From positions 19,742 through 83,741 of the forward strand of contig DAOUHG010000028.1 in NCBI GenBank assembly GCA_034428835.1: a stretch of DNA of 64,000 nucleotides, read 5' to 3'. Positions within the stretch are counted from its first letter, which is position 1. Each line of letters begins with the position of its first letter. Made by a program: the position numbers and the translations under genes. Below are positions 1 to 64,000 of the stretch, piece by piece. This DNA comes from Dehalococcoidia bacterium (GTDB taxonomy: Bacteria; Chloroflexota; Dehalococcoidia; Lucifugimonadales; UBA1123). The notes under the pieces were generated by a model that was given only the letters and a program-made list of their open reading frames with translations, was not told where the DNA came from and searched no databases.

Positions 1-441
1 CGCGAGGGCGAATGTCCTGAGTACCAGACGTCTCTCAACCCAGAATGCAATTGGAAACTTCCTCAGCATGTACCACGAGTGCCATGCCAGCAACGGCACG
101 ACCGCGGCGCCCGCGTAGATGTGCCAGCTCATTCCGCTGAACAGCCACCACCGGTACGACCCGCCTATGGACCAGACAAGCCCCAGCGCCATGGTCGCCA
201 CCAGGCCCACCACCAATGCCAGTGAAGCCACTCGCACTGAACCTGCTCGCGGCCACTTCAACGACCTGAGTACGTTTAACAGCTTCCAGGCACCGACCAC
301 GAGGATACCGTATCCTGCAATGCGGTGAATCTGGATTTGAAACGCCCGTTCCTCAGACCCTGACGTCAGCCCGAAGAAACCCGACGCCAGCTCAAGGAAC
401 AGGAATAGCAGCAGGAGTATGTTCGCCCACGGAAAGCGCAT
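1..441 (-). CDS. integral membrane protein, N-terminal part (CDS continues past window start)
   Basis: Absent from the ORF track because no stop lies in the window. Hand translation from ATG (441..439) gives MRFPWANILLLLFLFLELASGFFGLTSG...IAGYGILVVGAWKLL...VASLALVVGLVATMALGLVW...HIYAGAAVVPLLAWHSWY, open to base 1, with at least four hydrophobic helices. Any resemblance to membrane domains of molybdopterin oxidoreductases is only an impression. Confidence 0.5.
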   Translation of the reverse strand, partial: MRFPWANILLLLFLFLELASGFFGLTSGSEERAFQIQIHRIAGYGILVVGAWKLLNVLRSLKWPRAGSVRVASLALVVGLVATMALGLVWSIGGSYRWWLFSGMSWHIYAGAAVVPLLAWHSWYMLRKFPIAFWVERRLVLRTFALA

Positions 442-491
442 CCAGACCTCTTCGGCCCGTACCCTAGTTGGTCAGAACTCCTCGGAGTTTC

Positions 492-806
492 TCATCGGGA
501 GCATGGATCATAGCCATGCTCTTTCAGACGAATGTACGACTTCCGTCTTTCGCAATCGGTGAACAGGTCCCTGTATAGTTCTTGGAGAACCAGAGCTTCT
601 GCCGATAGATCGAGTCGTTCTATAAAGTAGAGTTCGGTCAATCCAGACTGAAGTTTGGGCGTGCTGATTAATCGTTTGTCTGCCCCCACTCCACCATGTT
701 CTGAGATCATCTGCAAAAAGTAAGTAGCGATGTAGCCGTGTTCCTTCGCAGCATGGTAGCTGTTTACCATCGCCTGATGAAACTTGGCTTCCAGATTCTC
801 GCCCAT
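492..806 (-). CDS. hypothetical protein (104 aa)
   Basis: ORF MGENLEAKFHQAMVNSYHAAKEHGYIATYFLQMISEHGG... has balanced composition and ends 50 nt upstream of the partial membrane CDS. No family recognised with confidence. Confidence 0.45.
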   Translation of the reverse strand: MGENLEAKFHQAMVNSYHAAKEHGYIATYFLQMISEHGGVGADKRLISTPKLQSGLTELYFIERLDLSAEALVLQELYRDLFTDCERRKSYIRLKEHGYDPCSR

Positions 807-1029
807 TTGCCACGCTCTATATGAATCTACTTACGACCGGATAAACTGCTTCCACACCTTTTGCAGAAGTTGGCTGTCGCGTCTAGGTGGTCAGATATGA
901 TTCGGCACTCTGCCAGCCATCACTATGTGCGTCCATCACTATGTGTGTCATGGATAGTAGGGACCAAGCTAGGTTCTGCCATCGACTCATTATCGGTTCT
1001 GAGTCATAATCTCTCACGCTTGGCGTCCC

Positions 1030-1458
1030 CTACGCTGCCCAGTCCTCCACGACAAGCATTCGCCCCACGGCCTTCAGCGCGTTCATCACCTGCGTCATGT
1101 GAGAGCCGTAGTCGAGGTCAAGCAGCTTGGCGACCGCGGATTCTTTCAGCCCCAGCCGATTTGCCAATTCAGACTGTAATATGCCCTGCTCTCGCATCGC
1201 CGTGTACAGCGCGAGTTTCGCCGCCACCACCGGTGGGAGAGCTATTGGATACTGTCCATCTGTCGCGCTGCCGGGAGTAGGAATGTCCCGCCCCAGGTAA
1301 ACGTAGGCTCCCATAGCGGCCTGCAATGCGTCTTCTGCCATCTCCAGTGCCTCCTCTCGACTGTCGCCGCAAGTCAACGCGCCCTTAACATCCGGAAATG
1401 AAACGTAGACCCCCCCTCCCTCTTCAGGATGAAGGATGCACGGGTAAACGTAGCGCAT
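1030..1458 (-). CDS. hicB: HicB-family antitoxin with C-terminal HTH
   Basis: 142 aa. HicB-like N-terminus YPCILHPEEGGGVYVSFPDVKGALTCGDSREEALEMAEDAL and HTH-like QSELANRLGLKESAVAKLL. Starts 4 nt after the hicA stop. Confidence 0.8.
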   Translation of the reverse strand: MRYVYPCILHPEEGGGVYVSFPDVKGALTCGDSREEALEMAEDALQAAMGAYVYLGRDIPTPGSATDGQYPIALPPVVAAKLALYTAMREQGILQSELANRLGLKESAVAKLLDLDYGSHMTQVMNALKAVGRMLVVEDWAA

Positions 1459-1461
1459 GGA

Positions 1462-1668
1462 TTAGAACTCCTCCCTGTCGATGTGCAAGTCCCTAAGCAT
1501 GGATGCGAGAAGCCCGGTTCTAAGCTCACCGTGCGGTACAGTGGTCAGGAATTCACCAAGATACACTCGGCCATGACTTCCCTTGCCCTGACGAGTGTCG
1601 AAATAGAACTCCTGCCCCGTTCTTCGAGCATATCGCCTGGCCCGCCTGACGAATTCTCTACCGTTCAT
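1462..1668 (-). CDS. hicA: HicA-family toxin (mRNA interferase)
   Basis: 68 aa, YcfA/HicA pattern ...GKGSHGRVYLG..TTVPHGELRTGLLASMLRDLHI. Lies immediately upstream of hicB. Confidence 0.8.
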   Translation of the reverse strand: MNGREFVRRARRYARRTGQEFYFDTRQGKGSHGRVYLGEFLTTVPHGELRTGLLASMLRDLHIDREEF

Positions 1669-1706
1669 CTCTCAATTGTGGCAGCGTACCGGTCGAGAGA
1701 CAAGCG

Positions 1707-2642
1707 TTACCCGGCGCTCGCCATGACCTCCACCAACTCCCGAACCGCCTCGGCCGAGTTCTCCAACGCCGCCTGTTCGTCGTTGGTCAGATCGAACTCG
1801 ATGATCTCCTCGATTCCCGCGCCGCCAAGTCGCAGCGGCACGCCGACGAACAGCCCGTCGATTCCGTACTCGCCTTCGAGGTAAGCGGTGCAGGGGAGTA
1901 TCTCCTGCCTGTCGAACAGGATCGCCTCGACCATCTGCATGATCGCCGCTGACGGCGCGTAGTATGCGCTTCCCGTCTTGAGGAGGTTGACTATCTCAGC
2001 GCCCCCGTCCTGGGTGCGCTTAACTATCTCGGCGATCCGCTCTTCCGACAGCACCTGCGCGATCTGCCTACCGCCGACCGTAGTGCTTGCCGTCACCGGG
2101 ACCATCGTGTCGCCGTGACCTCCGAGTACGTATGCTTCCACGGAGTTCACCGACACGTTGAGCTCCTCAGCAAGAAACGTCCGGAACCGCGCGGTGTCCA
2201 GAATCCCTGCCATGCCTACGACTCTCTCCTTGGGGAAGCCGCTCACCTGAAACGCCCTCTGAGCCATCGCGTCAAGTGGGTTTGTCACGATTACGAGTAT
2301 CGAACCGGGTGATGCCGCAACCACCGATTCGGTCACCGACGTCACGATGTTCATGTTCGTGAGCAGCAGGTCGTCTCGGCTCATGCCAGGTCGACGTGCA
2401 ATGCCCGACGTTATAACGACCACATCCGATCCCGCCGTGTCGGCATAATCATTCGTGCCGACCACCTTGGCGTCCGTGCCCAATACAGGACCGGACTCAA
2501 GCATGTCCAGAGCCTTGCCCTGTGGCAGGCCCTCTACGATATCGACCAGCACCACGTCTGCGTAGCCCCTGTCATATATGCGCTGGGCGGCTGTCGCGCC
2601 GACGTTGCCCGCGCCAACGATTGTCACCTTGCTCCTTGCCAT
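1707..2642 (-). CDS. mdh: malate dehydrogenase (LDH-like type)
   Basis: 311 aa. Rossmann motif [10 protein letters not shown], then [17 protein letters not shown] and GGHGDTMVP, typical of LDH-like MDH. Confidence 0.9.
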
Positions 2643-2683
2643 CTATTCGAACCTCCGGCGCGTCCGCGCCTCTCTTACGTCTG

Positions 2684-2717
2684 AAGGGGGCGGGTCACAA
2701 GTCGTACCCGCCCCCTT
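2684..2717 (-). terminator. 12-bp GC-rich stem-loop between icd and mdh (no clear U-tract)
   Basis: aagggggcgggt (2684-2695) pairs with acccgccccctt (2706-2717) around a 10-nt loop. It sits in the 115-nt icd-mdh spacer. It could be an attenuator or RNA-stability element rather than a true terminator. Confidence 0.3.
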
Positions 2718-2757
2718 TACCTTAACTGCCTAAACCGCTTCGAGCCTCGGCCGCTGC

Positions 2758-3966
2758 TTAACTGCCTGCTTCGACGTACTCCTGCCACCGGTCCTCGATG
2801 GTCGAGTCGGCCACGGTTTCCATCAGGTATCGTCCGAACTCCGCGCTTGTCGCGCCGGTATCGCGGCCGGTCATCACTATCTTGCGTTCGTACTGCCCAC
2901 AGACGTCGATCGCCTTGTGCAGTCGGGCGCCAATGTCAGTGTAGCCGATGTGCTCCAGCATCATCGCGCCGGCGCGCAGCAGCGAGCTGGGATCGGCGAA
3001 TTGGGCGCGTCCCGTCCTGACCATCCGCGGCGCGCTGCCGTGAATTGCCTCGAACATCGCGTACTGCTTGCCGACGTTCGCGCTCCCGGCCGTGCCGACC
3101 CCGCCCTGTATCTGCGCCGCCTCGTCGGTGAGTATGTCACCATACAGGTTGGGCAGAGCCAGGACCTGGAAGTCCTTCTGACGGGCCGGGTTTATCAGCG
3201 CGGCCGTCATGATGTCGATGTACCAGCCTTCCCACTCGATACCGGGGTAGTTCTCCGAGACCTCTCGGGCCATGTCCAGGAACTTGCCGTCGGTGGTCTT
3301 GACGATGTTCGCCTTTGTGACGATAGTCACGCTGTCTTTGCCGGTCCGCTGCGCATGTGCGAACGCCGCGTCGATGATCCGCCTTGATCCCTGCGAAGTT
3401 ATCACCCGGAAATCCATGCCCAGGTCTTCTGTGACGTGGATCCCCTGGCTTCCCACCGCGTACATGTCCTCGGTGTTCTCTCGGAAGAATGTCCAGTCGA
3501 TGCCCTGAGAAGGGATCCGGACAGGCCTGATATTCGCGAACAGATCGAGCTCCTTGCGCATCGACACGTTTGCGCTCTCTATGTTCGGCCACCCGTCGCC
3601 CTGCTCGGGTGTGTGGGTCGGTCCCTTCAGCGTTACGTGGCACTTTTTGATCTCGGCCAACACGTCGTCAGGGATGGACTGCATCTTCTCTGCGCGGTTC
3701 TCGATTGTCAGGCCGTCGATGACCCTGAACTCGACTTTGCCGGAATCAACCTCGCCCCGCAGCAAGTGCTCCAGGACTGTCTGCGTTTCGGCACTGATCG
3801 ACGGACCGATCCCGTCGCCGCCGAGCATCCCGACGACAATGGGAGATATGGAGGAATAGTCTACCCAATCGGGCTCGTTCTTGAGGCGCTCCACCCGCTC
3901 CAGCTGCTGCGCCACAACCTTGCCGAAGTGTTCTTTGGCGGCCTCTATGATCTGATTGTCAGCCAC
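2758..3966 (-). CDS. icd: isocitrate dehydrogenase (isocitrate/isopropylmalate dehydrogenase family)
   Basis: 402 aa with GDGIGPSI and NLYGDILTDEAAQIQGGVGTAGSANVG. Size and the mdh neighbour favour NADP-IDH, but substrate cannot be proven by eye. Confidence 0.75.
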   Translation of the reverse strand: MADNQIIEAAKEHFGKVVAQQLERVERLKNEPDWVDYSSISPIVVGMLGGDGIGPSISAETQTVLEHLLRGEVDSGKVEFRVIDGLTIENRAEKMQSIPDDVLAEIKKCHVTLKGPTHTPEQGDGWPNIESANVSMRKELDLFANIRPVRIPSQGIDWTFFRENTEDMYAVGSQGIHVTEDLGMDFRVITSQGSRRIIDAAFAHAQRTGKDSVTIVTKANIVKTTDGKFLDMAREVSENYPGIEWEGWYIDIMTAALINPARQKDFQVLALPNLYGDILTDEAAQIQGGVGTAGSANVGKQYAMFEAIHGSAPRMVRTGRAQFADPSSLLRAGAMMLEHIGYTDIGARLHKAIDVCGQYERKIVMTGRDTGATSAEFGRYLMETVADSTIEDRWQEYVEAGS

Positions 3967-4018
3967 GATAGGCTCCTTTCCTGATGTTCGTCAGGTCATT
4001 CCGACCTGATTGAGATTC

Positions 4019-5863
4019 CTAAGTTTGAATTACGGCGAGCACCTGATTCCGGCTAACCTGGACGCCAGGAGCTACGGGCAAAGATGAGACTGTGCCGTCC
4101 GAAGGGCTGGGAATTGAATTCTGCATCTTCATAGCCTCTAGCACCAGTAGGGGCTGACCAGCGCTGACCTGCTGTCCCTCTTCGACTGCCAGACTCACGA
4201 GAATCCCCGGCATTGGAGCCGCCACCTGGACTTCACCCTCAGTGGGTTGCGAAGTGACCTGATCGGGAGTTGGCGTGGTGGCAGCGATTCCTCTAGGGCC
4301 TGCCGGAGTACGGTGCGATGGCGCAGCACCGATGTCGCCGCCTACTGGATCAACGTGCACTTCGAAGAATTGGTCGCCCACGTACACGTTGAAACGCCGT
4401 GCGCTCGCACTTCGAGGGGGCGCCTCAGATGCTGGCTGTGACTCTTCGGATGTTGTCGCAGCCTTCTCATCCTCGACGGGAGCCGGATAGATGCCATGCT
4501 TGATTCGCAGGAAGCGTTCACCGGTCTGCGGATATAGAGCGTATGTCAGCACGTCATCAATGTCGGTGGTCAAGCCCGCGACAGCTTCCCTGGCGGAGTC
4601 TAACTCCGGCTCTATCGCGTCTCCAGGTCGATCGGGGCTGGTGTCTGGAGCTTCAACCCCCTCGCCTCTCAGCTTATCGACAAGCTCGTCGCTCAACTCA
4701 GAGACGGGCTTGCCATAGCCGCCGTTAACGTATTCTTTTACCGGCTCCGAAACAGCGACATAGCGACCGAAAAGAACGTTGCTGACTGCTTGCGCTCCGA
4801 CCATCTGGCTCATCGGAGTGACCAGCGGGGGATACCCCAGGTCGGCACGGGTCCGAGGAATCTCCTTCAGCACCTCGTTAAGCCTGTCCACGGCTCCAGC
4901 CTCTCTTAGCTGGGACACCATGTTGGACGCCATACCGCCGGGTATCTGGTGCTTCAGCACGCCGGGGTCTATTACCGCCGCACGGGTAGGCTGCATGTGC
5001 TCCGCGTACTTTGGGAGCACTGCTTCTAGTTGGTCGCCTATCTCCAGAAGCGAGTCGATGTCGACTCCAGGATCGCGCTCAGTCCCGCCCAGGGCTACCG
5101 CGATGGGTTCCACCGCAGGCTGCGACGTCCGCAGCGCCAGTGGCGCCAGGCAGACATCCAGAATGTCGAGGCCCGCTTCGACTGCCTTTAGCGCGCTCAT
5201 GGATGCCATCCCGCTCGTGTAGTGACAGTGAAGCTGGATTAGGAGGTCGCTGTCCTCCTTGAGCGCGGTCACGATTTTGTATGCGTCGTATGGGGCCAGC
5301 AGACCGCCCATGTCCTTGATGCAGATACTGTCCGCGCCCATGTTCCGCAGACTTCGTGCTTTGGACCTGTAGTAGTCCAGGTTGTAAATTGGCCCGCCCA
5401 TCCGGCCTTCGTCGGTGACCGTGTAGCAAATTGCGAGTTGAAGATGCTTTCCGGCGCGTTTGATTGCCGCAGCGGCGCGTTCCAGGTTCGGCTCGTAGTT
5501 CAGGGCGTCGAAAACCCTGAATATGTCTATTCCGTTCTCGGCGGAACGTTCCACAAACGCATCCACCACATCATCGGCGTAGTTGCGGTAACCGACTAAT
5601 GACTGGCCTCGCAGCAGCATCGAGAGCGGCGTTTTGGGCATGAGCGACTTGAAAGTCCGCAGCCGCTCCCACGGGTCTTCCAATAGAAACCGAGTCGCGC
5701 TGTCGAAGGTCGCTCCCCCCCAGACCTCCATGGAGTAGAACCCTATAGAGTCCATCGCCTGCGCCAGCGGCGCCATGTCCTCGATCCGCAGCCGCGTCGC
5801 CATCAGGCTCTGGTGCGCGTCCCTGAATGTGGTGTCGCTGAGTTTGAGGGGAGTTCCGTTCAT
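4019..5863 (-). CDS. 5S-type carboxyltransferase with C-terminal biotinyl domain (OadA / PycB / transcarboxylase 5S-like)
   Basis: LKLSDTTFRDAHQSLMATRL TIM-barrel N-terminus, long P/A/T linker, and biotinylation motif EAMKMQ (Lys codon 4127-4129). Start placed at ATG 5863, which overlaps the upstream stop (ATGA). The track's GTG at 5911 is possible but less likely. Confidence 0.85.
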   Translation of the reverse strand: MNGTPLKLSDTTFRDAHQSLMATRLRIEDMAPLAQAMDSIGFYSMEVWGGATFDSATRFLLEDPWERLRTFKSLMPKTPLSMLLRGQSLVGYRNYADDVVDAFVERSAENGIDIFRVFDALNYEPNLERAAAAIKRAGKHLQLAICYTVTDEGRMGGPIYNLDYYRSKARSLRNMGADSICIKDMGGLLAPYDAYKIVTALKEDSDLLIQLHCHYTSGMASMSALKAVEAGLDILDVCLAPLALRTSQPAVEPIAVALGGTERDPGVDIDSLLEIGDQLEAVLPKYAEHMQPTRAAVIDPGVLKHQIPGGMASNMVSQLREAGAVDRLNEVLKEIPRTRADLGYPPLVTPMSQMVGAQAVSNVLFGRYVAVSEPVKEYVNGGYGKPVSELSDELVDKLRGEGVEAPDTSPDRPGDAIEPELDSAREAVAGLTTDIDDVLTYALYPQTGERFLRIKHGIYPAPVEDEKAATTSEESQPASEAPPRSASARRFNVYVGDQFFEVHVDPVGGDIGAAPSHRTPAGPRGIAATTPTPDQVTSQPTEGEVQVAAPMPGILVSLAVEEGQQVSAGQPLLVLEAMKMQNSIPSPSDGTVSSLPVAPGVQVSRNQVLAVIQT

Positions 5864-6102
5864 GTGTACCTGAATCTTGTCGTAGGCTGCGACCAGTCCC
5901 GCCCGCGCCACGACACGTTAGCGCCGAATCCTCGGACCGTCCGCTGGCCGGCCAGAGCCATTCGCCATGACGACACACCACGCCTCGGCGTTGGTGCCTG
6001 CACCTGCAGTTCACTCTCGAGATATGCTTGGACAGCGGCAATCGCAGCAGCGACGACTTCGCCGTAGATCCCGTCTGATCCGTTGAGCGTCGCCGAGGTC
6101 AA
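5860..6102 (-). CDS. small coupled ORF, acyl-CoA carboxylase epsilon / OadG-like (tentative)
   Basis: 80 aa. It exactly fills the gap between the 12S and 5S genes. Its TTG start overlaps the 12S stop (TTGA) and its stop overlaps the 5S ATG (ATGA). The segments [15 protein letters not shown] and SSWR..SWRGR resemble small subunits of biotin enzymes. Confidence 0.45.
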
Positions 6103-7658
6103 AGTGGAATGCTCCCATGCTTCTTGGGAGGGAGCTGCTCACGCTTGTTTTCAAGCATCTTCAGCGAGGCAATGATCTTCGGACGAGTATCGAGCGGGTC
6201 TATCACGTCGTCAATCATCCCCCGCGCCGCCGCCGCGTATGGGTTCATCAGACGCTGCTCATAGTCGGCGACCAATTCCGCCCGGGTCGAATCAGGATCA
6301 TCGGATGCTCGAATCTCGTTTCTGTGAATGATATTTACCGCGCCACCCGCGCCCATTACCGCAACCTCACCCGTCGGCCACGCAAAGTTGACGTCACCGG
6401 TCAGGTTCTTGCTGCTCATGACGATGTACGCCCCGCCGTAAGCCTTGCGCGTCAGCACGCTTATTTTTGGCACCGTGGCCTCGGCGTATGCGAATATCAG
6501 CTTTGCGCCGTGCCGGATTATGCCGCCGTACTCCTGGTTGGTGCCGGGCATGAACCCGGGCACGTCTATGAAAGTAACCAATGGAATGTTGAAAGCATCG
6601 CAGAAGCGGACGAACCTGGCCGACTTTACCGAGGCGTCTATGTCAAGCACCCCCGCAAGCCGACCGGGCTGGTTCCCCACTATGCCTACCGTCCGTCCGT
6701 CGAATCGGGCAAAACCCACCACTATGTTCGGAGCGAAGTTCTCATGTATCTGCATGAACTCGCTGTCGTCGACTACACGATGAATCACGTCCAGCATGTC
6801 ATACGGCTGGCTCCGATTGTCTGGTATGACGTAGGCGAGGTCTCCGTCTCGTCTCTCAGGATCGTCGGTTGGCTGCCTCCTCGGCGGGTCCTCCATGTTA
6901 TTGAGTGGTAGAAACGACAGCAGTCGCCTCACCTCCGACAAGCACGCCTCCTCACCCTCGACCGCGAAGTGCGCGACGCCACTGCGTGAGGCATGAGCGT
7001 TCGCGCCGCCCAACTCCTCGTGACTGACGTTCTCTCCCGTGACCGAACGGATCACATCCGGCCCTGTGATGTACATCTGCCCGATTCCCGACGCCATGAA
7101 AATGAAGTCGGTCAGGGCAGGGGAGTAGGTTGCGCCGCCGGCCGCCGGCCCTAGTATCACCGAAATCTGCGGCACCACTCCCGACGCCCACACGTTCTTG
7201 TGGAAAATCGAGCTGTACCCACCCAGGCTATCCACGCCCTCTTGGATGCGCGCGCCGCCTGAATCGATGAGGCCGACGATAGGAGCGCCTGCAGTCGTGG
7301 ACAGGTCCATCACCTTGCATATCTTCTGCGCCACGGCTTCCGAGAGCGAGCCGCCGAGCACGGTGAAGTCCTGCGCATAGACGAACACAAGCCGCCCTTC
7401 CACCTGCCCGTATCCTGTAACTACGGCATCGCCTAGGAAGTGCTGGTCCGCGAGCCCGAAGTCAGTTGCGCGATGGACTACAAACGTGTCCAGTTCCTGG
7501 AACGTGCCGTCGTCGAGAAGCAGGTTGATTCGCTCCCGCGCCGTCAGCTTTCCTCGGCTGTGCTGGGCGTCGATTCGCCTCTGACCGCCGCCTAGCAGAG
7601 ACTGCTCGCGCATGCTGCGCAATTGGGCGCGACTGTCAACTTTGCGTCTAATGACCAT
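6099..7658 (-). CDS. acyl-CoA carboxyltransferase beta subunit (propionyl-CoA carboxylase beta / transcarboxylase 12S family)
   Basis: 519 aa with [37 protein letters not shown] and [12 protein letters not shown], typical of the family. Confidence 0.9.
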
Positions 7659-8023
7659 GCTCGGTTGGAACTGGAATTGACCCTACGAAATTCTGCATCA
7701 GTGTAGCTATATTCCCGACAGCGGGCAAGATTTATCCACTTGCATCCCAGTCCTACAGCATAGAAAATCACCAGGACATGAGGGGGAGCGGTCGTCACGC
7801 CCGCCGATGTTGGTCGTTAGTAAACTAAACAACAACCGTGGAAAGAGAACATGAGACCGGTCATTGCAGGCTGCGAATACTCTGGAACATCGACCGTGGA
7901 CGAGACGATCTCTGAGTTCGAGGCCAATATCGAGCCTCACCTTACCGAGGCCGGTCGCTCCAGAATTCTGCTCCACCGGAATTGGTAGGAGTGCAGGGTC
8001 GGCTGGTCCGTTAGCCCTGACGC

Positions 8024-9775
8024 CTACTGCCACGCCCGCCATCTGTTCGCAATCGGCATCCGGCGGTCCCTTCCGAAGTTTCGCGGTGTTATCTTGATTC
8101 CCGGCGCCGCTTGACGTCGCTTGTACTCGGACCTGTCCACTAGCCTGATCACGTGCTTGACTACCTCGGCGTCTTCGCCGGTCGCGACTATTTCCTCAAA
8201 GCTCATGTCGTCTTCAACGTACGCTTTGAGAATTGGGTCCAGGCGCTCATAAGGTGGCAGACTGTCCTCGTCGAACTGGTCCGGCCGCAGCTCCGCGCTG
8301 GGCGGCTTCTTGATCACTGAAACAGGAATAACGGGACTGTCCGACAGGCTGTTTCGATACTCCGAAAGCTCATAGCACATGACCTTTGGCACGTCTTTGA
8401 TAACTGCGAATCCGCCCGACATGTCTCCGTATATCGTCGCGTAGCCGGTCGCCATCTCGCTCTTGTTGCCGGTGGTGAGCACCAGCCATCCGAACTTGTT
8501 CGAAAGTGCCATTATCAGATTGCCCCTGATTCTGGACTGGATATTCTCTTCCGAGATGCCCCAGTCAGTGCCCTCGAACTGCGGCGCGAGTGTATCCAGC
8601 ATTGCCTCGAACGACTGCTCGATAGGCAGCGTCCACAGCTCTATCCCTAGATTGTCTGCCAGAAGTTTGGCATCGACTACGCTGCCCTCGGAGGAGAACC
8701 GGGACGGCATCGACACACCCACGACGTTCTCGCTGCCAAGTGCGTCCACCGCTATCGCAGCGACGAGGCTTGAGTCGATTCCGCCGGAAAGGGCCACAAG
8801 CACCTTCTCGAATCCGCACTTCCTGACGTAGTCGCGAGTCCCCAGCGTTAGTGCGCGGTAAACCTCCGCGGGGCCGTCGTAGAGATGCCCCGGCGGCGAC
8901 TTCGCCAGGCCTGTGAGGCTGCTTGCGCTGTCCCAATCTGATACAGCGACCACCTCCCCTCTCCCTAGCTGCCTGATCGATGCCGGGTCCTCCTTGCGAG
9001 GGCGTGGGTCCCGCAGCCGCGATCTGAACACCGCCTCAACGTCCAGATCGACGACCAGCAGGTCCTCCTCGAACTGGCTCGACGACGCTATCATCTCTCC
9101 AGTTGGATCGAACACCATGCTCCCGCCGTCAAATACGAGCTCATCCTGACCGCCGACCATGTTGACGTATGCCAGAAATACCTCGTTGTCAGCCGCCCGA
9201 GTGGCCAGCATCTTCTCTCGCGACCGCCACTTGCCCGCATGGAAAGGCGACCCGTTGATGTTGACTATTACCTCTGCTCCAACTGACCGTTGAACGACTG
9301 AGGGTCCGACCGCGTACCAGATGTCTTCGCAGATGTTGACTCCCACGGAAGTTCCGTCCAGAACGTACACTGGACAGAAGTCCCCGGATCTGAAGTAGCG
9401 GTCCTCGTCGAATACACCGTAATTGGGGAGGAACTGCTTGTGGTATGTGCCCACGAGTCGTCCGTCGTAGGCGACCGCGGCAGCGTTGTACACTTCTCCG
9501 CCTACAAAGTCAGCGAAGCCAACGATGACGGCAATGCCTTCCGACGCCTGTGTGATCCGGTCCATATACTGGCGATTCTCGGCCAGAAACTGCGGTTTAA
9601 GCAGCAGGTCCTCGGGCGGATAGCCGGGGACAGTGAGCTCGGGGAATGCTACGAGGTTAGCCCCTGATTCTTTGGCCTGATCTACGACCTCGAGAATCTT
9701 CGATGTGTTTCCAGGGAGGTCGCCAACCGTGACGTTTATCTGCGCCAGCGCGATTCTGAACTTTCGCATGGGCAT
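8024..9775 (-). CDS. nadE: glutamine-dependent NAD+ synthetase
   Basis: N-terminal CN-hydrolase domain (FRIALAQINVTVGD..FPEL) plus NAD synthetase domain (VLVALSGGIDSS). The start is uncertain: ATG 9775, ATG 9769 or TTG 9823. Confidence 0.9.
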   Translation of the reverse strand: MPMRKFRIALAQINVTVGDLPGNTSKILEVVDQAKESGANLVAFPELTVPGYPPEDLLLKPQFLAENRQYMDRITQASEGIAVIVGFADFVGGEVYNAAAVAYDGRLVGTYHKQFLPNYGVFDEDRYFRSGDFCPVYVLDGTSVGVNICEDIWYAVGPSVVQRSVGAEVIVNINGSPFHAGKWRSREKMLATRAADNEVFLAYVNMVGGQDELVFDGGSMVFDPTGEMIASSSQFEEDLLVVDLDVEAVFRSRLRDPRPRKEDPASIRQLGRGEVVAVSDWDSASSLTGLAKSPPGHLYDGPAEVYRALTLGTRDYVRKCGFEKVLVALSGGIDSSLVAAIAVDALGSENVVGVSMPSRFSSEGSVVDAKLLADNLGIELWTLPIEQSFEAMLDTLAPQFEGTDWGISEENIQSRIRGNLIMALSNKFGWLVLTTGNKSEMATGYATIYGDMSGGFAVIKDVPKVMCYELSEYRNSLSDSPVIPVSVIKKPPSAELRPDQFDEDSLPPYERLDPILKAYVEDDMSFEEIVATGEDAEVVKHVIRLVDRSEYKRRQAAPGIKITPRNFGRDRRMPIANRWRAWQ

Positions 9776-9882
9776 CTGCTGGCCTTGACGACTAGTTAGT
9801 GTGGTTGCCCGAGACCTGGGCAAATTGCATGTGATGTGGGCCTGGCAATTATGACACGCTCAAAGGAATCATTGCGCCGACA

Positions 9883-11052
9883 TCACTGACGAATGCCCCT
9901 GACAAAGTCCTCGATACGCCCCAAAGCCTTCTCGATGTTCTCAGTCGAGTTGGCGAATGAGAAGCGCACGAATCCCTTCCCGAACTCCCCGAAAGACTCT
10001 CCCGCCAGGCAAGCGACACCGCCGTCTCTCAACAGTCGGTCGGCGAACACTTGGCTGGGCAGTCCGGTCTCTTCAACATTGGGGAAGGCGTAGAACGCGC
10101 CTTGGGGCACTGGGCACCGTATCCCATCTATCGAGTTCAGGCCATCGACGATAATATCACGCCTCTTCTTGAACTCAGCCACCATCTCGTATGAGTCGTC
10201 TTGAGGGCCGTTCAACGCCTCCAGTGCGGCGATCTGTGTAAAGCTGGCGGTGCAGGAAACGCTGTTAGTGACGAGCCGTGAAATTGGCTCGACCAGTTCC
10301 ATCGGCATCACGCCGTAGCCGATTCTCCAACCCGTCATCGCGTAAGTCTTGGAGAACCCGTCAAGGATCACCGTCTGTTCCCTCATCATCGGGAAGCTGG
10401 CTATTGAGTGATGTTCGCCGGCATACAGGAATCGGCTGTATATCTCGTCCGATAAGACCAGAATGTCGTGCTCTGTGGCGAGCTTGGCGAGCGCCTCCAG
10501 GTCACTCTTAGGAATGATCGAGCCGCACGGGTTGTTCGGCGAGTTGACTATCATCATCTTAGTGCGGTCGGTGATGCTGTCCGCGATGGCGTCGACGTCG
10601 ACGTTGAACCCTTTGTCCTCATGCAGCTGCATCGGCACTGGCACGCCGCCCATGAAGTCAATCATCGATTCGTAAATCGGAAAGCCAGGGTTCGGGTAAA
10701 GGACCTCGTCACCAGGATCGACGATCGCCATTATCAGGAAGAACATGATCGGTTTGCCGCCGGGTGTAACGACAACCTGATCTCCTGTCACCGAGATGCC
10801 GCGTGTATTGCTTATCTCTTCAGCGATGCGGTCCCGCAGCTCAGGAAAGCCAGGAGATGGACCATAGCTCGTGTACCCGTCAACCAGTGCCTGTCTGCCC
10901 GCCTCTACCACATGAGATGGAGAGCCGAAATCCGGCTCTCCAATCTCGAGATGGATGACGTCCATGCCTTCAGCTTCTAGTAGGCGCGCCTTTGCGAGAA
11001 CCTCGAAAGCGGTCTCCGTTCCAAGACGCGCCATCCTGTGTGCGAGTTTCAT
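9883..11052 (-). CDS. class I/II PLP-dependent aminotransferase (aspartate aminotransferase-like)
   Basis: 389 aa with NSPNNPCG and the PLP-lysine context SFSKTYAMTGWRIGY. Confidence 0.85.
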   Translation of the reverse strand: MKLAHRMARLGTETAFEVLAKARLLEAEGMDVIHLEIGEPDFGSPSHVVEAGRQALVDGYTSYGPSPGFPELRDRIAEEISNTRGISVTGDQVVVTPGGKPIMFFLIMAIVDPGDEVLYPNPGFPIYESMIDFMGGVPVPMQLHEDKGFNVDVDAIADSITDRTKMMIVNSPNNPCGSIIPKSDLEALAKLATEHDILVLSDEIYSRFLYAGEHHSIASFPMMREQTVILDGFSKTYAMTGWRIGYGVMPMELVEPISRLVTNSVSCTASFTQIAALEALNGPQDDSYEMVAEFKKRRDIIVDGLNSIDGIRCPVPQGAFYAFPNVEETGLPSQVFADRLLRDGGVACLAGESFGEFGKGFVRFSFANSTENIEKALGRIEDFVRGIRQ

Positions 11053-11220
11053 GCGGCTTACCTCTCGTTCAGCGTCTCAATGATCGCGAAGATGCCCACT
11101 GCCAGTCCGGGTTGTCGGAGAACGCGCGGGCAAATTCCGGCTCCGGCAACAGTATAACCCCAACTATTCACCCTATGATACAATTCGCCTGCGCCAGCCA
11201 CAAATACGGAGGTCCTTACA

Positions 11221-12123
11221 TTGAAGGTGTTTTTGGGAATACCAAGAGGATTCTGCGCCGGTGTGGTTCGCGCCATCGACGTCGTCGAGCTGGCGCTTGA
11301 GAAGTACCCCCACCCTGTGTACGTAAAACACCAGATCGTTCACAACCCATACGTGGTGAAATCTCTGGAAGACAAGGGTGCAAGAACCGTTGAAGACGTT
11401 GAAGAAATCCCGGAAGGGTCGACCGTCGTCTTCTCTGCGCACGGCTCGCCGCCTGAGGACTTTCAGAAGGCCGAAGAGCGTGGCCTCAACGTCATCGACG
11501 CCACTTGCCCGCTCGTCACAAAGGTACACAACGAGGCCCTGCGATATTCATCTGACGGGCGCAGGTTGATCCTAGTCGGCCATCGCGGCCACCAGGAAGT
11601 CAAGGGCACCATGGGCCAGACTGGAATGCACCTCGTGGACGACCGGGAGCCGGTTGAATTGCCCGATTGGGACGATGACACGCCCGTTACTGTGTTGACC
11701 CAGACCACATTGTCGGTCGATGACACCAGTAGGTCCATTGCACAAATTGAAGATCGTTTCTCAAATGTTGTCGTGCGGAACGACCTGTGCTACGCGACCA
11801 CTAACAGACAGGCAGCGGTAAAGGAACTTTCAACCCTGGTCGATCTCGTGCTCGTCGTCGGGGCCCAGAATAGCTCGAACTGCAACCGGCTGCGAGAAGT
11901 AGCTGAAGCCAACGGCGTGACCGCCTTTCTGATAAATGGTCCCGACGAAATGGACTCCGCCTGGCTTGAGGGCGTTGAAAACATCGGAATTACGTCCGGC
12001 GCGTCCACCCCTGAAGATCTGGTACTCGCCGTAATTGACGCGCTTGCACCTTACGAAGTGACCACGATCGACGGCGTGGACGAGGACGTTAGCTTCGTAC
12101 TGCCACGCGAGTTCAGGTCCTGA
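11221..12123 (+). CDS. ispH: 4-hydroxy-3-methylbut-2-enyl diphosphate reductase
   Basis: 300 aa, PRGFCAGVVRAIDVVE...VYVKHQIVHNPYVV...ATCPLVTKVH. TTG start preceded by ACGGAGG. Confidence 0.9.
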   Translation: MKVFLGIPRGFCAGVVRAIDVVELALEKYPHPVYVKHQIVHNPYVVKSLEDKGARTVEDVEEIPEGSTVVFSAHGSPPEDFQKAEERGLNVIDATCPLVTKVHNEALRYSSDGRRLILVGHRGHQEVKGTMGQTGMHLVDDREPVELPDWDDDTPVTVLTQTTLSVDDTSRSIAQIEDRFSNVVVRNDLCYATTNRQAAVKELSTLVDLVLVVGAQNSSNCNRLREVAEANGVTAFLINGPDEMDSAWLEGVENIGITSGASTPEDLVLAVIDALAPYEVTTIDGVDEDVSFVLPREFRS

Positions 12124-12164
12124 CACCGTCGGCAGGCTAGTCGGGATTATCAGGGACGGAACCA

Positions 12165-12854
12165 GTGGATATAGTCATAGACAGCCTGCTGGAGGGCGCG
12201 CGCCGGGCTAGAGGAATCGTCGTCATTGTCGATGTCCTCCGAGCGTACACCACCGCCGCTGTAGCCCTCTCTCGCGGAGCCAGCAAGATCATTCTGGTGG
12301 CTGAAGTAGAGGAGGCTCTGGCACTTAGGAGCGATGGAGTAGGGGAGTTGTGTATGGGTGAAGTCGGAGGGATGCGTCCTGAAGGCTTCGACTTCGGAAA
12401 CTCCCCCTCGCAGCTCAGTCTTGCGGACGTACGGGGCAAGACGATTATTCAATCCACTCGTGCAGGCACTGTTGGGATGAATGCCGCAGAGGGGGCGGAT
12501 CAGCTTTATGGTGGATCGTTCGCCGTAGCATCTGCCACAGTAGAAGCAATTCGCCGCCACGCCCCGCCGCTGGTCACTATTGTCGCGATGGGCTCAGAGG
12601 GCCGCATTCGCACCGATGAAGACGAGCAGTGCGCCCTGTATTTACGCAACCTGTTGCTGGGAGTTACTCCAGATCATGACAGCGTTCGCTCCCTCATGCT
12701 TGCCGGAAGCGAGGCCCGTAAGTACGGCAACCCAGCCACGCCCCACTTCCCGGTCGAGGATAGAGACATGGCCGCGACCATCGACTCCCACAACTTCGCC
12801 ATTAAAGTGACCAAAGAGCAGGGCCTGCTGGTCGCCCGCAAAGAAACAGCCTGA
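12165..12854 (+). CDS. comB: 2-phosphosulfolactate phosphatase family protein
   Basis: 229 aa, VVIVDVLRAYTTAAVAL..ASKIILV pattern of the ComB family. Confidence 0.7.
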   Translation: MDIVIDSLLEGARRARGIVVIVDVLRAYTTAAVALSRGASKIILVAEVEEALALRSDGVGELCMGEVGGMRPEGFDFGNSPSQLSLADVRGKTIIQSTRAGTVGMNAAEGADQLYGGSFAVASATVEAIRRHAPPLVTIVAMGSEGRIRTDEDEQCALYLRNLLLGVTPDHDSVRSLMLAGSEARKYGNPATPHFPVEDRDMAATIDSHNFAIKVTKEQGLLVARKETA

Positions 12855-12889
12855 GCACAAGCAAGGCCCTTTGGCACAGGAGAACAGGT

Positions 12890-13822
12890 TTGAAATACAG
12901 ACAACTCGGTAAGTCAGGTCTTCAGGTCTCTGCGGTAGGCTTGGGGGCCAATAACTTCGGTGGTCGCGTCGATGCCAAGCGTACAAATTCGGTCGTCCAT
13001 GCTGCTCTCGATTCTGGGGTCAACTTCATCGATACCTCTAACAGCTATGGAGGAGGCCTCTCCGAGCAATATATCGGTGATGCACTGAAGGGACGCCGCG
13101 AACAGGCTGTAATCGCTACCAAGGTATCAAGCCGAGTGGCCGATGGCCCAAACAACTCTGGTAACTCACGCAAGCACATCTTCGACCAGGTCGACATCAG
13201 CCTCCGCAAGCTCCGGACCGACTACATCGATCTCTACCAGATTCACTGGTGGGACCCGGATACCCCGCTGGAAGAAACGCTCAGAGCGTTGGACGACCTT
13301 GTCCGCATGGGCAAGGTGCGATACGCGGGCTGCTCGAACTTCACAGCTTGGCAGGTCTGCGAGTCCGATTGGACCGCCAGGTCCCTCGGCATCAACTCAT
13401 TCGTCAGTATGCAGCCCCGGTACTCCATGCTCTACCGACAACCTGAAGCTGAGATGCTTCCGCTGTGCGAGCGATACGGAATTGGAGTCCTGCCGTACTA
13501 CCCTTTGGAAAACGGCTTCCTTACCGGCAAGTACCGAAGAAATGCCCCGGCCCCTGAAGGAACTAGACTTGCGGCTAACGACAGGGGAGTGTTCACTGAC
13601 CGCAACTTCGACACACTCGAAAAGCTGGAAGACTTCTGTGCAGAGCACGGCCACACCATACTCGAGCTCGCTTTCGCTTGGCTTCTCGCCAGTCCGTCCG
13701 TGAGCTCCGTGATAGCCGGAGCGACCCGACCCGAGCAGGTTGAGGCCAACGCCGCGTCCGCGAGTTGGGAACTATCTGCCGAAGACGTGGCAACTGTGAA
13801 CTCCATACTGGAGGCGCCATGA
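12890..13822 (+). CDS. aldo/keto reductase
   Basis: 310 aa, MKYRQLGKSGLQVSAVGLGANNFG...IDTSNSYGGG...DLYQIHW. TTG start with AGGAGA upstream. Confidence 0.85.
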   Translation: MKYRQLGKSGLQVSAVGLGANNFGGRVDAKRTNSVVHAALDSGVNFIDTSNSYGGGLSEQYIGDALKGRREQAVIATKVSSRVADGPNNSGNSRKHIFDQVDISLRKLRTDYIDLYQIHWWDPDTPLEETLRALDDLVRMGKVRYAGCSNFTAWQVCESDWTARSLGINSFVSMQPRYSMLYRQPEAEMLPLCERYGIGVLPYYPLENGFLTGKYRRNAPAPEGTRLAANDRGVFTDRNFDTLEKLEDFCAEHGHTILELAFAWLLASPSVSSVIAGATRPEQVEANAASASWELSAEDVATVNSILEAP

Positions 13823-14712
13823 AATTCGGGTTTGTCATTCCGCAGAACTGGGGTCTGTCCGACCCTCAGGATGTCGTCCAGTTCGGGGTCCGCGCTGAGG
13901 AGTTAGGGTACGACTCGGTCTGGGTCAACCATCACATACTGAACGTCGGGTACATCTACGACCGCCTTGAGGACCGCCCGTACTACGATGCGCTGACCGT
14001 TCTCACCTGGGTGGCCGCCAGAACAGAACGCGTCAGATTGGGCACCACCGTTCTGGTACTCCCATACCTGAACCCTCTCGTGCTGGCCAAGACTATCGCC
14101 ACTCTCGACATGATGTCCGGTGGCAGGGTCTCGCTAGGAGTTGGTGTTGGCATGCTTCGTGAGGAGAACGAAGCTCTCGGCAGCGACTTCACCACACGCG
14201 GAGCTTATGCCGACGAGTCGATCGAAGTGCTGCGCGACCTGTGGACATCGGACGATCCGAGCCACAGTGGCCGGTTCTTCGACTATGAGGGCTTTAAGTT
14301 TTCGCCCAAGCCTGTGCAATCCCCAGGAGTCCCGATTCTGATAGGCGGCATGAGTAGGGCGGCAATGCGCCGCACTGCAAGACTCGGTGATGGTTGGCAT
14401 CCTAACGGCGGGACCGTTTCTGAATTGGGAGACCGATTCGACGTGGTCAAGACCATGTGCGCTGAGTTTGATAGAGACCCCAATGAGCTCAGTCTCGTGG
14501 TACGTGGCGAATTGAAGGTGCTGGATACGCCCTCCGAAGACCCGGCAACTCCGATGATCGGCACCCCAGACCAGTTGCTTAGGAGTATCGAAGCGTACGA
14601 GTCGATAGGTGTGTCAGAAATCGTGCTGCAAGTCGGCACCGATGACGTGGATCATATCCGCCGAGCCCAGGAGTCCTTCGCCGAACAGGTACTACCTCGC
14701 GTCACAGGATAG
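13819..14712 (+). CDS. LLM-class (luciferase-like) F420-dependent oxidoreductase
   Basis: MKFGFVIPQNWG...YDSVWVNHH...LGTTVLVLPY. ATG 13819 overlaps the AKR stop (ATGA). The track's longer 13765 start is rejected. Confidence 0.8.
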   Translation: MKFGFVIPQNWGLSDPQDVVQFGVRAEELGYDSVWVNHHILNVGYIYDRLEDRPYYDALTVLTWVAARTERVRLGTTVLVLPYLNPLVLAKTIATLDMMSGGRVSLGVGVGMLREENEALGSDFTTRGAYADESIEVLRDLWTSDDPSHSGRFFDYEGFKFSPKPVQSPGVPILIGGMSRAAMRRTARLGDGWHPNGGTVSELGDRFDVVKTMCAEFDRDPNELSLVVRGELKVLDTPSEDPATPMIGTPDQLLRSIEAYESIGVSEIVLQVGTDDVDHIRRAQESFAEQVLPRVTG

Positions 14713-14742
14713 GCACAATCCTCGTCGCCAGGTGCAGGCTCG

Positions 14743-15288
14743 CTAGGGCAGCCGTTCCGCATCAGGGGCGGGTTCGACCTCAAACGTGTTCAACGCACAC
14801 GCCAGCATCCCGTAGTAGCCCATTGTCGCGGTGAGTTCAGTCACGCCTTGGTTTCCAAACCTCTCCTTGGCGGCCGCAAATGTGTCGTCAGATACCCTCT
14901 TGTTCTGGAACATCTCGCGGCCATATCGGATCACTAGCGACTCGTCGGCCTCAAGTCCCTCTAAGGGTCCACGGTTGGCGACCGCGTCTATCGCTTCCCC
15001 TCTGACTCCCGCCTCCCGGGCCAATACCACATGCGCCGACCACTCGTAGTGGCAGTCGAACTCCCGTGAGGTTGTGATGATTGCGAGCTCCTTGATATCA
15101 GGGTCGAGAGTGGACTCGAATCTGATGTACGCTCCGAGATGGGCCGCCCGTCCCGCGACCTCGGGGCTGTTGAGAAGCACCGAGAACGGACCGCTGACTC
15201 TACCTCTACTGCTCGCGATAGAATCGAAATGATGTGCCGCCTCTGCGGGAACATCACTGCGCTGCTGTATCCGTGGGACCCTGGGCAT
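14743..15288 (-). CDS. carboxymuconolactone decarboxylase (AhpD-like) family protein
   Basis: 181 aa, ...ELAIITTSREFDCHYEWSAHVVLAREAGV, typical CMD-domain motif. Confidence 0.75.
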   Translation of the reverse strand: MPRVPRIQQRSDVPAEAAHHFDSIASSRGRVSGPFSVLLNSPEVAGRAAHLGAYIRFESTLDPDIKELAIITTSREFDCHYEWSAHVVLAREAGVRGEAIDAVANRGPLEGLEADESLVIRYGREMFQNKRVSDDTFAAAKERFGNQGVTELTATMGYYGMLACALNTFEVEPAPDAERLP

Positions 15289-15428
15289 TCTTGACCTCTC
15301 ACTTGTGACCCTGCCAAAGTTCGCTGAAATCTTGTTTTGGGCTGCTCGTGGGATTGTCGAACGATGCCATTGTCATTCCGTTCAGCAGCCCAATGCTACC
15401 ATAGCGCAGCACTCACCGGAGAAATGAC

Positions 15429-16193
15429 ATGAACGCCATTGTCATCCAACATCACAGGTACGAGACTCTGGGTTCCAACTTTGAGTCTATGCTGACTGAT
15501 GCCAGTTTCTGCATCGTGACCGTACCAGTCTTCTCAGCCGCTCCGACCTTCGAGTCGTTTGACGCGCCAAGTCCCGGGCGGAGTGACATCGTCATCTCTC
15601 TTGGAGGACCCATGTCCGCAAACGACGCACTGCCTGCTCTTGAGCATGAGATGGAATATCTCCGACAGGCTGCGGGCAAGGGAGTGCGGGTCATCGGAGT
15701 ATGCCTGGGCGCGCAACTGCTCGCCCGGTCGCTTGGAGGGGAAGTTGAGCCCACTGGTGGCTACCAGTTCGGCCTCAGAAAGATCTGGGTCTCTGAACAG
15801 GGTCACAACGACTCCGCATTTGGCGCGATAGCAACTCCACTCGTGCCCATGTTGCACGGCGAGTGCTTCTCGACGCCGCCCAGCGCTACTCGGCTGGCGG
15901 AAGGATTCATGCTCTGTCGGGACGGTCGCTATCGTCGCTTCGACATGGCGTTCAGGTTCAGGAACGCTTACGGGGTACAGTTCGAGCCACAGTTGACACT
16001 CGATGAGCTGAGGGTGTGGAATCGGGAGCTGGCATCCGACTACCACTTGATGGGCGACAATTTCGACCCCGCTGAGGAAGCTGCCCGCAACCTCCGCGAG
16101 TTCGAACGCTTCTATCCGATTCACCGAGCACAAATGGCAGCCTTTCTGAGCGCCGTCTTGTCTTCGAGTTCCCCGCATGATGCTCCTGTCTGA
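15429..16193 (+). CDS. type 1 glutamine amidotransferase-like protein
   Basis: 254 aa, VIGVCLGAQLLARSLGG nucleophile-elbow motif and YGVQFEPQ. Confidence 0.7.
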   Translation: MNAIVIQHHRYETLGSNFESMLTDASFCIVTVPVFSAAPTFESFDAPSPGRSDIVISLGGPMSANDALPALEHEMEYLRQAAGKGVRVIGVCLGAQLLARSLGGEVEPTGGYQFGLRKIWVSEQGHNDSAFGAIATPLVPMLHGECFSTPPSATRLAEGFMLCRDGRYRRFDMAFRFRNAYGVQFEPQLTLDELRVWNRELASDYHLMGDNFDPAEEAARNLREFERFYPIHRAQMAAFLSAVLSSSSPHDAPV

Positions 16194-16285
16194 ACCAGCC
16201 TCAAATTGGGACACTGCTACTCGACTCCAGACTTAGCTGTTAGGATGTCGATGACCACACTGCTTCCTGTCGAGGTACGCCAGAA

Positions 16286-19200
16286 ATGACGCAAACACCG
16301 GCACATCAGTCCCCATTCTTCAGCTCTGCGCTGCCAGATACTGTCTCAGATATGACTCTGCCCGGCCTTGAGGGAGAGATCGTTATCACGCGAGACAGCT
16401 ACGGTATTCCGCACGTCAAAGCCGAGTCGGAGCACGATGCCTACTTCGGTCAGGGCTTCGCAACGGCACAGGACCGACTGTGGCATATGGACTACGACCG
16501 CGCCCGCGCCTACGGCAGATGGGCTGAGTTCATTGGGCCCGATGGCGTAGAACATGACCTCATGATGCGCAGATTCCAAATCCGCGCTTCCGTCGAGGAG
16601 GACTGGTCGGCTCTGTCGGAGGACGCTCGTGCGATGTTCGAGGCGTACGCGAACGGTGTCAACGCATTCATCGAGTCAGCAGACACTCTACCCGTGGAGT
16701 ACACACTGATCGGTGCTGAGCCTGAAACCTGGAGGCCCCGGGACTGTCTCGCGGTATTCAAGGTCAGACACATCATGATGGGCGTGTTCGAGGGCAAGAC
16801 ATGGCGTGCCAAGCTGGTCAATACCTTCGGCCCTGAGCGAGCCACCAGCCTTCTGAAAGGGTACGGCAACGAGTGGCGAGATCGTGTCAAGAGCATATGG
16901 GGCGACGAGAGAGCTGCGAGCTTTTCCAGTCAGCTCGTTATCGTGCCACCGGGCACGGAGTCCGAGTCCGATCTGATCGACGGCATCGAGCAGTTGGAGA
17001 ACGGACTCGCCGCGGTAGAGTGGCTGAAAGACGACGACAGCGGTTCGAACAACTGGGCCGTTCACGGCTCTCGGACCGCCTCCGGCAAGCCTCTCGTCGC
17101 TGGGGACCCTCACCGCGGCTTGGACGCCCCAAACGTCTACTATCAGAACCACGTCGCCTGTCCCGACTTCGACGTAATCGGCCTGTCCTTCCCCGGATGT
17201 CCGGGGTTCCCTCACTTCGGTCACAACGAGCAAGTGGCCTGGTGCGTCACCCACGCCGGTGCAGACTATCAGGACCTCTATGTAGAGAATCTCCGCTACA
17301 GTGAACAGGGCCCTGAGTACGAGTTTCTAGGCGAGTGGCACCCGGCAATCGTTAGCGACGAGACCATCACGGTCAGGGGCGAAGACCCTGTAGCGCTTGA
17401 TGTCGTGTCAACCGGCCATGGCCCCATAATCGCTGGCAGTGAAGACGGATCTATGGGTCTGGCTTTCAGATATACCGCAACGACGGGACCGAATCTCGGA
17501 TTCGAATGCTTGAGGCGTATGTTGCATTCGCAGAACGTGGACGAGATTGACGAGTCCATGCGCGACTGGGTTGACCCGTGCAACAACTTCGTTTTCGCTG
17601 ACGTTCATGGAGACATCGGATATCTCAACCGTGGTCAGGTTCCCGTGCGTTCGATGGCCAACGCTTGGCTTCCCGTTCCCGGTTGGACGGGCGACCACGA
17701 GTGGGAAGGCATGATTCCATTCGAAGATCTTGCCCGTATTCGAAACCCCGAGGATGGGCTGATTGTCACCGCTAACAACCGCATCGTAGGTGAAGACTAT
17801 CCGTACTACATCTCACTCAGCTACGCTCCCGATCACCGTGCGAGGCGTATTCTCGACAGGCTTAGCGGACTGCAAAACGCCACCGTGGAGGACATGGCCG
17901 CCATACACTCGGAGATAGTATCCATCCCCGCGCAGGTGTACTCGAAGTTCCTTGCGAACCTGTCGCCTGAAGGCATGTCCCAGATCGAGGAAGCAAGCAT
18001 CGAGCATCTCAAGCTCTGGGATGGCAGTATGGACAGAGACCTGGTCGCCCCAACGATCTACAGCGCGATCCGATCGGAGATCCACGGTCGGTACTTCTCC
18101 AGGCTGTTCGGCAGACTGTCCGAAGACGCTCTGGGCGCGCAGGGACGGGGAGCTCCCGGTCATCTCAGACAGCTTGCGTCTCTCCTGGTAGCCGACCTGC
18201 AGAGCGGGGTAGAGGTCGTGCGACCCCCTGACCCGGACTGGGAATGGGACTTCGATAGCGAGCTGTACCAGGGCTTCTATGAAGCTGTTCACAGGCTCTC
18301 AAGGTCTGGTGCAGGACTCGGCAGAGACGTGGATTCGTGGAAGTGGGGTGATGTCCACCGCACCAGGCCAAGGCATCCGCTCTCGGCGGCCTTCCCGGAC
18401 GCCGCCGATCTTCTTGACCCGCCTGGCTTCGGTATGAGTGGAGACGGAGACACCCCGCAGGCCGGAAGCTACGGAATCGTTGCCCCAGACTCTTCGAGTA
18501 CAATCTGGGACTCGTTCACCATAACCGGCACGTCGGTTGCTCGTTACGTCTGGGACACGTCAGATTGGGACAACTCTCGCTGGATAGTCCCGCTTGGCTC
18601 GTCGGGGCACGCCGGAAGCCCGCACTACGCGGACCAGGGGCCGATCTGGGCCGACGTTGAGTTGATTCCGGCCACTTACTCTTGGGAGCGCATCCAGGAA
18701 GATGCCGAGTCAGTACAGACAATCAGGCCTGTCCCAGAACCGGCTATCATTGAGACAAGCCCCACAGTGTCCGACGTTTCCGGCCAGTCGCCCGACGACA
18801 GCCTGTATCACGGGTCGGCGATCTCACACAATGTCGTAGTGCAGCGAGACGTTATGGTCGAGATGCGCGACGGCGCCCGTCTGGCAACCGACTTGTACCT
18901 CCCTGCCATTGACGGCGTTCCTGCCCCCAGTCCCTTCCCCGTGATACTCGAGCGCACTCCCTACGACAAGCTTGCCTCCAGGCAGACATCGAAAGGCAAG
19001 TTCTTCGCGCGACGCGGGTACGTGGTTGCGATTCAGGATGTCCGTGGCAGGTTTAACTCAGAGGGTGATTGGCTGCCCTTCTTCGATGAAGCCGAGGACG
19101 GCTACGACACGGTGGAGTGGCTGGGTACTCAATCCTGGAGCGACGGTAAAGTGGGCACCATGGGCGATTCGTACGCCGGCTCCGACCAGGCTGCCTTGGC

Positions 19201-20620
19201 GACACTGAATCCGCCGCATCTATCGACAATGATCGTCGCTGTTGGCGCGTCAGACTACTTCTCAAGTTCCATGCGTCACAACGGCGCCCTGGAACAGCGC
19301 TTTCTCATCTACGCCTACAGGATGGCCACCACCAGCCCGGAGGCCAAAGCCGACCCCGCGTTAGGCGCCGCGCTCCTCAACATCTTCGAGAACGGGATGC
19401 CTGAAGTCGTCGAGAACTTCCCGATTCTCAAGGACACGTCGATACTCCGGAGGGTCCCGACTGTAGAGCAGTGGATCGTCGACTTGCAGACTGTCGGCGA
19501 GCGCACAGACTACTGGAAACAGCGAGGCTACGCTCCCTGCGAGTACTACGACGAACACGCCGACGTCCCAACTCTCTATCTAGGCGGATGGTACGATTCA
19601 TATGCCCGCAACTCCACCGAGTGCTACATGAAGTTGAGCAGGCTTAAGGATTCGCCACAGAAACTTCTCATGGGACCGTGGACCCACGGCCAATATGAGG
19701 TGACATACTCAGGAGATATCGACTTTGGCCTGACCGCCCACATCGACTACAACGACGTCAAGCTGGCCTGGTTCGACCATTATCTCAAGGGGATGCGCAC
19801 AGAGGTCGCCGACTGGAGTCCAGTCCGATACTTCACGATGGGTGGCGGCGACGGCCGCATTAACGACGAGCACAGGCTGAACCACAGCGGCTTCTGGACA
19901 AGCGCAGATGACTGGCCCGTACCGGGAACCCGGTTCGTGCCATATTACGTTCACGGCGACGGCACCCTGTCCCGCAAACAACCGGGGAGCGATGAGCGGC
20001 CCTTCACGTCCTACGTCTTCGATCCTTCTGACCCTGTTCCCACGATCGGAGGGGGCATCTCGGCAGCAAACCCCATCATGGAACCGGGCGCATACGACCA
20101 GCGCGGCGATCCTACTCGTTTCTACGGCACTGGGGACCACCAGCCGCTGAACACTCGTCCGGACGTACTCACGTACCAGACGCCGCCGCTGGAGGTTGAC
20201 GTAGAGGTCACAGGCCCCATCACCGTAAGGCTGTGGGCATCATCGTCAGCGGTCGACACCGACTTCACGGCCAAGCTCATTGACGTATACCCGGACGCGC
20301 CCGAGTATCCGGAGGGGTTGGCTATCAACATCACCGACTCCATCATTCGTGCGCGCTACCGGAACGGCTACGATGAGCCCGAATTCATGGAGCCCGGAGA
20401 GATATACGAGTTCGAGTTCGAGTTGTATCCCACGTCGAACACTTTCGCGGCGGGGCATCGCATCCGCGTGGACATCAGCTCAAGCAACTGGCCCAGGTTC
20501 GACGTGAATCACAACACGGGCGAGCCGCTAGGCGTCGATCGGACCTACGAAACGGCTCATCAGACAATTCACCACAGCCCGGGCCTGGCATCTCATATAG
20601 TGCTGCCCGTTTCCAGATAG
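16286..20620 (+). CDS. fusion protein: penicillin-acylase family (S45 Ntn hydrolase) + CocE/NonD family (S15) hydrolase
   Basis: 1,444-aa uninterrupted ORF. N-terminal module has SYGIPHV and DDSGSNNWAVHGSRTASGKPLVAGDPH (Ser254, codon 17045-17047). C-terminal module has MRDGARLATDLYLP, ILERTPYDK, GDSYAG (Ser962, codon 19169-19171) and RIRVDISSSNWPRFD. Confidence 0.85.
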   Translation: MTQTPAHQSPFFSSALPDTVSDMTLPGLEGEIVITRDSYGIPHVKAESEHDAYFGQGFATAQDRLWHMDYDRARAYGRWAEFIGPDGVEHDLMMRRFQIRASVEEDWSALSEDARAMFEAYANGVNAFIESADTLPVEYTLIGAEPETWRPRDCLAVFKVRHIMMGVFEGKTWRAKLVNTFGPERATSLLKGYGNEWRDRVKSIWGDERAASFSSQLVIVPPGTESESDLIDGIEQLENGLAAVEWLKDDDSGSNNWAVHGSRTASGKPLVAGDPHRGLDAPNVYYQNHVACPDFDVIGLSFPGCPGFPHFGHNEQVAWCVTHAGADYQDLYVENLRYSEQGPEYEFLGEWHPAIVSDETITVRGEDPVALDVVSTGHGPIIAGSEDGSMGLAFRYTATTGPNLGFECLRRMLHSQNVDEIDESMRDWVDPCNNFVFADVHGDIGYLNRGQVPVRSMANAWLPVPGWTGDHEWEGMIPFEDLARIRNPEDGLIVTANNRIVGEDYPYYISLSYAPDHRARRILDRLSGLQNATVEDMAAIHSEIVSIPAQVYSKFLANLSPEGMSQIEEASIEHLKLWDGSMDRDLVAPTIYSAIRSEIHGRYFSRLFGRLSEDALGAQGRGAPGHLRQLASLLVADLQSGVEVVRPPDPDWEWDFDSELYQGFYEAVHRLSRSGAGLGRDVDSWKWGDVHRTRPRHPLSAAFPDAADLLDPPGFGMSGDGDTPQAGSYGIVAPDSSSTIWDSFTITGTSVARYVWDTSDWDNSRWIVPLGSSGHAGSPHYADQGPIWADVELIPATYSWERIQEDAESVQTIRPVPEPAIIETSPTVSDVSGQSPDDSLYHGSAISHNVVVQRDVMVEMRDGARLATDLYLPAIDGVPAPSPFPVILERTPYDKLASRQTSKGKFFARRGYVVAIQDVRGRFNSEGDWLPFFDEAEDGYDTVEWLGTQSWSDGKVGTMGDSYAGSDQAALATLNPPHLSTMIVAVGASDYFSSSMRHNGALEQRFLIYAYRMATTSPEAKADPALGAALLNIFENGMPEVVENFPILKDTSILRRVPTVEQWIVDLQTVGERTDYWKQRGYAPCEYYDEHADVPTLYLGGWYDSYARNSTECYMKLSRLKDSPQKLLMGPWTHGQYEVTYSGDIDFGLTAHIDYNDVKLAWFDHYLKGMRTEVADWSPVRYFTMGGGDGRINDEHRLNHSGFWTSADDWPVPGTRFVPYYVHGDGTLSRKQPGSDERPFTSYVFDPSDPVPTIGGGISAANPIMEPGAYDQRGDPTRFYGTGDHQPLNTRPDVLTYQTPPLEVDVEVTGPITVRLWASSSAVDTDFTAKLIDVYPDAPEYPEGLAINITDSIIRARYRNGYDEPEFMEPGEIYEFEFELYPTSNTFAAGHRIRVDISSSNWPRFDVNHNTGEPLGVDRTYETAHQTIHHSPGLASHIVLPVSR

Positions 20621-20624
20621 GCTA

Positions 20625-22187
20625 TCAATGCCGAATCGCCTGACCGGGCAGAGCACCCGTGTGCGAGCCTCCATCGATAACCACCGTCCCGTTGACGATG
20701 ACGTACTCGATGCCTACAGGGAACTGCTTCGGGTCCGTTCGAGTGGCTGGAGCCCGGACGGAGCTTGCGTCGAACACCGTAATGTCGGCGTTCATGCCGT
20801 CGCGTAGAACACCTCTGTCCTGGAGGCCCAGCCGCTGGGCCGGGAAAGAGGTCATCTTCCTGATGGCGTTCGGCAATGACATCTGCCGCTCCTCTCGCAC
20901 GTACTCAGCCAGGATGACTGGGAAACAGCCGTAGGTACGCGGACTCGGGAAGTCGCCGAGCAGCACCGCGTCGCTGCCCACCATGGAGAGCGGGTGAGTG
21001 ACGAATGCGGGCAGTGTCTTCTGATTCAGCCCCTCGGCCACGTAGCACGTCTGAAGGTCCTCTTCGATCAGGAGATCACACAGCGTGTCAACTGGGTTCT
21101 GTCTTCGCATTTCGGCTATCTCGGCGACAGATCTTCCCTCGTACTGGTGATTCTCAGGACGCTTGAAGTAAGTCAGCCACATGTCATGCCAGGTGGGTGC
21201 GCGTGGCACGACTTCGCCCCGCAGACGCTCGCGAGCATCCTCGTCTGCCAGTGCCTGTTTGAGGCGCTCTGGCCCTCCTTCATGTACCCAGTCTGGAAAT
21301 ACGATCAGGATTCGCGTGCTGCCGAGGCTGTACGGATAACTGTCGAAAGTAACGTCTTGTCCCGAAGCCGACGCATCTTCAACCAGACCCAGTAGCTGCG
21401 GCGCTCCACCCGGAGACGGCGCCTTCTGGTAGAAATGCGTGATGTGCACGGGCACGCCGCTCCGCTCGCCGATCTCTATCGCCTCCTTGAAGGGGTCCAT
21501 GAACATGTCGCCCGACTTGTAGCGAACGTGGGTGTGGTAGATGCCGCCAAGGTCGGCGACCTGCTTCGATAGCTCTACAAGCTCATCTGTGGAGGCGTAC
21601 CCACCCGGTGGGTAGTCGAGTCCGGTCGACATACCCATCGCGCCCTCTTCCATCGCCTCGCGAATAATCGCCTTCATGTTTGAAATGTCGTTCGCCGTAG
21701 CTGGTGTCGACTCCCAGCCAATAGCGTCGATACGCACTGGCGAGTTGCCTAGGATGTACGCGATGTTGACCGCCGACTTCCGGTCGAACATGTTGAGATA
21801 CTGCTCGACTGTCGACCACGATCCTGGCAGTGGAGGGTTGCCGTCCAGTCCTGAGTTCAGTTCGACAAACCGCCGGAAGTCTTTCTGAGACCTGAACGGC
21901 GCGTACGAGTTGCCATCGACGCCTATCAACTCTGTCGTAATTCCCTGCTTGACCTTCGGCTCGTGCTCAGGCTCTGACAGCAGCACCAGGCCCGAGTGCG
22001 CGTGCATGTCTATGAATCCTGGACAGATCGTCAGGCCGGTAGCGTCTATCGTCCGGGATGCCTCAACATCCTGGATGGACCCTCGAAACATCTGGATGGA
22101 AGCCCCGTCTACCCCGACCGAACCGTAGTAGCCGGGATTCCCCGTTCCGTCGATGATCAGTCCGTTGCGAATCAGGATGTCTAGCAT
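20625..22187 (-). CDS. N-acyl-D-amino-acid deacylase (D-aminoacylase) family amidohydrolase
   Basis: 520 aa, MLDILIRNGLIIDGTGNPGY...ICPGFIDMHAHS metal-binding motif. Its stop lies 4 bp from the stop of the fusion gene (convergent). Confidence 0.8.
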   Translation of the reverse strand: MLDILIRNGLIIDGTGNPGYYGSVGVDGASIQMFRGSIQDVEASRTIDATGLTICPGFIDMHAHSGLVLLSEPEHEPKVKQGITTELIGVDGNSYAPFRSQKDFRRFVELNSGLDGNPPLPGSWSTVEQYLNMFDRKSAVNIAYILGNSPVRIDAIGWESTPATANDISNMKAIIREAMEEGAMGMSTGLDYPPGGYASTDELVELSKQVADLGGIYHTHVRYKSGDMFMDPFKEAIEIGERSGVPVHITHFYQKAPSPGGAPQLLGLVEDASASGQDVTFDSYPYSLGSTRILIVFPDWVHEGGPERLKQALADEDARERLRGEVVPRAPTWHDMWLTYFKRPENHQYEGRSVAEIAEMRRQNPVDTLCDLLIEEDLQTCYVAEGLNQKTLPAFVTHPLSMVGSDAVLLGDFPSPRTYGCFPVILAEYVREERQMSLPNAIRKMTSFPAQRLGLQDRGVLRDGMNADITVFDASSVRAPATRTDPKQFPVGIEYVIVNGTVVIDGGSHTGALPGQAIRH

Positions 22188-22351
22188 GTTCTCACCTCAG
22201 GATTCTCGCTTCGGCGGCGATTGTACAACGTTATCGGCCCAGTGTGCGGTGGTAGGCCCAAATCATGGGTTGATATAATCGTTTCGTTATGCCGCTAATC
22301 GCTCCGGCAAATTCTCATGAGAATCCGCAGCTAAAGTCGAGGTCGTATTAA

Positions 22352-23447
22352 ATGTTAGACTTGAAAGGCCATGTAGCTGAGTTGATAGCACGAATATCCG
22401 ATCTAATGGTGCGGCTTTGACCTCGACAGCAAGCGGATAGAGATAGGAGAACTTGAGAAGCGGGCCTCCGATCCCTCTTTCTGGGAGGATAACCAGCGAG
22501 CGCAGATCGTAATGCGCAGGATGGCCGGACTCAAGGACGAAGTCGAGACATTGACCGGTCTAATGTCCAGGGCGCAAGCCCTCGATGAATTGATAGAGTT
22601 GGCGCTCCTGGAGGAAGAGGACTCGTTGGCCGAGACGATGGGCGACGAGCTTGTCGAGTTGTCGACAACACTCGATAATCTCGAGTTCCTGCTCATGCTT
22701 TCTGGAGAGTACGACGACCACGACGCCATCCTCGCGCTGCACGCAGGCGCAGGCGGGGTCGACTCGCAAGACTGGGCGCAAATGCTTATGAGGATGTACC
22801 TCAGATGGTCTGAGCGCAGGGGATTCAAGACCGAGATACTGGACGTTTCAATGGGGGATGAGGCAGGCATCAAGAGCGCAGTGATCCAGGTAAACGGCCT
22901 GAATGCATATGGTTTTCTCAAAGCAGAGAAGGGCGTACACAGACTCGTGCGTATATCTCCATACGACGGGAATCACGCGCGACATACCTCGTTCGCGCTC
23001 GCCGAGGTTATGCCTGACGTCGAAGACGATTCCGAAGTGACCATCAGCTCGGACGACCTCAGAATCGACACTTTCAGGGCTGGCGGCCACGGCGGTCAGA
23101 ATGTCCAGAAGAACTCTACAGCCGTAAGGATCACGCACCTCCCATCGGGTATCAGGGTAACCTGTCAGAACGAACGCTCCCAGCACCAGAACAAGGAAAT
23201 TGCGATGAGGATTCTCATGGCCCGGCTCGTCGAGCTGGAAATGAAGAGGCGCGCTGAGGCGATGGCGCGGATAAAGGGGGAGCACATCTCTCCTGAGTGG
23301 GGCAACCAGATTAGAAGCTACGTCCTTCACCCCTATCAGATGGTAAAGGACCACAGGACCGATCACTCCGTTTCCGATGCGGCTGCGGTTCTTGATGGCG
23401 ATCTGGACGACTTCATCACTTCGTATCTTAAGTCAACCGTTGGATAG
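22352..23447 (+). CDS. prfB: peptide chain release factor 2 (requires programmed +1 frameshift)
   Basis: Frame 0 gives MLDLKGHVAELIARISDLMVRL then TGA (22418-22420). The +1 frame from 22419 continues DLDSKRIEIGELEKRASDPSFWEDNQRAQ... into the 311-aa track ORF (SPYD, GGHGGQNVQK). Total is about 364 aa. Confidence 0.9.
22415..22421 (+). other. RF2 autoregulatory +1 frameshift site CTT TGA C
   Basis: The exact canonical heptamer CTTTGAC is read in the sequence, 22 codons after the ATG. Confidence 0.85.
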
Positions 23448-23484
23448 CTCGTCATTGGACCAGCCAAGCAATTGTAGGAACCCG

Positions 23485-25191
23485 ATGAGAACACTTGCGA
23501 TACTACTGACAGCCCTAACCCTGGCCTTGGCGCTCGCCTGTGGGGGAGGTGAGGCGGAGACGCCCACGCCCGAACCCGTAACTCAGTCTGAGCAGCCCAC
23601 TCCCGCACCAACCGAGGAGCCGACCACCGACGCAGCGCCGACTGCGGCCGCGGCTGCCGCTGACGAAGAGACTTCCAGTGAGGAGCTCTCAGGCGGAGTC
23701 TTCAGACGTCTCTGGGCAGACCCCCCGACTCTCGATCCACACCTGACGTCTGACACCACGTCGGCAGGTCTCGTCGTCGAGATCTTCAGCGGTCTGGTCG
23801 CGCTGAACACCGACCTTCAACTGGTCCCCGACATAGCGGAGAGCTGGGAGATCAATGAAGACGGTACGGTTTACACTTTCCGCATTCGCGACGAGGCGAA
23901 GTTCCACGATGGCAAGCGGGTGACAGCCGACGACTTCAAGTGGTCAATGCAGCGAGCCGCCCACCCTGATACCGCTTCCCCTGTCGCTGACACGTACCTG
24001 AACGACATAGTCGGCGTGGAGGCGGTTCTCGAAGGGGAAACCGAAGACATCAGCGGAATCACCGTCATCGACGACTCCACACTACAGATCAAGATCGACG
24101 CCCCAAAGGCGTACTTCCTTGCAAAGCTCACGTATCCGACCGCCTATGTGCTTGATAGTGAGAACGTGGTGTCCGGCGGCAGGACCTGGACCGATACACC
24201 CAACGGCACCGGCCCTTTCAGGCTCAAAGAATACCGGATCGGCGAGCGGATAATTCTCGAACGGAACGAGCACTACTATCGCGAGCGCGCCAACGTAGAT
24301 TCCATCGCTATGAACCTGGCTGGCGGCCAGTCGATGGCAATGTACGAGAACGACGAGATCGACATAACAGGAGTCGGCTTGTTCGATCTTGACCGCGTCC
24401 TCGACCCCTCCGAGCCACTGCATGCAGAGCTCGTCGTAGCCCCCCCGGACTTCAGCATCTCGTACGTGGGATTCAATGTGAGTATGCCACCATTCGACGA
24501 TCCCAAGTTCAGGCAGGCGCTCAATCACGCTGTTGACAAGCAGCTGATCGCCAGCGAGGTGCTGTCCGGCCTCGTTGAACCAGCCTACGGCATTCTCCCC
24601 CCCGGATTCCCCGGGTTCAACCTGGACCTGACGGGTCTTGAGTACGACCCAGACCTCGCTCGGCAACTTCTGGAGGAGTCTGAGTACGCCGATCCCGCGA
24701 CAAGACCTCGAATCGTGGTTACCGTACCCGGAACTGGCGGCACTATTGGACTCGATCTCGAAGTGGTGATCGAGATGTGGAAGCAGGAGCTCGGCGTCGA
24801 GGTCGAAATCCAGCAGGTTGAGTGGGCTACCTACCTTCAGGACCTGAACCAGCACAGGTTCCAGGCTTATGCCGGCCTGGGTTGGGAGGCTGACTACCCA
24901 GACCCCCAAGACTTCCTGGACATCCTATTCCACACAGAAAGCTCGCTCAATCACGGCATGTACTCTAATTCCGAAGCTGACGCTATCCTCGAAGAGGCTC
25001 GGACCGAGACCGATGTCGAGCGGAGAGTAGAGCTCTACCAGCAGGCTGAAGAACTGATCGTTCAGGATGGCGCGTGGCTTCCACTGTGGTACTCTGGTGA
25101 ACGGTACGTACTCATAAAGGACTACGTAAAAGACTACCACGTTACCCCTATGATCGTGCCGAAGTTGAAGAACATCCGCCTGACCGACTAA
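23485..25191 (+). CDS. ABC transporter substrate-binding lipoprotein, family 5 (peptide/nickel, Opp/Dpp-like)
   Basis: Start set at ATG 23485 with AGGAA upstream. Signal plus Cys in MRTLAILLTALTLALALAC, followed by a long P/T/E/A linker. Family-5 body ...YTFRIRDEAKFHDG... Confidence 0.85.
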   Translation: MRTLAILLTALTLALALACGGGEAETPTPEPVTQSEQPTPAPTEEPTTDAAPTAAAAAADEETSSEELSGGVFRRLWADPPTLDPHLTSDTTSAGLVVEIFSGLVALNTDLQLVPDIAESWEINEDGTVYTFRIRDEAKFHDGKRVTADDFKWSMQRAAHPDTASPVADTYLNDIVGVEAVLEGETEDISGITVIDDSTLQIKIDAPKAYFLAKLTYPTAYVLDSENVVSGGRTWTDTPNGTGPFRLKEYRIGERIILERNEHYYRERANVDSIAMNLAGGQSMAMYENDEIDITGVGLFDLDRVLDPSEPLHAELVVAPPDFSISYVGFNVSMPPFDDPKFRQALNHAVDKQLIASEVLSGLVEPAYGILPPGFPGFNLDLTGLEYDPDLARQLLEESEYADPATRPRIVVTVPGTGGTIGLDLEVVIEMWKQELGVEVEIQQVEWATYLQDLNQHRFQAYAGLGWEADYPDPQDFLDILFHTESSLNHGMYSNSEADAILEEARTETDVERRVELYQQAEELIVQDGAWLPLWYSGERYVLIKDYVKDYHVTPMIVPKLKNIRLTD

Positions 25192-25224
25192 CAACCGTCC
25201 ACTGCGCAGACAGAAGCGAGGATC

Positions 25225-25246
25225 GGGGCGCTCTCACGGGCGCCCC
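25225..25246 (+). promoter_or_regulatory. intra-operon stem-loop between binding-protein and permease genes
   Basis: ggggcgc (25225-25231) pairs with gcgcccc (25240-25246) around an 8-nt loop. Hairpins after SBP genes commonly stabilise or attenuate the transcript. Confidence 0.35.
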
Positions 25247-25254
25247 AAGATGAA

Positions 25255-26190
25255 ATGGGGCTGTACATCACCAGAAGGCTGCTATGGCTGCCAGTGTTGC
25301 TGTTCGCGGCGTCGCTCGTCACGTTCTCACTCGGCAGGTTCGGGCCCGGTGATCCCGTTCAGGTCATCCTCGGCAATAGGTACGACCCAGACTCGGCCGT
25401 AACCAAGAGCCTTAGAAAAGAGCTCGGACTCGACCGTCCCTTCGCGGTCCAGTACGGCAGCTACATGTGGGGTGTCTTGCAAGGCGACTTCGGCGAGAGC
25501 TATCGCTTCAGGGGGCGGCCCGTCAGGGACTTGCTGACTGCCAAGATGTGGGTGTCGTTTCAGGTCAACCTTGCCGCGCTCATCGTCAGCCTCTCTGTTG
25601 GACTGCCGCTCGGCTTCTTTATAGCCCACAAACAGGGTGGCTGGATTGATCCTAGCTCAGTTGCAACTGCGCTTGTCCTAATGTCTATTCCCATCATGGT
25701 CAGCATCCCTGCCTTCCTTTGGGTGACCTGTCTCAAGACGGACCTGTTGCCCTGTTCGGGATGGGGGGGGTTCTGGGACCCCAGGATTATCACGCCTGCT
25801 GTCACAATGGGCATTCCCGGTGTTGCAGGACTGTTAAGGCTCATGCGCGCCAGCACCCTCGATGTAATGGGCCAGGACTTCATCAGGACTGCTTACGCCA
25901 AGGGCCTCACTTCCTTCGCGGTCGACTACCGCCACATACTGAAGAACGCCATGATCCCGATCATCACTGTGTTGTCCTTCACGCTTGCCGGTATGTTGAG
26001 CACAGGGTTCATTACCGAGCGCCTACTGGGTATCCCCGGAGTTGGAAGTCTCGCCATAGATTCCATCTTCAACCGGGACTACCCCGTCATCATGGCAATC
26101 ACCATCATCGGGTCCACCGCCTTCGTGCTTGCTAACCTCCTGGCCGACATCTCTTACTCGTTCGTCGATCCGAGGATCAGGTACAGTTGA
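25255..26190 (+). CDS. ABC transporter permease (DppB/OppB-like)
   Basis: 311 aa, multiple TM segments, FIRTAYAKGL EAA-loop motif. Confidence 0.9.
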   Translation: MGLYITRRLLWLPVLLFAASLVTFSLGRFGPGDPVQVILGNRYDPDSAVTKSLRKELGLDRPFAVQYGSYMWGVLQGDFGESYRFRGRPVRDLLTAKMWVSFQVNLAALIVSLSVGLPLGFFIAHKQGGWIDPSSVATALVLMSIPIMVSIPAFLWVTCLKTDLLPCSGWGGFWDPRIITPAVTMGIPGVAGLLRLMRASTLDVMGQDFIRTAYAKGLTSFAVDYRHILKNAMIPIITVLSFTLAGMLSTGFITERLLGIPGVGSLAIDSIFNRDYPVIMAITIIGSTAFVLANLLADISYSFVDPRIRYS

Positions 26191-27170
26191 ACCAGCAACC
26201 TGTCCGGACCGTAATCGCGGATTTCGACTCCGCCACGGATGATCGGGGTGGCAAAGGCCATCTGAGGCGCGCTTGGTCGAGGCTGGTCAGGAAAAAGCTC
26301 GCCATGACAAGCGTGGTGGTGCTGGTCATTCTGTATTCTGTCGGCATATTCGCCCCGCTCGTCGCGCCCTACGAGTATACAGATCAGGACTATACTGCAA
26401 TAAGAAAGCCCCCCAGCGCTGAGCACTGGGCGGGCACCGACCTCAAGGGCCGTGATCTGCTGACTCGCGTATTGTGGGGAATCCAGAACACGGTAATCAT
26501 CACGGTCATATCCATGGCGACCGGCGGCCTCTTGATTGGTGTAACCCTTGGCCTGCTGTCTGGCTACTTCGGTCGGTGGGTCGACTCGCTCATCATGCGC
26601 GTCGGGGAGGTGTTCGCATCCTTCCCGGACATACTGCTCGTCATAATCTTGGCGGCCACGCTAGGCCCCAGGCTTCGTGATTTTGTCAGGAACCTCGAAG
26701 ACACAACCTTTCTTGATGGCTTGATAAAGGCCGGTGTCGTTGACTATCTGGTCATCTCCATCGCGCTTGTGTCGTTCAGCTGGTTTGGCATGGCAAGGAT
26801 AGTCCGCGGACAGGTCCTCGCCCTCAAGCAGACGCAGTTCGTAGACGCCGCGCGCTCTGTAGGTGCAAGCACGCCAAGAATCCTGTTCGCACACCTGCTT
26901 CCCAACGCAATCAGTCCGATCGTCGTACTGGTTTCGATGGGTATGGGCTCCATGGTAGGGACCGAGATAATTCTGAGCTGGCTCGGCCTCGGAATCCAGC
27001 CTCCTAGGCCCAGCCTCGGAGTCATGCTCCTCGAGGCCGGCAGCCTCAGCGCCCTCAGAGAGGTGCCCTGGATGCTGCTCATTCCCGGACTCGTGGCGTG
27101 GACTCTCGTGCTGGCCTGGAACCTGCTCGGCGACGCGCTGAACGACGTGCTCAACCCGCGAACCCGCTAA
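26187..27170 (+). CDS. ABC transporter permease (DppC/OppC-like)
   Basis: 327 aa, FVDAARSVGAS EAA-loop motif. TTG start overlaps the upstream stop (TTGA). Confidence 0.9.
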   Translation: MNQQPVRTVIADFDSATDDRGGKGHLRRAWSRLVRKKLAMTSVVVLVILYSVGIFAPLVAPYEYTDQDYTAIRKPPSAEHWAGTDLKGRDLLTRVLWGIQNTVIITVISMATGGLLIGVTLGLLSGYFGRWVDSLIMRVGEVFASFPDILLVIILAATLGPRLRDFVRNLEDTTFLDGLIKAGVVDYLVISIALVSFSWFGMARIVRGQVLALKQTQFVDAARSVGASTPRILFAHLLPNAISPIVVLVSMGMGSMVGTEIILSWLGLGIQPPRPSLGVMLLEAGSLSALREVPWMLLIPGLVAWTLVLAWNLLGDALNDVLNPRTR

Positions 27171-27201
27171 CTGGTAAGTCCACCTATCCCCGGAGAGTTC
27201 T

Positions 27202-28170
27202 ATGTCATTCAATCTTCTTATCTTCGACGAAGGCGCCCCTGAGCGTGGCCGCGCAAACGAGTGGCCGGACCTTCTGCGCGACAGGATACTTGGCATCCAG
27301 GTCAACGTAGCCACCTCCGTCGGTGAGGCTATGGAGATGATCGGCGAAGCCGACGCCGCCTTCGGCAACATAATCCCGGAGGTGTTCGAGCGCCACAACA
27401 ATCTGCGGTGGGTCGCATGTCCGCAGGCGGGCCCTAGCGCCGGATACTACCATCAGAATCTGATCGACAGCGATGTCGTCGTCACCAACACCAGGGACAT
27501 CTACAACGATCACATCTCCAACCACATCATGTCCTACGTTCTGGCATTCGCCAGGGGCCTGCACATTTACATCAGGCAGCAGGTCGAATCCGAGTGGCGC
27601 CCCGGTTATGAGATCGTAAACCTGCCCGACGCGACCGCCGTTGTAGTGGGCGTCGGCGGCATTGGAGGCGAGACCGCAAGGCTGTGCGCCGAATTCGGTA
27701 TGCACGTGATTGGAGTCGACCCCCGGATAGATTCTCCGCCGCCTGGAGTATCCGAGCTCGTGACCTCTGGCCGTCTCGACACAGTGCTGCCTGGAGCGGA
27801 CTTTGTGATCGTCACAGTGCCTGAGACGCCCGAAACTCAGCGTCTGTTCTCTCTCGAACGTTTCAGGCTGATGAAGTCGACCGGCTACTTCATCAACATC
27901 GGTCGCGGCGCCACTGTGGTCCTGGACGACTTGGTATCCGCACTTGAGGCGAACGAGATCAGGGGGGCGGCTCTGGACGTCTTTGAGATCGAACCGTTGC
28001 CTTCCGATCATCCTCTGTGGAAGATGCCGAACGTCATCATCACCCCGCACTGTGCGGGAGCGGGACCTTATCTGGACGATCGCAGGACCGAGCTGTTCAT
28101 CGAGAATTGCGTCAGATTCAACGAAGGCCGCGAGTTGAAAAATATCGTGGACAAGGCCAACTGGTTCTAA
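27202..28170 (+). CDS. D-isomer-specific 2-hydroxyacid dehydrogenase family protein
   Basis: 322 aa, VVGVGGIGGETARLCAEFGMHVIGVD NAD-binding fold, FINIGRG, ITPHCAG. Confidence 0.8.
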   Translation: MSFNLLIFDEGAPERGRANEWPDLLRDRILGIQVNVATSVGEAMEMIGEADAAFGNIIPEVFERHNNLRWVACPQAGPSAGYYHQNLIDSDVVVTNTRDIYNDHISNHIMSYVLAFARGLHIYIRQQVESEWRPGYEIVNLPDATAVVVGVGGIGGETARLCAEFGMHVIGVDPRIDSPPPGVSELVTSGRLDTVLPGADFVIVTVPETPETQRLFSLERFRLMKSTGYFINIGRGATVVLDDLVSALEANEIRGAALDVFEIEPLPSDHPLWKMPNVIITPHCAGAGPYLDDRRTELFIENCVRFNEGRELKNIVDKANWF

Positions 28171-28179
28171 CCCAATTCT

Positions 28180-28205
28180 TCATTCCGGCCAAGGCCGGAA
28201 TCCAG
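28180..28205. repeat. REP-like hairpin (tcATTCCGGC..GCCGGAATcca family), copy 1
   Basis: attccggcc/ggccggaat inverted repeat at 28182-28201, 10 nt after the dehydrogenase stop. The family recurs at 43408, 43823 and 47259. Confidence 0.65.
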
Positions 28206-28265
28206 GTGGACGTGAGATAGGTGTCCTAGCGTGGGTAAACCAGTTTTGAATGGGCTACGGTTCTG

Positions 28266-29147
28266 ATGGCGAGTCTATATCTTATCGACGGCACCTACGA
28301 GCTCTTCCGAGCCTACTATGGGGCGCCTCCGAGGACATCCCCAGGCGGAAGGTCGGTCGGCGCGGTTGCGGGGCTTCTCCAGACCTTGCTGCTGCTGCTC
28401 CGAGAGCAGCAACCCGCCTATGTCGCATGTGCCTTCGACCATGTGGTCGAGTCGTTTCGGAACGACCTTTTCGAAGGCTACAAGACCGGCGCCGGTGTCC
28501 CAGAGGATCTCGCCGCCCAGTTTGATCTCGCCGAAGAGGCCTCGAAATCTCTGGGTATTGTGACCTGGCCAATGGCGGAGTTCGAGGCTGACGACGCCAT
28601 CGCCACGGCAGTGACGCGCTGGAAGCAATCGCCGGAAATAGACCAGGTCGTGGTCTGTTCTGTCGACAAGGACCTCATGAACCTCGTAGACGGGTCTCTA
28701 GTCGTGGTCTGGGACCGCAGGCGTGACATCACATACGACGAGACTGACGTCATCGAAAGGTACGGAGTTCCCCCGGAGTCCATCCCTGACTATCTGGCGC
28801 TGGTAGGGGACTCCGCGGACGGCATTCCCGGCGTCCCGCGTTGGGGCGCGAAAGGTACGGCGACTGTCCTTGCCAAGTACGGCCACTTGGAGAGGATCCC
28901 GAAGTCGCACGAGGAGTGGACGGTTTCGGTGCGAGGAGCTAGATCGTTGGCCGCGAATCTCGCAGAGAGGCGAGCAGATGCCGAACTGTACCGGACGCTG
29001 GCCACTTTGCGCACCGATGTGCCTCTGGTTGAGGACCTCAATGATCTGCGTTGGTCCGGAGTTCGCCGCGACGATTACGTCGTACTCTGCGACTCTCTCG
29101 GATTGGAGCGGCTGAAAGATGCACCGAGCCACTGGCGACAGGATTGA
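28266..29147 (+). CDS. 5'-3' exonuclease (FEN / Pol I N-terminal domain-like)
   Basis: 293 aa, LYLIDGTYELFRAYY, EADDAIAT, DKDLMNLV, LVGDSADGIPGVPRWGAKGTA (H3TH). Confidence 0.8.
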   Translation: MASLYLIDGTYELFRAYYGAPPRTSPGGRSVGAVAGLLQTLLLLLREQQPAYVACAFDHVVESFRNDLFEGYKTGAGVPEDLAAQFDLAEEASKSLGIVTWPMAEFEADDAIATAVTRWKQSPEIDQVVVCSVDKDLMNLVDGSLVVVWDRRRDITYDETDVIERYGVPPESIPDYLALVGDSADGIPGVPRWGAKGTATVLAKYGHLERIPKSHEEWTVSVRGARSLAANLAERRADAELYRTLATLRTDVPLVEDLNDLRWSGVRRDDYVVLCDSLGLERLKDAPSHWRQD

Positions 29148-29152
29148 GAGAG

Positions 29153-29224
29153 TACCCCCGGCGGGACTCGAACCCACGCACCTGGCTCCGGAGGCCAGTG
29201 CTCTATCCGCTGAGCTACGGGGGC
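29153..29224 (-). tRNA. tRNA-Arg (anticodon CCG)
   Basis: Hand-folded cloverleaf: GCCCCCG TA GCTC AGCGGATA GAGC A CTGGC CT-CCG-GA GCCAG GTGC GTGGG TTCGAGT CCCGC CGGGGGT A. G1-U72 pair, no encoded CCA. Confidence 0.85.
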
Positions 29225-29238
29225 GTACTGGCTTACCT

Positions 29239-29267
29239 AATATAGCAAGTGCACCCTTGAGGGACAA
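29239..29267 (-). promoter_or_regulatory. putative promoter of tRNA-Arg(CCG)
   Basis: On the minus strand: TTGTCC, 17 nt, TATATT, ending 14 nt before the tRNA 5' end. Confidence 0.35.
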
Positions 29268-29383
29268 GGTGAATTGGCGCCGGTGCTAGTCTTCGGCGAA
29301 CCTGGTTGGAGTGAAGTCTCTGTGGCGCTTGTAAGGGCCTCCCGAAGCTCTCCATAAGGGCCGTTAAGTGGGTGCTCAAGCAC

Positions 29384-29412
29384 TTGACATACAGGTACGG
29401 GGTGAATATGAT
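29384..29412 (+). promoter_or_regulatory. near-consensus sigma70-type promoter upstream of the collagen-like lipoprotein gene
   Basis: TTGACA (29384-29389), 17-nt spacer, TATGAT (29407-29412), about 125 nt upstream of ATG 29538. GAGGGGG Shine-Dalgarno before the ATG. Confidence 0.5.
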
Positions 29413-29537
29413 TATGCCGCATTTGTGTACCGTCGGCTCTACCGGCGGGAGAGTTGTATGTCCGATTGACGATAGTCTCAACAATCGGTCCGACGGATGG
29501 ACATTAGCAAAAAGGAATCATCTCGAGAGGGGGTCAG

Positions 29538-30410
29538 ATGAGAAGGCACTTCCCCGTAAAGGGCGTAGTAATAGCCCTGCTTTCTTCAGTTCTTGTATTG
29601 GCGTTGATAGCATGTCAGGGATCGCAAGGAGAATCTGGGCAGCCTGGATTGCCAGGAAGCCCGGGTAACGCGGGCGCTTCCGGTCCTCAAGGTGCTCAGG
29701 GAGACCCGGGCTTTGCCGGTCTGCCAGGGCATTCTGGTAACCCGGGACCAGCGGGACCTCCGGGCGTTCCAGGTCCTGCAGGCGCGAATGGCGCTCCGGC
29801 GGTCTCACCTGAGGCTGCAATAGAACTCAGCAAGTCTACTATATCAACCATGGGCGACGCCGTTACCGTACGAGGCTCCGGGTTCCTACCCGGTGAGCCC
29901 GTTGTACTCCAACTAGTGGTCGACCAGAATCTATCGATTATCGCTGGCGGCGCCAGGGGTGCCCAGGTGCAGGCCAACGAGGCCGGCGCGTTCAGCATCA
30001 CCTTTGATGAGATTGGTGGCGCCTCTGCGGGCCAGGCTGGCGCCGTTGGAGAGCGGACGTTCTTTGCCCTGGGCGCAGACGGCAGCAGGGCCAGCGCACC
30101 AGTCAAGGTCGTCGGCGTACCTGAGGCCACGACTGCGGTCGACACCAGCTTGTTGGCCAGCGCGACCCCATCTGGCGAACAGATCAAGATCTGGGGCGCG
30201 GGATTTGCTCCCAATGAAGTCGTATCCCTGATCGCGGTCGGAGCGGCCGAAGGTGGAGGCAACCGCATATTCGGTGGCGTGACTGCCAACGAGTCCGGCG
30301 CCTTCGCGGTTGATGCTGCTAACCCGCTCGCAGATGGCGTGTACACGCTCAGAGCGGCTGGCAACATGGGATCCACTGCCACGGCTCCACTGGTCATCGC
30401 AGATAAGTAG
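29538..30410 (+). CDS. collagen-like repeat lipoprotein with two Ig-like/beta-sandwich-like domains
   Basis: 290 aa. Signal peptide with lipobox LIAC (Cys26), then 20 uninterrupted G-X-Y triplets. Two related domains follow (VTVRGSGFLPGEPVVLQLV...; IKIWGAGFAPNEVVSLIAV...). Confidence 0.8.
   Translation: MRRHFPVKGVVIALLSSVLVLALIACQGSQGESGQPGLPGSPGNAGASGPQGAQGDPGFAGLPGHSGNPGPAGPPGVPGPAGANGAPAVSPEAAIELSKSTISTMGDAVTVRGSGFLPGEPVVLQLVVDQNLSIIAGGARGAQVQANEAGAFSITFDEIGGASAGQAGAVGERTFFALGADGSRASAPVKVVGVPEATTAVDTSLLASATPSGEQIKIWGAGFAPNEVVSLIAVGAAEGGGNRIFGGVTANESGAFAVDAANPLADGVYTLRAAGNMGSTATAPLVIADK
29619..29798 (+). repeat. collagen triple-helix-type (GXY)x20 coding repeat
   Basis: GSQ GES GQP GLP GSP GNA GAS GPQ GAQ GDP GFA GLP GHS GNP GPA GPP GVP GPA GAN GAP, read directly. 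Confidence 0.9.
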
Positions 30411-30452
30411 TAGCGCAAACCCGTAAGGGGTTCGAGCGAACCTTCCAAATTT

Positions 30453-30489
30453 AAGCGACGCCTCCTCCTGCCAAGGGGAGGCGTCGCTT
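30453..30489 (+). terminator. stem-loop terminator candidate after the collagen-like gene
   Basis: aagcgacgcctcc (30453-30465) pairs with ggaggcgtcgctt (30477-30489) around an 11-nt loop. The downstream T-tract is weak (gctgtatt). Confidence 0.45.
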
Positions 30490-30534
30490 GCTGTATTAGA
30501 GGCACCAGAAGCGCGCGTGCTGAATGACCAGGTT

Positions 30535-30810
30535 CGTATCGCTGCCTTCCACCGCGCGACCCCACCCGCCGAACCGATCAAGATCTGGGGCGCGGGATTT
30601 GCTCCCAATGAAGTTGTTTCCCTGATCGCGGTCGGAGCCGCCGAAGGCAACCTCATATTCGGTGGCGTGACAGCGAACAAGCCCGGTGCCTCCACGGTGA
30701 TGCGGCTAACCCCCGCTCGCAGAAGGCGTATACACACGCTCAGAGCGGCCGGCAGCATGGTAGCGATTGCGGTTGCCCCGCTGATTGTCGTCTCACCAAA
30801 CTGGAACTAG
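30535..30810 (+). pseudogene. decayed orphan copy of the 3' (C-terminal domain) part of the collagen-like gene
   Basis: About 250 nt align with 30150-30410 (identical run atcaagatctggggcgcgggatttgctcccaatgaagt). There are scattered substitutions, a 6-nt deletion and compensating 1-2-nt indels. No signal peptide or own promoter is evident. Confidence 0.6.
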
Positions 30811-30899
30811 CCGAAGGCTACATCCATAGTGCTACGGGAGTACGAGAGCCTACAAGCTATAGAGGATCTAGGATTTCTGACAGGCGATCCTGAGTTGAT

Positions 30900-32225
30900 C
30901 TACTCCGCGTCGGATGTCTGCTTATTGGGTAATGGAACCAGAGTGATCCTCAGAGTTGTCGGCCGTCTACCCATCGTCCTGATGACCTCTATGCTCAGAC
31001 CTGCGTGGTCGACTCTGTCACCCGCGACCGGAATCTTTCCCAACCGGTCGAAGACGAATCCTCCGATGGTATCGAATCCATTGCCGACAACGTTCACGCC
31101 GAGGTACTCGTTGAGTTCATCGATCGGCATCCCAGCGTCCAGAACGAATTCTGATTCGCCTATACGCTGAATCTCCGGCTCTTCCGCATCGAACTCGTCC
31201 TGGATCTCCCCGACGATCTCCTCTAGCAGATCCTCAATCGTCACAATTCCCGAAACGCCTCCGTATTCGTCAACCACAATTGCGAGGTGAGTGCGTTCTT
31301 CCCTGAACACTTCAAGAAGTCCTTCAAGGGTCTTGGACTCAGGGATGAATAAGGGTTTCCTGCTGACCTGCTGGGCCGCTGTGTTCGAGGCGTCTTCGGT
31401 TCTGGCGAGTTCCTGCAGCACATCCCGCGCATGGGCTACTCCCACAATGTGATCGAGGTCTCCGCCATAGATCGGAATTCGACTGTGACCGGCGGAGTTC
31501 ATCTTGTCCACAAGGGACTCCAGCGAGTCCTTCGATTCAACAGCGACAATGTCCACCCGGGGTACCATGATTTCGCGCGCCACAGTCTGGTCGAGCTGGA
31601 ACACTCCCCGGATCATCCTGACCTCGTGCTCATCCAGCATCTCCTCGGTCGAGTCCACTGCAAGTGTGAAGTCCAGTGAAGGATCGGACGGAGGGGACGC
31701 CTCCGTAAGGGGGCTCTTGATGATCATGGCCTCGATAAGTAGAACAGGTCGAAGCGGGAAGGACAGAAGCCATGCGACCCTTGGCATGAACTTGCAGAGA
31801 CGGTCCGCGTGACGTACGCCAAGAGAGCGGGCAACATAGGTAACTGGCGCGAGAACAAGTAGCATAACCACGGCGCCGGCTGAAGTCAGGTCCCATTTCA
31901 CGCCCCAGCCAGACCAGATGACCGCCGTTACGGAGACCATCGCTGCCGCCAGTGCTATGAGATTGAGTAGTCGAAGTGGAGCGGTGGGTCCGGCAGGAAG
32001 GTCCATTACAAGACGAAGCGGCCCGGACTGACCTGCTTGACCGTTCAGGACGTTCGAAGTCAGTGCTTGGATCCTGCCGGCGATGGAAGCGGCCCCCAAC
32101 TCAGTGATGGCGAACACCAATACCGAGATGCCTAGTGCCAGCGCCGAAAACGTACTGTCGCTCTCCAATTTAGTGCTCCAGTGTCGGAGGACCCGAGGAT
32201 CGGTTGGATTCAGAGTCGCTTCCAT
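30900..32225 (-). CDS. HlyC/CorC (CNNM) family transporter: DUF21-CBS pair-CorC_HlyC
   Basis: 441 aa, IMVPRVDIVAVE..., HSRIPIYGGDLDHIVGV, C-terminal DTIGGFVFDRLGKIP. The annotated start overlaps the glmU 3' end by 56 nt, so the true start may be later. Confidence 0.85.
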   Translation of the reverse strand: MEATLNPTDPRVLRHWSTKLESDSTFSALALGISVLVFAITELGAASIAGRIQALTSNVLNGQAGQSGPLRLVMDLPAGPTAPLRLLNLIALAAAMVSVTAVIWSGWGVKWDLTSAGAVVMLLVLAPVTYVARSLGVRHADRLCKFMPRVAWLLSFPLRPVLLIEAMIIKSPLTEASPPSDPSLDFTLAVDSTEEMLDEHEVRMIRGVFQLDQTVAREIMVPRVDIVAVESKDSLESLVDKMNSAGHSRIPIYGGDLDHIVGVAHARDVLQELARTEDASNTAAQQVSRKPLFIPESKTLEGLLEVFREERTHLAIVVDEYGGVSGIVTIEDLLEEIVGEIQDEFDAEEPEIQRIGESEFVLDAGMPIDELNEYLGVNVVGNGFDTIGGFVFDRLGKIPVAGDRVDHAGLSIEVIRTMGRRPTTLRITLVPLPNKQTSDAE

Positions 32226-33567
32226 CGAAGCGCTTGCGTCTTATGCGTGCCGGCGCGCCAATGGCGCCTGAGTCTGGAGGAACGCTCCTGTTGACCACCG
32301 ACCCGGCCGATGTATACGACCTTTCGCCTATGGTAACCGGCGCCACCATCATGGTGTCGCACCCTATGAAAGCGTCATTGCCAATTACGGTCCGGTGTTT
32401 GTGCTCACCGTCGAAATTGCAGGTGATCGATCCAGCGCCAATGTTGACGTTGGATCCGACCTGTGCGTCACCGATGTAGCTGAAGTGGCCGGCCTTCGTT
32501 CCTTGCCCAATTCGGCTGTTCTTCACTTCTACGAAGTTCCCGATGTGGACCCCGGCTTCCAGGCACGTGCCGGGTCTGATGTGACTGAATGGCCCGACAT
32601 CGACATTAGACCCCAGGATCGCCTCCTCAATGACTGAGGCGACAACTTGCACACCGTCTCCAATGTTCGAGTCTTTAATGATCGAATTCGGTCCTATCTC
32701 GCACTCGACGCCAATTCGAGTTGCTCCCCGGATGTGCGTGTTGGGCAGCACGATAGTATCAATACCCACCTCGACGTCGCAGTCGATATAGACCGACGCC
32801 GGATCTGGCATTGATACTCCCTGGAGCATCCATTGCTCTCGTATACGTTTCCGCATGACCGACTCGGCCGTTGCCAGCTCGACGCGCGTGTTGACTCCAA
32901 GCGCTTCTGTTGGATCTTCGCCGCAGTACGTTGCTACTCCCAGGCCTGAGTTCGCGGCCATGCCAATGAGGTGGGTCAGGTAAATCTCGCCTGTAGTCGA
33001 GGCCTGAACGCGCGGAAGACTCTCCCACAACCAATCTGAACGGAAGCAGTACACTCCGGCGTTGATTTCTCGTAGCGATAGCTCCTCGGCATCTGCCTCC
33101 AGGTGTTCGACTACAGCGCTGACCTGACCTGCCGAGTCACGGACCACGCGACCGAGACCATCGGGCTTGTCTACTTTCGCGGTCAGCATGGTAACGGGAA
33201 CTTCTGAACGTAAGTGGGCCTCAGTCAGCGCCGCCAATGTACTTGACTGGATCAGCGGTATATCAGCGTTCATGACCAGGACGTTGTCGTGATCCCTTAC
33301 GGCATCCCGGGCGCGAAACAGCGCATCTCCTGTCCCGAGAGGCTGTGTCTGGAATGCGTACTCGCAGGTGGCGCCCAATGTGCCGACGACACCAGACGAA
33401 GCGTCTCTCACGACGACGACGACCGGATCATTCCCGGCTGTTCGCGCAGCCTCACAGACGATCGACACCATTGGCTTGCCACAGACAGTATGCAGCGCCT
33501 TGGGGATGCGGGACTTCATCCGCTTGCCTTCTCCCGCAGCTAGGATGACGGCGGCGAACGAGCTCAT
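32170..33567 (-). CDS. glmU: bifunctional UDP-N-acetylglucosamine pyrophosphorylase / glucosamine-1-phosphate N-acetyltransferase
   Basis: 465 aa, AVILAAGEGKRMKSRIPKALH N-terminus and a C-terminal left-handed beta-helix hexapeptide repeat region. Confidence 0.9.
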   Translation of the reverse strand: MSSFAAVILAAGEGKRMKSRIPKALHTVCGKPMVSIVCEAARTAGNDPVVVVVRDASSGVVGTLGATCEYAFQTQPLGTGDALFRARDAVRDHDNVLVMNADIPLIQSSTLAALTEAHLRSEVPVTMLTAKVDKPDGLGRVVRDSAGQVSAVVEHLEADAEELSLREINAGVYCFRSDWLWESLPRVQASTTGEIYLTHLIGMAANSGLGVATYCGEDPTEALGVNTRVELATAESVMRKRIREQWMLQGVSMPDPASVYIDCDVEVGIDTIVLPNTHIRGATRIGVECEIGPNSIIKDSNIGDGVQVVASVIEEAILGSNVDVGPFSHIRPGTCLEAGVHIGNFVEVKNSRIGQGTKAGHFSYIGDAQVGSNVNIGAGSITCNFDGEHKHRTVIGNDAFIGCDTMMVAPVTIGERSYTSAGSVVNRSVPPDSGAIGAPARIRRKRFDGSDSESNRSSGPPTLEH

Positions 33568-33791
33568 GGTGCGGACACAAAAAAACGCCTAACTGAAGGG
33601 CAGATGCCAATGCCCAAGTCAGGCGCGGAGCTGCTGATAGATCTATCAGATAAGTCGTCCACTTTCGAGAATGCTAGCAAAGGGCCTCCCAAGTGTCAAT
33701 GATCTGGACATTTCTGAACGCGTCGTTCTATCCTAACCCCGTCCCGCTCCAACGAGAGCAGTCACACAGTATCACCCGGAGGATTAAACAC

Positions 33792-34847
33792 ATGGCCCGC
33801 TTCAAAGTCGCCGTTCAGAGGCCCACAAACGTAACCTACGCCCTCGGCGGCGGTGGGTACGACTATGAGATGGAGTACCTGTCCACTATCGACGCCGAGA
33901 TTGTTGAGTTCGAGGCAGCCAGCGAAGGTGAAATCATAGAACAGGTACGCGACTGCGACGCCCTGATTGCGCGTGGCGACCGGATCTCGGAGTCGATCAT
34001 CAACAGTCTTGAGAACTGCAAGATAATTGCTCTCGGCAGTGTCGGTGCAGACACCGTCGATGTGCCGGCCGCCACAGCGCGCAACATACCCGTTACCAAC
34101 GTCCCGGACACCTTCATCGAAGAGGTTGCCGATCACACCATGATGTTGCTGCTCGCGACGTTCCGGCGCCTGACGCTGATGGATGAGATGGTCCGCACCG
34201 GGCGTTATGGCGAAGGGAGACCCTACCTCAACCAGTTCCCACGGCTGTACGGCCAGACACTTGGATTCGTCTCGTTCGGCCATGTGGCCAGGGCGACTGC
34301 CCTCCGCGCGGCACCGTTCGGGCTACGTATGATCGCGTTCGATCCTTACATCGAAGAGCTGACGATTACCAGCTACGGCGTCGAGCCGGTCAGTCTGAAC
34401 GAGGTGCTGGAGCGCTCTGACATCGTCTCGATGCACGCACCGTCGACCTCTGAGGTCCACCACATGCTCACAGAGGAGCACTTCCGTCGCATGAAGCCGA
34501 CTGCGCTCTTCATCAACAACGGGCGCGGTCCTACGGTCGATGAGGCTGCCCTGATCAGAGCACTCGATGAAGGGTGGATCGCCGGAGCTGGTCTCGACGT
34601 GACCGAGATAGAGCCACCGCATCCGGACAACCCGCTGCTGAAGATGGACAACGTCATCCTGACGCCGCACGTCGCGTCTGCATCGGCAAGGATGTCACCG
34701 GAGGCACGCCGCAGGGTAGGGCAGGAGATATCGCTGGTGCTGAGCGGACGCTGGCCCAGGACCTGTGTCAACCCGGCAGTGTTGGTAAAGACCGACCTGA
34801 TCCGCTGGCAGCCCTACTCGATGGAGCGGGGCCCCGGCTCCAACTAA
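33792..34847 (+). CDS. D-2-hydroxyacid dehydrogenase family protein (phosphoglycerate dehydrogenase/CtBP-like)
   Basis: Start set at ATG 33792 with GGAGG upstream. GFVSFGHVARATALRAAPFGLRMIAFD, FINNGRG, LTPHVAS. Confidence 0.8.
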   Translation: MARFKVAVQRPTNVTYALGGGGYDYEMEYLSTIDAEIVEFEAASEGEIIEQVRDCDALIARGDRISESIINSLENCKIIALGSVGADTVDVPAATARNIPVTNVPDTFIEEVADHTMMLLLATFRRLTLMDEMVRTGRYGEGRPYLNQFPRLYGQTLGFVSFGHVARATALRAAPFGLRMIAFDPYIEELTITSYGVEPVSLNEVLERSDIVSMHAPSTSEVHHMLTEEHFRRMKPTALFINNGRGPTVDEAALIRALDEGWIAGAGLDVTEIEPPHPDNPLLKMDNVILTPHVASASARMSPEARRRVGQEISLVLSGRWPRTCVNPAVLVKTDLIRWQPYSMERGPGSN

Positions 34848-34848
34848 T

Positions 34849-36132
34849 CTAGGAGTCTTCCGGCGCGGCCTCTGGCACGTATCTCGGAGGCCGCGCCAGT
34901 TGCACCATCAGCATGGTGCTAGCTCCCAGGGCGGCGAACGCAATGAACGCGTATTCGTAGCTGCCGGTCAGATCGAATGCAGCGCCGGCGGCCAACGCTC
35001 CAATTGCTTGACCAAAGCTGGTTAACGGCTCCGTAACACCTCTAATCGTTCCGAGTGAGCGACGCCCGTAGTAGTCGGCGTATGCGACCGGCGGCACCGA
35101 GAGCATTCCGCCTAGCCCGAACCCAAACAGGGCTGAATACACCAGCGCCTGGGTAGTTGAGCTTGTCGTTATGAACAGGACCGATCCGAGCGCCATGACC
35201 GCGGCTACCATAGTCAGGACATGCCGAGCGGGAACTCGCTCGACAATCCAGCCCCAGGCAATGCTCCCGAGGCCGAGGAACGCAGCGTTGAGTCCGACCC
35301 CTACTCCCGCGAACACGGGGCTGAGCCCTTCGTCGCGCAGGAATGCCGCAAGGTGGGTGTTTATTCCGGCCTGCATAAGGAACAGCAGTCCGGTTCCCGT
35401 GGCCAGAATCCACAGGGCGGGCGTCTTCATGGCGGCCTTAAGAGTCCATCCGGGCTGCTCGTCCGACGACGACCCGTTCGACCCCTTGTCAGACTCGACC
35501 GCCTCGTCGCCGTCCGGTCTCAGTCCCACGTCTTCAGGGCTCTGAGCTATCAGCAGTGTCGCGGGTAGCAGCGCGATCGCCCAGACGATCAGGCCCAACA
35601 CGACCCACGCATACCGCCAGCCGTGCATGTCTATCACAATGGACGCGACCAGCGGGAACATGATCATGCCGATCGAGTGCGATAGGAACAATACCCCACT
35701 CGCCCTGCCGCGCATTCTGATGAACCAGCGCGACGCTACTACCGACGCGCCAATCTGCACCGGACTGGAGAAAATGACCCGCCCTACGCCGTAAGCCAGG
35801 TAGAACGCGATCGGCACAGTAGCCCATGCCAGCGAGATTGTGGACAGGCCCAGGATGAACACGCTCGTAGCGAGAACAATGCGAGCGCCGTACCGGTCGA
35901 TCAACCAGCCCACGACCGGCGATGCCCCCGATGCCGCCAGGCCACCGAAGCTCACTGCCCCCGCTATCAACGTGCGACTCCACCCCAGGTCCTCTGCGAG
36001 AGGAAACATGAACACCGCTATGGTCAGGCTGGCTGCCGAGTTCCTGACTATCTGCGTACTGCTGGCCGACCCCAAAACCACCCAACCATAGAAGAACGGG
36101 GTCCTATGCGCGAGTCGAGGAGCTAGGTTCAC
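34849..36132 (-). CDS. MFS transporter
   Basis: 427 aa, about 12 hydrophobic segments, G.LIDRYGAR motif. Its stop is 1 nt from the convergent dehydrogenase stop. Confidence 0.8.
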   Translation of the reverse strand: MNLAPRLAHRTPFFYGWVVLGSASSTQIVRNSAASLTIAVFMFPLAEDLGWSRTLIAGAVSFGGLAASGASPVVGWLIDRYGARIVLATSVFILGLSTISLAWATVPIAFYLAYGVGRVIFSSPVQIGASVVASRWFIRMRGRASGVLFLSHSIGMIMFPLVASIVIDMHGWRYAWVVLGLIVWAIALLPATLLIAQSPEDVGLRPDGDEAVESDKGSNGSSSDEQPGWTLKAAMKTPALWILATGTGLLFLMQAGINTHLAAFLRDEGLSPVFAGVGVGLNAAFLGLGSIAWGWIVERVPARHVLTMVAAVMALGSVLFITTSSTTQALVYSALFGFGLGGMLSVPPVAYADYYGRRSLGTIRGVTEPLTSFGQAIGALAAGAAFDLTGSYEYAFIAFAALGASTMLMVQLARPPRYVPEAAPEDS

Positions 36133-36275
36133 TGAAGGTCCGTGGGCGTTCTCAGTCAGCGGGCGAAAAGACCAGCGGATGCTAACATCGGGTGGGCGTG
36201 ACGGTCAATTCTGAGCCTACTGCTCGGACAGAGTTGAGGTCGTCCGAGTACTGGCTCCATCAAGGTTGACGGTCA

Positions 36276-38012
36276 CTAGTAACCCCGGGCTTCGTCGGTC
36301 CCGGTGGGTTGCACACCGGCGTGGAGGATGCCGGTGACGGGATCGGTCATGACGCCGCGGGGCCTTGAGAAGCCTCCGCCGGTGAAGGGCTCCGGGACGA
36401 CCTCCACGTTGTGGCCCATACGGGCCAACGCCTCGACGGTCTGCGGGTCGATCCGGTGGTCGACGAAGGTCTCGCGCTCGGCGGCGTCAACGCTGGGCGC
36501 CGTGATCGCCTCCTGGATGCTCATCCCGAAGTCGATCACGTTGGAGATGACGTGGGCGATACGGCACATGATCCTGCGGCCGCCGGGCGCTCCGACGGCG
36601 AGGAACGGCTTGCCGTCCCTGAGCAGCAGCACGGGCGCCATGTTGTTCATCCCCCGCTTGTATCCGGCAATCGAGTTCGCCGCGCCGGGCATTGGGTTGA
36701 AGACGACCATGCCGTTGGTGAGGAGCACTCCGGTGCCGGGCACGACGACTCCTGAGCCGAAGCCTCCCACCGCGGTCTGCGTGCAGGCGACCATGTTCCT
36801 GTCGCGGTCTATGACGCTGAGGTGGGTGGTGCAGTCGCCCTCGCTGGGGGGCGACGCGTGGGCGGCGCGCTCCGGCCGCGGCTGAGGGTCGTAGCGCCAG
36901 GGGTCGTGCAGGGGACTGTCGGCGTAGGCGACCCACGGCTGTAGCTCGCGCTCTTCCTCCAGCTTGGCGGCCTCGCGGTGGATGGAGAGGGCGATCTCCC
37001 GGGCGTACTCGGGGGAGAGGATTCCGTCGAGCGGCGCGGGCTCGAAGTCGGGGTCTCCGACGAAGCTGTAGCGGTCGGCGAAGGCGTGCCTTGCCGCCTC
37101 CGTGTACAGGTGCAGATGCTCTGGGGAGGCGTGCGTCAGGCGATGCAAATCGAAGCTCTCCAGGATCGTGAGGGTCTGCAGACTCGTGATCGTGCCGGCC
37201 GGCACGGGGGAGCCGAGCAGCTCGTACCCCCTGTAGGAGGCGCTTACAGGTTCGAGCACCTGCGCCTCGTAGTCGGCGAGGTCATTCGCGCTGAGGACGC
37301 CGCCGTTTTGTCTCATCTCCTCGTCGATGGCGGCCGCGATCTCGCCCCGGTAGAGGGCGTCCTTGCCTTCTCTGCCGATCCGTTCGAGGGTGTCGGCAAG
37401 GTCCCGCTGGACGATCTTCGCACCAGGCGGCGGAGGGTATCCATCCGTCAGGAAGATGCGCGCGGCCTCGCCATAGCGGACCAGGTTGGGCATGTATCTG
37501 GCGATCATCAGGCAGGCGGTGGAGTCGGCCTCGAACCCCTCTCTGGCGTAGTGGACGGCCGGCTCCAGCAGTTGCTCTAGCGGGAGGACGCCGAACAGCT
37601 CGTGGGCGCGACACATGCCTGCCGTGATCCCCGGCACGCCTACCGAGCGGTGTCCGACGGCGTTGGCGCGTTCCTCAACCTCGTATATGCCGTTACCTTC
37701 GACCGTCTGGCCAACGACGCGGAACATATCGGCCGTTGCGGCCTTTGGGGCTCGGTGGCCGTAGTCGACGGCTATGGTGCGACGCTCCGCTGTCATGTGG
37801 ACGATCATCTGACCGTGGCCGGCGATGGAGGAGTTCCACGGCTCGATCACATTGAGGCAGAAGCCGGTAGCGACGGCGGCGTCCACGGCGTTTCCGCCGC
37901 TCTTGAGGACGTCGACGCCGACTTGGGCAGCGATCGGGTGCGCAGTGGCGACAGCGCCGTGCTCGACGACGACCTCGTCCTTGTCAGGACGCCAGACGCT
38001 GCGTGTGTTCAA
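36276..38012 (-). CDS. gamma-glutamyltransferase family protein (no evident signal peptide)
   Basis: 578 aa, GGNAVDAAVA, autoprocessing Thr context GDCTTHLSVIDRDRNMV, GAPGGRRI. TTG start overlaps the upstream stop (TTGA). Confidence 0.85.
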   Translation of the reverse strand: MNTRSVWRPDKDEVVVEHGAVATAHPIAAQVGVDVLKSGGNAVDAAVATGFCLNVIEPWNSSIAGHGQMIVHMTAERRTIAVDYGHRAPKAATADMFRVVGQTVEGNGIYEVEERANAVGHRSVGVPGITAGMCRAHELFGVLPLEQLLEPAVHYAREGFEADSTACLMIARYMPNLVRYGEAARIFLTDGYPPPPGAKIVQRDLADTLERIGREGKDALYRGEIAAAIDEEMRQNGGVLSANDLADYEAQVLEPVSASYRGYELLGSPVPAGTITSLQTLTILESFDLHRLTHASPEHLHLYTEAARHAFADRYSFVGDPDFEPAPLDGILSPEYAREIALSIHREAAKLEEERELQPWVAYADSPLHDPWRYDPQPRPERAAHASPPSEGDCTTHLSVIDRDRNMVACTQTAVGGFGSGVVVPGTGVLLTNGMVVFNPMPGAANSIAGYKRGMNNMAPVLLLRDGKPFLAVGAPGGRRIMCRIAHVISNVIDFGMSIQEAITAPSVDAAERETFVDHRIDPQTVEALARMGHNVEVVPEPFTGGGFSRPRGVMTDPVTGILHAGVQPTGTDEARGY

Positions 38013-39556
38013 CGGCCCAGGTCCCCCAGGACGACGTGGGCGGCGTTATGTCCGGGCGCGCCTGTCACCTCGCCTCCGGGGTGCGTCCCGGCGCCGCACA
38101 TGTATAGGCCCTCGACCGGTGTCCGGTAGTCGGACCACCCCGGCAGCGGTCGGCGTGACATCATCTGCTGCGGGACCATGTCGAGGTGCCTTATGTTGCC
38201 GTCGGTGAGGCCGATGCGCTCCTCGATGTCTTCCGGGGTCAGCAGTGTCCAGTCTATTATGGCCTCCCTGAAGTTGGGAGCGTATTTCGACACCTCGTCG
38301 ATGAGCCGCTCGCCGAACTGCTGCCGCATCTCGGGCCAGGAGCCGTCCCGGACATGGGGCGGCAGGAAGTAGACCCACATCGACAGCACGTGACGTCCTT
38401 CCGGTGCGACCGTCTTGTCGTACACGGAAGGGATCTGGAGCTGGATGATCGGCGTCTCGGTGATCCGGCCGTTCTTGGCGTCGTTCCAGCTCGTCTCGCA
38501 CTGCTCCACGGTGGGGCAGAGGCTGATCATGGCGAGGTGCTCCGGGTTGTACTCGGAGCCCAGGTGGCCGGAGAAGTCCGGTAGCTCACTCAGTGCGCAG
38601 AGGAACTTGGCGGATGCCGACTGCGTCTTTAGCGCCCTGACCTCGTCGACGAATTCCTCGTCGAGATTGGCTCCGTCCATTAGCTTTAGGAATGTCCGCT
38701 TCGGATCCGCGTTTGACAGGACGACGTCTGCGTCGACCACCTCTCCGTCGACAAGTTCGACGCCGGTGGCTCTGCCGTTGCTCGTCACGATGCGGCCCAC
38801 CTCGGCTCCCGTCCTGATCGACACGCCCGCCGCCTCGGCGGAGCGCGCCAGCGACTGGGTGATGGAGCCCATGCCGCCTCGGACGATTCCGTAGTTCTCG
38901 GTGTCCTCGCGGAAGGCGCTGTACCTGTAGAGTGCGGAGATGTAGGCGCTGCCCGGCGCGCTTATGTCTCCCATGTCCATCGCGCCTGTGCTTACGGCCG
39001 CCTTGACCTCGTCCGAGACGAAGTAGCGGTCGATCAGGTCCCTGAGCGGGACGGTCAGCAGCGTCTCGAGGAGCTCCTCCTCGCCCTCCTGGCGGAACCG
39101 TTCACTGAGCTCGGCGAGCGAGGGAGGGGTGCTGAGATAGTAGTCGCTGAGGATGCGGACGGCGCGGCGCCACAGTTCGGCCCATTCGAGCCAGGCGTCG
39201 GCGTCCTCCGGCGATAGCTTACGGAGCTCCTCGGCCGTCTTTGCGTCGTCGTGCCAGAGGGTCAGCGCCTTACCGTTGGGGAAAGGGTGGACTCGGGATG
39301 GATCTATAGGGTAGACGTGGAAGCCGTACCTGCGCAGCTCCAGGTCGTCGATCACCTTCTGTTGAAGGATGTGGCAGACGTAGGAACATGTGGAGATCTT
39401 GTAGCCGGGGAACCACTCCTCTGTCACCGCGGCGCCTCCGACGACGTCCCTCCGCTCCAGCACCTGGACGTTCAGCCCGGCCCGTCCGAGGTAGCCTGCT
39501 GCCACCAGGCCGTTGTGCCCACCGCCAACGATAACGACCCTTGTCTTCTCAGCCAT
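38009..39556 (-). CDS. phytoene-desaturase-family NAD(P)/FAD-dependent oxidoreductase (COG1233-like)
   Basis: VVIVGGGHNGLVAAGYLGRAGLNVQVLERRDVVGGA dinucleotide fold. Start placed at ATG 39556 with GGGAGG upstream. Confidence 0.8.
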   Translation of the reverse strand: MAEKTRVVIVGGGHNGLVAAGYLGRAGLNVQVLERRDVVGGAAVTEEWFPGYKISTCSYVCHILQQKVIDDLELRRYGFHVYPIDPSRVHPFPNGKALTLWHDDAKTAEELRKLSPEDADAWLEWAELWRRAVRILSDYYLSTPPSLAELSERFRQEGEEELLETLLTVPLRDLIDRYFVSDEVKAAVSTGAMDMGDISAPGSAYISALYRYSAFREDTENYGIVRGGMGSITQSLARSAEAAGVSIRTGAEVGRIVTSNGRATGVELVDGEVVDADVVLSNADPKRTFLKLMDGANLDEEFVDEVRALKTQSASAKFLCALSELPDFSGHLGSEYNPEHLAMISLCPTVEQCETSWNDAKNGRITETPIIQLQIPSVYDKTVAPEGRHVLSMWVYFLPPHVRDGSWPEMRQQFGERLIDEVSKYAPNFREAIIDWTLLTPEDIEERIGLTDGNIRHLDMVPQQMMSRRPLPGWSDYRTPVEGLYMCGAGTHPGGEVTGAPGHNAAHVVLGDLGR

Positions 39557-39701
39557 GGTAAGCGCCTCCCGTCTATGTTGCGGCAATGTTAGCAGACTAA
39601 GGCGCACGACGAGCGGGTATTACGGCACCCCGCACGTACCTAATAGAGATGTGGAAATCCGGGGCCCACTTTGCCGAGGAATGTTCATTCTGGCAAATCC
39701 C

Positions 39702-41379
39702 TCACGCCAGCGTGTAGAGCCGGTTCAGAGGAACCTCGCTCATTGGACTTGAGGTGACAACGGTTCCATCCACGCTTATCCGCTTGCTTTCGAGATTTAC
39801 CTCTATCCTGGGGTTGAAGCTGTTTCTTACCATGCTCCGCTTGGTTACCGTTCGCACGTCCTTCACGGGCAGGAGCTTGCGTCGTGTGCCCAATCGCCTC
39901 TGGAGACGCGATTCCAGTGAGGCCTGAGACACGAAGAAGGCGCTGGACGTGGCTGCGGAGTTTCCCAGGGCGCCGAACGCGGGCCCGTACGTCACAGGCT
40001 CGCACTGTCTGATGGAGGCGTTTCCCTGGCCGGAGGGAGACCACGCCACCAGGCCGCCCTTGATGACCATATCTGGCTTGACGCCGAAGAATGCGGGACT
40101 CCAGAGCACCACGTCGGCCATCTTGCCCGGCTCCAGCGATCCCACGTAGGACGATAAGCCGTGGGTTAGGGCGGGATTCAACGTGTACTTGGCGAGGTAA
40201 GCGCAGGATACGATCGTTGTCGTGCTCAGGGTGAGTCGCTCCTCGCTCCCCCTTCATCTTGTGCGCCAGTTGCCATGTGCGAGTGATAACCTCTCCTATC
40301 CGTCCCATTCCCTGTGAGTCAGAGTTGATGATAGGGACCGCGCCCATGTCGTGGAGCACGTCCTCGGCGGCCATGGTCTCGCGCCGCAGCCTTTCGTCGA
40401 GAGCGGCGGCCTCGGGCGGAGCGGCCACGTTTACATTGTGCACCTGCGCCGTCATGTGAAAGTGCTCTTCGTATGTGCTGACCGTGTATGGAATCGTAGG
40501 CGTGGTGGAGGAGGTGATGATGTTGTTCACTCCCGCCAGTCTGATGAGGTCGGGCGCGTGACCACCGCCCGCGCCTTCGACGTGATAGGCGTGGACTGCG
40601 CGTCCACCTATCGCTTCGATGGTGTCGGACACCTGCATGGACTCGTGAAGGCCGTCGGTATGAAGGGCAACCGACACGTCGTACTCGTCTGCCACACGTA
40701 GACATGCGTCTATGACGTAGGGATACGCGCCCTCGTCCTCGTGGATTTTGAAGCCCGCGGCTCCCGCCTCAATGCTCTCCACCATTGGAGAGGGATGGCT
40801 CGCGTTGCCCCTCGCCTGGAGCGCGAGGTTGACCGGGATATTCTCGAACGACCGCAGCCAGCCTTGTATCGTGGAGCGCCCAGTGGTGTTCAGACCCGCG
40901 CCGACGAGCGTTGTCAGGCCCGCGCTCAGGGCCACGTCCATGAGCTTGGGGTTGTTGCCGATGTGCACGTGGCTGTCCACGCCGCCGGGCGTGGCGATAA
41001 GGCCGTCCCCGCGATAGACGACGGTGTTCGGGCCGATAACGAGGTCAACATCGTCCATTATGTCGGGATTGCCCGCCCTTCCTACCCCAACGATGGTCCC
41101 GTCTTTTATGCCGATGCTTCCTTTGAATATCCCCATCACTGGGTCCACGACGATTGCGTTCGAGATAACGTTATCCAGTTCGCTGTCTCTCGCGGGGCGA
41201 TACGAATACATCATCCCCGTCCTGAGATTCTTGCCCCATCCTCCCAGTATCTCGTTGCCGTAATCCGTGTAGTCTCTCTCTATCAGCGCGAACAGGTCCG
41301 TATCTCCGAACCGCACGCGGTCTCCGGCGGTGGGACCGTACATGGACCCGTACTTCTGTCTATCGATTTCGAATGGCAC
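39702..41379 (-). pseudogene. ureC: urease alpha subunit, reading frame broken by one extra base near 40200
   Basis: The N-terminal 393 codons (41379 down to about 40201) keep the canonical motifs GGVDSHVH, GFKIHED, HTDGLHE, HAYHVEGAGGGHAPD and NSDSQGMGR. After ...DNDRILR the true continuation [42 protein letters not shown] is in the +1 frame (track ORF 39702..40181). Confidence 0.8.
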
Positions 41380-41381
41380 GT

Positions 41382-41753
41382 TTACTCACCTGTGTCGAGA
41401 AAGCCCTGAGAGCGGGCGCGGGCCAGCGCGTCTCCGACCTGCGTTTTCGACAGGGCGCCGTTCACAAAGCCCTGGTACCCGTACACCCTCCGCCTGCCCG
41501 CGATGTCTATGAGCCGGATTTCCACAATCTGCCCTGGCTCCCACCGGACGCCGCTTCCTGATGGAACGTCGAGACGCTTGCCGTACGCCGCGCGCCTGTC
41601 GAAACTCAAACGCCTGTTTACCTCGAAGAAGTGGTAGTGTGAGGTCACGTATGCTGTATAGCGCGACGTATTCTCCACCGAGAGGACGACCGCGTCCCGC
41701 CCCTGGTTGCAGAGGATGCCCTCGCCGGCGGAGATAATCTCTCCTGGTATCAT
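41382..41753 (-). CDS. ureB: urease beta subunit
   Basis: 123 aa, MIPGEI...VTSHYHFFEVN...LDVPSGSGVRWEPG. Confidence 0.9.
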   Translation of the reverse strand: MIPGEIISAGEGILCNQGRDAVVLSVENTSRYTAYVTSHYHFFEVNRRLSFDRRAAYGKRLDVPSGSGVRWEPGQIVEIRLIDIAGRRRVYGYQGFVNGALSKTQVGDALARARSQGFLDTGE

Positions 41754-41770
41754 GACGACCTCCTCCCGAT

Positions 41771-42073
41771 TCAGCGGATGGGGTTCCGCACGAAGACGAG
41801 CTTCGTGCCTTCCGGAAAGCTCGCCTCTACCCTTATGGGGTCCACCAGCTCGGGCACGCCTTCCATCACGTCCTCGCGTCGGAGGACTTGCGTGGCGCGC
41901 TCCAGCGTTTTCTGGTAGCTGTTGCCGTCTCTGGCAAACTCCATTATCTCATCGCAAATCAGGGCTGTCGCCTCCGGGTGGTTCAGCTTCAGTCCCCTGG
42001 CTCTCCTGCGTCGAGCAAGCTCGGCCGCACTGAAGATAGTCAGCCTGTCCAACTCTCGTGGTGTAAGTCTCAC
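41771..42073 (-). CDS. ureA: urease gamma subunit
   Basis: 100 aa from GTG 42073 (AGAGGA upstream): (M)RLTPRELDRLTIFSAAELARRRRARGLKLNHPEATALI... The track's 143-aa version is an upstream read-through extension. Confidence 0.85.
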   Translation of the reverse strand: MRLTPRELDRLTIFSAAELARRRRARGLKLNHPEATALICDEIMEFARDGNSYQKTLERATQVLRREDVMEGVPELVDPIRVEASFPEGTKLVFVRNPIR

Positions 42074-42324
42074 GGCGTCCTCTTTGCTTTCGTCGAAGTC
42101 CGCGTTCCGGTTGCCCCTGCCCATGGTAACAGCATGTCGGGAGGGAACCGCTTGATTGAGGCAACGCGCCGTGAAAAGTAATGGTCGCTGCTCACATTGC
42201 AACTTACGAGGGGATCGAAGGGGAACCGGGACGCTACACTACTGAGCGGGGCTTCGTCGTCAGCCCGGAGTCTACTCGAAAACGAGTTGAGCGGGTGGGG
42301 AATCAGTTCACAGTACAGTAGATC

Positions 42325-42400
42325 TGGTACCCCTGCCCGGACTCGAACCGGGGCACCCGGTTTAGGAAACCGGTGCTCTATCCTCCTGAGCTACAGGGGC
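42325..42400 (-). tRNA. tRNA-Arg (anticodon CCT), CCA encoded
   Basis: Hand fold: GCCCCTG TA GCTC AGGAGGATA GAGC A CCGGT TT-CCT-AA ACCGG GTGC CCCGG TTCGAGT CCGGG CAGGGGT A CCA. Confidence 0.85.
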
Positions 42401-42630
42401 ACGTGGACTGTGAGCGTTCAGGGCCGTGAGTACGACCACACGAAAATTCTGACAGGGGCCGGCGCTCCGTGTCAACACACGAGCTTGGTTCGAGCCTGTC
42501 CCATATTAGTAGGCGCCACCAGTCCAGACCTTGTCCTAAGGCCGCAAGGGTTGCCCTGCGCCTACTAAATTGACGCAGGGCCTGACCTTGAGGAGTAGCG
42601 ACGGTCCGCGAACCTCCTCATAGGGCCGCC

Positions 42631-42873
42631 TTCCGGGGACTTCGAGGACCTTCGAGACCTTTTTCGGTCGTCTGAAAAAAGAGTTAGCCACCAATGGCGG
42701 CGCTCAGAGGGCGACTTCCGGGGACTTCGAGGACTTTCGAGACCTTTTTCGGTCGCCTGAAAAAAGAGTTAGCCACCAACGGCGGCGCTCAGGGGTCGGC
42801 TTCCGGGGACTTCGGGGACCTTCGAGACCTTTTTCGGCCTGCGAAAAATAATTCAGCCGCGAATCGCGTTCAG
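42631..42873 (+). repeat. 85-bp tandem repeat array, left (forward) arm, about 3 copies
   Basis: The unit ttccggggacttcgaggaccttcgagacctttttcggtcg(t/c)ctgaaaaaagagttagccaccaa(t/c)ggcggcgctcag... starts at 42631, 42716 and 42801. Copies 1 and 2 differ at 6 of 85 positions by my alignment. Copy 3 is diverged, and a partial copy precedes 42631. Confidence 0.9.
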
Positions 42874-42900
42874 TAGGGACAACTCGCTGAGCGTCCCTAC
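42873..42900. repeat. hairpin gtagggac-N12-gtccctac
   Basis: Perfect 8-bp inverted repeat read directly, immediately after the left repeat array. Confidence 0.6.
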
Positions 42901-43128
42901 TATCGGCGCAATTGCCTGGACCAGGACTTCAATCCATACCAGTCTGGTGTGAGGCCGTCATGTTTTCGCTGGCTGGAACCTGTATCAACTTGGTCGCTGA
43001 CCACGTCATTACGGGGAAAGTCGGAATACAGAGGGGGACTGGGGATGAAAACAACGGTGTTATCGAGGTCTTCAGGGCAATTGCATTCTCCCAACATGAA
43101 GTCGCAGAGCAATCTCAAACCCGTTCGC

Positions 43129-43147
43129 CCCCGGATCAAGTCCGGGG
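43129..43147. repeat. hairpin ccccgga-tcaag-tccgggg
   Basis: Perfect 7-bp stem with a 5-nt loop inside the non-coding mosaic. Confidence 0.5.
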
Positions 43148-43240
43148 CAGGCTCTGAGCTTGTCGAAGGGCCGTTCATGGGTCGACAGACTCACCACGAA
43201 CGGACTTATACCAATTCGCTTTGACTACGCCACAAACCTA

Positions 43241-43384
43241 CCATGACACACAGGGTCTTTCGATTATCTTTCTAGCCTGTTCCCATATTGTCATGCTGAG
43301 CTTGCCGAAGCATCTGGTCAGCAGACCCTTCGCTCCTCTCAGGGTGACAGATTGGGGATAACCGAAAGACCCTGCCATGACACA
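43241..43384. mobile_element. MITE-like element: 124-bp imperfect palindrome with 12-bp TIRs and 10-bp flanking direct repeats
   Basis: Direct repeat ccatgacaca at 43241-43250 and 43375-43384. TIR cagggtctttcg (43251-43262) and cgaaagaccctg (43363-43374). The interior holds two opposed REP-type units (gtcatgctgagcttgccgaagcatc and gacccttcgctcctctcagggtgac). Confidence 0.5.
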
Positions 43385-43407
43385 TTCTCATGCGTAGATC
43401 CCCGTCC

Positions 43408-43434
43408 GTCATTCCCGCGAAAGCGGGAATCCAT
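43408..43434. repeat. REP-like hairpin, copy 2 (gtcATTCCCGC-gaaa-GCGGGAATccat)
   Basis: 8-bp stem (43411-43418 with 43423-43430) and a GAAA tetraloop. Confidence 0.65.
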
Positions 43435-43584
43435 CGACCCGGGTGAGGGAGAATACGGTGTAATCATCCATAATTGGTATTATTAGAGAATGCGATTGCC
43501 CTGCCGATGTCTTCGACTAAACTGGTACAGCTTCCGCTGGCTGCCCCCAATGGATTTCCGCCCCGTATCGGAGTATCGGGTAAC

Positions 43585-43737
43585 GTCCTCTAGCGGCTAA
43601 ACTTTTTTTGAGGCGACCGAAAAAGGTCTCCGAAGTCCTCGAAGGTCCCCGGAAGTTGCCTTCTGAGCGCCGCCATTGGTGGCTAACGTTTTTTTGAGGC
43701 GACCGAAAAAGGTCTCGAAGTCCTCGAAGTCCCGGCG
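43585..43737 (-). repeat. 85-86-bp tandem repeat array, right (inverted) arm, about 2 copies
   Basis: The reverse complement reads ...gccgggacttcgaggacttcgagacctttttcggtcgcctcaaaaaaacgttagccaccaatggcggcgctcagaaggcaac ttccggggaccttcgaggacttcggagacctttttcggtcgcctcaaaaaaagtttagcc..., the same unit as 42631-42873 on the other strand. Confidence 0.9.
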
Positions 43738-43822
43738 AAACGACTCTGTATAGGCTGTTCTCGAACCGCAAACCTGTCCCAGGTTGGTAGGTGAGCTCTG
43801 CGATGGCTGCCTCACTACCCCT

Positions 43823-43871
43823 GGATTCCGGCCCCGTATCGGAGTACGGGACAGGCTCTTCGCCGGAATGA
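43823..43871. repeat. composite REP-like hairpin, copy 3 (outer ATTCCGGC/GCCGGAAT stem enclosing cccgta-tcggag-tacggg)
   Basis: Outer stem 43825-43832 with 43862-43869. Inner hairpin 43833-43850. It lies 21 nt downstream of the recO stop. A related unit (ggatttccgccccgtatcggagtatcggg) is at 43551-43580. Confidence 0.6.
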
Positions 43872-43891
43872 TGGAGCGGGCATCGCTTGGT

Positions 43892-44662
43892 TCAGACCGA
43901 CCCCGCCCGTCGCGTGAACTCGGCGCTACGAATGTCGCGCTCGACGATCGAGCGGATGTACCGTGAGGTGATGCGCTCCACTTCGTTACGCAGATTGTCG
44001 CCGAGCGTAGGTTCGCCGATTCCATCGACTGCCACATTGCGTTGGAAGTGCCTGAGAACGCGCATGGCAGACTCTGACACCGGAACCTTGTGCCCGATAC
44101 CCAGTGCCCGGCAATCGGGACACAGCACTCCACCGGCCGCAAGGTCGAGAACGTGGTCTCCCGGCTCCACGGCTGCATCGCACTCCACGCAGTTTTCCAG
44201 CTGTGGACGGAACCCGGTTACGTCGAGTACGCGTAGCTCGTACCATCTGCCCACAAGCCAGGGGTCGGTGGTGTCTTCAAGCGCTTCCAGCGTCTCAGTA
44301 ACCAGCGCGAAAAGCGAACGACTCGGATATCTCTCCTGTGAGAACAGGTCTGCGACCTCACAGACATAGATCGAGTGAGACAGACGGGCCAGGTCTTCCC
44401 GAGCGGCCGGGTGGTCGTCGCGCAGCGCCGCCTCAGTGATGACGTCGAGATTTCGCCCGTATGCTGCGGCGAAGTCCACAACGTTGGTGAGGTCCAGGTG
44501 GCCTCGCAGACGCCCGTTGGGGCGGCGAACGCCTTTGGCAACCGCCCTTACTTTCCCCAAGTCTGGAGTGAGAATCGAAACGATGCGGTCCGCTTCCCCT
44601 AGAGGGTACTGTCGCAGGACCACTCCGCTTGTCCTGTACGTCCGCGACCTCACTCGACTCAT
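43892..44662 (-). CDS. recO: DNA repair protein RecO
   Basis: Start set at ATG 44662, 4 nt after the recR stop. YRTSGVVLRQYPLGEADRIVSILTPDLGKVRAVAKGVRR OB-fold N-terminus and Cys4 zinc motif CVECD...CPDC. Confidence 0.85.
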   Translation of the reverse strand: MSRVRSRTYRTSGVVLRQYPLGEADRIVSILTPDLGKVRAVAKGVRRPNGRLRGHLDLTNVVDFAAAYGRNLDVITEAALRDDHPAAREDLARLSHSIYVCEVADLFSQERYPSRSLFALVTETLEALEDTTDPWLVGRWYELRVLDVTGFRPQLENCVECDAAVEPGDHVLDLAAGGVLCPDCRALGIGHKVPVSESAMRVLRHFQRNVAVDGIGEPTLGDNLRNEVERITSRYIRSIVERDIRSAEFTRRAGSV

Positions 44663-44666
44663 GCTG

Positions 44667-45278
44667 TCAGAAGACCTGCCTACCCTCGATCGCGCGGACA
44701 AGGGTTGACTGGTCGGCGTACTCCAGGTCACCTCCGACCGGGAGACCCCGCGCCGGCCGTGTGATCGACATTCCCAGTGGGGAGATCAGGCCGTGGATGT
44801 ACATGGCAGTGGCGTCGCCCTCTACGTTGGGGTTGGTTGCGAGTATGATCTCCTGGACTGGCTCATTGGACAGTCGCCTGAGTAGTGGCTGTATCCTCAA
44901 ATCGTCGGGGCCAATGCCGTTCATCGGTGAGATCGCGCCATGCAGCACGTGATACAGTCCTCGGTAGGAATGTGTGCGCTCGAGGGCATGCACGTCAAGC
45001 GCCTCTTCCACAACGCATATCCGCTGAGGGTCGCGACCCGGATCAGCGCAGATGTCACAGAGGTCATCCTCGGTGAGATTGAAGCACCGAGAACACATTG
45101 CGACACTTTCCTTGACCCCGATGATCGCCGCCGCTAGATCGTGGGCGTGCTGTTCCGGCATCCGGATCAGGTGGAACGCCAGCCGCTGAGCTGACTTAGG
45201 CCCGATGCCGGGCAGCTTGCTGAACTCCTCTATCAGCCTTGCGATAGGCGCGACCGAATATACGACCGGACTTGTCAT
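44667..45278 (-). CDS. recR: recombination protein RecR
   Basis: 203 aa, LPGIGPKSAQRLAFHL HhH, zinc finger CSRCFNLTEDDLCDIC, Toprim region. Confidence 0.9.
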   Translation of the reverse strand: MTSPVVYSVAPIARLIEEFSKLPGIGPKSAQRLAFHLIRMPEQHAHDLAAAIIGVKESVAMCSRCFNLTEDDLCDICADPGRDPQRICVVEEALDVHALERTHSYRGLYHVLHGAISPMNGIGPDDLRIQPLLRRLSNEPVQEIILATNPNVEGDATAMYIHGLISPLGMSITRPARGLPVGGDLEYADQSTLVRAIEGRQVF

Positions 45279-45279
45279 T

Positions 45280-45585
45280 CTACGTAAGTCCCGGGATGTT
45301 GAGACCGCCTGTTAGCTCGCTCATCCTGGAGCTGACCATCTCCTGCGCGTTGGAAAGCCCTTCGTTCACGGCGGCCATAATCAGGTCTTGCAGTATGTCG
45401 ACGTCATCGGGCGATACGACTTCAGGATCGATCTCGATGGACTCTACTGTGAGTTTACCCGTGACCACTACGGTGACGACACCGCCACCGGCGGTTGCCT
45501 CAACCGTGGCGCTCTCAAGCTCTTCCTGGAGCTGCGCCATCTTTCTCTGTAACTGCTGAGCTTGACGCAGCATTCGGCGGTTCAT
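45280..45585 (-). CDS. ybaB: YbaB/EbfC family nucleoid-associated protein
   Basis: 101 aa, MLRQAQQLQRKMAQLQEELE...GGGVVTVVVTG...IEIDPEVV. ATGA overlap with the dnaX stop. Confidence 0.9.
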   Translation of the reverse strand: MNRRMLRQAQQLQRKMAQLQEELESATVEATAGGGVVTVVVTGKLTVESIEIDPEVVSPDDVDILQDLIMAAVNEGLSNAQEMVSSRMSELTGGLNIPGLT

Positions 45586-47210
45586 TGAGGTGTGTCCTCC
45601 TCGATTGTTTCCACCAGTCTCGCTCCCATCGCTTGGGCCGCGCGGACCAGGTGGCTCTGGTCAGTCTGTCGCTTGGACGCTCTTTCGCTTCCTGACACGA
45701 GCTCTACAGCGAGATCGAACTCGCTCCCCATCGCCTGTGCGATGGCCTGTTTCAGTTCTCGCTTGACCGTCGGATTGCCGACCTCCTCCTCAGCCCGGTC
45801 TATGTGCGAGCTGTGGGCGAATCTGACGACAATCCGGTTGTCTTCAAGATTATACTCTCGTGCGCTGCGCAGCAACGGCCCCAACTTGAACCGCGAACCG
45901 GTATTTCTGAGCGCCCTCAACAGGTCTGGCCACACGGCGACCAGCCGTTCATCCGGCTTGGTTGGAAGAGGCTGATCAGTGTTCCGCGCTGGAGCAGGGC
46001 GGGGAGCCACCCTCGGCGCTGGAGGTGGACGACGCTGCTGCGCCTGGGGAGCCGACGGCCTGCCGCCAGGGTCCGCACTGCGGGGAGCCGGCCTTCCGGC
46101 TGGCTGCCTGACAGGCGGCGGCGGAGCAGCGGCGGCCACAGGCTCTAGGCTGGACTCGGCGAGTGCGAGCTCCAACGGCAGTGGCGATGATACGTCCTGC
46201 CTCAGGTCGGCCTCTGCGAAAGCTCTCAGGGCCCGTAGTACCAGGCTACCGTCGGCTCTCGCCGCGATCTTTGCCAGCCGCTCAGCGGTTGCGTCCGAAA
46301 ACCGGGCCGAATCTCCTGCGCCGGAGGTTATTAGCATGACGGCGCGCAGAAACTCCGTAACGGCGCGTTGCAGCTGTCTGAGGTCCGAACCCTGATCGGC
46401 AATCCGGCTGATCAGACTGAGCCCTTCGGAAACTTTGCGTCCGACCACCATTTCGCAGAGATCGAGCGCGTCCTCGTCACCGGTAAGCTCCAGCATGTCC
46501 CTTACTTGGTCACCCGTCAGCGGAGACCCATAGGAGACAACCGCCTGTTCCAGCAGGTTCTCGGCATCCCTGAGGCTCCCTGTTGAGTGTCGCGCGAGCA
46601 GGTCTAGCGCGTCTCCTTCTGCATCCACACCCTCGGCTGCGCTCAACTGAGCCAGCTTCTGGTGGATCGCGTCAATCGGAATCCGGCGAAAGTCGTACCG
46701 TTGGCACCGGGAGACTATCGTGAGAGGGACCTTGTGCACCTCAGTCGTGGCGAGTATGAAGATGGCGTGCCCAGGGGGCTCTTCAAGGGTCTTCAGGAGT
46801 GCGTTGAACGCGGCATCCGTCAGCATGTGGACCTCGTCCACGATATAGACTTTGTACTGCGACAGGCTGGGCGCGAAGCCGATCTTGTCGCTGAGGTCTC
46901 GGATGTCGTCTATGCCGCGGTTGCTGGCAGCATCGATCTCTATCAGGTCAAGCGCACGGCCCTCGATTATCGCCATGCAATGGTCGCAGGAGTTGTCCGG
47001 CTCTCCGTTCTGTGGGTTCAGGCAGTTGACTGCCTTGGCCAGTATCCTCGCGGTACTTGTCTTTCCAGTCCCGCGAGGACCGCAGAACAGGTACGCGTGA
47101 GTGAGCCGACCGCTTGAAACGGCATTCTTGAGAGTATTCGTGACGGTATCCTGCCCTACGACTTCATTCAGGGCACGCGGACGCCACTTTCTGTAGAGCA
47201 CTTCCGCCAT
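45582..47210 (-). CDS. dnaX: DNA polymerase III subunit gamma/tau
   Basis: 542 aa, YRKWRP, GPRGTGKTSTARILAK Walker A, zinc module CDHC, DEVHMLT, P/A-rich linker. Confidence 0.9.
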   Translation of the reverse strand: MAEVLYRKWRPRALNEVVGQDTVTNTLKNAVSSGRLTHAYLFCGPRGTGKTSTARILAKAVNCLNPQNGEPDNSCDHCMAIIEGRALDLIEIDAASNRGIDDIRDLSDKIGFAPSLSQYKVYIVDEVHMLTDAAFNALLKTLEEPPGHAIFILATTEVHKVPLTIVSRCQRYDFRRIPIDAIHQKLAQLSAAEGVDAEGDALDLLARHSTGSLRDAENLLEQAVVSYGSPLTGDQVRDMLELTGDEDALDLCEMVVGRKVSEGLSLISRIADQGSDLRQLQRAVTEFLRAVMLITSGAGDSARFSDATAERLAKIAARADGSLVLRALRAFAEADLRQDVSSPLPLELALAESSLEPVAAAAPPPPVRQPAGRPAPRSADPGGRPSAPQAQQRRPPPAPRVAPRPAPARNTDQPLPTKPDERLVAVWPDLLRALRNTGSRFKLGPLLRSAREYNLEDNRIVVRFAHSSHIDRAEEEVGNPTVKRELKQAIAQAMGSEFDLAVELVSGSERASKRQTDQSHLVRAAQAMGARLVETIEEDTPQ

Positions 47211-47258
47211 TACAGGAGACGCTTCCTCCGAACAAAGGCTGAACCAGTGCCACCGACC

Positions 47259-47285
47259 GTCATTCCGGCGTAGGCCGGAATCCAG
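47259..47285. repeat. REP-like hairpin, copy 4 (gtcATTCCGGC-gtag-GCCGGAATccag)
   Basis: Stem 47262-47269 with 47274-47281, in the spacer between the ybeY stop (47311) and the dnaX start (47210). Confidence 0.65.
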
Positions 47286-47310
47286 AGGAGGGGCTGGGCG
47301 AGGATCGTCG

Positions 47311-47817
47311 CTAGTCGATAAGTCCCGTTCGCCGCATCTCCTCCTTCGCGTCGACCTCGATCGCCTGCATGATGACGGCGTCGGACTCGTCTTCGTGATC
47401 GTAACCTAGCAGATGAAATATCCCGTGGGCAACCAGCACAGCGACCTCGTTTTCGAGCGTATTCCCGGATTCCAGCGCCTGCCGTTCTGCCTGCTGTAGC
47501 GAGATAATCACCTCGCCGACTTCAGGCTGATGATCCGGAGGAAGAACGAACTCGAACTCGCCAGAGTCCCGGGTGTCATCGCCGTAGTAAGTGCCGGAGT
47601 GAACGTTGGAGAACGATAGCACGTCCGTCGTAGTGTCGAGTCCGCGATGCTCGGCGTTGAGCTCGGCTACCGTCTCGTCGTCTGCGATCACCACGGTAGT
47701 AAGCCCTTCGCCTTCAACTCCTTCGACGGCGAAGGTGGTTTCGGCCACCGACGTAAGCCAACGTGGGTCGACGAATTCTATGAACTCGTCAAACACTTTG
47801 ACTTGGACGTGGACCAT
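47311..47817 (-). CDS. ybeY: rRNA maturation RNase YbeY
   Basis: 168 aa, metal motif HGIFHLLGYDHE. Confidence 0.9.
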   Translation of the reverse strand: MVHVQVKVFDEFIEFVDPRWLTSVAETTFAVEGVEGEGLTTVVIADDETVAELNAEHRGLDTTTDVLSFSNVHSGTYYGDDTRDSGEFEFVLPPDHQPEVGEVIISLQQAERQALESGNTLENEVAVLVAHGIFHLLGYDHEDESDAVIMQAIEVDAKEEMRRTGLID

Positions 47818-47934
47818 GACCTAGGGCTTATCTCACCGTCTTCGCACGACGAAGGCGTAAGCGTCCTAGGAGGCCACATGTCCTCGGTGCGTAGCCACGG
47901 CAAGGATTAGCCTGTGTGCGCACTGAAGGCTTGG

Positions 47935-48819
47935 TCAGGGCGTGTCGAAGCTCTTGTTGAGCCCGTCCTGTGACTGGAGGAACTCAAACAGGTCACTGTC
48001 AGCTGGAAGTACCACCGTCGTGTTGGACTCGAATATCTTACGATAGGCTTCCAGGGATCTCTGAAAGCCATAGAACTCCGGATCGGCTGCGATTGCGGCC
48101 GCAAAGATCTTTATGGCTTCAGCCTCGCCCTCACCGCGTGTGATTTCGGCTTGCCTCTGGGCAGTGGCCTTGATGATGGAGGCCTCGCGGTCCACCGCGG
48201 CGCGGACCTGCGCATCGATCTCTTGTCCCTCGGCGCGTTCCTTGTCCGCCTTTCGCTTTCGCTCGGACTGCATCCTTGCATACACGGACTCTGCGATCTC
48301 GGGCGGGAAGTCAGCGCGTTTGATTCTAACGTCTATGATGTCGAGTCCGAATTCTCTGAGCTTGGGCTGGACGAGAATCTGGACGCGCTTCATGATGTCT
48401 TCGCGCTTGGTCGTGATTATCTCAGCTTGATTGTCGCTCGCGATCTCGCGCCGCAGCTCGGACGTGATGATGTCCACTGCACGGGCCTTGCCCTGGCTCT
48501 CCGTCTGTACGGTCTTCCTGAACAGCACGGGATCAACAATCCGTCCCCGCGCGTACACGTCAATGATAAGTCGTTTCTTGTCTTTCGTAAGCAGCGACTC
48601 GGGCGGCGCGTCGAAGCTCAGCAGGCGCCTGTCGAAGTACGTCGTGGTATCAATGAACGGAGTCTTGGTGTAGAGACCGGGGCTCCTAATTGACTGTTGC
48701 ACTTCGCCGAAGCGTGTGACTATCGCCAACTCCTTTTCATCTACGATGAAGAAGAGCTGTGGCCCCACTATTGCCGCTACAACCGCGACTATGATCAGGG
48801 CTAATGCCAAGAATTTCAT
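47935..48819 (-). CDS. hflC: protease modulator HflC (SPFH/band-7)
   Basis: 294 aa, N-terminal TM, then FIVDEKELAIVTRFGEV...PGLYTKTPFID. Confidence 0.85.
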   Translation of the reverse strand: MKFLALALIIVAVVAAIVGPQLFFIVDEKELAIVTRFGEVQQSIRSPGLYTKTPFIDTTTYFDRRLLSFDAPPESLLTKDKKRLIIDVYARGRIVDPVLFRKTVQTESQGKARAVDIITSELRREIASDNQAEIITTKREDIMKRVQILVQPKLREFGLDIIDVRIKRADFPPEIAESVYARMQSERKRKADKERAEGQEIDAQVRAAVDREASIIKATAQRQAEITRGEGEAEAIKIFAAAIAADPEFYGFQRSLEAYRKIFESNTTVVLPADSDLFEFLQSQDGLNKSFDTP

Positions 48820-48831
48820 CTAATGATGCCC

Positions 48832-49908
48832 TTATTGGTTCCTGCTGCCGAGCTGGGTTGGAAGCTCGCCGGTGTCGTTCAGATTTAGTAGGTTCAGCAG
48901 GCCTCCGCCTGTATCGTTGTCTATGATGTACTTTTTTATGTCGGGAAGGATGTCTTCCATCGCTTCCAGGTAAATGCGCTGTCGTGTGACTTCCGGGGCC
49001 AGTTCGTACTCACTCAGAACCGACAGAAACCGCTGCGATTGACCATCCGCATACGCGACTCGCTCCTGCTTGTACGCTTCCGCGGCCTCTGTGAGCCGGG
49101 CGGCCTCACCTCTGGCATTTGGTAGAACGGATTCCCTGTATGCGTCGGCGAGGTTGATGATCCTTGCCTTGTCTTCCTTGGCACGTACCACGTCGTCGAA
49201 AGCGTCCTTGACCTGTTCTGGTGCGAACACGTTGAGCAGTTTGACCTCGCGGACGTTTATGCCAGTCTCGTACTCGTCAAGCAGTCTCTGGAGAAGCAGC
49301 TTGGTGTCGGCCTGCGTGTCCTCTTTCTTGTCCGTGAGAGGATCGTCGATTGGCCTGCTGCCGACGACTTGGCGCAACACGCTTTCGGTGGCGTCCTTGA
49401 TGGTCTGACCGTCTGGATCAACCGCACGATACAGGAACTTCTGGAGGTCCTTGATGTCGTACTGGACCAAAAGCTGCACATCAACGATGTTCGGCGCCTC
49501 CCCAGGCTGACCAGCCTCGTCAGGATCGCCGGTTATCATGAGTGACTCGTCGAGAGCCGGAGTCCCGCCTCGAACTCCAACTTCCAGTTTGCGGATATCG
49601 TCCACCTTGACGATGTCTCTTGCCCCTATCGGAGTGGGCCACCACCAGTGAAGTCCCGGACCCTGGATGTTGTCAAACATTCCGAGCCGTCGGAGCGCTG
49701 CCTCTTCCCCGGGCTGTACGGTGAAGAAACCGCTCCCAACCCACACAAGCGCGCCTATGCCGAACAGGGCGAGGATGATAATCGACCATATCCCGCCACC
49801 TCGGCCGATCCCGCGAATGCTGAACCGGCTGAAGAATCCCCTGATTCTCTCAAGGATCTGATCGAAGTTTACTTCTGGTTCTTCTGGCCGGTACATGCTA
49901 AGAGACAA
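48832..49908 (-). CDS. hflK: FtsH protease activity modulator HflK (SPFH/band-7)
   Basis: 358 aa, TM then FFTVQPGEEAALRRLGMF...GPGLHWWWPTPIG. 12 nt upstream of hflC. Confidence 0.85.
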   Translation of the reverse strand: MSLSMYRPEEPEVNFDQILERIRGFFSRFSIRGIGRGGGIWSIIILALFGIGALVWVGSGFFTVQPGEEAALRRLGMFDNIQGPGLHWWWPTPIGARDIVKVDDIRKLEVGVRGGTPALDESLMITGDPDEAGQPGEAPNIVDVQLLVQYDIKDLQKFLYRAVDPDGQTIKDATESVLRQVVGSRPIDDPLTDKKEDTQADTKLLLQRLLDEYETGINVREVKLLNVFAPEQVKDAFDDVVRAKEDKARIINLADAYRESVLPNARGEAARLTEAAEAYKQERVAYADGQSQRFLSVLSEYELAPEVTRQRIYLEAMEDILPDIKKYIIDNDTGGGLLNLLNLNDTGELPTQLGSRNQ

Positions 49909-50043
49909 CCCCGCGTGGAAGTTTGGCTAATGTTTCCTGTAACGACATAGTAACACACGGCGTTGGTAGGTTCGACAGCGGTTATTGACCAATGCCTACA
50001 TAAAAATACGCTCGGCCTTCCAATGTGGTTCCCTTTAGAGTGT

Positions 50044-51339
50044 TCAGGTCGGCCCATCAGATGTTTCCAGTTGCCTGAGCAGTTCCATCAACTCATCATT
50101 GCTGGTTATCGCGCCGGCCAGCGTAAGAAACTCGCCAACATCTGCCGATAATTCCCTTAGTCGCCAAATCTGGGGGCCGATCGGATCGACCGACGCAGGA
50201 CCGTGAGCGTAGGTGCCATAGAAGGCAAAGTACGCCTGGTTGAGCTTGCGAATAGGATGGCCGCTTTCAGTGAGTAATTTCCGCTGGTCCTCCATGTAGG
50301 CTTCCGCCTGCTCGACTTCTCCGCCGGCCAACAGCCGATCGACTGTCACCCGGGTCTCCCTCATAAGCGATCCGAAATCGAGCTCAGTGTGCTCCGTCAG
50401 GTCGGCAACGTGAAACTCGCGGGCGATCTCATCAGCGGATTCCGGTTTCGCAGGCATCCGAAACTGCATCGTCGAGTAGGCAAGATCGCCAATCTCGTCG
50501 CCCGCGATGCTGGCGACAGTCTCGTTCAGTACCATGAGTTCAGAAGAGGAATAGGGATTGCGCCCTAATGGCTTCAGGAACAGATAGTGATGCACCCACT
50601 CGTGGGCCGCCAGTCGCAGCGTGTTCCGCAGGTTGACTCCGTTGTGGACCGACGCCGGATACGTAGCAACACCGCCTATCTCCAGAACGAGCGGCGAAAT
50701 GTCCTGCTCCTCAACAACTCGTTCCTCGACTTCTTCCCGCTCCTCTATCGTCATGCCAGATTCCAGCAGCACGTCATCCAGTCGATGAATTCTGTCCCTT
50801 GGAGATGTGACAAGCACCATCGGCGGCTCCTCCAGCCTGACGTCAACTGGAGGAAATACCAGCCTGCCAACTAGCCCAAGTCCCTGGTCCCTTACCACGG
50901 TGCTGATCTCGGACTCGATCGCCTCCTCGACGTCGTTGCGGATCGAGGCGCGTGAGCTACGAAGCTGTCGGATCTGGTCCTCCAGCTCCCGGACTACTGC
51001 AATGCTGTCACCCCTGGAGCTTGCCGACATTAACTGGCTTGTGAGCTGCCTTATCCCGTCTCCTAGCTCGAAGTAAACAGCGACCCTCCGCAGACGCTCG
51101 GAGTCTGTAACCATGAAGCGCGGAACTACCCTGCGGAGCCAGTGGGTCCACTTCGAGTGGACGTTGGCCAGGTGCCATCCAACGAGATCGTACGCATAGG
51201 CTTTCGAGGCCGACTGCGTACTGCTCATAGCCAGTCCGTCACTTCGAAAGCCAACGAGCGTGAGAGTGATCAGAGTGATCGCCACCCACCTGGTAATGGC
51301 AGATCTCCTGAGTCCGCTGTGATTCCGGGACTCAGCCAT
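50044..51339 (-). CDS. uncharacterised membrane-anchored protein with HExxH motif
   Basis: 431 aa, one N-terminal TM (WVAITLITLTLVGF), LRLAAHEWVHHYL zinc-protease-like motif. No family recognised. Confidence 0.6.
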   Translation of the reverse strand: MAESRNHSGLRRSAITRWVAITLITLTLVGFRSDGLAMSSTQSASKAYAYDLVGWHLANVHSKWTHWLRRVVPRFMVTDSERLRRVAVYFELGDGIRQLTSQLMSASSRGDSIAVVRELEDQIRQLRSSRASIRNDVEEAIESEISTVVRDQGLGLVGRLVFPPVDVRLEEPPMVLVTSPRDRIHRLDDVLLESGMTIEEREEVEERVVEEQDISPLVLEIGGVATYPASVHNGVNLRNTLRLAAHEWVHHYLFLKPLGRNPYSSSELMVLNETVASIAGDEIGDLAYSTMQFRMPAKPESADEIAREFHVADLTEHTELDFGSLMRETRVTVDRLLAGGEVEQAEAYMEDQRKLLTESGHPIRKLNQAYFAFYGTYAHGPASVDPIGPQIWRLRELSADVGEFLTLAGAITSNDELMELLRQLETSDGPT

Positions 51340-51406
51340 CTAGCTGAAGATCAGCCCGCATCCGCATCCAGCATGTCATCCACGAAAGGGCGACTTGCCG
51401 ATCCGG

Positions 51407-52105
51407 TCAACGACGAAACAGGTTAAGGAACCTGTCTTGGTACAAGTCGAATGCCCCCCAACGGTCTAGCTCGCGTCTGAGGACTTCCGGGTCACCGCCT
51501 CTGGAAACGTCATAGAACATGCGCTCGATTCTCTGAACAGCCGCCATGGGAAGTCCGCCAGCACCGGGCGCCGGGTCGAAGAGGCCCTTGGAACCAAGCT
51601 CCTCGACATGGTGCGGAGCAGACCTGGAAGTCAGCTCGTACATGAACTTTATCAGCGACACGTCCCAGAGTTCGTCCACGCCGACCATCACGACAGCGAG
51701 GTTGGCCTGTTCCCTTGTCAGCCGTTCGTCGATCCGGTGGGCAATTTCTCCAGCATCCCCGTTGACAATCTCCGTACCCTCAGGCTCGTTCCTGTACTGG
51801 TACAACAGGCCCGGACTGTTGGGCCCATGCTGATTCGACACGTACTCCAGGTAGCGATACGCCTCCGGGCTGAACCCTTCCAGGTTCATCGCATAGTAGG
51901 GCGTGACGATGGAAGGCTCCTCTGCGACGACCTTGCCGGTTCTCACCACTCCCTCCCTGCTGTCTGGCTGGAGGTCCCGGTAGATTGGCTCGGTCACGAC
52001 GTAGTACGAGAGCGAAGTGATGCCAAACGTAGCTAGTTTCTGAGCAGGATATCTGACCACCCAGGTCTGCTCCGCTGCCCTGATCCAGTCGAGTTGGTCT
52101 TCCAT
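51407..52105 (-). CDS. hypothetical protein (232 aa, soluble)
   Basis: Clean ORF with balanced composition. It starts directly after the stop of the upstream peptidase-MA-like gene (no spacer). No family recognised. Confidence 0.6.
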   Translation of the reverse strand: MEDQLDWIRAAEQTWVVRYPAQKLATFGITSLSYYVVTEPIYRDLQPDSREGVVRTGKVVAEEPSIVTPYYAMNLEGFSPEAYRYLEYVSNQHGPNSPGLLYQYRNEPEGTEIVNGDAGEIAHRIDERLTREQANLAVVMVGVDELWDVSLIKFMYELTSRSAPHHVEELGSKGLFDPAPGAGGLPMAAVQRIERMFYDVSRGGDPEVLRRELDRWGAFDLYQDRFLNLFRR

Positions 52106-53635
52106 TTATCGACTCCTACGGCGACGCAAACCCAGCCCGACCAGGCCGAGAACGCTCAGCGGGATCGCTAGATCCTCCAGTCGCATGGTCGGCGACGCTG
52201 GCGCGAAGCATGCGGAACCGCCTTCTCTTCTTTCCACGCCACTCGTCTCGGAATCGCTCTCCGACTCCGGTTCAGGCGTCTGTGTGTCAGTTGACTGCGA
52301 GACCGAGGGAGGCTCGGTTGCCGTCGGCGCGGGCGCAGCAGCAGCAGGTTCAGGTGTCGGGGTCAGCTCCACGCTGCCGACAGTCTCTGACCCTGCCTGC
52401 GGCGTCAAGCTGAAGAGACTAAGCGCAGGCCTCGCGATAGGAGTGGGCTTGGCACTCTCCCTGTCGGGACGGACGTAGTGCTCGGCGCCGATCGTGTCTC
52501 TCCACTGGTTCTCAAGCTCGATTCGAGATACCCTGTAGATTTCTTGAATTGCGCCCTCCATGTTCGTACCCGCCTTGAGTGTACTCAGGAGTTGGCGCAT
52601 GGCCTGCGGCCCGTACCTGAACACCATGAACTGAATCAGGCTTCGTGCTTGACCGTAGAAGATGATTACGTCCTCAGGGTCGCCAGGGAGTATGGGCATA
52701 GAGGTTATCGGCAGCAGCCTGTCGGTCGCCATCGCGAATTCCAGTGCGATGTCGTAGGAGAACCCAGGATCGACGTTGCCAAATTCCGCGAGTCCTTCGT
52801 CCAGCCACGACGGAATGCTCCGCGCGGCGCTGTCTCCGGCGCGATGTGTCAGAATGTGCGTCACCTCGTGTGAGGCCGTACCTTTAGCCCGTCTGCCTCC
52901 CCCTAGAACCAGAAGGGTGCCGATGTTGGTGAACGCCTGTCCCTCGGTAATGAGCTCGCGTCTGATCGTGCTCGACCCCGGGGGAAGTGCTTCAAGCATC
53001 TCCTTGACGTTGTTGTACATGGTTACTCGGATCGGCACCGTCGTGTCGGCGCCCAGGATTGGTCCCATGAAGTCGAGAGTCTCCACGATCGCGCCCAGAA
53101 TGATGTCGGCCCTGGTCTTGACGGGCCCGTGGTACGCTACCGCTATCGGTCCGTCCGAGACCTCCTCCCAGGTGAATCTGGCGTCCTCGTATATGAACTC
53201 AACGGTGTCGGTTACCAGTTCGTTGCCCGTCGCGTCCCGTATCTCGAAGTAGTAGTAGATAATGGTTCCCGGAGGAATATAGCGGCCGGAAGTGTTGGTT
53301 CTCCAGAAGAGCTCGGAGTCCACGAGCTTGGCATCATCGAACTCCATGTAACCGTACACTTCCCGCTCTTGAGTTCCTGTACGGATCTTGACCGCAATCT
53401 CCTCGATCTCTTGCTCCGACTCCACATCGATGGTAAATCTCATTCCATCTGGAAATTCGCTAACCACGCCGGATGATGCAACTGTAATCGACTCTGCTGA
53501 CGCAGACGTTGCCCGAGTGGATACCAGTCCGGCGACGATGCAGATTGCGATAGCGAGCGTGACCCTCGGAAGGACCAAGGCGATTCGGCTTGGTGTCAAC
53601 ATGAAACTCCTGCGACAGGAAAACGGTCGCAGCAC
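52106..53635 (-). CDS. peptidase MA-like (gluzincin) secreted protein with C-terminal TM + RRRRSR tail
   Basis: 509 aa. N-terminal signal/anchor, SHEVTHILTH...WLDEGLAEF (HExxH plus downstream E, Peptidase_MA_2-like), P/T/E-rich linker, then C-terminal LAIPLSVLGLVGLGLRRRRSR. Confidence 0.7.
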   Translation of the reverse strand: MLRPFSCRRSFMLTPSRIALVLPRVTLAIAICIVAGLVSTRATSASAESITVASSGVVSEFPDGMRFTIDVESEQEIEEIAVKIRTGTQEREVYGYMEFDDAKLVDSELFWRTNTSGRYIPPGTIIYYYFEIRDATGNELVTDTVEFIYEDARFTWEEVSDGPIAVAYHGPVKTRADIILGAIVETLDFMGPILGADTTVPIRVTMYNNVKEMLEALPPGSSTIRRELITEGQAFTNIGTLLVLGGGRRAKGTASHEVTHILTHRAGDSAARSIPSWLDEGLAEFGNVDPGFSYDIALEFAMATDRLLPITSMPILPGDPEDVIIFYGQARSLIQFMVFRYGPQAMRQLLSTLKAGTNMEGAIQEIYRVSRIELENQWRDTIGAEHYVRPDRESAKPTPIARPALSLFSLTPQAGSETVGSVELTPTPEPAAAAPAPTATEPPSVSQSTDTQTPEPESESDSETSGVERREGGSACFAPASPTMRLEDLAIPLSVLGLVGLGLRRRRSR

Positions 53636-53747
53636 TCGAAGCGCGCTTCAGGCTCAACGTCCGTTTCGGACATCCTGGGATGGCGAACTTTAAGGGTCGC
53701 CATAGTCAATGTACGTCTGCAACCATGCTCGGAGATTGCGCTAGCCA

Positions 53748-54365
53748 TCATTGATCGTCTCGGTCTTCTGAGTTAATCATGCGTGAAGTGTGGACTAGCC
53801 TATGGACCGCCGTGACAGTCGTCAGCGCGCCAATCACACCCAGCACGACAAGCATCGTGATGGGCAGCCAGTGACCGACAATCAGTGCTGTCCCAATTGC
53901 GACAACCCGCTCAGGCCTTGTCATTACTCCGACCTTGCAGTCGATGCCAAGTCCCTCAGATCTTGCACGCATATAGCTGACCATGATGGACCCCACCAGC
54001 GCGACGTAGACGAGAATCGAGCCGAGATCGTCGTTCGAGGATAGGTAGAATGCGAGCAGTCCCAGAAGGACGACAGCCTCCGATACCCGATCAATCGTGG
54101 AATCGAGCAGGGCGCCGAAATCTGACTCCTTACCGGTCGCCCTCGCCAGAGCGCCGTCGAACATGTCAAAGGCGCCCGCGAACAGTACGATAAGTCCGCC
54201 TCCCCACCAGTGCCCGGTAGCGATCAGGTAGGCTCCCGCGCCCGCAATGGCTAGCCCGATCAGCGTCACTAGGTTTGGGGTCAGTCCGAGCCGGGCAAGC
54301 AGACGCGCGACGGGTCGTTCTACATAGTTTGCAACCGCCTGTCGAGCGCTGTCCCGCCCCATCAT
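53748..54365 (-). CDS. CDP-alcohol phosphatidyltransferase (phosphatidylinositol-phosphate synthase-like)
   Basis: 205 aa, about 5-6 TM segments. Perfect D-x2-D-G-x2-A-R-x8-G-x3-D-x3-D motif in FDMFDGALARATGKESDFGALLDSTIDRV. Confidence 0.8.
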   Translation of the reverse strand: MMGRDSARQAVANYVERPVARLLARLGLTPNLVTLIGLAIAGAGAYLIATGHWWGGGLIVLFAGAFDMFDGALARATGKESDFGALLDSTIDRVSEAVVLLGLLAFYLSSNDDLGSILVYVALVGSIMVSYMRARSEGLGIDCKVGVMTRPERVVAIGTALIVGHWLPITMLVVLGVIGALTTVTAVHRLVHTSRMINSEDRDDQ

Positions 54366-54436
54366 AATCTCACCGCACAGTGGTCTGGGTATCGAGACAT
54401 ATTAGGCAGACAGAACTGACACGGTCAAATCTGGCG

Positions 54437-55588
54437 CTACAGAGATGCGGTTACGGTCCGCTCGGGGACGAACTCCTCGTAGTAGTCCATGACCCGTCTT
54501 GCCACGCGCTCCCAGCGGAAACTGTCGGCAGTCCTGATTCCCTCCGCGCTCAGCCGCTGTCGCAGATGACCGTCGTCAATCAGCGCAGCCATCGCTTTCG
54601 CAAGGGCCTCGTCATCCTTTGGAGGGACCAGTAGACCGTTGTGCCCGTGTTCGACCACACTTGCGTATCCTTCTATTTCGGTTGCGAGTACAGGCGCCCC
54701 GGCAGCCATAGCCTCCAGCAGCACAATTCCGAAACTCTCTTTTCCAGTTGCCGGTGAGCAGTAGACGTGGGCGGACTTGAAGTATCTCGCCCGCAGCTCG
54801 TCTGAAGTCCGTCCAACTATGACGACGTCCTGAAGATTGCGCTCGCTCATGATTCGATAGCAGTCAGCATCCGGCTGACCTGCGCCGACCACGATCAGCC
54901 TCAACTCGGGCCGGTCCCACTTGAGACGGCTATATGCGGAGAGCAGGTACTTCAACCCCTTCCGCTTTTCGAGCCTGCCCAGGAACAGAATATTGACTTT
55001 GCCGTCCATCAGCTCCGGAAGTGGCTCTGCGCGTTTGAAGTCATCCACCCTGACGCCATTGGGGATGATCCTGTATTCGCCGGGGAAGTGGCTGTTGACG
55101 AAACGAGCAGCCGGGCTGGACACTGCTATTCTTCCGTGAAGCCGATTGAGCAGCCGGTTCGCCAACCGGTCCGGACCTATGGCCCACCAGACACGCCTGC
55201 GTCGATAGCTGTGGAATGTTGCGACGGTGACTGTCCTGTCGGTATCTATGTGGCGAAGAGCGCTAAATGGCACGAACCCTACAAGCGGTTCGTGCATGTG
55301 GACTATGTCGAATCGTTCTCTCTCGAGTAGCGACTTGATCTGAGGATGAAGCCAAACTGACAGCGAGACCCTGGCGATTGAGTCCGCACTCCGCAGAGGG
55401 ACCGCACGGCCCATCGGGATGAAATCAGGATCGTCCGAAGGTAGCGGCGAGGAACTCGGAGCAACAATGCGTACCGTGTGACCCCACGTACGAAATTGGT
55501 CGGCGAGTTCACGAATGTGACTTTGAACTCCGCCGCTGTAAGCGTGGTCATACGGTGAGAATAGGCCGATTTTACGAGATCGGTCCAT
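54437..55588 (-). CDS. GT4 glycosyltransferase, PimA-like
   Basis: 383 aa. N-terminus KIGLFSPYDHAYSGGVQSHIRELADQFRTWGHTVRIVAPSS closely parallels mycobacterial PimA (MRIG..CPYS.DVPGGVQSHV..LA..L...GH.V.VLAP). C-terminal E-x7-E region ESFGIVLLEAMAAG. Confidence 0.8.
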   Translation of the reverse strand: MDRSRKIGLFSPYDHAYSGGVQSHIRELADQFRTWGHTVRIVAPSSSPLPSDDPDFIPMGRAVPLRSADSIARVSLSVWLHPQIKSLLERERFDIVHMHEPLVGFVPFSALRHIDTDRTVTVATFHSYRRRRVWWAIGPDRLANRLLNRLHGRIAVSSPAARFVNSHFPGEYRIIPNGVRVDDFKRAEPLPELMDGKVNILFLGRLEKRKGLKYLLSAYSRLKWDRPELRLIVVGAGQPDADCYRIMSERNLQDVVIVGRTSDELRARYFKSAHVYCSPATGKESFGIVLLEAMAAGAPVLATEIEGYASVVEHGHNGLLVPPKDDEALAKAMAALIDDGHLRQRLSAEGIRTADSFRWERVARRVMDYYEEFVPERTVTASL

Positions 55589-55819
55589 ACCCTCTCCTTG
55601 AGTCGGCGATCCGGAGCGCTTGTCAGCAGGCTGAACCGCCTGACTTGGGGTTGGTAGCTCCGGGGGCTTGATCGTCGAAGTGCCGGATTCGTCCCCATTC
55701 TATCCGTATCCGCAGCGAATGACCAGTCATACGTCAAGACAAAGAGATAGAACGTGCGAGACCTGATCATCGACTCACGCCTGAATACGAGGACGATTTG
55801 TGATGGACAGGCTGTCCGC

Positions 55820-56902
55820 CTAGTTGTCCACTCCCGTTATGAAGTCCTCGACCATCTGTCGAGCGACTGAGTCAGTGTACTGGACCGGAGGGGACTTCAT
55901 GAAGTAGGCCGACGGCCCAAGGATCGGACCACCGAGTCCGCGGTCCTTGGCGATCTTCGCGCATCTGATAGCGTCAATTACGACCCCTGCTGAGTTGGGG
56001 CTGTCCCACACTTCCAGCTTCAATTCTACGTTAAGGGGTACGTCGCCGAAACTGGTGCCCTCAAGCCTGATATATGCCCATTTGCGGTCTGACAGCCAGG
56101 GCACATGGTCCGAAGGGCCAATATGGATGTTGTCAGCATCGAGGTCTACATCAACCTGGGACTGGACCGAGTTGGTCTTGGAGATCTTCTTCGAGGTCAG
56201 GCGACTGCGCTCGAGCATGTTGAGAAAGTCGGAGTTGCCGCCGAAGTTGAGCTGGTAAGTCCTTTCCAGTTCGACGCCGCGGTCCATGAACAGCCTCGTG
56301 AGTACTCGGTGAACAATCGTGGCGCCGACTTGCGACTTGATGTCGTCGCCGATTATCGGAGCACCTGCGTCCCTGAATCTCCGCTGCCAGTAGTCTCCCT
56401 CCCCGCTGGCGACAAAAACCGGAATGCAGTTGATCATCCCGCATCCGGCAGCAAGGATCTGTTCGGCGTACCACCTCGTGGCATCTTCGGACCCGACTGG
56501 GAGGTAGTTGATTACAACGTCTACTTCCCGCTCTTTAAGGATTCCGACTATGTCGTCGGTCGTGCCAGGAGCTTTTTCAATGACTTCGGACATGTACTCG
56601 CCCACACCGTCCAGTGTCATGCCGCGCTGGACCGAGATGCCGGTGTGAGGGACATCGTGAAACTTCACTGTGTTATTGGGTTCAGCGTAAATGGCTTCTG
56701 ACAGGTCCAGTCCGACCTTGTTGGCATCGATGTCGAATCCTGCGACTACCTTTATGTCACCTATCCCGTACTCTCCAAGCACAGGATGCATGATCCCCGG
56801 AATGCTGTCCTCTGGACCGGTGTCGGAGTACTTGTGTATCCCCTGGACCAGAGAAGATGCGCAGTTCCCCACGCCGATTATTGCCACGTTGATGTCAGCC
56901 AA
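55820..56902 (-). CDS. ino1: inositol-3-phosphate synthase (myo-inositol-1-phosphate synthase)
   Basis: [22 protein letters not shown] fold, and [10 protein letters not shown]. Probable TTG start at 56902 (GGTGGAG upstream) gives 360 aa. The track's 390-aa version extends upstream. Confidence 0.85.
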
Positions 56903-57057
56903 CTTGCTCCACCTGCCTCGCGTCTGGATCGGGTCCTTTTCCAAGTATGCACGAGCGATTATTCGCAGGCACACGCTGTCGAATTGTAGCACCTGCCAAA
57001 TAATGCGAACAAGCCGAGCGCATCACTGTCGGCGCCCATGCGTGTAGTCGGCCGCGC

Positions 57058-57090
57058 CCCGCATTGAGCCCGCATTGAGCCCGCATTGAG
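57058..57090. repeat. 11-bp tandem repeat x3 (ccc-gcattgag) in the ino1/uvrA divergent spacer
   Basis: gcattgagccc at 57061-57071 and 57072-57082, and gcattgag at 57083-57090, read directly. Confidence 0.85.
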
Positions 57091-57125
57091 ATAGTAGCGA
57101 TGCTGCGTATTCACTCGTAAACGCC

Positions 57126-57154
57126 TTACACCCTCGCCCGGCTGGTGGTAGAAT
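57126..57154 (+). promoter_or_regulatory. putative uvrA promoter
   Basis: TTACAC (57126-57131), 17 nt, TAGAAT (57149-57154) with TG at -15/-14. A short GC hairpin cgcccg-cacg-cgggcg follows in the leader. Confidence 0.35.
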
Positions 57155-57227
57155 CTAGGTTGCGACGTCGCCCGCACGCGGGCGCTACTCGCATCCTCAG
57201 ACCCCGCCCGGAGGACGCTCTCAGAAC

Positions 57228-60131
57228 ATGCCACTCGAGAACATCGTGGTTCGCGGTGCGCGCGAGCACAACCTCAAAAACGTCGACGTTACTATCCCTC
57301 GCAATAAGCTGGTAGTCATTACTGGTGTGTCTGGCTCGGGCAAGAGTTCGCTGGCGTTCGACACCATCTACGCGGAGGGCCAGCGCCGATATGTCGAGTC
57401 TCTGTCAGCATATGCCCGCCAGTTCTTGGGCCGGATGGACAAGCCGGATGTGGAGTACATCGAGGGTCTGTCTCCCGCTATCTCCATCGATCAGAAGGGA
57501 GTCTCCCACAACCCGCGTTCCACCGTCGGAACTGTTACTGAGATCTACGACTACCTGAGGCTCCTGTTCGCGAGGGTAGGGCGTCCCCACTGCTACAAGT
57601 GCGGACGCCCAGTTGAGCGGCAGACAGTTCAGCAGATCGTTGACTCAGTCCTAGGTCTGCCAGAAAGGATCAGGCTGCAGATTCTCGCGCCGATGGTCAG
57701 GCGACGCAAGGGCGAGCACAAAGAGGTCTTTGAGAACGCGCGCCAGGCTGGATTCGTCAGAGTGCGAGTGAACGGCGAAGTCCACGATCTCAGCGAGCAG
57801 TTCGATCTTGACAAGCAGAAATGGCACACGATCGAGATCGTGGTCGACCGTCTGGTGTCCGGGAACAGCGCAGACGTCGGCCGCGTCACCGACTCTGTCG
57901 AGACTGCTCTGCGAATGGCTGGGGGTATCGTACTCGTCGATGTGGCCGGTGAAAATGAGATGCTGTTCTCCGAACACTTCGCGTGTGTCCACTGTAGCAT
58001 CAGCCTGGGCGAATTGGAGCCGCGCACCTTCAGCTTTAACAACCCCCACGGAGCCTGTTCCACATGTACTGGCTTGGGTTACAAGCTGGAAATCGATCCC
58101 GATCTGGCTATTCCAGACAATTCGAAGAGCATAGCGCAGGGCGCGATCGAACCGTGGTCGCGGACGGGCACCGTGGCGTCGTGGAATATGAGCCAACTCG
58201 AGTCTCTCGGCAGAGAGTTCGACTTCACCGTCGACGACCCTGTCGAGACGCTCACGAAGCGACAGCTAAACGCGCTGCTTCGCGGTACGGGCCGAAAGCG
58301 GATTCGCATCACCCACCGCACTCAGCGTGGACGTACTTACCGCTGGGACACGCGCTTTGAGGGCGTTTTGAACAACCTTGAGCGTCGGTATTTGGAGACC
58401 GAGTCCGACCACGTCCGTCAGGAGATCGAAAGATACATGTCGGCTCGGCCGTGCGCCGACTGCGGTGGGCAAAAGCTCAGGCCCGAGGCGCGGGCAGTCA
58501 CCATAGCAGGATCGAACATCACCAGCATGACTGATCGGTCCATATCTCAGGCGCTGGAATGGATCAATGTCATCTCTGGGAATGCCTCCTCTATCAACGG
58601 TACCGGCCCGGAAGACCTTTTGACCGACCGAGAAAAAGCCATTGCGGAGCAGATCCTGAAGGAGATCGAAGCCAGGCTGAGATTCCTCTTGAACATAGGT
58701 CTGGACTACCTCACGCTCTCCCGAACTGCTTCGACATTGAGCGGCGGTGAGGCCCAGCGAATCCGACTTGCCACGCAGATCGGGTCTGGACTGATGGGCG
58801 TCCTGTACGTGTGCGACGAGCCTTCCATAGGACTTCATCCCGCGGACGACCACCGCCTTATCCGCACGCTCCAGAACCTGCGCGACATAGGAAACACGGT
58901 GCTGATCGTCGAGCATGATGAGGCGATAATGCGTGCCGCCGATCACATCGTCGATCTCGGGCCTGGCGCTGGAGAGCACGGCGGACATATCGTAGCTGAA
59001 GGCACCGTACAGTCGATCATCGACACCCCGGAGTCGCTCACCGGCCAATATCTGGGTGGCACGAAGCAGATTCCAGTGCCCGTCGAGCGAAGGCAGGGCA
59101 GCGGCAAGTCCATAACTATCAGGGGAGCTCGACAGAACAACCTCAGGAGCATCGACGTTGAGATCCCCCTGGGCCAGTTGGTCTGCATAACAGGCGTCTC
59201 CGGTTCCGGTAAGAGCACCCTCATCTACGAGATTCTGTACAAGAAGCTCGCGCAGACGCTCTACCGCGCCCGTGAGCGCCCTGGCGACTGCGACTCGATA
59301 GACGGCATTCAAAACATAGACAAGGTGGTGAATATCGACCAGTCGCCGATTGGTCGCACCCCACGCTCGAACCCGGCGACCTACACCGGCACGTTCACTC
59401 CCATCCGTGAGCTGTTCGCGACTGTCCCCGAAGCTCGCACGCGAGGTTATAAACCGGGCCGTTTCTCCTTCAATGTCAAGGGGGGCAGATGCGAGGCGTG
59501 CACGGGTGATGGCTACATCAACATTGAGATGCAGTTCCTCCCCGACGTAACCGTCCCGTGCGAGGTGTGCTCCGGCGCGCGCTACAATCGCGAGGCGCTT
59601 GAGATCGAGTGGAAAGGCGCGAATATAGCCCGAATCCTGAACATGACTGTTACCGAGGCCCTGGAGCACTTTGAGAACATACCGCGCGTCAAGCGAAAGC
59701 TACAGACCATGTACGACGTTGGTCTCGGCTACATCCGACTTGGACAACCGGCCACCCAACTCAGCGGCGGCGAGGCCCAGCGCGTGAAGCTGTCTACCGA
59801 ACTCTCTAAGCGCGCCACCGGACAGACGCTCTACATCCTCGACGAGCCGACCACCGGCCTGTCATTCGAGGACTGTTCGCACCTGATGCGCGTTCTCCAT
59901 CGTCTCGTGGACGCCGGCAACAGTGTGGTGCTGATCGAACACCACCTCGACCTCATCAAGAGCGCCGACTGGCTGATAGACCTCGGTCCCGGAGCCGGCG
60001 ACAAGGGCGGCGACGTCGTCGCCCAGGGCACACCCGAAGACCTGGCCGCGATGGACCATTCACAGACAGGATACTACCTGCGAAAAGTGCTGCCGAGCCT
60101 TGCACTGGAGACGGCACAGGCAGCCGACTGA
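57228..60131 (+). CDS. uvrA: excinuclease ABC subunit A
   Basis: 967 aa, [10 protein letters not shown], two ABC modules ([12 protein letters not shown] and [10 protein letters not shown]), LSGGEAQR x2, zinc modules. Confidence 0.95.
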
Positions 60132-60207
60132 GCTGGATCACCATTGACTCGATACAGCGTGACACGTTTTGCTTGCAAAATGCAGTTATCGATGTCAAAA
60201 TGCTGTC

Positions 60208-60444
60208 ATGCCAGTACAGATAACAATAAGGAACGTACCAGAGGAAGTCCGCGACGTGTTGGCCGCCCGGGCCGCGCGTAAACGCCAGTCCATGCAGCAA
60301 TACTTGCGTGTCGAACTGGAGAGAATCGCCTCGAAACTGAACACCGATGAGTGGCTTGAGGAAGTTCGTCACTTCAAGAAGACCACGGGCATACAGATCT
60401 CAGCTTCAAAGATACTTGAAGCTCGTGACGCTGACAGAAAGTGA
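60208..60444 (+). CDS. vapB: ribbon-helix-helix (FitA/VapB-like) antitoxin
   Basis: 78 aa from ATG 60208, MPVQITIRNVPEEVRDVLAARAARKRQSMQQYLRVELERIA. Stop overlaps the vapC GTG (GTGA). Confidence 0.7.
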   Translation: MPVQITIRNVPEEVRDVLAARAARKRQSMQQYLRVELERIASKLNTDEWLEEVRHFKKTTGIQISASKILEARDADRK

Positions 60445-60845
60445 CAGTGGTCGTTGATGCATCCGCACTGGTTGCCGCGCTGACGAATTCAGGTCCGGAG
60501 GGCACGTGGGCCGAAGTCGAGCTGACCAGTCAGGCGTTGGCGGCGCCTGAAGTCCTAATGGCCGAGGCGAGCAACACTCTTCGGAGCCTTGAACGTACTG
60601 GCGAGCTCTCTACCCCGGAAGCAACTACGGTTCACGGAATAATGACGAGCACCAATGTAGAACTCTACACTTTCGCACCTTTCTCCGATCGTGTGTGGGA
60701 GTTGAGGCACAACCTGACGTGCTACGATGCTTGGTACGTTGCGCTCGCAGAGATGCTCGACTGTCCGCTAATCACATTGGACCGACGACTCAGTCGCGCT
60801 GCTGGCCCGACATGTGAGTTCGTTACGCCCACTTATCCAGTCTGA
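60441..60845 (+). CDS. vapC: PIN-domain toxin VapC
   Basis: 134 aa, VVVDASALVAAL (first acidic residue), ...CYDAWYVALAEMLDCPLITLDRRL. Confidence 0.8.
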   Translation: MTVVVDASALVAALTNSGPEGTWAEVELTSQALAAPEVLMAEASNTLRSLERTGELSTPEATTVHGIMTSTNVELYTFAPFSDRVWELRHNLTCYDAWYVALAEMLDCPLITLDRRLSRAAGPTCEFVTPTYPV

Positions 60846-60860
60846 GAGAGCCAAGCCCAC

Positions 60861-61277
60861 ATGACAAACGTAAGCCCGCATGTAGACGAATTCCTCAGCC
60901 AGACCCTGGTCGGCGTCATCAGTACCGTTGACGCTCAGGGCAGACCTCGCTCCGCTCCGATTTGGTACCAGTGGGAGGACGGCGCGGCCTACTTCTTCAC
61001 CGGACGCCGCACACTCAAGTGGCGCAACCTTCTGCGAGACCCTCACGCTTCGCTATGCGCAGACTGGCGAGAGCCACCGTACAGGTCGGTGATAGTCGAT
61101 GGCACGGTGGAAGAGGTCACTAGACCCCTGTACGACCTCGTGCTTTCAATGGCCACCCGATACTACGGTGAGGAAGAGGGACGCGCGTTCGCCGAGGGCT
61201 ATCGAGGAGACCACCAGGATGTCGTCATCTTTCGCCTCGTAGCGACCCACGTGGCCGACTATACAGACGGCGGTTAG
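60861..61277 (+). CDS. PPOX-class (pyridoxamine 5'-phosphate oxidase-like) probable F420-dependent enzyme
   Basis: 138 aa, GVISTVDAQGRPRSAPIWYQWEDGAAYFFTGRRTLKWRNLLRDPHASL. Confidence 0.75.
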   Translation: MTNVSPHVDEFLSQTLVGVISTVDAQGRPRSAPIWYQWEDGAAYFFTGRRTLKWRNLLRDPHASLCADWREPPYRSVIVDGTVEEVTRPLYDLVLSMATRYYGEEEGRAFAEGYRGDHQDVVIFRLVATHVADYTDGG

Positions 61278-61301
61278 CGGCCGAGTTTTGGGAAGCAGGT
61301 C

Positions 61302-61562
61302 TCAGGGCAGCGGGTCAATCTTGTCCGGGATCTCGTGACGCCTGATCCTATTCCAGGCTTCTCGCAGCTCAGCCCGATGTAGCGAAGCCCATTGTCGCAC
61401 CAGCCGCCGTGCGCGCGGTGAAATCGCACCGTTGGCTATTTCGAGGTCTTCAATGGTCATCGCAACGTCATGCCCGCCGTACTTCGCGTGAAAATGAGGC
61501 GGTGCGTGATCCTGCGAATACATATGAATCGTGATTCCGTAGAATCGCGAGAGTTCAGGCAC
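61302..61562 (-). CDS. DUF4160 domain protein
   Basis: 86 aa, MPELSRFYGITIHMYSQDHAPPHFHAKYGGH, family hallmark. Confidence 0.8.
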   Translation of the reverse strand: MPELSRFYGITIHMYSQDHAPPHFHAKYGGHDVAMTIEDLEIANGAISPRARRLVRQWASLHRAELREAWNRIRRHEIPDKIDPLP

Positions 61563-61845
61563 TTCTTGATGAAAGCGACTTTAGCGCAGGCATAAGCTCT
61601 TCGACCGGCTTGCCCGTTACTTTGATGTAGAGCGAGTCAGGACAGAGTTCTGCATCATCCGACCACGCGATAGAGTCGAACTCGGATATATGTACGCTCT
61701 CGAAGAACGACATGTCGTTCCAGACTTCAAAGATTCCCGTGCGCGGGATGTCCGAAAGATCTACCTCACCCTCGACCCCGTCTTCGTATTGCAGCCAAAT
61801 CTTGTAGCCTCCGCGCGGCTGTACTGCTATGGGACGTGAAATCAT
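61555..61845 (-). CDS. DUF2442 domain protein
   Basis: 96 aa, ...VQPRGGYKIWLQYEDGVEGEVDLS...WSDDAELCPDSLY. Overlaps the DUF4160 gene by 8 nt. Confidence 0.8.
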   Translation of the reverse strand: MISRPIAVQPRGGYKIWLQYEDGVEGEVDLSDIPRTGIFEVWNDMSFFESVHISEFDSIAWSDDAELCPDSLYIKVTGKPVEELMPALKSLSSRSA

Positions 61846-61930
61846 CGGCCTCTCCGGTTCATATCTGACTGTCGCCCGGCGATTTTGGATGGCAGGGCGA
61901 GGGAGATGTTCGCACGCTTATTGTACTACG

Positions 61931-63691
61931 TTACCTCCGCAACACCGGCAGTTGCAGCGCCGACGGGTGGTCCGCGTCGTGCAGAACAGTCTGTGTTGAC
62001 GGAGTCATTTCAGCCGACTGATCGTGAGGCGAGCCCGTATGCCTCGCATACGCCGGGAAGTTGCTGGAAGACACTTCCAGCCTGATCCGATGGCCCTTGC
62101 GGAACAGCATCGCCGTGGGACCGACCTCCACCCGGAATTGGCAGACCTCTCCTGGCTTCACCGGTGAAGGCGTCTCCAGCGAGTCTCTATAGCTGGCCCT
62201 GAGAATTCCGTCGCACACGTTAAGCGTCCGTCCGTCAGGATGCACATCGACCAGTTTGCCTGTCCAGTCGGTATCCTCAGCAGTGGTCGCCGCCCAAAGG
62301 TCGAGCGTGACGTAGCCTGTCACTTCAGTGTCCCGTTCCAGCGGCTCCGACGTGTATACGAGCACGTCGCCCCGTGACTCTACCCCACGCTGGTCTTGGA
62401 CTCCGACCTGAAAGAGCGTAGGGACGCCGCCAAGATGAGCGCCGCCATTCGTCGGCACCGGATTCGCAGGGTTGTACAGAAAGTGGTCAGGCGATTCCGA
62501 CACCGCTGGCGGATCGGCGGACAGTTCCCCGTCTCCGTTCAGAGTATTCGCTCTGCCCCCGCTTCGCAGGAACAGCGTCATGGTCTCGGCGTCTGGCGGG
62601 GGCCAGGCCTCCTCGGCCCGCCACTCGTTGGCGCCCATTACGAATAGGTAAGCGCTGGGGTCGGTGTCGACTCCGTTGTCCTCGTTCCTCAACCAGCGGT
62701 CATACCAGGCAAGCTGCATCCCGTGCCAATCAATTGCGGCGCCCGACGCCGACGGTCCGAAGTAGCCATTTCCCGCCGATGGTTCTGGGAGTGCCTGGTG
62801 CAGCCACGGTCCCACCACAAGGTGCTGCTGGGACCGTGCCAACTCGCTCCCACCCTGTTCCTGCATGTCCTCATAATTGCGCAGCGTGGCGCGGATGAAG
62901 CCGTCGTACCAACCCCCCTGGTTGAGAGCGGGCACTGTTATGCGATCATACTTCTCGCGCGGAGCGAACGACTTCCAGTAGTCGTCATATGTCGGGTGTT
63001 CGAGCCAGTCGTAGTAGTAGTCGCAGACCTCTCTGAGAGCCGGCATGTCGCCCAGCGGCAGGTGATTGGCAATCGCGAACGGGTCCCGGCGCCACTCGCG
63101 CAGCAGCGCTCGCGCCTCTGGGTGTCGCGCGGACCGAGGCGCAAAGTCGTCCAGCACGAAACCGGACGCCCAGCCGCTTATCCAGAACAGTTGGAAGACG
63201 CCTCCGAGATACGTCCAGCTATCGTAGTAAGAGTCCGCCGTCACGCCCGGAACGATTGCCTTCAGAGCCGGATGCGCTTCAGTGGCGGCCAGCCACTGCG
63301 TCGCCCCGTGGTATGAGATTCCAAACATCCCCACGTTGCCGTCGGACCACGGCTGGGAGGCGATCCAATCTATGGTGTCGTAGCCGTCTCGCGCCTCGTT
63401 GACGTATGGATACCATTCCCCATCAGAAGCGTGACGTCCCCGTACGTCCTGTATCACTACCGCGTACCCTCGATCCAGCGCTCTCATCGGATCGAGGTAC
63501 ATGCTTCGATACCGTGGCGAGTGTTTGCCGTAGGGAATCCGCTGTAGGAGGGTAGGGTGCCGCCCGCCGCCCGCCGGCCTGTACACGTCGGCACGAAGAA
63601 CCACGCCGTCCCTCATGGGCACCGCGACATTCGTCTCAGAAGATACAGATGTCGAGCGTCGGAATTCATCTTTGGCAGGTTTGGGCAGCAT
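61931..63691 (-). CDS. CocE/NonD family hydrolase (S15), stand-alone paralogue of the fused module
   Basis: Start set at ATG 63691 (GAGG upstream). VPMRDGVVLRADVYRP, LQRIPYGK, nucleophile GISYHG, C-terminal HRIRLEVSSSNFP. Confidence 0.85.
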   Translation of the reverse strand: MLPKPAKDEFRRSTSVSSETNVAVPMRDGVVLRADVYRPAGGGRHPTLLQRIPYGKHSPRYRSMYLDPMRALDRGYAVVIQDVRGRHASDGEWYPYVNEARDGYDTIDWIASQPWSDGNVGMFGISYHGATQWLAATEAHPALKAIVPGVTADSYYDSWTYLGGVFQLFWISGWASGFVLDDFAPRSARHPEARALLREWRRDPFAIANHLPLGDMPALREVCDYYYDWLEHPTYDDYWKSFAPREKYDRITVPALNQGGWYDGFIRATLRNYEDMQEQGGSELARSQQHLVVGPWLHQALPEPSAGNGYFGPSASGAAIDWHGMQLAWYDRWLRNEDNGVDTDPSAYLFVMGANEWRAEEAWPPPDAETMTLFLRSGGRANTLNGDGELSADPPAVSESPDHFLYNPANPVPTNGGAHLGGVPTLFQVGVQDQRGVESRGDVLVYTSEPLERDTEVTGYVTLDLWAATTAEDTDWTGKLVDVHPDGRTLNVCDGILRASYRDSLETPSPVKPGEVCQFRVEVGPTAMLFRKGHRIRLEVSSSNFPAYARHTGSPHDQSAEMTPSTQTVLHDADHPSALQLPVLRR

Positions 63692-63832
63692 GGCAACCTC
63701 ATATCTGTATTGTCTTGGAACTAGTGAGCTTGCTGGACGATAGCATTGCGATAGGAGCAGGTCAATTCCGAGACCTGCCATCACGGTGTGCTACAATCCG
63801 ATCGCTCGTGAACACTCATTGCGGAGGACACC

Positions 63833-64000
63833 GTGGCCCGATCAACTCCCACGATCCGTGAGGCTAGTCCCAACGACGCTACCAGGATCGTAGATTTCCA
63901 ACAGGCGATGGCTCTCGAGACCGAAGGCAAGACTCTTGACCAATCTCGTATCACCGCCGGAGTCGATGCCGTACTCAACTCGCCGGACAAGGGCTTCTAC
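63833..64000 (+). CDS. GNAT family N-acetyltransferase, N-terminal part (runs off window end)
   Basis: Hand translation from GTG 63833 (GGAGGA 5 nt upstream) gives VARSTPTIREASPNDATRIVDFQQAMALETEGKTLDQSRITAGVDAVLNSPDKGFY, open to the end of the window. Confidence 0.55.
   Translation, partial: MARSTPTIREASPNDATRIVDFQQAMALETEGKTLDQSRITAGVDAVLNSPDKGFY

Follow-up and report, generated by a model that had tools for sequence, protein, structure and literature searches.

Two described enzymes of MEROPS family S45 are the class III cephalosporin/glutaryl-7-ACA acylase derived from Pseudomonas N176 (PDB 4HSR/4HST) and the D-succinylase of Cupriavidus sp. P4-10-C (PDB 7EBY/7EA4), which acts on N-succinyl-D-amino acids. 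Family S15 is represented by the cocaine esterase CocE of Rhodococcus (PDB 1JU3 and others; TIGR00976), and the S15 fold followed by PepX_C is also found in alpha-amino-acid ester hydrolases (AEH; PDB 1MPX and 2B4K). AEH and penicillin G acylase are beta-lactam acyltransferases in industrial use. In keeping with the preliminary description of the present locus, structure and literature searches revealed no characterized protein and no solved structure with an S45+S15 architecture, and the literature search returned no publication on such a fusion.

In the window (the whole 64,000-nt stretch of DNA that was analyzed), positions 16286 to 20620 form a single ATG-initiated ORF of 1,444 codons plus stop, with zero internal stops; all features given below are on this forward strand unless stated otherwise. 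Using Pfam, Penicil_amidase (residues 33 to 804; E = 3e-197; 658 bits against a cutoff of 21), Peptidase_S15 (residues 862 to 1136; 196 bits), and PepX_C (residues 1175 to 1438; 161 bits) were found in one chain, while NCBIfam TIGR00976 (CocE_NonD) matched residues 858 to 1442 (E = 2e-126; 423 bits against a cutoff of 66). The earlier proposal of one uninterrupted polypeptide in which an S45 Ntn acylase is fused with a CocE/NonD hydrolase of family S15 is thereby borne out, and the frame cannot be a chance ORF, as a frame this long carries two full-length, high-scoring domain matches. A Shine-Dalgarno-like GAGG (16272 to 16275) lies about 10 nt 5' of the ATG. An in-frame stop is present 14 codons 5' of the ATG, and the open frame starts no earlier than 16244; a longer N terminus is therefore ruled out.

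The S45 alpha-subunit region (residues 1 to ~196; 16286 to 16873), matched by the 4hsr_A alpha chain over residues 11 to 198, has a mean family identity of 0.73. It is followed by an intersubunit spacer (residues ~197 to 253; 16874 to 17044; mean family identity of 0.58) that ends in Gly253 and includes a 16-aa insert that, within the alignment of the fusion family, the window protein shares with P0002 and P0003 alone. The beta-subunit region (residues 254 to ~812; 17045 to 18721), delimited by the 4hsr_B match and Foldseek, opens with Ser254 (codon 17045 to 17047), the predicted Ntn nucleophile, which aligns with beta-Ser1 of 4hsr_B and with the same residue in numerous PGA/CA beta chains and places the predicted autoproteolysis site at Gly253/Ser254. 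From the alignment, His276 (codon 17111 to 17113) corresponds to beta23, Asn497 (codon 17774 to 17776) to beta244, and His310 and His323, within 17045 to 18721, to the beta57/beta70 pocket; these four residues, Gly253, and Ser254 are invariant across 16 aligned fusions. The acylase motifs listed in the preliminary description were found in place, namely, SYGIPHV at residues 38 to 44, DDSG-SNNWAV containing Ser254, and AGDPH at residues 272 to 276. The precursor would self-cleave at Gly253/Ser254 and shed the spacer, yielding an alpha chain of about 21 kDa and a chain of about 131 kDa in which the beta subunit is still tethered to the CocE-type hydrolase, and the alignment supports the prediction that the beta chain would stay covalently joined to a second hydrolase.

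The CocE/NonD module (residues 843 to 1444; 18812 to 20617), defined by Pfam, TIGR00976, alignment to CocE, and Foldseek, comprises an S15 alpha/beta-hydrolase with a helical insert (residues 862 to 1136; 18869 to 19693) and a PepX_C jelly roll (residues 1175 to 1438; 19808 to 20599). The hallmarks reported for this half, MRDGARLATDLYLP (residues 860 to 873), ILERTPYDK (residues 887 to 895), RIRVDISSSNWPRFD (residues 1392 to 1406), and the nucleophile motif GDSYAG, were all located. Ser962 of the last motif (G-D/G-S-Y-A-G; codon 19169 to 19171) is the triad nucleophile, with Asp1104 of GWYD (19595 to 19597) as the acid and His1134 of GPWTH (19685 to 19687) as the base, and Tyr893 (18962 to 18964) is the oxyanion-hole equivalent. 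All four are invariant in 16 of 16 aligned sequences, so both active sites of the fusion are intact and conserved. Two members have Gly instead of the noncatalytic Asp961 in the GDSYAG motif.

A P/S/E/T-rich linker lies between the modules, where it had been placed previously (residues about 812 to 842; about 18719 to 18811), with the disordered segment delimited as residues ~813 to 842 (18722 to 18811). It is hypervariable, ranging from 15 to 99 aa among homologs with 14% mean identity, and is predicted to be disordered (pLDDT of 35 to 38, no secondary structure). Its dN/dS is 0.47 versus about 0.04 in the modules; across all four module regions the values are 0.03 to 0.16, indicating strong purifying selection on both modules. 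In the predicted structure (pTM of 0.51) the intermodule orientation is without confidence, although the failure to predict an interface is weak evidence against one, because the model is moderate (mean pLDDT of 73.6) and does not contain the alpha chain.

The same uninterrupted ORF was found at at least 10 independent SAR202/Dehalococcoidia loci from different assemblies, including complete chromosomes, at 63 to 97% identity, and the full-length fusion proteins fall into about 18 clusters (64 to 99% identity). The exact 1,444-aa protein is present on several contigs in NCBI, ENA, and Logan, and the linker codons are in frame across all aligned fusions. The fusion is a true single gene of a deep-ocean SAR202 (Chloroflexota) bacterium. 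Beyond the window, the S45+S15 architecture occurs in many public deposits, all named "CocE/NonD family hydrolase." Among 1.84 billion representative clusters, a single one has it, which argues for a single global origin. In one contig, L001, other genes are broken as well as the fusion frame.

Orthologs of the two halves were identified as adjacent, separate, same-strand genes in 11 species-level genomes of more distant SAR202 bacteria, the intergenic distance being −96 to +111 nt in 10 of these and 419 nt in L026; in a further four genomes the two genes are 1.3 to 2.9 kb apart. Unfused SAR202/Dehalococcoidia pairs (for example, those of L029, L013, L044, and L006) share 50 to 57% identity with the acylase half and 60 to 66% with the CocE half and have the gene order and strand of the fusion, often upstream of the same prfB-SBP5-permease block, but their genes are separate, and each has a start and a ribosome-binding site of its own. 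Split CocE genes start just 5' of a conserved Y-[ED]-G-S motif, with a Shine-Dalgarno sequence and ATG in L029, L013, and L015 and with GTG in L065. The unfused pair represents the ancestral state, and the fusion is a Rosetta-stone case of a conserved gene pair. The fused genes and the split genes of L002/L014 form one clade (100% bootstrap), with L002/L014 nested in a nine-member subclade that likewise has 100% support. The concatenated and acylase trees place L002/L014 beside the window, L012, and L011 (100%), the tree of the CocE half leaves their position within this subclade without resolution, and the trees of both halves are concordant on supported clades. L002 and L014 have an identical ATGA stop/start overlap in two different sequences. 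These comparisons showed one fusion event in a SAR202 (Dehalococcoidia) subclade, from an older conserved same-strand acylase-to-CocE pair, and one later fission into two genes that would be translationally coupled through the ATGA overlap.

Upstream of the fusion lies a stand-alone class I glutamine-amidotransferase-like gene (15429 to 16193; weak Peptidase_C26 signal on the record of the L002 ortholog), present in 4 of 10 fused and both split loci. A convergent gene on the reverse strand (20625 to 22187) encodes an Amidohydro_3, D-aminoacylase-like metallohydrolase (Pfam; best PDB matches, D-aminoacylase 1m7j [E = 7e-63] and N-acyl-D-glutamate deacylase 3gip) and is found in 8 of 10 fused and both split loci. 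After prfB, a conserved block (23482 to 27170) encodes an OppA/DppA-like SBP_bac_5 lipoprotein (about 23482 to 25191) and, downstream, two permeases (25255 to 26190 and 26187 to 27170). In most fused, split, and "apart" loci this block lies beside the acylase and CocE genes, but it occurs in only 3 of 57 acylase-only loci; the neighborhood is otherwise variable, and one fused locus, L005, has an entirely different context. As prfB separates the fusion from the transporter genes, the synteny may reflect history rather than function. The binding protein has a clear lipobox, in contrast to the fusion protein, in which no signal peptide or membrane segment was found; no hydrophobic stretch is present in 16 of 16 family N termini. 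Given these absences, the fusion protein is probably soluble and cytoplasmic. The missing signal peptide had been noted before, but it is not special to the fusion, as the stand-alone relatives inspected (about 795 to 830 aa) start at the same position. In the class III cephalosporin acylase family, a signal peptide on the precursor is normal (PMC11241749).

Several other explanations of the locus were weighed. That this genome actually encodes the modules as two genes, joined by an assembly chimera, missed stop, or frameshift, could draw on related long-read contigs with indel errors, such as L001, where the reading frame breaks down from about residue 785 to about residue 935, and on the genuine two-gene form of L002/L014; it is effectively refuted by the unbroken ORF at 10 independent loci and by the identical protein, its linker in frame throughout, in several sources. 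For a catalytically dead module retained as a scaffold or binding domain, nothing specific was found beyond the noncatalytic Asp961-to-Gly change, and the invariant catalytic and oxyanion residues and equally low dN/dS of either module make this scarcely credible. A neutral accident, in which a stop was lost between functionally unrelated neighbors and tolerated because both enzymes still work, would account for the shortest linkers (15 to 17 aa), as expected from read-through of a 10- to 15-nt intergenic spacer, and accords with the single reversion and with a neighborhood that gives no shared pathway. It is nevertheless unlikely: at least 15 species-level genomes that do not belong to the fused clade keep the acylase-to-CocE arrangement on one strand amid differing neighbors, and the fusion has been retained under strong purifying selection over a clade diverged to 63% identity.

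The earlier idea of an integrated two-active-site enzyme for stepwise deacylation is weakened by the evidence, which favors a loose tether. Its strong form, a rigid two-active-site machine in which a fixed complex channels the first product into the second site, was judged similarly improbable. The gene pair persists in relatives whose acylase is as little as about 50% identical, and the phylogenies of the halves are congruent, consistent with physical or functional coupling, and the ATGA overlap preserved translational coupling after fission. However, the linker lacks conservation of length, sequence, and predicted order, and the natural resplit and the ancestors with genes up to 2.9 kb apart show that covalent linkage and tight cotranslation are dispensable. 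Given this linker, the unconfident module orientation, and the resplit in one sublineage, the tether appears to be a flexible leash that serves coexpression and colocalization. The reading that we consider probable is that the fusion product is a bifunctional hydrolase, soluble and probably cytoplasmic, of one-fusion origin, with a shared catabolic route and a proximity tether; the dispensability of the covalent link after fission counts against it and weakens the case for a selective advantage of the fusion itself. Both enzymes would serve one catabolic route, with small-molecule substrates that are either shared or consecutive, and with the tether mainly enforcing 1:1 expression and proximity. 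In the weakest step of this proposal, the substrates would be taken up from marine dissolved organic matter and would be N-acylated compounds of amino-acid, peptide, or ester type, in which the acyl group may be dicarboxylic or the amino acid of D configuration, as hinted by the nearest characterized relatives (class III acylase, D-succinylase, and CocE) and the D-aminoacylase-like and OppA-like neighbors. An enzyme dedicated to quorum quenching (AHL acylase plus esterase/lactonase) or to beta-lactam modification (cephalosporin/penicillin deacylase) is suggested by the AHL and beta-lactam acylases within S45, a weak PvdQ match, and phosphotriesterase-family genes close to the pair in three unfused loci, but it is very unlikely: the PvdQ equivalog scored 64 bits against a cutoff of 950, no resistance or signaling genes were found near the fusion in the window, and characterized AHL and beta-lactam acylases are exported (PMC11241749 and background knowledge), whereas the fusion enzyme appears cytoplasmic and belongs to free-living oligotrophic ocean bacteria.

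Compared with the described enzymes, AEH (E = 1e-41 to 1e-47; 24 to 25% identity) is more distant from the fusion than CocE. Two and three residues past the catalytic Asp, the fusion has Tyr and Ala where AEH has acidic residues (Glu/Asp of the carboxylate cluster), a difference that makes AEH-type alpha-amino recognition unlikely. CocE aligns with residues 848 to 1442 (E = 1e-86; Foldseek TM of 0.76), shares the three-part build of alpha/beta-hydrolase, helical insert, and jelly roll, and provides Ser117, Asp259, His287, and Tyr44 as counterparts of Ser962, Asp1104, His1134, and Tyr893, but it is stand-alone, only about 33% identical, and offers no hint of cocaine-like substrates for the fusion. 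D-Succinylase matches the alpha and beta regions at full length (E = 1e-81; also found by Foldseek), and its activity fits the D-aminoacylase-like neighbor, but it is about 27% identical and has no second hydrolase module. Both chains of the class III acylase align with the acylase module (Foldseek TM of 0.87; 38% identity), 4hsr_B end to end from Ser254 over beta1 to beta532 (E = 8e-110), with the Gly/Ser site, His beta23, Asn beta244, and pocket His beta57/beta70 in common. The fusion differs in its longer spacer and its lack of a signal peptide, and whereas the 4HSR/4HST enzyme is a stand-alone alpha/beta heterodimer, the beta chain of the fusion runs on into 630 aa of linker and second hydrolase.

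The fusion gene at positions 16286 to 20620 of the forward strand constitutes one ORF of 1,444 codons with an ATG start, zero internal stops and an even GC content along its length (0.58 to 0.62), bearing out the single uninterrupted acylase-hydrolase frame of the preliminary description, whose quoted motifs and codon coordinates were all correct. The Pfam profile scan it had proposed, extended here to NCBIfam, found both families and fixed the domain borders. Penicil_amidase (PF01804) matched residues 33 to 804 (E = 2.9e-197; 658 bits against a cutoff of 21.3; profile positions 3 to 674 of 675), placing the N-terminal module in S45 above the curated threshold across the whole domain. The C-terminal module belongs to the CocE/NonD family (MEROPS S15), as Peptidase_S15 (PF02129; residues 862 to 1136; E = 1.3e-57; 196 bits against 23), PepX_C (PF08530; residues 1175 to 1438; E = 5.9e-47; 161 bits against 22.5) and the NCBIfam profile TIGR00976, CocE_NonD (residues 858 to 1442; 423 bits against 66.3), all exceeded their curated thresholds. 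The NCBIfam PepX profiles NF003780/81/82 reached 18 to 45 bits against cutoffs of 642 to 881, with the match confined to the C-terminal domain.

A Shine-Dalgarno sequence, GAGG, lies approximately 10 nt 5' of the start codon; 14 codons 5' of the ATG, a stop in the same frame makes a longer N terminus impossible. A signal peptide on the precursor is typical of, although not strictly defining for, characterized S45 members. None was found on the fusion protein, as had been claimed, and a hydrophobic N-terminal stretch was absent in all 16 family members. As the protein also has no membrane-like segment, we infer that it is soluble and cytoplasmic. The spacer between the acylase alpha and beta chains carries a 16-residue insertion (NEWRDRVKSIWGDERA...; approximately positions 16874 to 16921, residues ~197 to 212), which, in the alignment of fusions, was restricted to the window protein and the two cluster relatives nearest to it, P0002 and P0003.

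A search of 5.8 billion proteins identified approximately 18 full-length fusion clusters of 1,391 to 1,491 amino acids, sharing 64 to 99% identity and each containing all three Pfam domains. For the locus survey, one genome per GTDB species was scanned, and 86 loci were then examined by tblastn and classified by their ORFs. An uninterrupted single fusion ORF was present in 10 loci from separate assemblies, including complete metagenome-assembled genome (MAG) chromosomes, at 63 to 97% identity; their record titles name Dehalococcoidia, SAR202-cluster or Chloroflexota MAGs. With the same ORF in 10 loci of different assemblies, the possibility raised in the preliminary description that the gene is an assembly chimera is excluded. 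The exact window protein is recorded in NCBI, ENA and Logan, and its cluster-mates (e.g., MCE2456494.1 and MDP6798216.1) carry "CocE/NonD family hydrolase" as their sole name, an annotation that hides the 810-residue acylase half. The nearest apparent stand-alone acylase, P0020 (86% identical), was rejected as an unfused form because its locus, L001, has compensating frameshifts and other broken genes. Locus L001 (8001 to 12362) lies on a long-read contig that shares synteny with the window; the frameshifts fall within the fusion gene, and the Amidohydro_3 and binding protein genes are split. These breaks are probably indel errors, yielding spurious "stand-alone" acylase and CocE database entries.

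Using phmmer with a junction-spanning query (residues 560 to 1160) against 1.84 billion representatives, the S45-S15 architecture was found among the best 150 matches in only one representative, P0009, from the same clade. Near the top of the list, just one further long protein, P0241, matched on either side of the junction, and it is not such a fusion; this unrelated protein of 1,088 amino acids has a signal-peptide-like N terminus and a complete CocE/NonD unit (S15 plus PepX_C) that is duplicated in tandem. The long matches P0352, P0379 and P0389 carried other N-terminal extensions. No chain spanning both modules was returned by Foldseek against the PDB, and a literature search on the architecture and on SAR202 acylases found nothing relevant. 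In these searches, the architecture is confined to one SAR202 sub-clade; it is uncharacterized and absent from the literature searched, yet already deposited, under-annotated, in public databases. A natural, conserved cytoplasmic acylase-CocE fusion was previously undescribed, and each half falls in an enzyme family of major industrial use, represented by penicillin and cephalosporin acylases for one and by alpha-amino-acid ester hydrolases and cocaine esterase for the other.

From an alignment of 16 fusions sharing 65 to 88% identity with the window protein, it was found that Gly253-Ser254, His276 and Asn497/498 of the acylase and Tyr893, Ser962, Asp1104 and His1134 of the hydrolase are invariant in all 16. 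Ser254 aligned to beta-Ser1 of solved acylases, directly preceded by the processing site Gly253, and the supporting S45 residues His beta23 (His276) and Asn beta244 (Asn497) are present. Ser962, Asp1104, His1134 and Tyr893 align to Ser117, Asp259, His287 and Tyr44 of CocE, giving a triad in a G-x-S-Y-x-G motif with a Tyr oxyanion residue. Autoproteolytic maturation is predicted to generate an alpha chain of ~21 kDa and a beta-CocE chain of ~131 kDa. Comparing the window with the homologous locus L011 by the Nei-Gojobori method, dN/dS was 0.045 for the alpha region, 0.041 for the beta region, 0.032 for S15 and 0.047 for PepX_C, with 0.47 for the linker. Judged by these sequence comparisons, both modules look functional.

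Separate same-strand orthologs of the two halves were identified in distant SAR202 genomes, the acylase at 50 to 57% and CocE at 60 to 66% identity. The two genes were directly adjacent in 11 loci, separated by -96 to +111 nt in ten and by 419 nt in the unfused locus L026, and lay 1.3 to 2.9 kb apart in a further four. The CocE gene starts just 5' of a conserved Y-[ED]-G-S motif, with a Shine-Dalgarno sequence and ATG in the unfused loci L029, L013 and L015 and with GTG in L065. The shortest linkers of the fusions, at 15 to 17 amino acids, are as long as reading through a short intergenic spacer would make them. Neighbor-joining trees (numpy distances, 100 bootstraps) were built for the concatenated protein and for each half separately. 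A single clade comprised all 11 fused genes together with the split pair of loci L002 and L014 (support of 100% in the concatenated, 100% in the CocE-half and 96% in the acylase-half tree). Both split loci were nested within a nine-member sub-clade (100, 100 and 98%, respectively), beside the window gene, L012 and L011 in the concatenated and acylase trees (100%), with no position of the pair supported above 45% in the CocE-half tree. As separate orthologs of both halves exist in 15 unfused loci and the fused forms are monophyletic, the gene is a Rosetta-stone fusion of a conserved gene pair.

In L002 (9995 to 9998) and L014 (about 8430 to 8433), a 4-nt ATGA stop/start overlap replaces the linker, such that the acylase gene ends ...SPRGIT followed by the stop and the CocE gene begins MTASGRPYEGS. 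The overlap is identical in the two assemblies although nearby nucleotides differ, so the fission is real and secondary. The apart, adjacent, fused and re-split states form a clear natural illustration of how genes fuse and split.

Upstream of the fusion gene in the window lie genes for an F420-type luciferase-like oxidoreductase, a CMD-family protein and a stand-alone class-I GATase-like protein. Downstream and convergent is an Amidohydro_3 gene, present in eight of the 10 fused and both split loci; among solved proteins, its product is best matched by D-aminoacylase (1m7j; E = 7e-63) and by N-acyl-D-glutamate deacylase. Beyond it are prfB and genes for an OppA/DppA-like lipoprotein and two permeases. 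In most fused, split and "apart" loci, this block of prfB, SBP_bac_5 binding protein and permeases adjoins the acylase/CocE pair, but only three of 57 loci with an acylase paralog and no CocE partner contain it. A Pfam census of 102 neighboring ORFs in the 15 unfused loci revealed no recurrent partner besides prfB, SBP_bac_5 and the permeases. Flanks of the unfused loci L013 to L065 included a phosphotriesterase-family PTE in three loci, Amidohydro_2 in three and an Amidase-signature gene near the pair in L013 (1647 to 3191), numbers too small to interpret. The prfB gene (release factor 2; 22352 to 23447, forward strand), which adjoins the fusion in most related loci, occupies two frames: ORF0 (22352 to 22420) reads MLDLKGHVAELIARISDLMVRL before its stop, and the main frame spans 22419 to 23447. 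The programmed +1 frameshift site, CTT TGA C, is at 22415 to 22421, this being the canonical, known mechanism for prfB. The binding protein ORF (23377 to 25191, forward strand) overlaps the prfB end; the protein probably starts at 23482 (MRTLAILLTALTLALALAC...), which would give a lipoprotein signal with a lipobox, in contrast to the signal-less fusion protein.

Elsewhere in the window, a stand-alone CocE/NonD gene (S15 plus PepX_C; 617 amino acids; 61931 to 63784, reverse strand) shares 35% identity with the fused module and is therefore a distinct paralog. The region from 36276 to 41379 (reverse strand; GC content of 0.62 to 0.66, against ~0.58 elsewhere) encodes a flavin amine oxidase, a urease-alpha-like amidohydrolase and, as a further Ntn hydrolase, a gamma-glutamyltranspeptidase; other urease subunits were not seen among the large ORFs. 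These genes further enrich the region in amide hydrolases. An 85-bp tandem repeat (2.6 copies, 91% match; 42617 to 42837) is ~220 nt from a tRNA gene (42328 to 42400, reverse strand), one of two tRNAs detected by Rfam in the whole window, with no match near the fusion gene. A gene for a collagen-triple-helix-repeat protein (29538 to 30410, forward strand) follows a 5'-3' exonuclease gene, an arrangement kept in L003 (19492 to 20079), where the fusion protein is 64% identical.

The preliminary description envisaged a two-active-site enzyme with the beta chain tethered to the second hydrolase. This reading is supported only in part: there is solid ground for the two active sites and for the tethered beta chain, and the evidence favors a flexible, dispensable tether fixing a pre-existing functional gene pair rather than an integrated two-site machine. 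The linker, bounded by the conserved Gln811 and Gly843, ranges from 15 to 99 residues across the family, is rich in Pro, Ser, Thr, Glu, Asp, Ala and Gly, and has a mean identity of 14%, against 67 to 79% for the modules. An AlphaFold2 model of residues 254 to 1444, from a 72-sequence alignment and leaving out the alpha chain, contained two folded modules, with residues 809 to 843 devoid of secondary structure (pLDDT of 35 to 38). Using Foldseek, its N-terminal part resembled the beta chain of the class III cephalosporin acylase (TM score of 0.87) and its C-terminal part CocE (0.76). The overall pTM was 0.51, so that no confident relative orientation of the modules was predicted; with the alpha chain omitted, this is weak evidence on inter-module packing. 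We consider it improbable that the fused enzyme is a dedicated SAR202 two-step catabolic device for a specific hydrolysis-resistant class of amides or esters in deep-ocean dissolved organic matter. Candidate substrates would then be N-(dicarboxy)acylated or D-amino-acid-containing peptide remnants, from which the acylase would strip a blocking acyl group before the tethered CocE-type hydrolase cut the unmasked product, and the fusion would mark a previously unrecognized route recycling refractory organic nitrogen. The fusion is valuable mainly as a Rosetta stone that points to a function common to SAR202 acylase and CocE/NonD pairs, predicting cooperation of the many such genes lying side by side in these genomes. 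SAR202 are abundant, uncultured deep-ocean bacteria, and the fusion offers a concrete handle on their use of amide-rich organic matter.

Roles in N-acyl-homoserine lactone (AHL) or beta-lactam hydrolysis are not supported, because the fusion protein scored 64 bits against the PvdQ equivalog NF051460 of NCBIfam (cutoff of 950) and appears to be cytoplasmic. In alpha-amino-acid ester hydrolases, the alpha-amino group of the substrate is bound by an acidic "carboxylate cluster", presumably at the positions after the catalytic Asp; in the alignment, the S15 module has Ser-Tyr-Ala there, with no acidic pair. From the context and the nearest acylase relatives we tentatively infer a preference for N-acyl amides of compounds resembling amino acids or peptides, which may bear dicarboxylic acyl or D-amino-acid moieties; the same or the next intermediate would be the substrate of the CocE-type module. 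The nearest characterized relatives of the acylase half are D-succinylase and a class III glutaryl-7-ACA/cephalosporin acylase, whose pocket residues His beta57 and beta70 are kept as His310 and His323; within the aligned region displayed (beta1 to 532), 4hsr and 4hst differ in sequence at these two positions only.

Follow-up and report, generated by a model that had tools for sequence, protein, structure and literature searches.

What kind of structure carries two opposed arrays of one tandem repeat between recO and a tRNA-Arg gene of a Dehalococcoidia genome, and how did it come to lie there? The arrays belong to an insertion block of 1393 nt at positions 42492–43884 of the window, by which we mean the whole 64-kb stretch of DNA that was analyzed. 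The GC content of the block is lower than that of its flanks. Its parts and the neighboring host genes are as follows:

42325–42400, minus strand: tRNA-Arg(CCT), flanking host gene
42483–42491, no strand: first copy of the target-site duplication, GCTTGGTTC, just upstream of the tRNA-Arg promoter
42492–42623, plus strand: left unique terminal segment, starting GAGCCTGTCCCATATTAG, with inverted homology to the other end
42624–42878, plus strand: left array of three 85-nt units, from repeat searches; two to five units in relatives
42879–43568, no strand: variable noncoding center, without Pfam matches
43576–43745 (approximate), minus strand: right array of two 85–86-nt units, from repeat searches; one to four units in relatives
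43746–43884, minus strand: right unique terminal segment, from alignment with the other end
43885–43893, no strand: second copy of the target-site duplication, GCTTGGTTC, overlapping the recO stop codon (43892–43894)
43892–44662, minus strand: recO, flanking host gene, in the 256-aa form called in relatives

The promoter-like site of the tRNA-Arg gene (TTGACA, 18 nt, CAGAAT; 42446–42475) lies outside the insertion. A replication origin, iterons, and a centromere-like site were considered as identities of the arrays; no rep or par genes are found nearby, and the flanking genes all point in the same direction. The RecO open reading frame of the window comprises 279 residues, with a different start codon being used in the relatives, whose loci were found through a look-up of RecR.

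In the left array, the units start at 42624, 42709, and 42794 and are 100%, 93%, and 64% identical to the first in an in-register repeat search, which bears out the preliminary description of an 85-bp repeat with 6 differences in 85 positions between the first two copies and a diverged third. Tandem Repeats Finder places this array at 42617–42837 (period 85, 2.6 copies, 91% matches, score 370). The reverse-complement copies, for which a period of 86 had been claimed, were recovered by the repeat search at 43595 and 43681 with exactly that spacing; the right array is indeed present, but it reaches to about 43745 rather than ending at 43737. Segments of the two arrays pair with each other as inverted repeats of 55–89 nt with 77–92% complementarity. 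With up to three mismatches allowed, a 21-nt core of the unit, CTTCGAGACCTTTTTCGGTCG, is found at five places in the 64-kb window, three on the plus and two on the minus strand, and is absent from 100 dinucleotide-preserving shuffles. The innermost unit is degenerate in both arrays, with 64% identity on the left and with the degeneration in its 3′ part on the right. Each unit contains three 9–10-bp direct subrepeats, and the other internal features that had been described, the GACC-TTTTTC-GGTC motif, the T5/A6–7 pair, and the GC-rich near-palindrome, are all present. The units follow one another without gaps, the period being as long as the unit itself, and no cas genes occur in the flanks, in agreement with the earlier statement that the arrays are not a CRISPR.

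The symmetry of the locus goes further than the arrays. An inverted repeat of about 1.1 kb had been proposed, of which the opposed arrays stand, but the extent does not, as the symmetry continues to 42492 on one side and 43884 on the other. When the two block ends are read from the duplication toward the center, their alignment begins at the first base, crosses the unique segment, and enters the units. Because this homology is continuous, the arrays are part of terminal inverted repeats, which measure about 387 and 316 nt (in round figures, 320–390 nt). In each repeat, a unique stretch of ∼130 nt that begins GAGCCTGTCCC leads into the 85–86-nt units. The unique terminal parts are 56% identical; their global alignment in the carrier assembly L008 gives z = 4.6, with none of 2000 shuffles reaching the score, and a control alignment in the wrong orientation scores −30. 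In L008, both block ends directly abut the direct repeat, and the right end reads GATGCTGTCCCAGATTGG. In the lineage of the window, the right unique terminal segment has been altered by a 52-nt REP-like hairpin element (43821–43873), a further copy of which lies at 1724–1773 of L009; the left segment contains an internal hairpin with arms at 42495–42516 and 42558–42579. Another sequence outside both arrays, TGGGACAGG, was considered as a target duplication and ruled out because it belongs to the inverted terminal segments.

The perfect 9-bp sequence GCTTGGTTC is the only exact repeat of at least 9 nt common to the two 40-nt junction zones; when 40-nt windows are paired at random at a distance of 1.4 kb, an estimated 0.65% of the pairs have a 9-mer in common by chance. 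All carriers have retained the two copies. In the sister lineages (L021 and L022–L027; RecO 81–84% identical), there are no arrays at this locus and the unit is absent from it; the recO stop codon is followed after 14–16 nt by the TTGACA..CAGAAT promoter of the tRNA gene. When 42492–43884 is removed from the window and one GCTTGGTTC is kept, the remaining sequence aligns colinearly with the empty sites of L021 and L022. Relative to the sister lineages, the block is demonstrably an insertion. An integrative element at the tRNA was also considered; this was ruled out by the position of the insertion, upstream of the tRNA promoter and not at the tRNA 3′ end, and no integrase was found. The preliminary description had further suggested that the arrays could be the ends of a large nonautonomous element. 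The 9-bp duplication and the empty sites uphold the idea of element ends, but the true ends are ∼130 nt outside each array, the arrays forming the inner parts of the terminal inverted repeats, and an element of 1.39 kb is not large.

The reading that we favor, with a probability of about 0.68, is that window 42492–43884 is a gene-less transposable element of the foldback type, either nonautonomous or fossil, whose arms are minisatellites. Such an element would have entered the DNA that separates the stop codon of recO from the tRNA-Arg(CCT) promoter, duplicating 9 bp of its target, and would have been mobilized by a transposase supplied in trans. Its unit number presumably changes through replication slippage or unequal recombination, and one may speculate that the three direct subrepeats of each unit act as reiterated transposase-binding sites. 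In architecture, the block has the long inverted arms of tandem repeats around a variable middle that characterize foldback elements. The block also resembles a MITE (miniature inverted-repeat transposable element) by having inverted repeats at its exact ends, a target duplication and an empty site at the recO locus, and no transposase gene. MITEs are usually well under 1 kb and present in many copies per genome, however, whereas this element occupies 1393 nt and is seen at two loci, and no autonomous partner with GAGCCTGTCCC termini was found among the compared locus sequences or viral contigs. Among the compared locus sequences, the GAGCCTGTCCC terminal motif occurs only at the two loci.

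The second of these loci is in a different place in a related genome (L007/L009 and L016–L020), where a further copy of the element has the architecture seen in the window and agrees with it in arm polarity, in the ∼65-nt inner sequence, and in the terminal motif. The element is absent from the corresponding site of L029; this empty site is not colinear base for base, and no clean target duplication can be defined at the second locus. An exact-core scan of genome contigs placed the unit core in one GTDB species representative, at two loci, and in none of the other species searched, which is the outcome of the search in public genomes that the preliminary description had proposed. Scans for the core returned only 16-nt chance matches in JGI metagenome contigs and no matches in viral contigs, and a BLAST search of the whole region gave no match in plasmids and phages. 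Rfam models matched only the two tRNAs at gathering score and, in a permissive search, gave only chance-level matches. The unit had been said to match no described family, and the Rfam and plasmid/phage searches are in accord with this.

Close strains differ in the number of units in their two arms (2:3, 2:4, 4:3, 4:5, and 1:2), in steps of 85–86 nt at both loci. In this behavior the arrays are variable-number tandem repeat (VNTR) minisatellites, with tandem units in the 40–100-bp range and a strain-polymorphic copy number, and they have no sequence relation to MIRU. The element itself occupies the same two positions in all of the carriers observed. As both loci are fixed in all carriers, with no presence/absence polymorphism within the clade, there is no sign of recent movement, and the constancy of the two positions indicates that the element is probably now immobile.

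The center is variable and collects other mobile DNA. In the window it contains a long imperfect palindrome (43064–43515) and folds with z = −8.3 and −7.3 on the two strands; the stretch adjoining the right array recurs at the second locus. No Pfam families were detected in the scanned open reading frames of the center and arrays. In L004, the center is replaced by a 3-kb IS1595-family transposon. This transposon is a different element (38% identity) with inverted repeats of its own, and it is for this reason taken to be a secondary insertion.

An alternative is that an IS1595-type transposon uses the arrays as its working ends, with the second locus as the autonomous form and the window copy as an internally deleted derivative. 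The IS1595 family encodes a DDE transposase with an N-terminal zinc ribbon, and two different transposase genes of the family are found between the arrays in relatives, one in L004 and one at the second locus. At the second locus, the transposase open reading frame sits exactly between the arrays and has no inverted repeats of its own; six assemblies keep it intact from an internal ATG onward. The inner sequence of the second locus is shared by the window up to GGGGGCAGCCAGCG, which aligns with codons 1–5 of the canonical gene. The 9-bp duplication in the window likewise falls within the 7–9 bp reported for one subgroup of the family (PMC12561309). Against these points, the closest relatives of the second-locus transposase (L013–L015, 80–83% identical) reside in ordinary insertion sequences, which lack arrays and have 25-bp inverted repeats (GGGAATTATATAC...) and AT-rich duplications of 8 bp. 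The inverted repeats of the canonical relatives (25–34 bp) are unrelated to the units or to GAGCCTGTCCC. Moreover, the second locus has GGG in place of the canonical ATG, and its conserved 5′ leader has been replaced. The window encodes no zinc-ribbon DDE transposase, tblastn with both IS1595-type proteins revealed no transposase remnant in it, and its GAGCCTGTCCC termini and 9-bp GC-rich duplication differ from those of the family; the L004 element, being distinct and equipped with its own ends, does not help. We consider this origin unlikely. The more specific proposal that the 85-nt units are multimerized binding modules for the second-locus transposase, which would have lost its conventional inverted repeats, is likewise doubtful. 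If it were true, the element would represent a new class of bacterial foldback transposon that uses reiterated subterminal modules for end recognition, and the window copy would be a deletion derivative.

The units could instead be functional cis-elements that the insertion brought along, for instance two-way transcription terminators, insulators, or arrays of sites for a DNA-binding protein, retained because they protect recO and tRNA-Arg from transcription of the interior or the reverse. In both arms, the strand that leads out of the center shows GCCGCCATTGGTGGC, then TAAC and a T-run, in every full unit, and the opposite strand has a hairpin made from the subrepeats, followed by ACC and T5. 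Two-way terminator motifs of this kind would account for the T5/A6 pair. The structure prediction and covariance analysis that had been suggested for the units do not favor this explanation. Single units fold no better than shuffled sequences on either strand (z = +0.25 to −1.3), and RNAalifold on 19 distinct units predicts only 9–10 pairs at about −10.7 kcal/mol, with no compensatory change on either strand. In addition, the sister lineages manage without arrays, with recO and the tRNA promoter 14–16 nt apart, and the copy number varies freely. We found no evidence for an effect of the element on recO, on tRNA-Arg, or on any cell function, and regard a regulatory role for the units as improbable.

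An origin in place without transposition, in which one minisatellite array was duplicated in inverted orientation and then underwent slippage, with the second locus as a segmental copy, would fit the restriction to two loci per genome and the lack of a clean duplication at the second. It would also fit the greater identity of units within an arm (93–94%) than between arms (89%). It is nonetheless very unlikely, as the inverted homology reaches the ends of the block, where it abuts a perfect 9-bp direct repeat in an otherwise intact target, and the same polarity and terminal motif recur at an unrelated locus.

The preliminary description had also raised the possibility that the enclosed segment inverts. 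Inverted repeats of 180–255 nt with 83–92% identity do surround the center, and recombination between the inverted arrays could in principle flip it. Relative to the flanks, however, the center points the same way in each of the five carrier assemblies in which it is preserved (the window and its identical copy L003, along with L001, L002, and L008), although these are consensus sequences from which a rare inversion could escape. The genes called in the 10 kb to the left and to the right of the block include no recombinase. The center has no recognizable open reading frame, it is not faced by any gene that inversion might turn on or off, and the block does not include the tRNA promoter. Between the arms, perfect identity extends over 26 nt at most, and the arms have retained arm-specific variants. 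With a constant orientation and a center devoid of genes, there is no sign of an invertible switch, and we judge this explanation highly improbable. Extrusion of a cruciform, which had been mentioned as well, is an unlikely event in a duplex whose arms are about 0.7 kb apart; single-stranded DNA of the block could possibly fold back. Finally, an assembly artefact, including the chimeric assembly once raised as a source of the arrays, has no point in its favor and can be dismissed, because assemblies made independently from long and from short reads of several samples, including contigs of 2.6 and 3.9 Mb, agree in this architecture.

A foldback-type element accordingly remains our preferred reading, and its likeness to known systems is one of architecture. 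Foldback (FB) elements of Drosophila and other eukaryotes have long terminal inverted repeats built of tandem units, with arms of varying length, a variable or dispensable middle, a target duplication, and many copies that lack a transposase. The window element shares with them the tandem-built inverted arms, the variation in arm length, the variable middle, and the target duplication. It differs in being bacterial, in occupying two loci per genome, and in carrying a unique stretch of ∼130 nt beyond each array; the unit sizes are different, and FB elements are taken as an analogue only, with no claim of a sequence relationship or of membership in the FB family. Bacterial nonautonomous elements normally have short inverted repeats, and variable tandem arms are a hallmark of eukaryotic foldback elements; to our knowledge, arms made of tandem arrays have rarely, if ever, been described in bacteria. 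The architecture of the element is thus unusual for bacteria.

Among bacterial repeats, MIRU-VNTR loci of mycobacteria and BOX elements of Streptococcus pneumoniae (boxA, a variable number of boxB, and boxC) have a strain-polymorphic number of units. Like them, the window element has tandem 40–100-bp intergenic units of polymorphic number at several loci. Their arrays run in one direction, in contrast, without inverted arms and a target duplication, and have no sequence similarity to the unit. A second comparison is provided by BrickBuilt of Porphyromonas gingivalis, a MITE containing a minisatellite that is gene-less, intergenic, and species-restricted (PMC4596501). Its “leader” and “tail” subunits enclose a single array of 23-nt units, all oriented alike, and there are 19 copies per genome (PMC4596501). 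Small inverted-repeat ends and an internal tandem repeat with a unit number that varies from one copy of the element to another are common features (PMC4596501), whereas the window element has two opposed arrays of 85-nt units inside its inverted repeats, a 0.7-kb center, and two loci.

For annotation, open reading frames called across the arrays should be treated as spurious. The locus illustrates that such structures collect further insertions, and it could be used as a VNTR marker that separates strains of this uncultured Dehalococcoidia clade. If the units are reiterated transposase-binding modules, the element would offer a simple system in which to study the part played by subterminal repeats in end recognition.

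The preliminary description reported opposed arrays of an 85–86-nt unit, and these are borne out by several searches. Tandem Repeats Finder reports a left array at 42617–42837 (period 85, 2.6 copies, 91% matches, score 370). A repeat search finds three 85-nt copies in register (42624, 42709, and 42794, with 100%, 93%, and 64% identity to the copy at 42624), two copies of the second array at 43595 and 43681 with a spacing of 86 nt, and, between the arrays, inverted pairs of 55–89 nt with 77–92% complementarity. In a scan of the 64-kb window, the 21-nt unit core CTTCGAGACCTTTTTCGGTCG occurs five times at three mismatches or fewer, three times on the plus strand and twice on the minus strand, always within the arrays; it is absent from the rest of the 64 kb and from 100 shuffles. 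The arrays are therefore real and far beyond chance. They sit within a 1.5-kb stretch whose only ORFs are short and unsupported, and the GC content is 52–56% over the region versus 60–65% in the flanks. The sole Rfam matches found are tRNAs. The setting is as follows:

42325–42400, minus strand: tRNA-Arg(CCT), one flank of the arrays, with ureABC farther out
42475–42446: promoter-like site of the tRNA (TTGACA, 18 nt, CAGAAT)
43892–43894, minus strand: stop codon of recO, the other flank, followed by recR, ybaB, and dnaX

Sister-lineage sites reached via RecO orthologues at 81–84% identity (L021, L022–L027) lack the arrays: 14–16 nt separate the recO stop from the tRNA promoter known from the window, after which comes tRNA-Arg. 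An nhmmer profile of the unit detects no diverged copy in any sister-lineage locus. In the window, a perfect 9-bp repeat, GCTTGGTTC, is present at 42483–42491 and 43885–43893, the second copy overlapping the recO stop codon. No other exact match of at least 9 nt links the two junction zones; a common 9-mer is found in 0.65% of random 40-nt window pairs 1.4 kb apart. When 42492–43884 is removed and one copy of GCTTGGTTC is kept, the window is colinear with the empty sites. Both copies are kept in all carriers, with one mismatch in L008, the syntenic locus of the Dehalococcoidia MAG CBDCEF01. The block 42492–43884 is thus an insertion with a target duplication.

The two ends of the element align over their full length when each is read from the duplication toward the center. 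Each carries an outermost motif, GA(G/T)(C/G)CTGTCCCA..ATT.G.AGGCG, an internal motif, CCTAC.AA..TG..CAGG, and a third motif, G.GAAC..CCT.ATA.AG.G.CG, after which the first unit begins. In L008, no other sequence separates either end from the 9-bp repeat. The unique terminal parts match at 70 of 124 aligned positions (56% identity), with a global alignment score 4.6 SD above 2000 shuffles; no shuffle attained that score, and a control in the wrong orientation gave −30. This inverted homology yields the layout duplication, left repeat, center, right repeat, duplication, with these terminal components:

Left terminal inverted repeat: 387 nt, comprising 132 nt of unique sequence and three units
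Right terminal inverted repeat: 316 nt, comprising two units and ~136 nt of unique sequence

In the window lineage, a 52-nt REP-like hairpin element, CTGGATTCCGGCCCCGTATCGGAGTACGGGACAGGCTCTTCGCCGGAATGATGG (43821–43873), has altered the recO-side terminus by adding sequence to it; L008 has no copy there. This hairpin is present at unrelated places, with further copies at L009 1724–1773 and, in partial form, at window 43546–43580.

Four long syntenic loci were retrieved by an exact look-up with the window RecR. Over the 2.8 kb compared, L003 (GCA_047516565.1) shows no difference from the window, and the centers of L002 and L001 are 99.5% and 96.5% identical to that of the window, with unchanged orientation. 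Unit numbers vary among the carriers.

Units per carrier, recO side first and tRNA side second
Window and L003: 2:3
L002: 2:4
L001: 4:3
L004: 4:5
L008: 1:2

In L004, a 3.1-kb IS1595-family transposon (11885–14987) stands in place of the center. It has its own 27–34-bp inverted repeats and three passenger ORFs, one encoding a 211-aa collagen-repeat protein that apparently starts with a lipoprotein-type signal sequence, and it cuts short the inner tRNA-side unit, identifying it as a secondary insertion. No target duplication surrounds it, which suggests that an adjacent deletion took out the original center.

Relative to the L001 gene (97% identical), ureC of the window (39685–41379) has a 1-nt indel near 40199 that places the real C-terminal 165 residues in a different reading frame (tblastn matches in frames −2 and −3); the ORF as called is 564 aa with an out-of-frame, Arg-rich tail. 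Either the gene is a pseudogene or the assembly is in error at a homopolymer. Downstream of ureC, a strain-variable defense gene of GmrSD-like type (PF03235/PF07510) is present in L001 (16079–17827, between ureC and an amine oxidase gene) and L004 (18767–20515) and missing in L002 and L003, hence in the window lineage. Elsewhere in the window, Tandem Repeats Finder detects three perfect tandem copies of an 11-nt unit, CCCGCATTGAG, at 57058–57090.

When one genome per GTDB species was scanned with the unit core, only CBDCEF01 matched, at two places: L008 and a second locus, split over both ends of a circularly permuted contig (L007, L009). The latter is continuous in a short-read contig (L016) and three long-read loci (L017–L019); L020 holds its left part only. 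Matches to the core in JGI metagenome contigs were at chance level, and viral contigs, plasmids, and phages gave no match to the core or region. The second locus is located between an AAA_15 ATPase gene, with an HNH gene past it in most carriers, and an acyl-CoA ligase gene. Its order is one to two units, ~65 nt of inner sequence in common with the window, an IS1595-type transposase ORF, and two to four reversed units; arm polarity is that of the window, and unit number is again strain-variable. The relative L029 lacks the element there; the junctions at this site are not clean, and no target duplication could be defined. The second-locus copy lacks the ~113-nt hairpin-rich left terminal sequence (window 42504–42617), its terminal motif being joined straight to the array (CCCATAT|AGGGCC); a microhomology-mediated deletion would fit this junction.

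The second-locus transposase ORF has no canonical ATG, 5′ leader, or inverted repeats, all of which are present in its closest relatives (L013–L015, 80–83% identical), whose elements have 8-bp duplications and no arrays; with the L004 transposase it shares just 38% identity. The ORF itself (L017 6001–6843) is intact, ~99% conserved in six assemblies (also L007/L009, L016, and L018–L020), and invariably located between the arrays. The element departs from the IS1595 family in its termini and in the length of its duplication (PMC12561309), and membership was rejected on these grounds.

The center contains no Pfam-recognizable ORF, and its indels among relatives are not multiples of three in length. 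Both strands of 43060–43515 fold as a long imperfect palindrome of ~450 nt (z = −8.3 and −7.3), which is more in keeping with nested palindromic mobile DNA than with an RNA specific to one strand. The nested arms of the palindrome are:

43073–43090 with 43486–43503
43208–43231 with 43457–43480
43251–43268 with 43357–43374

The hairpin GTCATTCCCGCGAAAGCGGGAATCC at 43407–43437 (ATTCCC-N8-GGGAAT form), found again at another locus (L007 4929–4958), has a weak sub-threshold Rfam match to the Francisella sRNA FtrB (20 bits, E = 2.7) and is probably another small dispersed repeat.

Taken together, the element is best described as a non-autonomous foldback-type transposable element with minisatellite arrays inside long inverted repeats. 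The insertion, the duplication, the inverted ends, the second copy, and the copy-number variation are established observations, and the earlier proposal that the arrays mark the ends of a non-autonomous element is favored in a modified version. A transposase acting in trans would have moved the element, the sub-repeats of the unit may serve in binding, and slippage may account for the variation in unit number. The element looks inactive now, as the same two loci are occupied in every carrier.

A role of the units as terminators or insulators is possible but unsupported. Each unit has three direct sub-repeats of 9–10 bp (GGAC(C)TTCGA), a small palindrome (GACC-N6-GGTC) with a T5 run on one side and an A6–7 run on the other, and a 15-bp near-palindrome, GCCACCAATGGCGGC. 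The strand reading out of the center has a terminator-like look, the near-palindrome preceding TAAC and a T-run, and on the opposite strand ACC and T5 come after a hairpin formed by the sub-repeats. However, sister lineages manage without the units. The folding of individual units is no stronger than that of shuffled sequences (z +0.25 to −1.3), and RNAalifold on 19 distinct full units (9–10 pairs, about −10.7 kcal/mol) reveals no compensatory change on either strand. Identity between units is 93–94% when they share an arm and 89% when they come from different arms or different loci; the longest perfect arm-versus-arm match is 26 nt. Fold-back of the arms in single-stranded DNA is possible; the cruciform suggested previously is unlikely to extrude across 0.7 kb in duplex DNA. 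An invertible switch finds no support, with a single orientation in the five carrier assemblies that keep the center, no recombinase called in the 10 kb to either side, and nothing inside to switch.

No evidence for a cellular function of this foldback-type element was found. The closest architecture is that of eukaryotic foldback elements, and the arrays behave like MIRU-type VNTRs. The nearest bacterial counterpart, BrickBuilt, is a Porphyromonas gingivalis MITE with a 23-nt minisatellite running in one direction (PMC4596501). The element is of moderate interest for specialists in mobile DNA.

What the first reader, a model, noticed from the sequence alone, without database searches (positions are those of the whole stretch)
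43241..43384. MITE-like 124-bp element with perfect 12-bp terminal inverted repeats and a 10-bp target-site-like duplication
Seen: the layout reads ccatgacaca | cagggtctttcg ...100 bp... cgaaagaccctg | ccatgacaca. Coordinates are 43241-50, 43251-62, 43363-74 and 43375-84. The interior is itself an imperfect palindrome built from two opposed REP-type units (gtcaNNctgagN5cgaagNNtc).

Established: TIRs flanked by a direct duplication are the signature of transposase-mediated insertion of a non-autonomous element.

Inference: this is a small mobile hairpin element whose transposase is encoded elsewhere. A 10-bp duplication is on the long side for common IS families.
Basis: partly seen in the sequence, partly recalled or inferred. 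Interest (0 to 1): 0.6.

Follow-up and report, generated by a model that had tools for sequence, protein, structure and literature searches.

The report
ISAs1-type MITE nested in repeats
The 124-base element is a real miniature, gene-less transposon that uses the end sequences and 10-base target duplication of the ISAs1 insertion-sequence family; this is an ordinary kind of selfish DNA, but I found no published description of this family in marine and sponge-associated Dehalococcoidia.

Summary
CAGGGTCTTTCG (43251-62) and its reverse complement (43363-74) bound a 124-bp element flanked by ccatgacaca on both sides.

The MITE interpretation is supported.
- The same ends bound 109-138-bp elements at 82 sites in 35 Chloroflexota (Dehalococcoidia/SAR202) genomes.
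- Of 80 copies analysed, 33 have a perfect 9- or 10-bp flanking duplication and 22 more have 1-2 mismatches. The duplicated sequences differ between sites. Unrelated flank pairs match this well in 0.16% of cases.
- A 1191-bp ISAs1-family insertion sequence (NF033564) in a related MAG has the same ends: 20 nt at one end, 17 at the other. It has 11 copies and 10-bp duplications.
- The literature gives ISAs1 as "IR starting CAGGG, 10-bp DR", which explains the long duplication.
- An unfilled site with a single ccatgacaca exists in another Dehalococcoidia MAG and in sponge metagenome contigs.

The element sits in a 139-bp repeat, which sits in a second, older ISAs1-type MITE (43073-43503). The interior is a pair of hairpin units that also occur without the ends.

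Verdict: real, ordinary mechanism, new member of a known kind.

The parts
43251..43374 (.). MITE-A: 124-bp non-autonomous ISAs1-type element (the finding)
   Evidence: Sequence. Family of TIR-bounded copies. Identical copy at the orthologous site of a 92-96% identical relative (L001:5795-5918).
43241..43250 (.). Left copy of the 10-bp target-site duplication ccatgacaca
   Evidence: A single copy is present in the unfilled site of L098.
43375..43384 (.). Right copy of the 10-bp target-site duplication ccatgacaca
   Evidence: The joint 43240->43375 (skips 134, 10 letters fit either side) appears in contigs of X5, X6 and X7.
43251..43268 (+). Left terminal inverted repeat CAGGGTCTTTCGATTATC
   Evidence: pair I13 (18 nt, 94%). 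Only about 17 nt (CAGGGTCTTTCGRTTRT) are conserved across the family. It matches the IS end CAGGGTCTTTCGGTTATTTG.
43357..43374 (-). Right terminal inverted repeat (reverse complement CAGGGTCTTTCGGTTATC)
   Evidence: pair I13. It is identical to the IS end over its first 17 nt.
43290..43314 (+). Interior hairpin unit 1: GTCATGCTGAGCTTGCCGAAGCATC (stem ATGC/GCAT around TGAG-N5-CGAA)
43324..43348 (-). Interior hairpin unit 2: GTCACCCTGAGAGGAGCGAAGGGTC (stem ACCC/GGGT around TGAG-N5-CGAA)
   Evidence: The same two-unit module occurs without the TIRs in L099 and L100.
43208..43480 (.). Element C: 139-bp repeat (without MITE-A) with ends ATACCAATT...AATTGGTAT. It is the DNA into which MITE-A inserted, and it contains the very abundant motif GTCATTCCCGCGAAAGCGGGAATCC.
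   Evidence: pair I12. A copy about 97% identical, lacking MITE-A, lies at an unrelated locus in L098. Summed contig depth is very high over 43396-43457.
43073..43503 (.). MITE-B: older ISAs1-type MITE (TIR CAGGGCAATTGCATTCTC / GAGAATGCGATTGCCCTG) that contains element C and MITE-A. Its flanks tcgaggtctt / ccgatgtctt match at 8 of 10 positions.
   Evidence: pair I11. In L001 the same element has a perfect 18-nt TIR and a perfect 10-bp TSD tcgaggtctt.

Best explanation
Window 43251-43374 is a miniature inverted-repeat transposable element (MITE) of the ISAs1 insertion-sequence family.

Its roughly 17-18-nt ends (CAGGGTCTTTCGRTTATC) are the sites that an ISAs1-family DDE transposase, made elsewhere, binds and cleaves. 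Integration through cuts staggered by 10 bp, followed by repair, duplicated the target ccatgacaca.

The element encodes nothing. Its interior is not derived from the IS. It is a pair of opposed hairpin units (stem-TGAG-N5-CGAA-stem') that also exist free-standing.

The copy landed inside a 139-bp repeat (element C). That repeat lies inside an older ISAs1-type MITE with different ends (MITE-B). The whole stack sits in the repeat mosaic between recO and tRNA-Arg(CCT).

Shown:
- family membership
- variable 9-10-bp duplications
- an unfilled site
- a full-length ISAs1 element with the same ends, the same duplication length and the same flanking target bias

Inferred:
- mobilisation in trans by that kind of transposase
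- the insertion predates the split from the 92-96% identical relative that carries the same insertion

Unknown: whether this genome still encodes a matching transposase.
For: Family and duplications:
- The pattern TIR-N85-115-TIR finds 84 loci. Of these, 81 are in 35 Dehalococcoidia/SAR202/Chloroflexi genomes.
- Only the terminal ~17 nt are shared. The interiors fall into many unrelated subfamilies.
- Of 80 copies, 25 have a perfect 10-bp flanking repeat, 8 a perfect 9-bp one, and 22 have 1-2 mismatches. All differ in sequence. Unrelated flank pairs reach <=2 mismatches in 0.16% of cases.

Autonomous partner:
- L051:2657-3847 is a 1191-bp element bounded by CAGGGTCTTTCGGTTATTT... It encodes an ISAs1-family transposase: NF033564 at 163.5 and 63.9 bits on the two pieces, plus PF13808 and PF01609.
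- It has 11 near-identical copies in one MAG. Five have perfect 10-bp TSDs. The others have flanks swapped between copies, as IS-IS recombination would produce.
- MITEs in that genome share 20 nt of the left end and 17 nt of the right end with the IS.
- MITE flanks and IS flanks share the same bias, TTG at positions 19-21 outward from the end.

Empty site:
- L098 carries element C with a single ccatgacaca.
- Contigs of X5, X6 and X7 join 43240 to 43375.

Literature:
- ISArsp11 is an ISAs1 element of 1306 bp with IR CAGGGCTGATGCAAAGTCG and a 10-bp DR (PMC6305408).
Against: - Only one copy lies in the window. Only one perfect-TIR copy lies in the closest reference genome, CBDCEF01.
- No ISAs1 transposase is encoded in the 64-kb window.
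- The 1191-bp IS is not present at >=85% identity in the runs that best hold this locus. Only short conserved patches of diverged relatives appear.
- 25 of 80 copies show no recognisable duplication. I traced only a few of these to other causes, namely a composite, tandem stacking, and 8- and 12-bp repeats.
- The empty site is paralogous, not orthologous.
- No transposition was observed.
Confidence: 0.93

Rival explanations
1. The element is a REP/BIME-type palindromic element spread by a RAYT (TnpA-REP, HUH) enzyme or by replication slippage, not by a DDE transposase. The flanking repeat would be incidental.
For: The interior is built from two REP-like hairpin units with covarying stems. The same two-unit module occurs without the CAGGG ends in metagenome contigs L099 and L100. 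25 of 80 copies lack a recognisable duplication.
Against: 55 of 80 copies carry 9-10-bp duplications of different sequence, against 0.16% in controls. The conserved part is the ends, not the interior. The ends are identical to those of an ISAs1 IS that makes the same duplication. An unfilled site has exactly one copy of the 10-mer.
Confidence: 0.03
2. The element is a MITE that has been taken over for a host function at this locus. It would act as a structured RNA, a terminator or a protein-binding hairpin between recO and tRNA-Arg, and be kept by selection.
For: The fold is strong (z = -5.5). All 144 nt, TSDs included, are identical between the window and the 92-96% identical relative L001, while nearby repeat DNA differs. 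The hairpin stems covary across copies.
Against: No Rfam family matches at E <= 1. By my count, substitutions in the adjacent mosaic run at about 2%, so zero changes in 144 nt is not significant (P about 0.05). Interiors differ completely between subfamilies. The metatranscriptome contigs of X7 give no clear coverage of the element.
Confidence: 0.06
3. The element is a MITE of another IS family that also makes 9-10-bp duplications, such as IS4 or IS1.
For: A duplication length of 9-10 bp is not unique to ISAs1. This rests on my own knowledge of IS4-family elements.
Against: The ends start with CAGGG and match an NF033564 (ISAs1) element over 17-20 nt. IS701 scores only 23.6 bits against a cut-off of 150.
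Confidence: 0.01

Closest known systems
ISAs1-family insertion sequences (ISAs1 of Aeromonas salmonicida; ISArsp11; Frankia Francci3_2330/2941)
   Same: The terminal inverted repeat starts with CAGGG and lies within the 14-22-bp range. The target duplication is 10 bp (PMC11946415; PMC6305408). The full-length partner found here encodes an NF033564 transposase in a 1191-bp element.
   Different: The window element is 124 bp with no transposase. Its interior is unrelated to the IS interior. All 11 copies of the partner IS split the transposase into two frames at CAAAAAGGGGGG. From memory, ISAs1 elements normally have a single ORF; I did not check this.
Bacterial IS-derived MITEs (e.g. Correia/NEMIS of Neisseria; MaeMITEa-h of Microcystis, PMC2779907)
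   Same: It is short and non-coding, with TIRs, fixed-length TSDs, many copies, intergenic location, a palindromic foldable interior, and ends shared with an autonomous IS.
   Different: The parent family is ISAs1. I found no published MITE for that family in the searchable library. The subfamilies share only about 17 nt at each end and carry interchangeable hairpin modules.
REP/BIME elements
   Same: The interior units are short imperfect palindromes in opposed pairs with covarying stems. They also occur on their own.
   Different: The whole element has TIRs and TSDs and a DDE-transposase partner. No RAYT link was seen.

Membership tests
MITE (non-autonomous DDE-transposon derivative) | Short (under about 600 bp) and without coding capacity | tested here: met
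   The element is 124 bp. No ORF of 50 aa or more lies within 43251-43374.
MITE (non-autonomous DDE-transposon derivative) | Terminal inverted repeats | tested here: met
   The TIR is 12 of 12 perfect and 17 of 18 overall.
MITE (non-autonomous DDE-transposon derivative) | Target-site duplications of fixed length and varying sequence among copies | tested here: met
   25 copies have a perfect 10-bp TSD, 8 a perfect 9-bp TSD, and 22 are near-perfect, out of 80. The control rate is 0.16%.
MITE (non-autonomous DDE-transposon derivative) | Multiple copies in a genome | tested here: inconclusive
   Several related genomes carry 6 to 12 or more copies, for example OZ244564.1, CBDANP01, MPMM01 and OZ242258.1. 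The window holds one copy, and the nearest reference genome holds one perfect-TIR copy.
MITE (non-autonomous DDE-transposon derivative) | Ends shared with a transposase-encoding element | tested here: met
   The 1191-bp IS in CBDANP01 has ends CAGGGTCTTTCGGTTATTTG... and ...ATAACCGAAAGACCCTG. A second IS with the same end lies next to a MITE in L034.
MITE (non-autonomous DDE-transposon derivative) | Unfilled (empty) site with one copy of the duplicated target | tested here: met
   L098 has the host repeat with a single ccatgacaca. Contig joints in X5, X6 and X7 show the same. This is a paralogous site; an orthologous empty site was not found.
ISAs1 family (as source of the ends) | IR of 14-22 bp beginning with CAGGG | tested here: met
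   The definition is from PMC11946415.
ISAs1 family (as source of the ends) | Direct repeat of about 10 bp (8-10) | tested here: met
   The window copy has 10 bp. Across the family 10 bp is more frequent than 9 bp. The IS copies have 10 bp.
ISAs1 family (as source of the ends) | Partner element encodes an ISAs1-family transposase (NF033564; PF13808 + PF01609) | tested here: met
   The partner is in a related genome, not in the window.
ISAs1 family (as source of the ends) | Mobilisation of the MITE by that transposase | not testable with these tools
   This needs a transposition assay.
REP/BIME (RAYT-associated) | Copies lack target duplications and TIR-transposase pairing | tested here: not met
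   Duplications are present and the ends match a DDE IS.

The most novel reading that the evidence does not exclude
The CAGGGTCTTTCG clade of ISAs1 elements and their MITEs may choose targets by position rather than by the duplicated sequence. Two patterns point this way.

(a) There is a symmetric preference CAA-N8-[10-bp target]-N8-TTG. This often places the element end 17-19 bp upstream of a TTGACA -35 box of an outward-facing promoter.

(b) Insertion often occurs exactly one duplication-length from a resident CAGGG end. This builds stacks and MITE-flanked composites that can carry genes.

In addition, the MITE ends may serve as vehicles for a free-standing, covarying hairpin module (stem-TGAG-N5-CGAA-stem') that has a function of its own.
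Probability: 0.2. Interest if true: 0.55.

Novelty: new member of a known kind. Interest (0 to 1): 0.3.

Why it matters
- It explains a puzzling 1.3-kb gene-free mosaic as stacked selfish DNA. It also gives annotators a simple signature for a repeat family spread through sponge-associated and pelagic Dehalococcoidia: CAGGGTCTTTCGRTTRT ends plus a 9-10-bp duplication.
- ISAs1 is a poorly studied IS family. The natural copies collected here provide four usable facts: the minimal conserved end (about 17 nt), the distribution of duplication lengths, a shared target bias, and examples of stacking and composite formation.
- For this particular locus nothing suggests a host function.

Tried and rejected
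I could not count copies or look for a transposase in the window's own genome.
- The window has no second copy of the TIR, the 10-mer or the interior units and no ISAs1 transposase.
- A scan of genome contigs for TSD plus right flank gave only L001 (filled), L098 (unfilled) and two unrelated hits, L096 and L097.
- The single metagenome-contig scan, using the interior module, found no further TIR-bounded copies of this subfamily. It found only free-standing modules.
- Rfam gave no match at E <= 1.
- Laying the 1191-bp IS on runs X1, X5, X6 and X9 showed only short patches of diverged relatives. The transposase source in the host sample is therefore not identified.
- Three TIR-pattern hits outside Chloroflexota were set aside. 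These are L015 (Gammaproteobacteria), L055 (Streptomyces) and L079 (Mucilaginibacter). They share nothing beyond the 12-mer and have no TSD.
- I first took L001 for the window's own genome. It is a syntenic relative at 92-96% identity.
- Literature searches for ISAs1-derived MITEs or SAR202 MITEs returned no description. Absence from this library does not prove that none exists.

Full report
**Observation**

The layout is ccatgacaca (43241-50), CAGGGTCTTTCG (43251-62), 100 bp, CGAAAGACCCTG (43363-74), ccatgacaca (43375-84).

- The inverted repeat extends to 18 nt with one mismatch (pair I13).
- The two interior units match GTCANNCTGAGNNNNNCGAAGNNTC with no mismatch, against 0.05 expected.
- The 144 nt fold far better than shuffles, z = -5.5.
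- Inside the 64-kb window the element is single-copy.

The window's own genome could not be searched. Everything below on copy number comes from the public genome collection and from sequencing runs.

**It is a family**

A scan of 185,579 species genomes for CAGGGTCTTTCG-N85-115-CGAAAGACCCTG returned 84 loci.

- 81 of them lie in 35 Dehalococcoidia/SAR202/Chloroflexi MAGs. Several genomes carry six to a dozen copies.
- The record titles include SAR202-cluster, Lake Baikal and groundwater MAGs. One run holding the locus is labelled "sponge metagenome".
- Three hits in unrelated phyla share only the 12-mer and were set aside.
- The alignment shows that only about 17 nt at each end (CAGGGTCTTTCGRTTRT) are conserved. 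The interiors fall into many unrelated subfamilies built from different hairpin modules.

**Target-site duplications**

Of the 80 family copies with enough flank, the breakdown is:

| Flanking direct repeat | Copies |
|---|---|
| Perfect 10 bp | 25 |
| Perfect 9 bp | 8 |
| 9-10 bp with 1-2 mismatches | 22 |
| None recognisable | 25 |

- The duplicated sequences all differ.
- Pairing left and right flanks of different copies gives <=2 mismatches in 0.16% of cases.
- Some of the 25 without a duplication are explained in other ways. One has an 8-bp repeat and one a 12-bp repeat. One is a tandem stack that shares a target (L056). One pair belongs to a composite (see below).

**The autonomous partner**

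Among the fetched loci, L051:2657-3847 is a 1191-bp element bounded by CAGGGTCTTTCGGTTATTT... and ...AAATAACCGAAAGACACTG.

- It encodes an ISAs1-family transposase. NF033564 scores 63.9 and 163.5 bits on the two pieces, and PF13808 plus PF01609 also match.
- The same MAG (CBDANP01) holds 11 near-identical copies.
- Five copies have perfect 10-bp duplications. In the others the left flank of one copy equals the right flank of another, as expected after recombination between IS copies.
- MITEs in that genome share 20 nt of the left end and 17 nt of the right end with the IS, and nothing further in.
- A second IS has the same end and a transposase 55% identical to it over the last 40 residues. 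It abuts a MITE in L034.
[quoted passage not shown] ISArsp11 is an example: 1306 bp, IR CAGGGCTGATGCAAAGTCG, 10-bp DR (PMC6305408).

**Empty site**

- L098, from another Dehalococcoidia MAG, contains ATACCAATT...acctaccatgacacattctcatgcg...AATTGTAT. This is the 139 bp surrounding MITE-A in the window, about 97% identical, with a single ccatgacaca and unrelated outer flanks.
- Logan contigs of runs X5, X6 and X7 join 43240 to 43375. They skip 134 nt, and 8-10 letters fit on either side of the joint. Loose ends in X1 and X6 continue from 43250 into the right flank.
- Because the surrounding 139 bp is itself a repeat, these are paralogous unfilled sites.
- The filled form is present in X9, X15 and X19 and in L001.

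**Nesting and context**

L001 (CBDCEF01) is not the window's genome. It is a syntenic relative, 92-96% identical over 8 kb, and it carries the identical MITE and duplication at the same place.

The comparison exposes two more layers.

- *Element C (43208-43480).* This is the 139-bp repeat just described.
- *MITE-B (43073-43503).* It is bounded by CAGGGCAATTGCATTCTC / GAGAATGCGATTGCCCTG.
  - In L001 MITE-B has a perfect 18-nt TIR and a perfect 10-bp duplication, tcgaggtctt. In the window the duplication has decayed to 8 of 10.
  - Other short elements with this second kind of end exist. One example is L038:6008-6162, with a 9-bp duplication.
  - L075:7100 starts a transposase-bearing element with the same end.

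The stack lies in the repeat mosaic between recO (43892-44731, minus strand) and tRNA-Arg(CCT) (42325-42400, minus strand), next to ureA and ureB.

**Interior**

- Each unit is a hairpin of the form stem-TGAG-N5-CGAA-stem'. The stem letters covary: ATGC/GCAT, ACCC/GGGT, GCCC/GGGC, ATTC/GAAT, GTCC/GGAC and others.
- There are 36 such hairpins in the window plus loci, against none in shuffled sequence.
- The two-unit module of the window copy also occurs without any CAGGG ends in metagenome contigs L099 and L100.
- A related module sits in MITE-B.
- So the MITE consists of IS ends wrapped around a REP-like module, not a deleted IS.
- Rfam has no match.

**How it works**

The best-supported mechanism is trans-mobilisation by an ISAs1-family DDE transposase that recognises the roughly 17-20-nt ends and integrates with a 10-bp stagger.

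- One supporting detail is a shared target bias. Reading outward from the element end, positions 19-21 are TTG in 13-14 of 22 IS flanks. In MITE flanks T occurs in 69-71 of 160 and G in 60 of 160 at those positions.
- Whether the window's genome still has a matching transposase is unknown.
  - None lies in the window.
  - The 1191-bp IS is absent at >=85% identity from the runs that best hold this locus.

**Rivals**

- A REP/RAYT origin of the whole element is contradicted by the duplications and by the IS-identical ends.
- An exapted structural role cannot be excluded. It has no positive support beyond a strong fold and zero substitutions versus L001. Given about 2% substitution in the adjacent mosaic, zero changes in 144 nt is not significant (my count).

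**Comparison and novelty**

The element meets every sequence-based criterion of a MITE and of ISAs1-type ends. I found no published ISAs1-derived MITE, nor any MITE description for SAR202, in the searchable library.

Earlier unchecked notes of this scan report ISAs1-type MITEs in other Dehalococcoidia genomes, with stacking, promoter proximity and transposase recoding. My own data agree on those points, but the notes are not independent evidence.

Verdict: real, ordinary mechanism, new member of a known kind, modest interest.

Noticed in passing
window 43073-43503 (and L001:5641-6047): A second, older ISAs1-type MITE (TIR CAGGGCAATYGCATTCTC) encloses the finding. In the relative L001 it has a perfect 18-nt TIR and a perfect 10-bp TSD, tcgaggtctt. 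In the window the TSD is 8 of 10. A transposase-bearing element with the same end starts at L075:7100.
   Followed up: partly
window 43208-43480: A 139-bp repeat (ATACCAATT...AATTGGTAT) hosts the MITE. It contains GTCATTCCCGCGAAAGCGGGAATCC, whose summed contig depth in sponge metagenomes is in the tens to hundreds of thousands, against about 10-100 for unique flanks. A copy lies at an unrelated locus in L098. How it moves is unknown.
   Followed up: partly
window 42624-42878 and 43595-43750: Three tandem 85-bp units lie on the left and two inverted copies on the right (arms up to 92% complementary). They bracket the whole MITE stack.
   Followed up: no
window 42934-43010 and 43135-43158: The window has a 77-bp and a 24-bp insertion relative to the syntenic relative L001. 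The 24-mer contains a small hairpin, CCCGGATCAAGTCCGGG, and splits a hairpin module of MITE-B.
   Followed up: no
L085-L095, element positions 1995-3185 (slip site at element nt 487): All 11 copies of the 1191-bp ISAs1 element split the transposase into orfA (162 aa) and orfB (315 aa), with the frames meeting at CAAAAAGGGGGG. A -1 (or +2) shift restores a 377-aa protein that covers the whole NF033564 model. This could be programmed recoding, transcriptional slippage or a systematic homopolymer error.
   Followed up: partly
flanks of 80 MITE copies (L001-L084) and 11 IS copies (L085-L095): Reading outward from the element end, TTGAC starts at offset 17-19 in 21 of 160 MITE flanks, against about 0.5 expected. 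It is often followed 17 nt later by a -10-like hexamer, which makes an outward-facing promoter. IS flanks show TTG at the same positions. This implies a symmetric target preference, CAA-N8-[10]-N8-TTG.
   Followed up: partly
flanks of MITE copies, e.g. L056:3258-3534, L034:7707-7852, L086:1840-3185, L062:1334-1361: CAGGG starts at offset 9-10 beyond the element end in 12 of 160 flanks, against about 0.6 expected. Elements are often stacked end to end with another ISAs1-type end and share one target duplication.
   Followed up: partly
L071:6437 to L031:598 (contiguous on CBDCIS010000006.1): Two direct, nearly identical MITE copies (121 of 122) flank 1918 bp that encode a Peptidase_S15/PepX_C (CocE/NonD-type) hydrolase. 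The whole 2162 bp is flanked by a perfect 10-bp repeat, tgtgcacatg. This is a MITE-flanked composite transposon carrying a gene.
   Followed up: partly
L099:5320-5425 and L100:1885-1955: The two-unit hairpin module of the window's MITE occurs free-standing, without CAGGG ends, in two JGI metagenome contigs. In L099 it is nested inside another hairpin module (GTCATTGCGAGCGGAGCGAAGCAATC...GCAATGAC).
   Followed up: no
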